The notes below the pieces were generated by a model. The model was not told the DNA's origin and did no database searches. It was given only the letters and a program-made list of their open reading frames with translations. This document shows positions 1 to 20,000 of a stretch of DNA of 20,000 nt, one piece after another. The translations under genes and the position numbers were made by a program. Each line of letters begins with the position of its first letter. Positions within the stretch are counted from its first letter, which is position 1. Origin of the DNA: an uncultured virus (IMG/VR IMGVR_UViG_3300025135_000004). Its lineage: Duplodnaviria; Heunggongvirae; Uroviricota; Caudoviricetes. The stretch is from the IMG/VR virus record IMGVR_UViG_3300025135_000004; one strand, 5' to 3'.

Positions 1-176
1 TTCTTCCTAAGTTGATTTTGAGCTTCACTTTTTGCATCTTCCCATGCCTCTGGGTTGTTTAGGGCATTTAATTCCCTATTGATTTGTTCAAGCCTATTTT
101 CTATGAGAGTCTTATTATGAATTTCCCTAACTCCTTCTCTAATTAGTTTTTGAAGTTCACTTATCGTAATTTCCAT
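1..176 (-). CDS. Partial hypothetical protein (runs off window start), probable head-associated coiled-coil protein
   Basis: Not in the ORF track. Manual translation from ATG at 176: MEITISELQKLIREGVREIHNKTLIENRLEQINRELNALNNPEAWEDAKSEAQNQLRK, open to the window edge. Preceded by TATTTATTA (204-212, minus). Shares its N-terminal motif with 9412..10137, 10164..10526 and 6256..7365. Confidence 0.8.
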   Translation of the reverse strand, partial: MEITISELQKLIREGVREIHNKTLIENRLEQINRELNALNNPEAWEDAKSEAQNQLRK

Positions 177-203
177 CTTAAATATTTTTTATGAATCTTT
201 TTA

Positions 204-212
204 TAATAAATA
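204..212 (-). promoter_or_regulatory. TATTTATTA putative phage late-promoter motif
   Basis: Lies 27 nt upstream of the ATG at 176, directly after a terminator. The motif recurs upstream of several genes. Confidence 0.55.
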
Positions 213-214
213 GC

Positions 215-242
215 AAAAAAAAAGACCTCCTTGCGGAAGTCT
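215..242 (-). terminator. Rho-independent terminator of 263..790
   Basis: Minus strand AGACTTCC-GCAA-GGAGGTCT followed by an 8-nt T run. GNRA tetraloop, one G-U pair. Confidence 0.85.
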
Positions 243-262
243 AAAAAAATAAGATGCTGGGA

Positions 263-790
263 TTACATTGATTTTTTGAATATTTCGAATTCATCACCCT
301 TAGAAAGTAGATGAGAGTCTCCTATTAAGTTTGCTATTTTTACCGCCTCATCAAATATTCCAGTGTTTTTTTTATTACTCAGAGGTAATTTTTTATCCTC
401 ACGAATATTTAATGTGTGTAAGTAGAGTTCCAGAGAAATAAAATTTCTCTTATTATTATAATTAATGTTTTCAGGTATATTCTTGATATAAATATTTTCC
501 TTCTCACTGGTAAAATATTTACTACTCTTTAGATGGTCCTTGAGCTCATTTCTGTAAATTCTATTTAGGTTGTTGTTTAAAATGTCCTTTAGCACATCCT
601 GGTGCTCACCGAGTAATTCATCTACTGGCTTGGCCCAGAAACTTATAAAAATATACACAGTTTCTGGAGCATCTCTATTTTCAACTGTTCCAACTTTTAC
701 ATTAATATCTTTGTTATTAAGGAGCTCATCCTCAACCTTAATTTCTCGTGCTGTTCTCTTTGCTTTAACTTCCATTGTTCTCAATTTCAT
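263..790 (-). CDS. Hypothetical phage protein (175 aa)
   Basis: Long ORF with its own promoter-like site and terminator. Motif KVGTVENRDAPETVYIFISFWAKP; no function recognised. Confidence 0.8.
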   Translation of the reverse strand: MKLRTMEVKAKRTAREIKVEDELLNNKDINVKVGTVENRDAPETVYIFISFWAKPVDELLGEHQDVLKDILNNNLNRIYRNELKDHLKSSKYFTSEKENIYIKNIPENINYNNKRNFISLELYLHTLNIREDKKLPLSNKKNTGIFDEAVKIANLIGDSHLLSKGDEFEIFKKSM

Positions 791-797
791 TGATAAA

Positions 798-829
798 GAA
801 ATATAGGAAAAGAAAATATCTAAAACAAA
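798..829 (-). promoter_or_regulatory. Putative host-RNAP-type promoter TTTG-N20-TATATTTC
   Basis: Minus strand TTTG (829-826), 20-nt spacer, TATATTTC (805-798). Same architecture as 5833-5863. Confidence 0.45.
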
Positions 830-856
830 AAAAAGTGAGAAATAATCCCACTTTTT
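827..856 (-). terminator. Rho-independent terminator of 880..1701
   Basis: Minus strand AAAAAGTGGGA-TTATT-TCTCACTTTTTTTT. The stem pairs fully (with a G-U) only on the minus strand. Confidence 0.7.
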
Positions 857-879
857 CTTGCATAATTAAAAATTAATCG

Positions 880-1701
880 TTATAAGCCACTCAAGGTTTG
901 TTTAAGCTCAAGACACTCAAGAATATAGTCATCAATCTCAGTGTGTGAAATATTTGATATTCTTTCGATTTTTTCTTTAAATTCAATCAATATGTCATGA
1001 TTTGCTTTTTCTGTACCATCACTTTCCAGAAGAGCATCAATTAATTCAAGATTTTCTTTTTTGATGTCGTTAAGAAACTCTTCTTTATCACCAGCTCCAG
1101 AAGTAAGAATTGATAGAACTTGTTTTTCAGATTCATTCAGATGCTCATACCTTTTGTTAAAATTATTTACAGCTAATTTGGTAACAAACTTCCAGGCTTC
1201 CTTAAGAGCTGGAGAATCATCATTCTCTTTTGATTTCTCTTCTTCTTTCACTTCTCGTGTAAGATGTTCGATTACTAAGTCATAAGCAACTCCCTCTCTC
1301 TCAAAGTCAGAGAAAGCCTTATTGCTAACTGATTCAATTAAAGTATTGATTGCTTCAAAAAGGTCTCCACCCTCTCTTGCCTCAACGTGGCTTACATCTG
1401 GATTTCCAAGCAATTCTTTTCTGACATCCTTATTTTCTCTCAAGATTTCTTGCCAATTAGCATTTCTAAACATGTTCAAGTTTTGGTTGAGAAATCTCTC
1501 GGCCAATCTCTCTTTAGAAAATGGCTTGCACTCTTGAATGTTTTTAAAGATTAACTGCTGCTTTTTTAAATTAGGACTCGCATTGGTCTTTTTTATAAAA
1601 CTATCAAGAGTATTACTTTTATTCTCTCTCATCAGCTCTATTGAAGATAGTTTTGCAACGCTATCTCGTATTGCTCCAAAGTTATAGCTAATATTTTTCA
1701 T
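880..1701 (-). CDS. Hypothetical alpha-helical phage protein (273 aa), possibly head-morphogenesis associated
   Basis: Long ORF with TATTTATTA upstream and a terminator downstream. Motifs NFGAIRDS and NFNKRYEHLNESEKQVL; function not assignable. Confidence 0.75.
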   Translation of the reverse strand: MKNISYNFGAIRDSVAKLSSIELMRENKSNTLDSFIKKTNASPNLKKQQLIFKNIQECKPFSKERLAERFLNQNLNMFRNANWQEILRENKDVRKELLGNPDVSHVEAREGGDLFEAINTLIESVSNKAFSDFEREGVAYDLVIEHLTREVKEEEKSKENDDSPALKEAWKFVTKLAVNNFNKRYEHLNESEKQVLSILTSGAGDKEEFLNDIKKENLELIDALLESDGTEKANHDILIEFKEKIERISNISHTEIDDYILECLELKQTLSGL

Positions 1702-1719
1702 ATTTTACAGGTCGTTTAT

Positions 1720-1728
1720 TAATAAATA
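1720..1728 (-). promoter_or_regulatory. TATTTATTA putative late-promoter motif
   Basis: 18 nt upstream of the ATG at 1701. Confidence 0.55.
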
Positions 1729-1759
1729 CATTAAAAAACAGAATTAATCAAGATTTTTT

Positions 1760-1790
1760 TTTGGTTGTTTTGTTTTTTTTTATATCTTCG
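1760..1790 (+). promoter_or_regulatory. Putative Bacteroidota-type -33/-7 promoter for the VWA gene
   Basis: TTTG (1760-1763)-N19-TATCTTCG (1783-1790), one mismatch to the consensus TTTG-N19-21-TAnnTTTG. Confidence 0.45.
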
Positions 1791-1828
1791 CTTCGACAAT
1801 TAAGTTAAAAATTAAAATTATAAGAATT

Positions 1829-4156
1829 ATGTCATCTAAGTATTTAAACACTGGTAACGGCAAATTTTTCTATAATCAGGTCGTTAAACCTGAGACTTCC
1901 GAAACGAAGACTGTAGAGATTTCAGCACACCACACTTTTATCATCGACTGTTCTGGCTCCATGTGGGGAGAACTATCGCAAATCCGTAAAGACTTGTATA
2001 ACAAGATTTCTACAATGCTTAAACCAAACGATTCAGTAACAATTATTTGGTTTTCTGGTAGAGGTCAATATGGAGTCCTTCTTGAAGATTACCATGTAAA
2101 TAGTGCCATCGGCCTAAATAAAGTTAAGGAGCTTATTGATAGATATTTAACCACAGTTGGGTTAACTGCCTTCAAGGAACCTCTTGTTGAACTTAAGGAA
2201 GTTATTAAAAGAGTTCAAGGAAGAAATAAGGACATGATTCATACTATGTTCTTTTTAACTGATGGTTATGATAACTGCTGGTCAACAAAAGAAATTATCA
2301 GTGCAATCGAAGGTGTTAAAGAGGAACTTGCAAGTGCAACAATTGTTGAATATGGTTGGTATTGTAACAAGAAGCTTCTCAATGAGATGGCAACTGCTGT
2401 TGGTGGAGTTCACACATTTAGCAAGAACTTTGACGAGTATGAGCCTTACGTAGAGAAAGCGTTCAACAACGGTCAAAGTGTTAAGAGAAGGTATATCAAA
2501 CTTGACCACGCTGCACATGGAGGGATTGTCTTTAATATCGTAGATGGAGACATTATCACATATCTTCCAAATGAAGATAATGAAATATTTGTAAGTGTTG
2601 AGGGTGAAGTTAACTTATTCTACTTTACTGAAAAAAATCCAGGAGGAATTTATCTTGGAGATGAGAACTTCATTTCTGATGCAACACTTGCTGGAGATAC
2701 TTCGAATGTTATTTTTGCTGGACTTTATGGAGCAGCTTTCGCATACTCAAGAAGCAGTGACTACAACATGGTTTCTGAGGTTTTGAAATTCCTTGGAGAT
2801 GCCTATTTGATTACTGAGAAAGCGAATACATTCGGTACTCAAAAAATTAATGAGCTTGAGGCTAAATTCATTAACTCTATGAATAACGTGAGTGAAAGAT
2901 ATACTCAAGGATATAATCCAGACCTTGAGCCAGCTGAAGATGCTTATTGTGTTATGGATATGCTTGAAACATTGATGTCAAGTGATGAAAATGTTTGGTA
3001 CCCAAGACATGAGTCTTTCGGATACCAGAGAACTGGAGGAAAGGCTGTCGCTAAGAAGTCTGACATGACTCAAGAAGACAAGGATGAAATTAAGAGGCTT
3101 ACTGAGGCTGGAGACATTGCGGCACTTCAAATTAAGCTTCAGGAGGTAGGTGAGACTACAACCGAAACACTAAAGTTTCAGTACAACGAAGAAATGCCTT
3201 CAAGCCCAATTTCAAATCTTACTTGGAATGAGAAGAGAGCAAATCTTTCTGTTCAAGTTCAATACGAGGGGTATGTAGAGCTTCCAGATAATAATTTTGG
3301 ATTGGGACCTAAGTTTGACACTCATATCTTTAGAAATTATACAATCATTAAAGACGGTGTAATCCACACGTATGAGTTACCAGTTAGCTTGAATAAAGAC
3401 ACTTTTGATACTCTTCAGGCAAATGGACTTCTTGAGGGAGAAACTTGGGAATCTGGTAAGATTATGGTTCTTAATTTCTCTAAATTACCTGTAATCAACA
3501 GACAAATGGTTAAATCCCTTTCTGCTGAGGCTTTATTTAAGAAATCTCACGAATTAATCAAACTTCAAGCTGCAAATTATGTATTTGGTCAGTATAAGAA
3601 AAGGTTGTTTGATGGTGCAAGCAAAGGCTTTTCTGACCTTTATGGCGCTGAGGCTACAGAATGGTTAAAAGGTCTTGGTCTTAGAGATTACGGATTTAAT
3701 CCGCCAAGTGTAGTTGAGAAAATGAATGAAGAAATTGAAGTTAATACTCTTGAGGTAAAAATTCAAGGATTATCTTCATCTCCAACTAAGGCTGATTTCG
3801 ATAAGCTTGAGAAAAAATTCCAAGCAGGTCTTGATGAAAGCTCGCTTTCTGGAAAAGAATTGCTTATTTCACCAGCAATGAAAGAATTCAGAACTTTCGA
3901 GCAAACTCTTAGCGGTCTTTCTGACGACTCAAAGAATAAAATGATTGAAGAGTGGATTTATAGCAAGTCTAATTCTTTCAGAGGAGCTAAGACTAAGCTT
4001 ATGACAGAAATTGCAAAGGCTAAATTCTTAACAATTGTTGGTAAATCATGGTTCCAAGAATTTGCAAGCAGAGAAGACAATCAGTTAACTCTTTTGCTTG
4101 ATGGACAAGATACCACTTGTACTGTTTTTGACAAACAAGAAACCATCAAGTTGTAA
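1829..4156 (+). CDS. von Willebrand factor A (VWA/MIDAS) domain protein with large unknown C-terminal region (775 aa)
   Basis: FIIDCSGSM (DxSxS MIDAS), GLTAF (T) and FFLTDG (D) in the N-terminal ~220 aa. Confidence 0.85.
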   Translation: MSSKYLNTGNGKFFYNQVVKPETSETKTVEISAHHTFIIDCSGSMWGELSQIRKDLYNKISTMLKPNDSVTIIWFSGRGQYGVLLEDYHVNSAIGLNKVKELIDRYLTTVGLTAFKEPLVELKEVIKRVQGRNKDMIHTMFFLTDGYDNCWSTKEIISAIEGVKEELASATIVEYGWYCNKKLLNEMATAVGGVHTFSKNFDEYEPYVEKAFNNGQSVKRRYIKLDHAAHGGIVFNIVDGDIITYLPNEDNEIFVSVEGEVNLFYFTEKNPGGIYLGDENFISDATLAGDTSNVIFAGLYGAAFAYSRSSDYNMVSEVLKFLGDAYLITEKANTFGTQKINELEAKFINSMNNVSERYTQGYNPDLEPAEDAYCVMDMLETLMSSDENVWYPRHESFGYQRTGGKAVAKKSDMTQEDKDEIKRLTEAGDIAALQIKLQEVGETTTETLKFQYNEEMPSSPISNLTWNEKRANLSVQVQYEGYVELPDNNFGLGPKFDTHIFRNYTIIKDGVIHTYELPVSLNKDTFDTLQANGLLEGETWESGKIMVLNFSKLPVINRQMVKSLSAEALFKKSHELIKLQAANYVFGQYKKRLFDGASKGFSDLYGAEATEWLKGLGLRDYGFNPPSVVEKMNEEIEVNTLEVKIQGLSSSPTKADFDKLEKKFQAGLDESSLSGKELLISPAMKEFRTFEQTLSGLSDDSKNKMIEEWIYSKSNSFRGAKTKLMTEIAKAKFLTIVGKSWFQEFASREDNQLTLLLDGQDTTCTVFDKQETIKL

Positions 4157-4173
4157 AACAATTTTGATTAAAT

Positions 4174-4209
4174 AAAAAGGGGAACTCTTAATTGAGTTCC
4201 CCTTTTTTT
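4174..4209. terminator. Bidirectional intrinsic terminator between the convergent VWA and glycosyltransferase genes
   Basis: AAAAAGGGGAACTC-TTAATT-GAGTTCCCCTTTTTTT, a perfect 14-bp inverted repeat with A/T tails. Confidence 0.92.
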
Positions 4210-5530
4210 ATTTTGCTTCGGCAAGTTCTTTATTTTTTTGCTTACTTTTTTCAAGAATATTTTTATAAAAATCAACTCTGTTAGCAGTAACATTTGTTAT
4301 CTCATATTTATCCTTTACAAATTCATGAAGATTATTAGCAAGCTCCTGTCTGTATTCAGGGTCCTCAATAACCCTCTTCATGTGCTTGTACCAATCCTTT
4401 TTGTCATTCTTAACAAGAAGTCCAGTTTTACCATCTTCAAGAAGCTCCTTATAAATTCCAAAGTCTTGTGCAATAATCACCTTTTTCTTCATCCCAGCTT
4501 CAATTATTTTAAGCTCCGACTTAACTTCATTAAATACATGTCTCCTATTTTGAATCTGAACTGACTGACTTCCATTTGGCTTTTGATGAACTATTTTCTC
4601 CTCAAATCTATCAATAAGCGGAGCAAGACATACATCTGCATAATCATAATGCTTTCCATATTGAGTGAGAGGAAGAGTCCATCTTCTCACATAGTTCTTT
4701 GTATATTGCTCATCTTTATAATCAGTGTCTTTTGCTTTCTGAATTTTCTTTAGCCACTTGTAGTATTCTGGGTCATTTTCCTGGTCTTTATAACCACTTG
4801 TAAAAATCTCCTCAAACTTACACCAAACAGTTTCATGAGGTAATATAGCTCTTGTTTTTCTTTGTCCATTTGGACCCATTTCAGTAATTGTTCCTCTGGT
4901 ATCAAATCCGCACATTACAACTTGAAATTTATCTCTCAATTCATTGTTTGACCAAAGTTGTTGAAATCCAGGTCTCATTAACTCAAGGTCATGTAGGTGA
5001 GATGAGCCTCCAATCCAAGATATTCTACATTTATTTGAAACGTTTTCACTTGCTTCTGATGTCCACATTTGATGCTCCATATTAAGAGCATTTGGTATTA
5101 CACCAACATTCTCATTGTATTTTCTGATATAATCAGCAAATATTTCTGTTGTAGTTGTTACGTAATCAGAAAGTCTAATGTTGTTAGATATTTTTTCACT
5201 TAACTTCTCCATTTTCACAATCTCATATAGAGGGTGGGTCGTAGGTGGTTCCCAGAAATCATCAATATCCATAACAAGCAAAGTTCCACTTTCTTGTATT
5301 TTTGGAAACAATTCTGCAGAACTCTCATAAGGGCCAATGTGCCTGTGAAAGTGAATTATGTCAAAACTTTGAAAATAAGCTATATTATTGATGTTTGGTT
5401 GATGATTAATTTCAACTTCAATTTCATCACCAAAATGCTTCTCTATTGCTTGTGCTGGCCATATTGACCTAAAGTGACCAACACCTTGTGTATCACTTGG
5501 AATAATTAGTACTCTGATTTTTTTATTCAT
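4208..5530 (-). CDS. GT-B fold glycosyltransferase (GT4-like), 440 aa
   Basis: GVGHFRSIWP, MDIDD, VTTTT, IPNAL, WIGGSSH, DVCLAPL..FNEVKSELKIIEAG and DGKTGLLV motifs typical of GT4-like enzymes. Confidence 0.85.
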   Translation of the reverse strand: MNKKIRVLIIPSDTQGVGHFRSIWPAQAIEKHFGDEIEVEINHQPNINNIAYFQSFDIIHFHRHIGPYESSAELFPKIQESGTLLVMDIDDFWEPPTTHPLYEIVKMEKLSEKISNNIRLSDYVTTTTEIFADYIRKYNENVGVIPNALNMEHQMWTSEASENVSNKCRISWIGGSSHLHDLELMRPGFQQLWSNNELRDKFQVVMCGFDTRGTITEMGPNGQRKTRAILPHETVWCKFEEIFTSGYKDQENDPEYYKWLKKIQKAKDTDYKDEQYTKNYVRRWTLPLTQYGKHYDYADVCLAPLIDRFEEKIVHQKPNGSQSVQIQNRRHVFNEVKSELKIIEAGMKKKVIIAQDFGIYKELLEDGKTGLLVKNDKKDWYKHMKRVIEDPEYRQELANNLHEFVKDKYEITNVTANRVDFYKNILEKSKQKNKELAEAK

Positions 5531-5531
5531 T

Positions 5532-5819
5532 CTATTGTATATTTGTACCTGTGGCCGTTATATAAAAATTTAAAACTCTGGGTTTATTATTCTCGTCAAT
5601 AAAATTAACATCCCCAGATATTGCACACGCATCAATAATGTGTGGGTCCATATTCCAATTCAATTCAACCTGAATACTTGGAAGGTATTTTTTAAGGATG
5701 ACATCAAGCCCTTTTCTTAACTTAGCATCATTTTGCTCAAACAGTGAATTTAAAGCCCAATGCTCTATAGTTGTCTTTATAAGTTTTCCGTGGAAACTGT
5801 CTTTCTCCTCTTCTTGCAT
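5532..5819 (-). CDS. Small protein resembling the C-terminal domain of contractile tail sheath protein (95 aa)
   Basis: SLFEQNDAKLR...ISGDVNF...VLNFYITATG resembles the sheath C-terminal (L)FE(P/Q)ND...F.IT.TG signature. Ends 1 nt before the ATG of the GT4 gene. Confidence 0.55.
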   Translation of the reverse strand: MQEEEKDSFHGKLIKTTIEHWALNSLFEQNDAKLRKGLDVILKKYLPSIQVELNWNMDPHIIDACAISGDVNFIDENNKPRVLNFYITATGTNIQ

Positions 5820-5832
5820 AATTATATTTTTA

Positions 5833-5863
5833 GAAATATAGAATTAGAATTGTTCAAAATCAA
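5833..5863 (-). promoter_or_regulatory. Putative host-RNAP-type promoter TTG-N20-TATATTTC (TTGATT-N17-TATATT)
   Basis: Same downstream octamer and spacing as 798-829. Lies 13 nt upstream of the ATG at 5819. Confidence 0.5.
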
Positions 5864-5881
5864 TACTTAATACTAAAAAAC

Positions 5882-5908
5882 AAAAAAGAGGATAATAAAT
5901 ATCCTCTT
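5882..5908 (-). terminator. Intrinsic terminator of 5933..6205
   Basis: Minus strand AAGAGGATA-TTTAT-TATCCTCTT-TTTT. Confidence 0.75.
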
Positions 5909-5932
5909 CTAATTAATTATCAAATGCCTTTT

Positions 5933-6205
5933 TTAGTTTCCTAAATACCCATCTACATTTTTGATAGCATCAACAATATCCATCATAGGCTGTCCAAGCG
6001 GTAGATTTAATTCTGTGTTATCAAAATTCCTATCAATTTCAAGTAGACCCCTTCTTTCTTGAGCATCAAGAGGAGCTGTTAATTTATTGAGAGATAGAAC
6101 TATTTCTCCAGGATTTAAAATTACTCCAGGGTTTTTGTCTGCACCAAGAGCAATAGAAATTTTAACTGGCGATTGATTTATGTTTTTAATTTTCCAAGTA
6201 TTCAT
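5933..6205 (-). CDS. Hypothetical protein (90 aa)
   Basis: ORF between 6256..7365 and the terminator, with an ATG start and plausible composition. Confidence 0.7.
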   Translation of the reverse strand: MNTWKIKNINQSPVKISIALGADKNPGVILNPGEIVLSLNKLTAPLDAQERRGLLEIDRNFDNTELNLPLGQPMMDIVDAIKNVDGYLGN

Positions 6206-6255
6206 AGTAAGTGTTTTTCTAAATGTAATAATTCGATTTATTAAACTAAAGTGAA

Positions 6256-7365
6256 TTATGATTTTATGTATCCCTTGTTTTTTGATATTCTATCAACTGG
6301 CACATAATAAGTGTCAGTACCGAACCTCCACTCTTGAACTTCAGAGTTTTCTCTAACAAGCATTTTTTTATCTCCAGAATTTATATTTTCACTTAACTCT
6401 TCTGGTAGTACAACTTTTTGAAAATTAATACCCTCAACAATTTCGCTCATAGTTATATTGAATTCAATTTCCTCGTCACCACTTGTATCTTCATTTATAG
6501 CTGTCGTGTTTAAGTTATCTGGATTTATTGCTCCAAGAGCATAATTAGGAACATCACTTGATGCCTTCTCTGTATTTGTTAGAAGAGAGTCTTTAACAAT
6601 TCCCATCACAATATCATGCACAACCTTCTCAAGGTCTACCGAACTTTTAATGTAAGTCTCAAGCTCTCCCTTGGTAGGTTCGTCAATCTGAGGCATTGAA
6701 GGTGCTGCATATGGATTTTCTTTGTATCCAGGACCTTCAGAATAATCTGGCAAAGAACTCTTTTCTACAAAGCTACTGGTTCCATTTGCGTAATTAAACG
6801 TAATCTCTCCTATTTCCTCAAATTTAGCAACATAAACCTTTGCCTTGGTTTTCCCTTGCTCAATCCAAAGGTCATTCATAGATTTTTTAACCTCTGGGTC
6901 ATCCATAAGTCTCATTGGCTTATAACTAAGGTTTTCACCACTTTCTCCAATATCATTATATTGAAATACAAACAACTCTGATGGCTCAGCTTTCTTAAGT
7001 ACCTCTGGTAACTCAGGCGTATAACCCACAGCAGGAATAGAGTCTTGTTCCGAAGGTGTTGAGCCAGCATCTAAAAAAAATGTCTCAGTGTCACCAGTTG
7101 TGTTCACCTGCTGTTCTGGAGAGGCTTCAAATTGGTTTTGGTCAGGAAAATTCTTATCAAATCCCCCTTCAGATGGGGGAGTAGGGGTATCAAGCTCTGA
7201 AACTATATTTGGAATCTCTTTCGCTGCCTCTCTTTTTTTGAACGCAAGAATTTTATCTTTAATTCTTTCAATAGCATCTTCTGGAAGTGATTCCTCAAGA
7301 TTTTCTTGTCGAATCCCATTGGCTATCAACGCTTTTAATTCTTCTATATTGATTTGTTTTGACAT
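6256..7365 (-). CDS. Acidic hypothetical protein (369 aa), probable virion/head-associated
   Basis: N-terminus INIEELKALIANGI shares the motif of other acidic proteins. E/D/P-rich linkers, TATTTATA upstream. Confidence 0.75.
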   Translation of the reverse strand: MSKQINIEELKALIANGIRQENLEESLPEDAIERIKDKILAFKKREAAKEIPNIVSELDTPTPPSEGGFDKNFPDQNQFEASPEQQVNTTGDTETFFLDAGSTPSEQDSIPAVGYTPELPEVLKKAEPSELFVFQYNDIGESGENLSYKPMRLMDDPEVKKSMNDLWIEQGKTKAKVYVAKFEEIGEITFNYANGTSSFVEKSSLPDYSEGPGYKENPYAAPSMPQIDEPTKGELETYIKSSVDLEKVVHDIVMGIVKDSLLTNTEKASSDVPNYALGAINPDNLNTTAINEDTSGDEEIEFNITMSEIVEGINFQKVVLPEELSENINSGDKKMLVRENSEVQEWRFGTDTYYVPVDRISKNKGYIKS

Positions 7366-7378
7366 AAACGCTTTTTTA

Positions 7379-7386
7379 TATAAATA
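7379..7386 (-). promoter_or_regulatory. TATTTATA putative late-promoter motif
   Basis: 13 nt upstream of the ATG at 7365. Confidence 0.55.
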
Positions 7387-7436
7387 TTAAGATTTTTATT
7401 AAATCAATAATCCTTTGTTTTAATCAAAAAAATGCT

Positions 7437-7444
7437 TATTTATT
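7437..7444 (+). promoter_or_regulatory. TATTTATT putative late-promoter motif
   Basis: 20 nt upstream of the phoH ATG. Confidence 0.5.
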
Positions 7445-7464
7445 GAAAAAGAAATAAATATTTT

Positions 7465-8253
7465 ATGACGCAACGTAAGAGACCAGCTAAAAAACTATCC
7501 AAAAGTTCTCAAGATGAAGTTGATGAATACAGAATCACCAAACTTGATAGAACGGTATTTAATGAGTTTATAAAACTAAAGGAATTAGATTTTGAGCTTA
7601 CAAACAAACAAAAACACCTTATTAGAATCCTAAAGACAAATAGCATAATAACCATAACAGGACCTCCAGGTACTTCAAAAACATTTATTGCATGTTATGC
7701 GGCAATTCAAGAATTTTTTAAGGGAAATTTTGATAAAATAATTTTATGTAAGCCGACAGAAGTTCTTTCTGGAACAAGAGACCCTGGAGCCCTACCTGGT
7801 TCGCTTGATGAGAAAATGTCTGTCTATGCAGAATCTTTTTTTGATGCATTTGAGGAATTTTTGGAACCAAAAGATTTTAGGCAACTCTGGGATTCTAAGG
7901 TTATAGAATTTAAACCAGCTCAATTCCTAAGAGGACGTTCTATAAAAAACGCATTTATCATAATTGATGAGTTTCAAAATTTTGACTCTAAGGCCCTAAA
8001 ATCTATTGTGACAAGGAAGGGTAGGAATAGTACTATAGTATTCATGGGAGACACAAGGCAGAATGATATAAACAAGAAGCATGTTGCTGTAGATGTTTTT
8101 AATCAACTCATAAAGGAGATGGGCGAGGGATGTGAAGCTTTTAAATTTGAAAGAGCAGATATTGTTAGAGACCCAATGCTCATAAAACTAATGGACCTGT
8201 GGGAAGAGTTTGAAGATAACGACAAGTGGCCAGATACAATAAAAGGAGCTTAA
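7465..8253 (+). CDS. phoH: PhoH-like ATPase
   Basis: GPPGTSKT (Walker A variant), GALPGSLDEKM, FLRGRS, IIDEFQN, MGDTRQND and DIVRDP motifs. Confidence 0.92.
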   Translation: MTQRKRPAKKLSKSSQDEVDEYRITKLDRTVFNEFIKLKELDFELTNKQKHLIRILKTNSIITITGPPGTSKTFIACYAAIQEFFKGNFDKIILCKPTEVLSGTRDPGALPGSLDEKMSVYAESFFDAFEEFLEPKDFRQLWDSKVIEFKPAQFLRGRSIKNAFIIIDEFQNFDSKALKSIVTRKGRNSTIVFMGDTRQNDINKKHVAVDVFNQLIKEMGEGCEAFKFERADIVRDPMLIKLMDLWEEFEDNDKWPDTIKGA

Positions 8254-8277
8254 GGGTAAATTTTTATTTTTTACCCC

Positions 8278-8285
8278 TATTTATA
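8278..8285 (+). promoter_or_regulatory. TATTTATA putative late-promoter motif
   Basis: 14 nt upstream of the ATG at 8300. Preceded by a GGGTAAA/TTTACCC inverted repeat (8254-8276). Confidence 0.55.
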
Positions 8286-8299
8286 GAAAAATTACAACT

Positions 8300-8509
8300 A
8301 TGAATATAAGCTATTTTGTACCTGGAACTCCAGATGATAAGCCAAAAAGAGAGGATAAAGGACTAATTAGTCCAAATCAACTTAGGGAGGGCGCTCAAAA
8401 GAAGGCTCAAAAAATTGAGCAATCTAAAAACAACACTGGCCTAATGTCTAATAATGAGAATAGATTATTGACAGATGACGGAAGAGAAATATTTAATGAA
8501 AATAATTAA
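8300..8509 (+). CDS. Small hypothetical protein (69 aa), paralog of 8513..8674
   Basis: DKGLISP and LLTDDGREIF motifs shared with the next ORF. Confidence 0.75.
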   Translation: MNISYFVPGTPDDKPKREDKGLISPNQLREGAQKKAQKIEQSKNNTGLMSNNENRLLTDDGREIFNENN

Positions 8510-8512
8510 GTC

Positions 8513-8674
8513 ATGAGTGAAGAAAATAAGAAACCAATCGACAAGGGTTTAATACAACCAGAAGACATTAAAACTCCAGCAAAAAAAGTTGATAGGAAAA
8601 TAAGTCTTAAAAATGATATTGTCGAAAGAGATGGAGAAATCAAAACAGATGATGGTAGACAACTCTTAAAATAA
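8513..8674 (+). CDS. Small hypothetical protein (53 aa), paralog of 8300..8509
   Basis: Not in the ORF track. Manual translation MSEENKKPIDKGLIQPEDIKTPAKKVDRKISLKNDIVERDGEIKTDDGRQLLK*. Starts 3 nt after the previous stop and is followed by a terminator. Confidence 0.78.
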   Translation: MSEENKKPIDKGLIQPEDIKTPAKKVDRKISLKNDIVERDGEIKTDDGRQLLK

Positions 8675-8691
8675 TTGGCTAAGCCATAAAC

Positions 8692-8727
8692 AAAAAAAGC
8701 TCGAATAATATCGAGCTTTTTCTTTTT
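8692..8727. terminator. Bidirectional intrinsic terminator
   Basis: AAAAAAAGCTCGA-ATAATA-TCGAGCTTTTTCTTTTT between convergent genes. Confidence 0.88.
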
Positions 8728-8737
8728 GTTATTTTTT

Positions 8738-9394
8738 TTATTGAGGATTCTTAATCATTTTTTTGATATTCTGAATCTCCATTCCACCATCTACAATTTC
8801 TTCGTATCTGTCATTAATCTTTCTGTAAATTTTGAGTTTACCATTTCCTCCGATACTAAGATTTGGAAGAGAAGCTAAATCACCTGATTCCAGACCAGGA
8901 ATGTTTGTGGATACAATTCTATAGTTATTTCCATCTTCAACTTGTTTAACCAAGTCAATTTTGAATTTTTCTGTCTGAATTCTTAGTGCCCAACCTTTTT
9001 TGAAATTTACATTTTCAAACTCAGTCATATTCTGGTTATTAAATACATTTGCTCCTTTCGCTGCAACATCTACAATTTGACCATGAAGGTCATTTTTCTG
9101 TTGATTAAGGAGTTTTATTTTTGTATTGTATCCATTAATAACCTTTGTTAGAGCATCCATTTGCGCAGACTTAATATCCTTTAGCTCAGAATAATCTTCT
9201 TTGCTTATAGCAGACTTTTCTTCGTTATTTAGCTTCTCAAGTTTTTTTTCAAAAAGGTCAATAACATCGTTAACGTCCTCCATCGAATGTTTAACCTCGG
9301 CAGATACGTCCTTTAAAAAAGAAGCCTGAGATTCTTTTATAATTCTCAGGCTCTCTTTTCTAATTAAATCTCTAATTATTTTTTCCTCATTCAT
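8738..9394 (-). CDS. Hypothetical protein with N-terminal coiled coil and C-terminal beta-rich domain (218 aa)
   Basis: IIRDLIRKES..IIKE N-terminus, heptad-rich first half. Last gene of a 3-gene minus-strand operon. Confidence 0.75.
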   Translation of the reverse strand: MNEEKIIRDLIRKESLRIIKESQASFLKDVSAEVKHSMEDVNDVIDLFEKKLEKLNNEEKSAISKEDYSELKDIKSAQMDALTKVINGYNTKIKLLNQQKNDLHGQIVDVAAKGANVFNNQNMTEFENVNFKKGWALRIQTEKFKIDLVKQVEDGNNYRIVSTNIPGLESGDLASLPNLSIGGNGKLKIYRKINDRYEEIVDGGMEIQNIKKMIKNPQ

Positions 9395-9411
9395 AAAGAA
9401 TGTGTATTTTG

Positions 9412-10137
9412 TTATTTTAATTTAGCAAGAGCCTTCATTCTCTCAAGCTCTCTGTCAAGGGCACTTTTTTGTGCTGGAGTTTTTCCTTCACTAAGTAAAG
9501 TAGTTCCTTTTTTAACACTTTCGTTAACGTGTGTATCCTTTTCCATGTAGTCGTTGAATCTCGCTTCAGAATCTTGAGCTGGAGTTTCTCCTTCGATTGG
9601 CTCTTCAAGGTCTTCGTTAAGCTCTTCGTTGATTTCTTCGCTAAGTTCTCCCTCGCCTACAACCTCTTCAACTTCCATGTCTTCATCATCAGTCTCTTCA
9701 ACGTCAAATTCCATTTCATCTCCATCAATTTCCATTTCTTCACCGCCCATTTTAGCGTCAAGTTCTCTACCAAGTTCAGAAAATTTCATTTCGAAATATC
9801 CCATTTCTGGAGCGTCCATTTCTTCTCCACCAAGTTCCATTTCACCTTCGATTTCATCATCTTCTTTCAAGTGACTTCCGATTTTCTCGAATTTCTCACC
9901 ATACTTAACGTCTCCTTTACCAGCACCAGTCCATCCTGTAGACTTTATAGTTTTAGTTCCAGTAGCTTCAACCTCAGAAAGAGTTGTAGGAAGAGTTTCC
10001 AATTCTGAATTGATAGCTTCAAGCCTTGATTTGATTTCATTAGCTCTTGAAGCGTCTTTTGCCATAGAAGCATACTCCTCTTTAATGATTTGTTCTAACT
10101 CGGCTTTTGTTATTTGAAATTTGTTGTCTTTTTTCAT
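9412..10137 (-). CDS. Highly acidic scaffold/internal-head-like protein (241 aa)
   Basis: QITKAELEQIIKEE N-terminus, long E/D/M/G-rich tract, repeated [LI]-x-E (LSEEINEELNEDLEE), C-terminal LDRELERMKALAKL helix. Confidence 0.65.
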   Translation of the reverse strand: MKKDNKFQITKAELEQIIKEEYASMAKDASRANEIKSRLEAINSELETLPTTLSEVEATGTKTIKSTGWTGAGKGDVKYGEKFEKIGSHLKEDDEIEGEMELGGEEMDAPEMGYFEMKFSELGRELDAKMGGEEMEIDGDEMEFDVEETDDEDMEVEEVVGEGELSEEINEELNEDLEEPIEGETPAQDSEARFNDYMEKDTHVNESVKKGTTLLSEGKTPAQKSALDRELERMKALAKLK

Positions 10138-10163
10138 GACTATTAGTTTTCTTTATTATGTGA

Positions 10164-10526
10164 TTATTTATTATTAGAAATTTGCTTCTTAAGATTTTCT
10201 ATTTCAGCCTTAAGTTTAGCGTTCTCATCAATGATGTCTTCGTTGATTTTTTCTTTCTTATCGCTTTCAGAAAATTCTGCTTCTAATCTTGCGATGTTTG
10301 AGATGTTTTGGAAATTACTATCAACAAAACCATGCTTGTGAGTATCTGACATATCTCCTACAAAACCGAAAGAACCAGCCATGCCTAAGCTTGCTTCGTT
10401 AAGCGCCTTAAGTTCTTCTTCAATTCTTTTAACGTCTTCATAAAGCTCTTCTTTTCTCTTAATCCTTAGACCTTCTTTAAGAATCGCTTCTTTAATAGCA
10501 TTTGGGCTAACCTTTGATTTATTCAT
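10164..10526 (-). CDS. Coiled-coil hypothetical protein (120 aa)
   Basis: IKEAILKEG..KRIEEELKALNE and a C-terminal ENAKLKAEIENLKKQI coil. TATTTATTA upstream. Confidence 0.75.
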   Translation of the reverse strand: MNKSKVSPNAIKEAILKEGLRIKRKEELYEDVKRIEEELKALNEASLGMAGSFGFVGDMSDTHKHGFVDSNFQNISNIARLEAEFSESDKKEKINEDIIDENAKLKAEIENLKKQISNNK

Positions 10527-10540
10527 CTTTACTTGTTTTT

Positions 10541-10549
10541 TAATAAATA
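10541..10549 (-). promoter_or_regulatory. TATTTATTA putative late-promoter motif
   Basis: 14 nt upstream of the ATG at 10526. Confidence 0.55.
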
Positions 10550-10660
10550 TTCAAAAAAATTGATTTTCTCAATTCAATTATTTATTTTTCATTCAAAAGC
10601 ATTTGCTTTCATATAAATAGAGAGAAAATGTATAAACCAATAATTTTTAAAAATTTACGC

Positions 10661-11017
10661 ATGGGAAAGTTAATTAACGCAAGTAAAGAAGAATTTCAAC
10701 AAATTATAGAATCAGAGAAAAATGTTATTCTCGTAGATTTTTGGGCAAATTGGTGTGGCCCATGTAGAACACTTGGTCCTATTTTGCAAGATATATCAGA
10801 TGAGGTTGAAGATGTTACAATTCTTAAGGTAAATGTTGATGAAGGTGAGAATGCAATGTTATCTGCTCAATTTGGTATTAAGGGAATTCCTACAGTAATT
10901 GTATTTAGGGGCGGTGAGCAAGTTGACAAGTTCGTTGGACTTAGGAAGAAGGATGAGATAATATCTGTGATTGAAAAAAATAGAGAAACAAAAGAGGTGG
11001 ATGAGTCAAAAAATTAA
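10661..11017 (+). CDS. trxA: Thioredoxin
   Basis: VDFWANWCGPC active site, KVNVD, GIPT. The ATG at 10661 gives typical Trx length (ORF track start 10628). Confidence 0.93.
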   Translation: MGKLINASKEEFQQIIESEKNVILVDFWANWCGPCRTLGPILQDISDEVEDVTILKVNVDEGENAMLSAQFGIKGIPTVIVFRGGEQVDKFVGLRKKDEIISVIEKNRETKEVDESKN

Positions 11018-11858
11018 TGCCATAGTATTCAGTAAAGACAGGCCAGCCCAGTTGAACCTACTGCTTGAGAGCATTAAAAAAAATGCCCCAGGAGTATTTG
11101 ACTTAAATGTAATTGTCAGTCATACAAGCGAGGAATTTGACAAGGGATATGGACGAGTGATTCATAATCCAGAGTTTTCTGATGTAAAATTTTTCTTTGC
11201 AGAATCAGAATTTAAGGAGCAAGTTATGAGGCTTTTAAGTGTCGAGGGCAAGTATTCTTGCTTTTTTCTTGATGATGACCTTATATACAGAGAAGTTAAA
11301 CTTGCCGACATTGAAACTCAGCTGGAGCTTGATGATGATGTTGCTTGTTTTTCTTTGAGACTTGGAGAGAACACAAAGAATTGCTATACGCTTGGGACAA
11401 ACAATGTGCTCCACGATATGGAGCACGTGCAGAATACCATGAAGTGGGACTGGACTCTTCACTATCTTGATTTTGGATACCCCTTTGCGATGGATGGGCA
11501 TATATTTAGAAAATCAGATATTTACAAGCTTGTAAAAAAATCTAAATTTACAGGTGTTGAGGAGCTTGAGATGGCGCTATTTGATTTTACTGAGATGTTT
11601 CCAAGAAATAAAATGGTGTCATATAAGTATAGTGCTCTTGTTGGAGTTCCAATAGGAAGAGTGCAGCAGTCAATTGATGATGAAATGACCATCGCTCTTC
11701 AGGAGAGCAAGGCCAGAGTTATGAGAGTTGAGATGAATAATCAATTCTTGGATAATAATTTTATAAGTTTAGAAAAAATAGACTTTTCTGAAATAAATGG
11801 ATGTCATCAAGATTTAAACCTTGGCGTAAAAATAAAAAAACAGCAAGAAAATGAATAA
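11001..11858 (+). CDS. Putative GT-A fold glycosyltransferase
   Basis: IVFSKDRPAQLNLLLES N-terminus and FFLDDD (DxD-like). Probable ATG at 11001, overlapping the trx end. Confidence 0.6.
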   Translation: MSQKINAIVFSKDRPAQLNLLLESIKKNAPGVFDLNVIVSHTSEEFDKGYGRVIHNPEFSDVKFFFAESEFKEQVMRLLSVEGKYSCFFLDDDLIYREVKLADIETQLELDDDVACFSLRLGENTKNCYTLGTNNVLHDMEHVQNTMKWDWTLHYLDFGYPFAMDGHIFRKSDIYKLVKKSKFTGVEELEMALFDFTEMFPRNKMVSYKYSALVGVPIGRVQQSIDDEMTIALQESKARVMRVEMNNQFLDNNFISLEKIDFSEINGCHQDLNLGVKIKKQQENE

Positions 11859-12483
11859 GATTGAATATACAAACCCTTCGTTTCAAAGGATAAAATCACA
11901 ACTTGGAGCTCCTTCGATAGATATTGAACTTACGAATGAGCAAATGGCTGACTTACTTGAAAGTGCTCATAACGCCTTTTACCTGCTTTATGAGTTGGAT
12001 AAAGTAGAGAGAACAAAATACTTCAAAGACTTCTGGGTTGAGCAATATTTTTTCGCACTGTGCAAGGAGGCTCTTGGGAGAGTTAGAGGAAAATTTGACG
12101 GAAAACTACCAGTTCCAGGAACAGAATTAAAACTTAATCACAAGGAGTTGTTGGTGGAGGCAGATAAGGAAAAACAATTCCTTAGATATTTGATGCTTAA
12201 GGATAAAAACATTTTAATAGAAAATCAAAAACCAATCTTAGCATTCTATATAAATGTGAGAAATATGAATGGTGAAGATGTATCAACTTTAGTTGAACAA
12301 ATCAAAGCGGAGTTCCACAGCGATAATCTTATACAGTATTTTGTTCCGATTAGAGATGGTGAAAGCAGAATTGAGTGCGTATACCCAAAATACATTGCAA
12401 GCGATGAAGTCAAGAAGGAAATAGAGGAATCTACTTCCTGTTTTAATAATCGAATAAAAAACTTTGAAGGTAATGAGGAATAA
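11851..12483 (+). CDS. Miniature neck protein (gp13-like) fused to a portal (gp20) clip-like segment
   Basis: aa 11-115: IKSQLGAPSIDIELTNEQM and WVEQYFFALCKEALGRVRGKF..PG..LN...L.EA..EK..L match the gp13 N- and C-terminal motifs. aa 128-179: FYINVRNMNGEDV...YFVPIRDG.SRIE resembles portal FYIDVGN...Y(F/W).P.R. Confidence 0.6.
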   Translation: MNKIEYTNPSFQRIKSQLGAPSIDIELTNEQMADLLESAHNAFYLLYELDKVERTKYFKDFWVEQYFFALCKEALGRVRGKFDGKLPVPGTELKLNHKELLVEADKEKQFLRYLMLKDKNILIENQKPILAFYINVRNMNGEDVSTLVEQIKAEFHSDNLIQYFVPIRDGESRIECVYPKYIASDEVKKEIEESTSCFNNRIKNFEGNEE

Positions 12484-13216
12484 AATCAAAATAATAATAC
12501 CATTCTATAATCCAGGGGAATTTTTGGAGCAATGTGTTGCAACTGCAATGTCACAAAAGTATGACAACTACGAAGTAATATTTATTGACGACATGTCAAC
12601 AGATGGCTCTTACGATAAATTACCTCATGATAATCCTAAGGCAAAGATTATTAGGAACACAATCAGGAAGACAGCTCTTGAAAACATTCACGATGCAATT
12701 ATGAACCATTGCGAGCCAGATGACATCGTTGTCCTTCTCGATGGAGACGACTGGTTTCCAAACAAGAAAGTCCTTCAATATGTTGATGAACAATATAGTG
12801 AACATGATTGCTGGATTATGTATGGACAAGCGAGTTGGACAGATGGTAGAAGAGGATTTGCAAGCGCATATCCAGTGGAAGAATTTAAAAACGTTAGAAC
12901 GGCCCCATTTAGAGTTTCCCATCTTAGAACTTTTAGGGCTGGACTTTATCATAGAATTAAAGACCAAGACCCGACTTTTTCTCACCTTAAAGATGATGAG
13001 GGAAATTTCTATCGTTGGTCATACGATACAGCAATGATGTTTACAATAATGGAGATGGCTGGCCACGAGAAGACAAGGTTTAATGATACGATTCTTTATA
13101 TCTACAATAGAGATAATCCTATCTCTGAAGATAAAGTAAATCAACAAGCCCAATGGGATGTTCATAAAGCTGTCAGCAAAAAAAAGCCTATGATGCAGAT
13201 TTTATCTTATAAGTAA
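12473..13216 (+). CDS. GT2 family glycosyltransferase
   Basis: IIIPFYN, IFIDDMSTDGS, LLDGDDW. Probable ATG at 12473. Confidence 0.9.
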   Translation: MRNKIKIIIPFYNPGEFLEQCVATAMSQKYDNYEVIFIDDMSTDGSYDKLPHDNPKAKIIRNTIRKTALENIHDAIMNHCEPDDIVVLLDGDDWFPNKKVLQYVDEQYSEHDCWIMYGQASWTDGRRGFASAYPVEEFKNVRTAPFRVSHLRTFRAGLYHRIKDQDPTFSHLKDDEGNFYRWSYDTAMMFTIMEMAGHEKTRFNDTILYIYNRDNPISEDKVNQQAQWDVHKAVSKKKPMMQILSYK

Positions 13217-13227
13217 AATACTATTTT

Positions 13228-14139
13228 ATGGTAGGAGAGTTAGATAATTTAATAAATTACATTAATGCAAAAAAAATTGATTACAATAATATTAAAGAAA
13301 ATAATATCGTAATCATTCAAGACCCAGAAAAGTCTTATGATATTAATTTTTTAATTACAGCGAGGGGTAGGGCAAATTTTGCTCAACCAATGTATGATAG
13401 TTTTAAGGCGGCTGCAGATAATTCTAAATTAAACATCACATATACAGTTGTTGAACACAGTGAATTTCCAGAACACTCAAAATTCTGTAAAAAAAACAAG
13501 CTTAATTATATTTGGATTAAATCTACTCCAGGAGAGCTGTTCAACAAGTGTCTATCCTACAACGTGGGTGTTTTTTTTGGGCCTAAGTCAAAATATTGCT
13601 TATTTCACGACATAGATTGCTTAGTTCAATCTGATTTTTTTATTAAATTATCAGAAAATATTGAAAACAAAAAATGTAGAGCTATTCAGTGTTTCACTGG
13701 GAGGAGAGTTTTGTATATTAGCGAGCAATTTACACCTAAAGTTATTTCTGGAGAATTTTCAGTTGATAACCTAAATCTTTCTATGCCAGAAGTTGACTTA
13801 CCAAGACTTGGGGGAAAAGTGATGATTGGCGCTCCTGGTGGCTCCATTCTCGTTGAGAGAGATTTGTTTTTTGAAGTTGGTGGATATGATGCTGAATTAT
13901 TTTTAGCAAATTCTCCAGAAGATGCTTTTTTTTGGGAAAAGATTGATGCAATTGATAAGATGCATATTTCTGATAGCCCAGACATTGAATTATATCACAT
14001 GTACCACCCGCCTACTTGGATGAATAATCCATATGTAGATGAGATGCAGATAATAAATAAAATTTTTAAAGAATTGAGTTTAGAAGACAAAAAAATAATA
14101 ATTAGTCTAAAATCTGATGTGATTAAAGAGTTTAAATAA
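13228..14139 (+). CDS. Glycosyltransferase, GT2/GT7-C (galactosyltransferase-like)
   Basis: FNKCLSYNVG, FHDID, VGGYDAELF...ED and LYHMYHP motifs. Confidence 0.8.
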   Translation: MVGELDNLINYINAKKIDYNNIKENNIVIIQDPEKSYDINFLITARGRANFAQPMYDSFKAAADNSKLNITYTVVEHSEFPEHSKFCKKNKLNYIWIKSTPGELFNKCLSYNVGVFFGPKSKYCLFHDIDCLVQSDFFIKLSENIENKKCRAIQCFTGRRVLYISEQFTPKVISGEFSVDNLNLSMPEVDLPRLGGKVMIGAPGGSILVERDLFFEVGGYDAELFLANSPEDAFFWEKIDAIDKMHISDSPDIELYHMYHPPTWMNNPYVDEMQIINKIFKELSLEDKKIIISLKSDVIKEFK

Positions 14140-14149
14140 AATCTAAAAT

Positions 14150-14749
14150 ATGATTGATATTGTTTATTACATAAACCTGGACCACAGAGATGATAGAAGG
14201 GCTCACATAGAAAAAACGTTAAAAAAATGTGACCTTATAAATATTTCACACAGAATTTCAGCAATTAAAAGAGATATTGGTGTCATGGGTTGTGTTGAGT
14301 CTCATATTCTAACTTTAGAAAAATTTATTGAATCAGGATTAGATTATGCGTTGATAATAGAAGATGATTTGTTAATAAAAGAAAAAGAAAATTTTAAAAA
14401 AGAATTGTCTAAAATATTTGAAAAGAACATAGATTTTGATTTAGTTCAAATATCTGGAAATCACATAAAACTTGATGATTGCAGTTATGATTTCTTAAGA
14501 AAAGTAATTGATTCTCAGACCACCTCTGGATACATAATAACAAGAGGATTTGCACCAATTCTATTGAAAAACTTTAGAGAGTCTCTTGAGAATATGAACA
14601 AGGAAGGTAAGAAACATGAAAATTGTTTAGATATTTATTGGAAAAAATTACAACCAGACAATAAGTGGTTTGCATTTTTCCCAGCTCTTGGAACTCAAAT
14701 GCCTGGGTATTCGGATATAGAAAATAGAGATGTATATTATAATTGTTAA
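14150..14749 (+). CDS. GT25 family glycosyltransferase
   Basis: YYINLDHRDDRR, GCVESH, IIEDD, TSGYII and SDIE motifs. Confidence 0.85.
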   Translation: MIDIVYYINLDHRDDRRAHIEKTLKKCDLINISHRISAIKRDIGVMGCVESHILTLEKFIESGLDYALIIEDDLLIKEKENFKKELSKIFEKNIDFDLVQISGNHIKLDDCSYDFLRKVIDSQTTSGYIITRGFAPILLKNFRESLENMNKEGKKHENCLDIYWKKLQPDNKWFAFFPALGTQMPGYSDIENRDVYYNC

Positions 14750-14751
14750 TT

Positions 14752-15561
14752 ATGCAGGAAGAAAATATGAATAATATAAAAATTTATTGCAGCTGGGACC
14801 TTGAAATTGAATTAAAGCACGAGAAACAAATAGAGTTGTACGTTGACAAACTTCCAGTAGATAAAAGTCCACCTGGAGTTGTAAGATTTGTCTTTCTATT
14901 GGAGCCTCCTGAGATATTAGATTTGACTAAACACATAATTCAAGCACATCATAATAACACATTCGACTATTTATTTACTCATAACCAAGAGTTATTAGAT
15001 ACGATAAAAAACTCATTTGTAATGCCGCTGGCATCCACTTGGATTAGAGACTATAATTTTCCAGAAAAAGAGTTTTCTGTATCCGCTCTTGTTGGTGGAA
15101 AACTTCTTGCACCTGGACATTATCTTAGGCAAAAAATCTGGTTTAAAGAAGATAAAATAACTGTGCCAAGAAGATTTTTTTTGAGTGGTAATTATGGTGG
15201 AATAGAAAATTATAACAATAACCCAATTCTTGGAAAAGATAAGGCACCTTTATTTGATAGTCAATTTCACATTTGTATTGAAAATGCTAATAGGAGAAAT
15301 TGGTTTACTGAAAAAATAATTGATTGCATGGTTACTAAGACTGTTCCTATATATTGGGGTTGCCCAAATATAGGAGATTGGTTTGATACGAGAGGGATGA
15401 TTATAGCAAGTGATTATAAAGAGATAATTGATAAGTGCAATTCTCTAAACGAAAACACATATAATGAAATGCTTCCATTTATTGAAAGTAATTTTGAAGA
15501 GTCAAAAAAATATGTTAGTATTGCAGATAGATTAAGAAATAAAATTTTAGAACTAATATAG
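14752..15561 (+). CDS. GT10-like (alpha-1,3/4-fucosyltransferase family) glycosyltransferase
   Basis: FHICIEN....FTEKIIDC..TKTVPIYWGCPNI signature. Start at 14752 or 14767. Confidence 0.8.
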   Translation: MQEENMNNIKIYCSWDLEIELKHEKQIELYVDKLPVDKSPPGVVRFVFLLEPPEILDLTKHIIQAHHNNTFDYLFTHNQELLDTIKNSFVMPLASTWIRDYNFPEKEFSVSALVGGKLLAPGHYLRQKIWFKEDKITVPRRFFLSGNYGGIENYNNNPILGKDKAPLFDSQFHICIENANRRNWFTEKIIDCMVTKTVPIYWGCPNIGDWFDTRGMIIASDYKEIIDKCNSLNENTYNEMLPFIESNFEESKKYVSIADRLRNKILELI

Positions 15562-15600
15562 ATAAAGCATAATAGTTTTATAGTAAAATAAAAATTTAAA

Positions 15601-16797
15601 ATGGGAAATCCTACATGGCCAGATGTAATGAAATTTGAATTGGTTAAAAACCCAATTTTATTTGACGTAGGCGGATATAAAGGTGATTGGGCACAGATAG
15701 CTATGGATAATTACGGAGATTCAGTAATTTATGTGTTTGAACCAGTAAAAGAATTCTACAACATAATAGTTGAAAGATATAAGAATAATTCAAATATAAA
15801 AGTGTTTAACTTTGGATTATCAGATGAAAATAGAACTGAAAAAATATCAAATTCAGCCGATGCATCTTCTGTATTTCTTGGAGGCGGAGGAGAAGAAATT
15901 GAATTAAAAGACATTAGAGAGTTTTTGTTTGAACAAAATATATTTCATGTAGACTTAATAAAAATAAACATTGAAGGGGAAGAATATAGACTTTTGGAGC
16001 ATCTAATCAAACATCCAGAACTTAATGTGTTTGAAAATTACCTGATTCAATTTCATACATTTATCGACAATCACATAGAAAGGAGGAATGTAATTGTAGA
16101 GGAAATATCTAAATATTATGAAAGAGTTTTTAATTATGAGTTCATTTTTGAAGGATGGACTATGAAAAAAATTCAAAAGATAAACTGCTTTGGAGATAGT
16201 CATATTAGTATTTTTTCTCAAGCCGAGCACTTAATTAAGGAAAATATATTTTCAATTACAGGTCCATTTAATGCTTTTCGATTTGGCCCTTATGTGGCAT
16301 ACAACCTTCAGAGTAAGTCAAATGTTATAAGTAACATAAGTGCTGTAAATAAAAACGAAAATCTTCTTATTTGTTTTGGAGAAATAGATTGTAGAGCTCA
16401 AGTTAAAAAAGTATGTGAAGAAACCAATAGGGGTTATAAAGAGGTTATTGATGAAATTATATATAATTACTTCACTGTAGTAAAATGCGCAAACAATAAA
16501 AACACTATATTATTCTCAGTTGCTCCAGAATTAAAAGAAAAACCCCATTGGTATTATTACAAAGACCATCCAGAAGTCTTTGATTGTCCAAGAGGAACAC
16601 TATCTGAAAGAGCAGAATATAAAAGGTATTTTAATCAAAGAGTAAAAGAGGAATCTGAGAAATTAGGATTAAAATATATTTCAATTTATGATTATGTTAA
16701 TGGAAAAGATATTTACTATCTTGATGATATTCACTTGGCCCCTAAAAAGGTTTTTTATTTTATTAAAAGAGAAATGATTAAAAACGGATTAATATGA
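15601..16797 (+). CDS. FkbM-family methyltransferase fused to SGNH/GDSL-like hydrolase domain
   Basis: N-terminus FDVGGYKG, VFEPV, FNFGLS, LIKINIEGEEY. C-terminus CFGDSH, FGEIDCR, DDIHL. Confidence 0.8.
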   Translation: MGNPTWPDVMKFELVKNPILFDVGGYKGDWAQIAMDNYGDSVIYVFEPVKEFYNIIVERYKNNSNIKVFNFGLSDENRTEKISNSADASSVFLGGGGEEIELKDIREFLFEQNIFHVDLIKINIEGEEYRLLEHLIKHPELNVFENYLIQFHTFIDNHIERRNVIVEEISKYYERVFNYEFIFEGWTMKKIQKINCFGDSHISIFSQAEHLIKENIFSITGPFNAFRFGPYVAYNLQSKSNVISNISAVNKNENLLICFGEIDCRAQVKKVCEETNRGYKEVIDEIIYNYFTVVKCANNKNTILFSVAPELKEKPHWYYYKDHPEVFDCPRGTLSERAEYKRYFNQRVKEESEKLGLKYISIYDYVNGKDIYYLDDIHLAPKKVFYFIKREMIKNGLI

Positions 16798-17597
16798 CAA
16801 TAAAGTCAGATAAAATGGAAATTTCAGCAACACTTCAAGGCGGCCTCGGAAACTACATGTTTCAAGTTGCTGTCGCATATGCATACGCAAAAAGATATGA
16901 TATGGAGGTTGGTTTTAGTGCTCAACAAGCAAGGGGGCCTCACCAAGATGCTTGGGAATATCAAGATAATGTATTTAAGGGTGTTGATTTGGTATTTTTT
17001 ATGAAAGGGAATCCACGTCAAATCCTCGAATCTGGATTCCACTATCAAGAATTACCTTTTTATCCAAATATAAGTATCTTGTTAACAGGATATTTTCAAT
17101 CTGAAAAATATTTTAAGGATTACGAAAATGAGATTAGAGACCTATTTATGTCATACGATGTTGAGCTTAGTGACGAGATTAGAGGACTTCTTGAAAATGA
17201 AAATACATGCTCAATACACGTAAGAAGGGGCGATTATCTTAAGTCCCCAAATCATCACCCAACTCAGAACATGAACTATTACATGAAGGCTATTAGGCAA
17301 ATGCCAAAAGATTCTGTGTTTCTTATTTTTTCTGATGATATTCAGTGGTGCAAAGACAATTTTCCAGACCTTCCAGAAAAGTTTAAATTCATAGAAGGAA
17401 ACAAAGATTATGAAGACCTTTATCTGATGAGTCGATGCAAAAACAACATTATCTGTAACTCAACATTTTCATGGTGGGGAGCTTGGCTTAATAGAAATGA
17501 GGACAAAATAGTTGTTGCCCCCTCAACCTGGTTTGGGCCCGCATACTCTAATTATAATATAGATGACCTTTATTGTGATGGTTGGATTAAAATTTAA
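16794..17597 (+). CDS. GT11 alpha-1,2-fucosyl/colitosyltransferase
   Basis: GGLGNYMFQ, GYFQSEKYF, HVRRGDY, FSDDIQWC and NSTFSWWGAWL motifs. Confidence 0.92.
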   Translation: MTIKSDKMEISATLQGGLGNYMFQVAVAYAYAKRYDMEVGFSAQQARGPHQDAWEYQDNVFKGVDLVFFMKGNPRQILESGFHYQELPFYPNISILLTGYFQSEKYFKDYENEIRDLFMSYDVELSDEIRGLLENENTCSIHVRRGDYLKSPNHHPTQNMNYYMKAIRQMPKDSVFLIFSDDIQWCKDNFPDLPEKFKFIEGNKDYEDLYLMSRCKNNIICNSTFSWWGAWLNRNEDKIVVAPSTWFGPAYSNYNIDDLYCDGWIKI

Positions 17598-17601
17598 TTA
17601 A

Positions 17602-18516
17602 ATGAAACAAGATAGAATAGTAGTTACAGGAGGAAGTGGCATGGTCGGCAAGTCTCTTAAGAAGATTATGCCAAATGCAATATATCTTTCATCCAAAGAT
17701 TATGACCTCACATCCGAGAGAGGTGTGGCTCAGATGTATTATGACCTTAAGCCAAGCGTGGTAATTCATCTTGCGGCCAAGGTGGGTGGAATCGTTGATA
17801 ACATCAACAGGCCCAGCACTTATTTCACTGACAATGTTCTTATGAATACGCTTCTTGTTGAATATGCAAGACATCACGGTGTAGAAAGGTTTATAGGAAT
17901 ATTGAGCACATGCATATACCCTGATGTTGCTGAAAATTATCCGATGACTGAAGATATGCTTCATCACGGCCCCCCAACTCCAACCAATTTTTCTTATGGA
18001 TATGCGAAGCGTTGCCTGGCAGTTCAAATAGATGCATGCAACAAGGAGCATGGGACAAATTATCAATATCTCACTCCATGCAATCTCTATGGAGAGCATG
18101 ATAAGTTTGGAGATAATAGCCATTTCGTTGCAGCATTAATTAAAAAGATTCATCACGCAAAAGTCTTTGGAGATGATAAGATAACTCTTTTTGGAACAGG
18201 AGCTCCTCTTAGGCAGTTTATGCACTCAGATGACCTTGCAAAAGTTATCAAGAAATGTATTGATGATGAAATTTATGAAAGCTTTAATGTTGCCACAGAG
18301 CAAAATGTTTCTATTGACGACATCGCCAGAACAGCCCTTAGAGCTTGCGATGCAACTCACATTAAAATTGAGTACGATTCAAGCAAGCCAGATGGTCAAT
18401 TTCGAAAAGATGTGTCAATAGAAAAGATGAAAAGTTTGTTTCCAGAATTTAAAGCAACGAGGCTTTATCACGGAATCGGCTCAACATATTCTATTTTACA
18501 GCAAACCTGGAAATAA
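17602..18516 (+). CDS. fcl: GDP-L-fucose synthase / ColC-like epimerase-reductase
   Basis: TGGSGMVG, HLAAKVGGI, LSTCIYP, YGYAK, PCNLYG, SHFV, GTGAPLRQF and KPDG motifs. Confidence 0.88.
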   Translation: MKQDRIVVTGGSGMVGKSLKKIMPNAIYLSSKDYDLTSERGVAQMYYDLKPSVVIHLAAKVGGIVDNINRPSTYFTDNVLMNTLLVEYARHHGVERFIGILSTCIYPDVAENYPMTEDMLHHGPPTPTNFSYGYAKRCLAVQIDACNKEHGTNYQYLTPCNLYGEHDKFGDNSHFVAALIKKIHHAKVFGDDKITLFGTGAPLRQFMHSDDLAKVIKKCIDDEIYESFNVATEQNVSIDDIARTALRACDATHIKIEYDSSKPDGQFRKDVSIEKMKSLFPEFKATRLYHGIGSTYSILQQTWK

Positions 18517-18570
18517 TCAACTTGATTATTAATTTTCATTTTCATATTATTAATAAAAATAATGTGAAAG

Positions 18571-19758
18571 ATGATAAAAGAAAAAATTACGCTTGTCAAA
18601 GACACCATCGACAAAGATGATATTGATAATTTAATTGAGTGGCTTAAAACGTATCCACGACTAACCAAGGGCCCTAAGACAATTGAATTTGAAGAGATGT
18701 GGTCCAATTGGATTGGGTGCAAGTATTCAGTGTTTGTAAATTCTGGCTCTTCAGCCAACCTTCTCATGCTTTATGCACTTAAAGTATTGGGTAATCTAAG
18801 AAACGATAAAATTGTAGTTCCAGCTCTTGCTTGGGCAACTGACATGGCTCCAGTAATTCAACTTGGATTTGACCCACTTATCTGTGATTGCAACATGCAG
18901 AACCTTGCGGTTGATACGAGTCAGCTTGAGTCAATTTTTAAATACCACAAGCCAGCGGCAATGATTCTTGTGTCTGTTCTTGGACTATCTCCAGATATGG
19001 ATAAGATTGTTGAGCTTTGTCAGAAGTACGGAGTTGTTCTTCTTGAGGATAACTGTGAGTCTCAAGGAACTGAGTTTGACGGAAAGAAGCTTGGGAACTT
19101 CGGACTCATGTCTTCATTCTCCACTTACTTTGGGCACACAATGAGCACAATTGAGGGTGGAATGATTTGTACAAACGACAAGGATGTATATGACCTATTG
19201 AAGATGCTTAGAAGCCACGGGTGGGATAGAGACCTTGATGAAGATGCGCAACAAAAATTAAGAGCCAAGTGGGGGGTTGATGATTTTTCTGCTCTTTACA
19301 CTTTTTATGAGCCAGGATTCAACGTGCGCTCAACCGACCTTCAAGCGGTGATTGGAATTGGCCAGCTTAATAAGGTTGATTCAATGATTGATACAAGAAA
19401 TGAAAATTTCTATCACTTTCTTGATGCTATGAAATCTTTTGATAAAAAGAAAAAAGTCTGGACACCAACTGAGCATAAAAATTCGTTTACAGCATCTTTC
19501 TGCTATCCAATGATATTCCTGAATAAGAAGGATAAGGAAAAAGCTGTTAAGGCCTTAATTGATGCAGGCGTTGAGACAAGACCTCTCATCTGTGGTTCCA
19601 TGGGAACTCAACCATTTTTTATTAGTAGATATGGTAGACATGAAACTCTAAATGCAGCTGTTGTTGATGAGTGTGGAATCTATGTTCCAAATCACCCAAA
19701 GCTAACTAAAGAAGATATAGAGTTTATTTGTAAAACAGTAATTGAATCAATTAAGTAA
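18571..19758 (+). CDS. DegT/DnrJ-family PLP enzyme, ColD-like GDP-4-keto-6-deoxymannose 3-dehydratase
   Basis: VNSGSSANL, LLEDNCES, FSTYFGHTMSTIEGG with His189 in place of the Schiff-base Lys, and LRSHGW without the E1 Fe-S cysteines. Confidence 0.8.
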   Translation: MIKEKITLVKDTIDKDDIDNLIEWLKTYPRLTKGPKTIEFEEMWSNWIGCKYSVFVNSGSSANLLMLYALKVLGNLRNDKIVVPALAWATDMAPVIQLGFDPLICDCNMQNLAVDTSQLESIFKYHKPAAMILVSVLGLSPDMDKIVELCQKYGVVLLEDNCESQGTEFDGKKLGNFGLMSSFSTYFGHTMSTIEGGMICTNDKDVYDLLKMLRSHGWDRDLDEDAQQKLRAKWGVDDFSALYTFYEPGFNVRSTDLQAVIGIGQLNKVDSMIDTRNENFYHFLDAMKSFDKKKKVWTPTEHKNSFTASFCYPMIFLNKKDKEKAVKALIDAGVETRPLICGSMGTQPFFISRYGRHETLNAAVVDECGIYVPNHPKLTKEDIEFICKTVIESIK

Positions 19759-20000
19759 TGAAATCGGTTCACAAAAGACTTGATGGGCTGGAGCCTAAGT
19801 GGAATCTCTCTTGGGATTATCTTGGTTATAAGAAATATATTGACAAAGATATAGTTATACCTCAAAGAGATTGGATTCAAACCCTTATTACAAGAATTAA
19901 TGAGATTTCTACTCAGATGCATATGTCAACTCTTTTGGAGCCAGCAAACACTGTTATAACAAGCCCAAGTTGTGCTGGATTAATTGAAAGCTTTGAGTAT
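19758..20000 (+). CDS. Partial protein resembling an internal segment of T4-like major capsid protein (gp23)
   Basis: Not in the ORF track. ATG overlaps the previous TAA (TAATG). Translation MKSVHKRLDGLEPKWNLSWDYLGYKKYIDKDIVIPQRDWIQTLITRINEISTQMHMSTLLEPANTVITSPSCAGLIESFEY, open to the window edge. Confidence 0.6.
   Translation, partial: MKSVHKRLDGLEPKWNLSWDYLGYKKYIDKDIVIPQRDWIQTLITRINEISTQMHMSTLLEPANTVITSPSCAGLIESFEY

Follow-up and report, generated by a model that had tools for sequence, protein, structure and literature searches.

Single-domain paralogs of tail sheath, neck, portal and capsid proteins as candidate virion mimics in a T4-type phage

Three small open reading frames in a stretch of DNA from a giant uncultured member of the Caudoviricetes (IMG/VR record IMGVR_UViG_3300025135_000004; the 20,000 nucleotides analysed are called the window) are, judged by their sequences, real genes, and all four of the virion homologies proposed for them are upheld. 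They are domains excised from tail sheath, neck plus portal, and capsid proteins, most likely with a role as mimics, perhaps as decoys aimed at host immune sensors. What appears to be new is this gene class, mini-paralogs of virion domains, rather than a function or a glycan-linked system; a literature search, with subscription papers largely outside its scope, found phage genes of this kind nowhere described. A preliminary description had placed the three genes correctly and had likened them to sheath, to gp13 plus the portal clip, and to gp23. Profile–profile alignment (hhalign) against the full-size proteins of the clade, with reversed controls for sheath and clip, agrees with it in every case. 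Direct profile searches of the PDB did not find the clip, nor did they recover the sheath or capsid homology.

The sheath mini-gene (5532..5819, minus strand; 95 aa) encodes a free-standing tail-sheath C-terminal domain. It is the first gene of a two-gene unit and, as had been described, stops 1 nt ahead of the start, at 5530, of the second, a GT4 glycosyltransferase (4208..5530, minus strand; PF00534, E 3.2e-7; phrog_7162, E 7.3e-41). Alignment with the sheath C-termini of the clade gives an hhalign probability of 95 (E 2.7e-8) over 82 columns, against 0.25 for the reversed control, and the FEQND motif of these sheaths is also present; by single sequence the match is weak (E 0.5). The fold class is common to the sheath C-terminal domain (PF17482) and gp25 (PF04965), and an Atlas model ties between them, with a TM of 0.73 to a 100-aa sheath-C cluster and 0.72 to gp25. 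The sequence is nearer to sheath, as the gp25 profile reaches a probability of only 69 over 35 columns; separate gp25 genes of 126–140 aa are found in related genomes. Sheath-mini homologues are 95–102 aa long, whereas tail sheath proteins have 800–950 aa; the remaining gp18 domains are absent from the mini, and full sheaths are present in 13 of 15 records. The slot holds the mini in three of the seven relatives that cover it. A 92-aa homologue in G012, linked through the sheath-mini profile (E 5e-6), lies distant from glycan genes.

The second gene (11851..12483, plus strand; 210 aa) fuses gp13 domain I to a portal clip and a C-terminal helix. By profile comparison with T4 gp13, the helical core of the head–tail adaptor (Ad2) spans residues ~6–118 (11866..12204, plus strand). 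It aligns with T4 gp13 residues 11–46 and 238–295 (E 1.2e-9), the two stretches that make up domain I (PMC12929587), and a 10-residue linker stands between them in place of the ~190 residues of T4 gp13. All 11 family members match phrog_211, and the hhalign probability for gp13 is 98. The fusion has the helical bundle of domain I in common with T4 gp13 (PF26809, phrog_211), but neither the swing nor the fibritin-binding domain (domains II and III), and carries the clip in place of the C-terminal arm. The fusion sits outside the neck operon; full-length gp13 of the clade (370–400 aa) is a separate gene, and in relatives a 395-aa gp13 is found on the same contig.

The clip domain, with its long hairpin shortened, occupies residues ~128–181 (12232..12393, plus strand), as shown by hhalign against portal residues 258–327. 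The probability is 94 for the fusion family and 97 for a family of stand-alone clips, compared with 0.14 for the reversed control, and searches within genomes reach full portals at the same position. The strand-helix-strand-strand motif of the T4 gp20 clip (residues 279–358; PF07230) is also found in the clip minis. They differ from gp20 in the shortened hairpin, an additional C-terminal helix and the absence of stem, wing and crown, the parts that a dodecamer requires; the match covers ~55–70 residues of proteins of 630–700 aa. The structure model of the fusion is poor (pLDDT 59), and Foldseek returned gp13 alone (E 0.14–0.25) and nothing for the clip. Searched singly, the 210-aa protein had no match in viral contigs or in annotated phages, and the fusion alignment found nothing in GTDB genomes. 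Ten homologues of 203–211 aa are 40–65% identical, and selection on the family gives a GY omega of 0.105 over 13 sequences.

Glycosyltransferases had been described on both sides of the fusion. On the 3' side this is correct: a GT2 enzyme (12464..13216, plus strand; PF00535, E 6.6e-18) shares 11–20 nt at its start. The 5' neighbour (10971..11858, plus strand; 285 aa) does overlap the fusion, by 8 nt, and the gene is conserved in nine aligned loci. It shows a DxD-like motif but has no match in PHROGs, Pfam, PDB or NCBIfam, and is at most a putative glycosyltransferase. In G021 nothing occupies the slot ahead of GT2, and in G024 a stand-alone clip does.

The capsid mini-gene (19758.., plus strand) is represented by its first 81 codons, up to the window end (19758..20000), and encodes an isolated HK97 A-domain. 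It shares one base, at 19758, with the stop of a DegT/ColD-like sugar aminotransferase/dehydratase (18571..19758, plus strand; PF01041, E 3.4e-66), as previously claimed. The protein matches residues 392–452 of the capsid protein in a relative at 41% identity (E 8e-14; hhalign capsid probability 99). It begins at the equivalent of residue ~375 of 558, and the N-terminal half of gp23 is indeed missing: the reading frame opens directly after the ColD stop, with no N-arm, E-loop or spine helix. A 135-aa homologue, P0171, is 87.7% identical over the 81 residues and suggests a full length of about 135 aa. Its model is a confident isolated A-domain (pLDDT 91; Z 11.4 to T4 gp23, rmsd 3.0, 128 residues aligned). 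C-terminal P-domain strands are missing in P0171–P0176, and the window's reading frame runs into position 20000. In a sequencing run that may be the source of the window, a separate 510-nt contig begins at 19748 and continues beyond that position. An A-domain mini is present in one of four relatives spanning the slot and missing after ColD in G021, G024 and L246.

Family 4 encapsulins (DUF1884/PF08967, for example PF0899, PDB 2PK8) are likewise free-standing HK97 A-domains of ~100–135 aa, and like the capsid mini-gene they lie downstream of an enzyme gene (PMC8346489). P0171 resembles the PF0899 structure with Z 7.6 and rmsd 3.0 over 88 residues. These encapsulins are cellular, known from thermophilic archaea and from two genera of Bacteroidetes (PMC8346489), whereas the phage A-domain clearly descends from gp23-type capsid proteins and has no fixed enzyme neighbour: it follows ColD in the window and precedes, fused to it, Gmd in L085. 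None of 14 A-domain minis matches PF08967 at E up to 1, and six of the 14 match Gp23.

Are such pieces neutral leftovers of structural genes that were duplicated or recombined? Their patchy presence would be consistent with this, since each slot is empty or otherwise filled in close relatives, as would the many short virion fragments scattered through related genomes, some similar over 30–55 residues. Debris is nevertheless a very improbable explanation and, for the fusion and clip family, largely refuted. The mini-genes are conserved and under purifying selection (dN/dS 0.06–0.4, about 0.1–0.4 for the three window genes; below 1 also for the sheath and capsid minis, with dN three to six times that of the neighbouring enzyme), their boundaries match domains, the A-domain model is confident, and lengths are preserved at 31–65% identity within large families. 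Minis and full-size proteins form separate groups (A-domain 99/93, clip 100/99, gp13 89/87); these are short, fast-evolving sequences, open to long-branch attraction, but the grouping indicates that they are not fresh debris. Full-size structural genes, whose presence elsewhere in the genome had been put forward as a check, lie on the same contigs as minis in three syntenic relatives.

The three genes belong to old accessory families that also occur alone or fused together. Minis are joined to minis as gp13 plus clip in the window and A-domain plus clip in P0180, and a clip stands just before a mini-gp13 in L246. The P0180 clip is separately derived, giving at least two clip origins. Identity of minis to cognate-type proteins is 24–42% over the matched stretches. 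Further candidates were rejected with hhalign probabilities below 6: a 119–136-aa reading frame near the GT4 slot (L084, G024), a 99-aa one after ColD (G024) and eight other small ones, among which was the 92-aa protein of G012 when compared as a single sequence.

How closely are the minis tied to glycan genes? The preliminary description had each of them coupled to glycosylation as one system, and this is not supported as a rule. The slots are facultative and, among 19 fragments in six related records reached via the minis, 13 lie 7–187 genes from a glycan gene, including a clip in G018. Six of the 19 lie within three genes of one, against 6% expected; with orthologues merged, the figure is 4 of 17 (binomial P 0.016), or P 0.067 without the weakest case. 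Among clip reading frames, 33 of 42 unique ones are within three genes of a glycan gene, and almost all represent one orthologous operon. Coupling therefore looks weak and the position beside sugar-modifying genes mostly incidental; residual enrichment persists, together with one A-domain–Gmd fusion. Proximity above chance is not predicted by a view of the minis as pure passengers.

This residue is where a role as enzyme partners would find its footing, with the domains binding or fusing to glycan enzymes and scaffolding them or steering them to virion parts. In L085, the A-domain is joined in frame to the N-terminus of Gmd, on a single contig where a lost stop is possible. GT2 follows the fusion by one to three genes in 11 of 11 loci among the matches listed, and clip, mini-gp13 (L244, L246) and capsid N-terminal minis (L232, L234) were separately inserted into glycan operons. 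The A-domain encapsulins, placed after an enzyme gene, offer a precedent (PMC8346489). Such a partnership is nonetheless doubtful: besides the distant fragments, the single shared operon and the fragile enrichment, identical enzyme pairs occur without minis, as in G021 and in relatives with an unfilled sheath or A-domain slot.

A conserved sigma70-like element heads each of the three mini-bearing units of the window; structural genes have TATTTAT at their head instead. The first, found by consensus scan, is TTGATT-N17-TATATT (5835..5863, minus strand), 15 nt before the sheath-mini start; it recurs in L001, L002 and L081, and in L003 before GT4 without the mini. The second (10560..10588, plus strand) overlaps a conserved TATTTAT at the head of the thioredoxin-glycan operon that contains the fusion. 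The third (18522..18550, plus strand), also in L085 and G003, lies 20 nt before the ColD-like gene and heads the unit of the capsid mini. The earlier statement that TATTTAT is absent directly upstream of the minis needs amending in its letter: one copy lies 75 nt upstream of 5819 on the minus strand. It was rejected as a promoter, lying in the loop of a terminator-like (intrinsic) hairpin that ends the upstream unit (5884..5910, minus strand) and not conserved in four relatives, so the statement holds in substance. In other records, sigma70-like elements head 2 of 24 mini-bearing units (one orthologous), compared with 63 of 1059 unit heads overall. Early timing is thus not general, and no early-promoter rule for minis was found.

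Among the functions put forward earlier, decoys that titrate host sensors fit the anatomy best, ahead of poisons of co-infecting phages and adaptors for glycosyltransferases. It is tentatively proposed that the minis are accessory mimics, made before the real proteins, which would compete for the host proteins that sense portal, adaptor and capsid. Single excised domains, retained by selection next to full-size genes, would be transcribed from host-type promoters ahead of the late structural genes. They would fold as soluble monomers incapable of forming a ring, lattice or tube, and would occupy host proteins that sense the portal clip, portal adaptor or capsid A-domain. These sensors would be neither clustered nor activated, and the real virion proteins could thus pass unnoticed. 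Glycan operons would serve mainly as convenient non-late transcription units that take such cargo.

The kept pieces are whole domains, and three of the four domains are reported sensor targets. According to 10.64898/2026.01.04.697583, Avs7, Avs8 and Avs10 bind the A-domain interface and Avs12 the portal adaptor; what the sensors contact is the core fold, and extensions are left free. SpbK docks on the portal clip and becomes active once clustered on the dodecamer; Avs4 also contacts the clip (PMC12847820). A-domain and clip together point to sensors of the Avs7/8/10, Avs4 and SpbK types more than to Lit or CapRel, which had been suggested before. However, Avs sensors recognise the fold of monomeric cores, so a faithful isolated core could trigger defence rather than block it. 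The targets listed in 10.64898/2026.01.04.697583 include no sheath sensor.

The sheath domain instead has an assembly role, and the minis might be assembly modulators or poisons. Free domains would block or contest contacts within the virion: the clip those with terminase or neck, the A-domain those at the centres of capsomers, and the sheath C-domain those at the end of the sheath. They would time the phage's own assembly or spoil that of co-infecting relatives. The clip is the docking site of gp17 and gp13 (PMC4493910), and gp13 domain I helices touch the clip (PMC12929587); the fusion thus unites two partners of one interface. A-domain minis are closest to capsid proteins of other lineages and not of the window's clade. 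The low identity to cognate-type proteins is poorly suited to co-assembly. In the window's clade, minis are found neither within structural operons nor behind a conserved late motif close to the gene. Each mini is also missing from close relatives, so the phage's own assembly does not need them. Interference with assembly is therefore rather unlikely. It is improbable, too, that stable small folds were simply taken up for an unrelated job, such as host-protein binding or chaperoning, with their structural origin incidental. Low parent identity, the extra helix of clip minis and the many unrelated gene contexts would agree with this, whereas repeated excision of different domains, separate clip origins and mini–mini fusions are hard to explain by it.

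In bacteria, most core virion proteins are sensed by fold, and phages cannot easily mutate folds away. How large phages cope with such sensing could be tested directly with selected single-domain copies. Decoy minis that block sensing would amount to a new type of counter-defence and would list the surfaces that are sensed; minis that poison assembly would be naturally occurring inhibitors of head and tail construction. As a more speculative possibility, huge T4-type phages may hold excised virion domains (A-domain, clip, adaptor core, sheath C-domain, capsid N-terminus and tube pieces) as an interchangeable arsenal of non-activating decoys for bacterial pattern-recognition receptors. These would be inserted behind host-type promoters and fused into multivalent decoys, such as the window's mimic of the portal–neck junction. 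The domain set would then map the virion surfaces sensed by hosts, and would point to a sheath sensor that is still undescribed.

Phage anti-defence proteins of the mimic type include Ocr. The ICP1 antitoxin mimic (PMC13728456) is likewise a small accessory protein proposed to neutralise defence by resemblance to a ligand. These copy host antitoxins or DNA, whereas the minis would copy the phage's own virion proteins.

Are the three short ORFs of the window genuine pieces of virion proteins? The ORFs at 5532-5819(-), 11851-12483(+) and 19758-(+), the last cut by the window end, and their overlaps with neighbouring genes agree with the preliminary description, and the homology it proposed to tail sheath, gp13, portal clip and capsid was confirmed by family profiles and profile-profile alignment. 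In single-sequence searches the only strong match was to gp13, found for the fusion at 11851-12483 (phrog_211, E 8.9e-10); the capsid mini-gene at 19758 gave a moderate match (E 6e-4) and the sheath mini-gene at 5532-5819 a weak one (E 0.5). Family profiles were then run against the 1514 ORFs of the retrieved loci. Below the members of its own family, the sheath profile placed sheath C-termini first (best E 5e-4); the capsid profile picked out capsid proteins (E 8e-19), and the clip profile portals or ORFs of portal size (E 7e-9 to 2e-3). Profile-profile probabilities were 95 for sheath, 99 for capsid, 97 for clip and 98 for gp13, with reversed controls below 1. PDB profile searches recovered gp13 and missed the clip, sheath and capsid homologies.

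The N-terminal half of the fusion corresponds to T4 gp13 residues 11-46 and 238-295 with ten residues between them and, as read from the sequence, is gp13 domain I, reported to comprise residues 3-51 and 239-300 (PMC12929587). The C-terminal half resembles the portal clip, described as the site where terminase and neck dock (PMC4493910), with a shorter long hairpin. The structure model of the fusion is weak (pLDDT 59). Two partners of the portal-neck interface joined in one protein are an addition made by the window's locus, as is a confidently folded A-domain. P0171, a homologue of the capsid mini-gene product (135 aa, 88% identical), gives a compact, confident model (pLDDT 91) whose best structural matches are HK97-fold capsids (S6, Z 11.8; T4 gp23, Z 11.4), and which also matches PF0899, a free A-domain protein (Z 7.6). 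In the alignment, the A-domain core runs to the final strand and the P-domain strands between them are removed; stand-alone A-domain relatives have 134-209 aa. The nearest described system is that of the Family 4 encapsulins, in which free A-domains are reported to be located behind an enzyme gene (PMC8346489); the phage A-domain is structurally alike, but the protein has no PF08967 match. By predicted fold, the sheath mini-gene product is about as close to gp25 as to sheath-C clusters (100-103 aa; 70 and 239 members), whereas by sequence it is closer to sheath.

Variants of the A-domain were also seen. In L085:16034-16591, a capsid mini-gene homologue continues in frame into the N-terminus of a GDP-mannose dehydratase (Gmd), where the locus stops. 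P0180 (209 aa) is a fusion of an A-domain with a portal clip in which the long hairpin is retained; this clip sorts with portals and is, judged on sequence, a second origin of the clip.

Are these genes maintained? Ten fusion homologues have 203-211 aa, and a profile run against 1.84 billion representatives returned 1324 matches; the best 150, sorted by hand, included about 45 clip-only proteins, about 46 gp13-core-only proteins (some possibly contig fragments) and about 16 fusions. Codon-model omega came to 0.105 in the fusion, 0.11 across 26 clip genes and 0.064 across four sheath mini-genes, with neighbours at 0.054-0.070. Pairwise dN/dS ranged over 0.20-0.30 in the four most similar fusion pairs and over 0.26-0.39 in sheath mini-genes, where dS is close to saturation, and was 0.23 for the capsid mini-gene (one pair, 81 codons). 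The dN/dS values below 1 argue against neutrally evolving remnants, one of the alternatives named at the outset, and it is very improbable that the genes are remnants. The mini-genes are a genuine, selected gene class. In the trees, a single branch sets 15 A-domain mini-genes apart (99/93), with the capsid proteins of G007 and G018 as their nearest neighbours. Another divides 30 clips from portals (100/99), the P0180 clip lying among portals. The 28 gp13 cores group apart from the full-size proteins (89/87, unstarred), and fused and solo forms are mixed within them. The alignments span only 82-112 columns, long-branch attraction is possible and the clip bootstrap is unsettled.

The window derives from a large AT-rich T4-superfamily phage, and complete related records measure 320-380 kb. 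Moraphages are described as large phages of aquatic habitats that infect Bacteroidota and have four core glycosyltransferases (PMC12619734). Genomic context was taken from relatives: the gene order of the window is repeated in three IMG/VR contigs (G001-G003), where full-size structural genes lie about 3-45 kb past the gene that corresponds to the left end of the window, namely prohead protease, capsid protein (558-561 aa), gp13 (395-396 aa), sheath (892-896 aa), tube, terminase and portal. The full-length copies were thus seen on syntenic contigs of relatives. Clip and full portal occur together in 8 of 10 near-complete records, picked mostly through the mini-gene. That the small proteins interfere with assembly is unlikely.

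Is each mini-gene coupled to glycosylation genes, as had been claimed? Pfam confirmed the GT4, GT2 and ColD-like neighbours; the gene upstream of the fusion, 10971-11858, had no match in four family and structure libraries. Its product, conserved at 285-330 aa with a DxD-like motif, may possibly be an unclassified GT-A enzyme. In favour of a link, GT2 lies 1-3 genes after the fusion in 11 of 11 loci examined, which form one clade and probably go back to one insertion. Of 57 loci picked up in a motif scan, 54 contain a clip ORF; among the 42 unique ORFs, 33 are no more than three genes from a glycan gene, two at 6-8 genes, and seven have none in view. Almost all of the 33 represent one orthologous operon (PhoH, clip, HAD-like, GT-B, GT-A). 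Further insertions into glycan operons are mini-gp13 genes (L244, L246) and capsid N-terminal mini-genes (L232, L234), and the A-domain-Gmd fusion of L085 also speaks for a link. Against it, the slot before GT2 may be empty in relatives (G021) or hold a clip alone (G024); among the relatives that span the respective slot, 3 of 7 have the sheath mini-gene and 1 of 4 the A-domain.

This locus also allowed the glycan link to be tested directly. Once rows due to 20-kb tiling or contig start and two weak matches had been dropped, five near-complete records and G024 yielded 19 short fragments. Six of these are at most three genes from a glycan gene, a position shared by 6.0% of the 2207 small ORFs; the remaining 13 are at distances of 7-187 genes. 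Merging three orthologous clips leaves 4/17 (P 0.016), and dropping the weakest leaves 3/16 (P 0.067). The enrichment is suggestive at best, because the records were found through a mini-gene and glycan labels came from local profiles and three Pfam searches. There is no obligate pairing: slots are empty or otherwise filled and most fragments are distant, and the glycan-coupled system as proposed is not supported. That the mini-proteins are enzyme partners is improbable.

The capsid N-terminal mini-genes (L232:4759-5157, L234:4746-5150; 132-134 aa) match the first 90 residues of the capsid protein (probability 94) and sit inside the PhoH-clip-HAD-like-GT-B-GT-A operon; related ORFs are distant from glycan genes in G011, G012, G017 and G018. 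Other short ORFs contain parts of the tail tube, the N-terminus of the sheath, the C-terminus of the capsid protein and the prohead protease (G011, G017, G018, G024). L189:6870-8018 and its homologues encode a conserved GT-B glycosyltransferase (380-410 aa; PDB 8xsg, E 1.3e-13) missed by Pfam and found in 6 of 6 tiled records. A GT2-like protein (L081:11321-12493, L001:11347-11839) has an additional 130-residue N-terminal part, the beginning of which resembles, by eye, small KIKN-starting proteins such as that of window 5933-6205.

In G001-G003, TATTTAT lies 13-31 nt before the capsid, protease, scaffold, terminase, tube and portal genes, and we infer that it is a late promoter. The three mini-bearing units of the window start instead at TTGATT-N17-TA(A/T)3T, conserved in relatives; three of its five matches in the window head these units, and the thioredoxin unit keeps TATTTAT as well. 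Since the element precedes GT4 without any mini-gene in L003, it belongs to the glycan unit, with the mini-gene as guest. Of the 24 mini-bearing units elsewhere, only two start with this element. In the highly conserved divergent intergenic region 10527-10660, sigma70-like and TATTTAT motifs overlap on both strands in eight sequences.

What might the mini-proteins do? The A-domain interface is the reported target of Avs7, 8 and 10, and the portal adaptor that of Avs12 (10.64898/2026.01.04.697583). SpbK is reported to bind the clip and to become active when it clusters on the portal ring (PMC12847820). The domains kept in the mini-genes correspond to these reported targets. We tentatively read the mini-proteins as decoys for host sensors: by analogy with SpbK, given activation by clustering, a monomeric clip could bind without activating. 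Avs sensors are reported to recognise monomers (10.64898/2026.01.04.697583), so an isolated core might trigger the sensor, and no sheath sensor is among those listed there. Recruitment for an unrelated function is distinctly unlikely. The gene class is apparently undescribed: literature searches for phage mini-genes of virion domains did not find it, nor was it found in the available portions of reviews of jumbo phages and counter-defence (PMC7824862, PMC13728456) and a crAss-like survey (PMC7886860).

Window 19748-20000 appeared in one sequencing run as a separate 510-nt contig (depth 13.8 vs 9.4), with the break right at the start of the capsid mini-gene, and is possibly a variable module. 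The 775-aa vWA-domain gene (phrog_2426, window 1829-4156) occurs in L001, L002, L081 and G024 and is missing between matching neighbours in L003. Core genes are enlarged or split in G003 (portal; L172, L185), G005 (portal), G011 (terminase and protease) and G021 (terminase); the open frames of the portals reach 1107 and 1469 aa. This suggests inteins or introns.

Follow-up and report, generated by a model that had tools for sequence, protein, structure and literature searches.

A gene joining a neck-adaptor core to a free portal-clip domain in a large T4-like phage

Described systems and the layout of the gene

The closest described proteins are the gp13 neck adaptor of T4 (Ad2; PF26809 Phage_T4_gp13, phrog_211; PDB 9lu4 and 9mkb) and the clip of the T4-type portal gp20 (PF07230; PDB 3ja7 and 6uzc). 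The available part of PMC4493910 assigns the clip to gp20 residues 279-358 and names N291, M292, R295 and K296 as likely terminase contacts. Contact between the gp13 swing domain and the clip hairpin (311-325) is described in the available part of PMC12929629. Unlike the protein reported here, the neck rings of SPP1 (gp15), HK97 (gp6), Mu and phiCD508 are each the sole adaptor of their own phage and carry a portal-binding tail.

The gene lies in the window, the whole stretch of 20,000 nucleotides that was analysed. This stretch forms the end of a linear virus record of 71 kb, rated 24% complete, that belongs to a large T4-like phage. The features of the gene are listed below.

11851..12483, + strand: whole gene, 210 aa, a neck-adaptor core and a free portal-clip domain (AlphaFold2 pLDDT 82.9, 47 rows)
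11875..12000, + strand: aa 9-50, helices 1-2 of gp13 domain I with the LGAP..VEL loop, matching T4 gp13 11-53 (limits from the available part of PMC12929587)
12001..12018, + strand: aa 51-56, short join where gp13 has its swing and fibritin-binding domains (T4 52-239; available part of PMC12929587)
12019..12198, + strand: gene segment directly after the short join
12091..12138, + strand: aa 81-96, equivalent of the gp14-binding adaptor loop, intact in the window gene (available part of PMC12929587)
12235..12387, + strand: aa 129-179, clip-like beta-alpha-beta-beta domain, matching residues 258-284 and 307-323 of the phage's own portal, without the hairpin
12259..12279, + strand: aa 137-143, clip tip, N138/M139 corresponding to T4 gp20 N291/M292 (available part of PMC4493910)
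12403..12477, + strand: aa 185-209, C-terminal helix common to the stand-alone clip family, with no portal alignment

The same contig encodes a portal (C1:25146-27188) and a full gp13 (C1:42589-43788), both confirmed with PHROGs, and reading its ORFs by eye also gave a large terminase, gp14/gp15-like genes and a major capsid protein. The closest cultured portals, from Microcystis and Flavobacterium phages, are only 39-41% identical. A Shine-Dalgarno-like word was found at 2 of 44 contig genes, and the sequence before the genes is rich in A at positions -11 to -13 and -3. This pattern is the initiation signature of Bacteroidota, the presumed host phylum. A promoter scan gave 6 hits versus 11.6 by chance, that is, below chance, and no RNA holder was found. 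Elsewhere in the window, positions 1829-4156 (+) encode a 775-aa vWA-domain protein (phrog_2426, E 6e-148) whose neighbours lie on the opposite strand.

Homologue searches yielded 10 relatives and then more, mostly of 199-214 aa, and the final alignment held 47 rows. Five members are 267-277 aa long with a C-terminal extension; an extra domain of about 65 aa without family match was seen in P0022, P0029, P0034, P0037 and P0039. Full gp13 and portal accompany the fusion in 4/4 virus records (the window phage and three others). Identity to those three records was 60/44/35% for the fusion, 92/81/85% for gp13 and 87/81/86% for the portal. The dN/dS ratio was 0.20-0.30 in 7/9 pairs, the other two being one without synonymous change and one saturated, and no sign of positive selection was seen over the whole gene.

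The preliminary description had taken the intact frame as an argument against decay, and the 47 intact rows together with the dN/dS of 0.20-0.30 bear this out and rule out a pseudogene or decayed duplicate. It had also named a way to be wrong: this gene might be the only gp13 homologue of the genome. A full gp13 is present on the contig and occupies the head-neck module as its adaptor, which rules out that the fusion is the true neck protein.

Kept and lost features of the two halves

Like T4 gp13, the fusion has the four-helix domain I and both gp14-facing loops, and self-association through the bundle is predicted for it. Unlike T4 gp13, it lacks swing domain II, fibritin domain III and the portal-binding arm at the C-terminus, the chain running on into a linker and the attached clip domain, and it is an extra copy outside the head-neck module. 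The proposal that N-terminal and C-terminal gp13 motifs had been joined with the middle deleted held for the anatomy, since aa 52 meets aa 57 and the swing and fibritin domains are absent. The gp14-binding adaptor loop is present in the window gene and in 43/47 rows, and degenerate in 4/47.

The acidic face of the channel-lining helix is also lost, with T4 E284/E291/E295 corresponding to V102/Q109/Y113 of the fusion. In the last helix (helix 4), position 106 is acidic in 35/43 full gp13 versus 0/47 fusion rows, and position 113 in 21/43 versus 0/47. The fusion rows retain the core of helix 3, the N-loop and the tip of the clip. The swing domain and the clip hairpin, partners in mutual contact, are both absent from the fusion protein.

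A tree of the cores (95 columns) puts those of the fusions in a single clade, with the phage's own gp13 outside it (support 0.92); the sample is biased, since the 43 full gp13 were retrieved with the fusion's own motif. A solo-core profile scored the fusion at E 1.7e-36 versus 2e-16 for the own gp13. A recent deletion from the own gp13 was rejected on the separate clade, this profile preference and a DNA match of only one 37-nt stretch. The earlier claim of a fusion of head-neck parts therefore stands as anatomy and falls as an origin by deletion of the own gp13 joined to the own portal. Two fusion members, P0009 and P0010, have a one-residue insertion before the adaptor loop as in own-clade full gp13, perhaps from gene conversion.

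A PDB Foldseek search of the good model gave no match at E<=0.001, its top rows being ATP synthase delta/OSCP at rmsd >16 Å. A wide VIA search barely covered the C-half, and an Atlas feature search gave scores of only 0.75-0.76. A first fold from 11 rows reached pLDDT 59 and was too poor for use.

A model with four copies scored 0.47 versus 0.00 for the best control. The score mark was reached by 20/30 solved pairs and 1/23 single chains, counts that apply only roughly to this four-copy model. The runs agreed in at least 55% of contacts with pLDDT of at least 61. All confident contacts lay within residues 9-114, with no clip residue among them. The model predicts self-association through the core, head-to-tail as in adaptor rings, and its score may reflect likeness to solved adaptor rings.

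The C-terminal half had been read as the portal clip minus its loop, and alignment to the own portal indeed showed a gap at the hairpin. Outside the gene itself, a profile of aa 122-182 picked out just the own portal from the ORFs of the contig (E 6.4e-9), the runner-up being at 0.063. Hhalign placed the C-half on portal 258-328 with the gap at the hairpin site (P 92.9%), so a failure of this half to align to portal, the other way in which the preliminary description said it could be wrong, was not what we found. The family matched 54 portals at P 96.7% (reversed control 0.1%), with two separate motifs agreeing in order and about 50 residues aligned. A portal alignment reaching into aa 67-116 was dropped, gp13 explaining that stretch better. 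The profile was also run on 43 virus records, of which 24 had been selected because they contain a related portal. It gave 34 matches in 33 records, with 32 lying in frames of 609-1613 codons and the other 2 in short ORFs that stand alone. In relatives (L201, L232, L236, L373 and others), portal frames reach 900-1900 codons, likely through intein insertions.

The signal was weak in unbiased libraries, with T4 gp20 284-310 at E 0.57-1.2 and Portal_T4 in 3/13 members. A PHROGs search with the C-half gave no portal family, and another search gave no portal among 44 matches. A BFVD fold search listed six portal or capsid-assembly rows among its top 23 (E 0.02-0.17).

Like the T4-type clip, the C-half has the strand-helix-strand-strand order and the GN[LM] tip, YFIP and (R/K)IE motifs. 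Unlike gp20, it has no stem, wing or crown, the hairpin (T4 311-325) is deleted, and it ends in ECxxP and a helix of its own. The tip is kept in the fusion rows (G137 in 37/47, N138 in 39/47, L/M139 in 42/47, D/E143 in 46/47). Of the fusion rows, 23/47 retain the Arg that follows IP and is invariant in 54 portals. Taken together, the C-half is very probably homologous to the portal clip.

Stand-alone relatives and the operon slot

The clip-like domain belongs to a stand-alone family with the motif R/K-x-E-C-x-N/Y-P. A profile including short matches found 608 proteins and 132 viral stretches, with a typical product of 84-100 aa, and matched the fusion C-half at P 99.6%. When a profile was built from 59 solo proteins only, 61/67 portal ORFs scored E<0.05 and outranked all unrelated ORFs among 2,104; these portal ORFs are mutually related and the counts are not independent.

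The best 150 proteins from a scan of 1.84 billion representatives comprised 17 fusions, 53 contiguous core-only proteins, 27 clip-only proteins and 53 gp13 or partial sequences. The core-only proteins among them are mostly 105-143 aa long; some of the shorter ones may be incomplete sequences, and one solo core was seen in its genome setting. Unlike small single-domain adaptors, the cores are gp13-type by sequence, with 29/29 aligned cores matching phrog_211, and they stand alongside a full gp13 wherever the genome was seen. Viral contigs searched with a DNA pattern for contiguous cores gave 8 stretches, of which 3 were fusions, 4 full gp13 and 1 unrelated; none was a solo core. The solo core with context is in G017 (291 kb, 91% complete), together with a full gp13 and a portal, the only clip match being in its portal.

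The slot of the fusion gene is defined by the genes on either side.

10628..11017, + strand: thioredoxin, opening the gene run that leads into the glycan operon
10971..11858, + strand: upstream neighbour without family match, DxD-like motif by eye, overlapping the fusion start by 8 nt; fixed slot partner
12464..13216, + strand: GT2 glycosyltransferase (PF00535, E 6.6e-18), likely ATG at 12473, overlapping the fusion stop; fixed slot partner

The long glycan operon (window 12464-19758) encodes GT2s, GT25, GT10, an FkbM methyltransferase, GT11, an epimerase and a DegT aminotransferase, and its gene content varies among relatives. Fifteen fusion loci were compared, some of them near-duplicates, and 15/15 fit the same slot. 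On the 3' side, GT2 follows directly in 12, after an inserted gene in 2, and the contig ends in 1; on the 5' side, the same upstream gene is present in 12 and the contig starts there in 3. In L090:6109-6744, L092 and L093, the fusion gene is immediately followed by an insertion, a gene with a weak match to the GIY-YIG-like ORF of the contig. The upstream neighbour gave no match in 5 large relatives, a comparison that was uninformative.

In two records, L351 and L352, a solo clip of 84 and 88 aa, respectively, occupies the slot of the fusion with the same two flanking genes, and each record has a full gp13 elsewhere. A neighbour-gene tree of 13 loci does not pair the two as sisters (split support 87), which means more than one loss or exchange of the core. 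The window clip is nearest to the solo forms (45% and 42.5% versus 39% for the best fusion). Since both halves have stand-alone families and relatives carry either half alone, the gene is best read, from sequence, as a fusion of two existing small modules rather than a fresh gp13 deletion.

Among the solo-clip loci, 37/59 (one clade) precede a string of three genes whose last member is GT-like, and the G017 solo core stands directly ahead of the same string. The string genes gave no Pfam match and one weak NCBIfam GT match only (E 0.008). The other 22 loci, bar the L351 slot copy, lie amid nucleotide-metabolism, replication and other genes.

Several further loci carry related pieces. At L292:2428-3552 (+), a free clip domain is fused to a MazG-like pyrophosphatase (374 aa). 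G053 (L385, L405) and G054 have two solo clip genes per record. A 61-aa ORF with a weak clip-like match (L302:4138-4323, +; E 1e-6) lies two genes from a solo clip, and a Tad6-like Thoeris inhibitor match (L277:442-1221, +; E 2e-13) lies about 1.8 kb upstream of another. In a 735-kb phage record, an ORF of about 95-100 aa (L362; W01:C1:15166-15351, -) resembles Portal_T4 374-431 (E 1.8e-5) apart from the true portal, and is possibly a second kind of free portal fragment.

Possible roles and their meaning

With the clip tip retained but no acidic face, swing domain or portal-binding arm, the fusion presumably neither forms a DNA channel nor docks on the capsid, and it cannot serve as the neck of the phage. 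The earlier idea of an interface mimic fits the surfaces that the sequence keeps and loses. We tentatively favour a decoy as its role. A neck core and a free clip are kept as an accessory fusion under purifying selection, and the copies would associate through the core and display clip tips. Outside the virion, the protein would soak up binders of the portal-neck junction, most likely host sensors of the portal or adaptor.

The decoy is favoured because the gene is small, modular, fast-changing and selected, and because portal and adaptor are known triggers. The gene is an extra copy beside the true gp13 and portal and diverges far faster than them, yet is constrained. Its modularity is seen in the core, clip and fusion forms, in the solo clip in the same slot and in the clip on the MazG-like enzyme. 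The portal, the portal adaptor and the head-tail connector are immune triggers according to the available parts of PMC13581612, PMC13017515 and PMC13728456. [quoted passage not shown]

Other observations also speak against a decoy. The gene keeps a stable slot in a glycan operon, not amid varied counter-defence genes, which is atypical for counter-defence. Pfam, PHROGs and NCBIfam, libraries that hold few such families, gave no anti-defence family match. The tip Asn is kept in only 17/59 solo clips, the clip is absent from the confident four-copy contacts, and the gene as a whole lacks a sign of positive selection.

Structural-mimic counter-defence proteins offer a comparison. DSAD1 of SPbeta competes with the tail tube protein for DSR2. 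Like DSAD1, the fusion is a small accessory protein that would fill the site of a virion protein. Unlike DSAD1, to which it has no sequence link, it is built from homologous pieces of virion proteins.

A doubtful but serious alternative is an assembly placeholder or chaperone, whose clip would cap the portal-binding arm of gp13 or hold spare terminase and whose core would hold gp14, so that nothing docks too early or wrongly before the heads are filled. The tip agrees with the phage's own portal (GN[LM]..D), and the adaptor loop resembles that of own-clade gp13 (0.53) more than those of other gp13 groups (0.31, 0.44). Clip genes are also slightly nearer to same-genome portals than permuted pairs are (p 0.036, 15 records; W01 and G065 dropped for lack of an anchor, G055 and G059 off register). 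Such a role would match the mis-assembled gp20/gp14/gp13 that T4 forms without Hfq, according to the available part of PMC12929587. However, the gene diverges much faster than its would-be partners, covariation at clade level was not significant (p 0.11), the loop is lost in 4/47 rows, the core is absent in L351 and L352, and the gene lies about 19 kb from the neck genes on the other strand.

Gene order points to another role, which we consider unlikely: an adaptor that anchors or places the sugar enzymes encoded with it at the portal or neck of assembling particles, or an acceptor scaffold. The constant slot in all fusion loci, the overlap of the fusion frame with both neighbours and the GT-like-ending string behind solo clips and the G017 core are consistent with it. 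That string, however, follows solo clips of one clade, its genes have the scant family matches given above, and the other 22 loci have a different setting.

Two roles in particle assembly appear very improbable. A dominant-negative subunit could poison the neck or portal assembly of co-infecting related phages; the core retains a predicted self-association surface and the fusion rows are not grouped with the own gp13 in the core tree, but the clip half is nearest to own-clade portals, implying a risk of self-poisoning. The adaptor fold, the predicted self-association and the loops kept in most rows would equally suit a true minor virion part, such as a second adaptor ring or a vertex decoration. 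The full gp13, the loss of the portal-binding arm and acidic face, the missing core in close relatives and the location outside the structural module argue against it. Least credible is a convergent small alpha/beta fold with an unrelated role, which the weak database-wide portal E-values, the non-portal ECxxP motif and last helix and the generic small folds among Atlas structure look-alikes of a solo clip would allow, but which the ranking of portal ORFs by the 59-protein profile, the two motifs matching in order and the BFVD rows contradict.

Our literature search found no description of free clips, free gp13 cores or their fusion, although annotation in a supplementary table could exist, and Pfam, PHROGs and NCBIfam, in the copies searched, contain no family dedicated to the stand-alone and fused accessory forms. 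Both building blocks are known folds; the stand-alone and fused accessory variant is real and undescribed. It is quite conceivable, if still short of probable, that large T4-like phages carry a new class of junction mimics (free clips, in the hundreds, free cores and fusions), interchangeably heading glycan operons, either as decoys that blind portal or adaptor sensing or as docking adaptors for sugar enzymes.

The portal and the neck adaptor are essential, slowly changing parts, now known as triggers of bacterial immunity. If the decoy reading is true, widespread small copies of their docking surfaces would give phages a general means of countering structure-based sensing; alternatively, they may mark a control step in jumbo-phage assembly. 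The core, the clip and the fusion would also be small natural reagents for testing which surfaces are needed by sensors, terminase and neck proteins.
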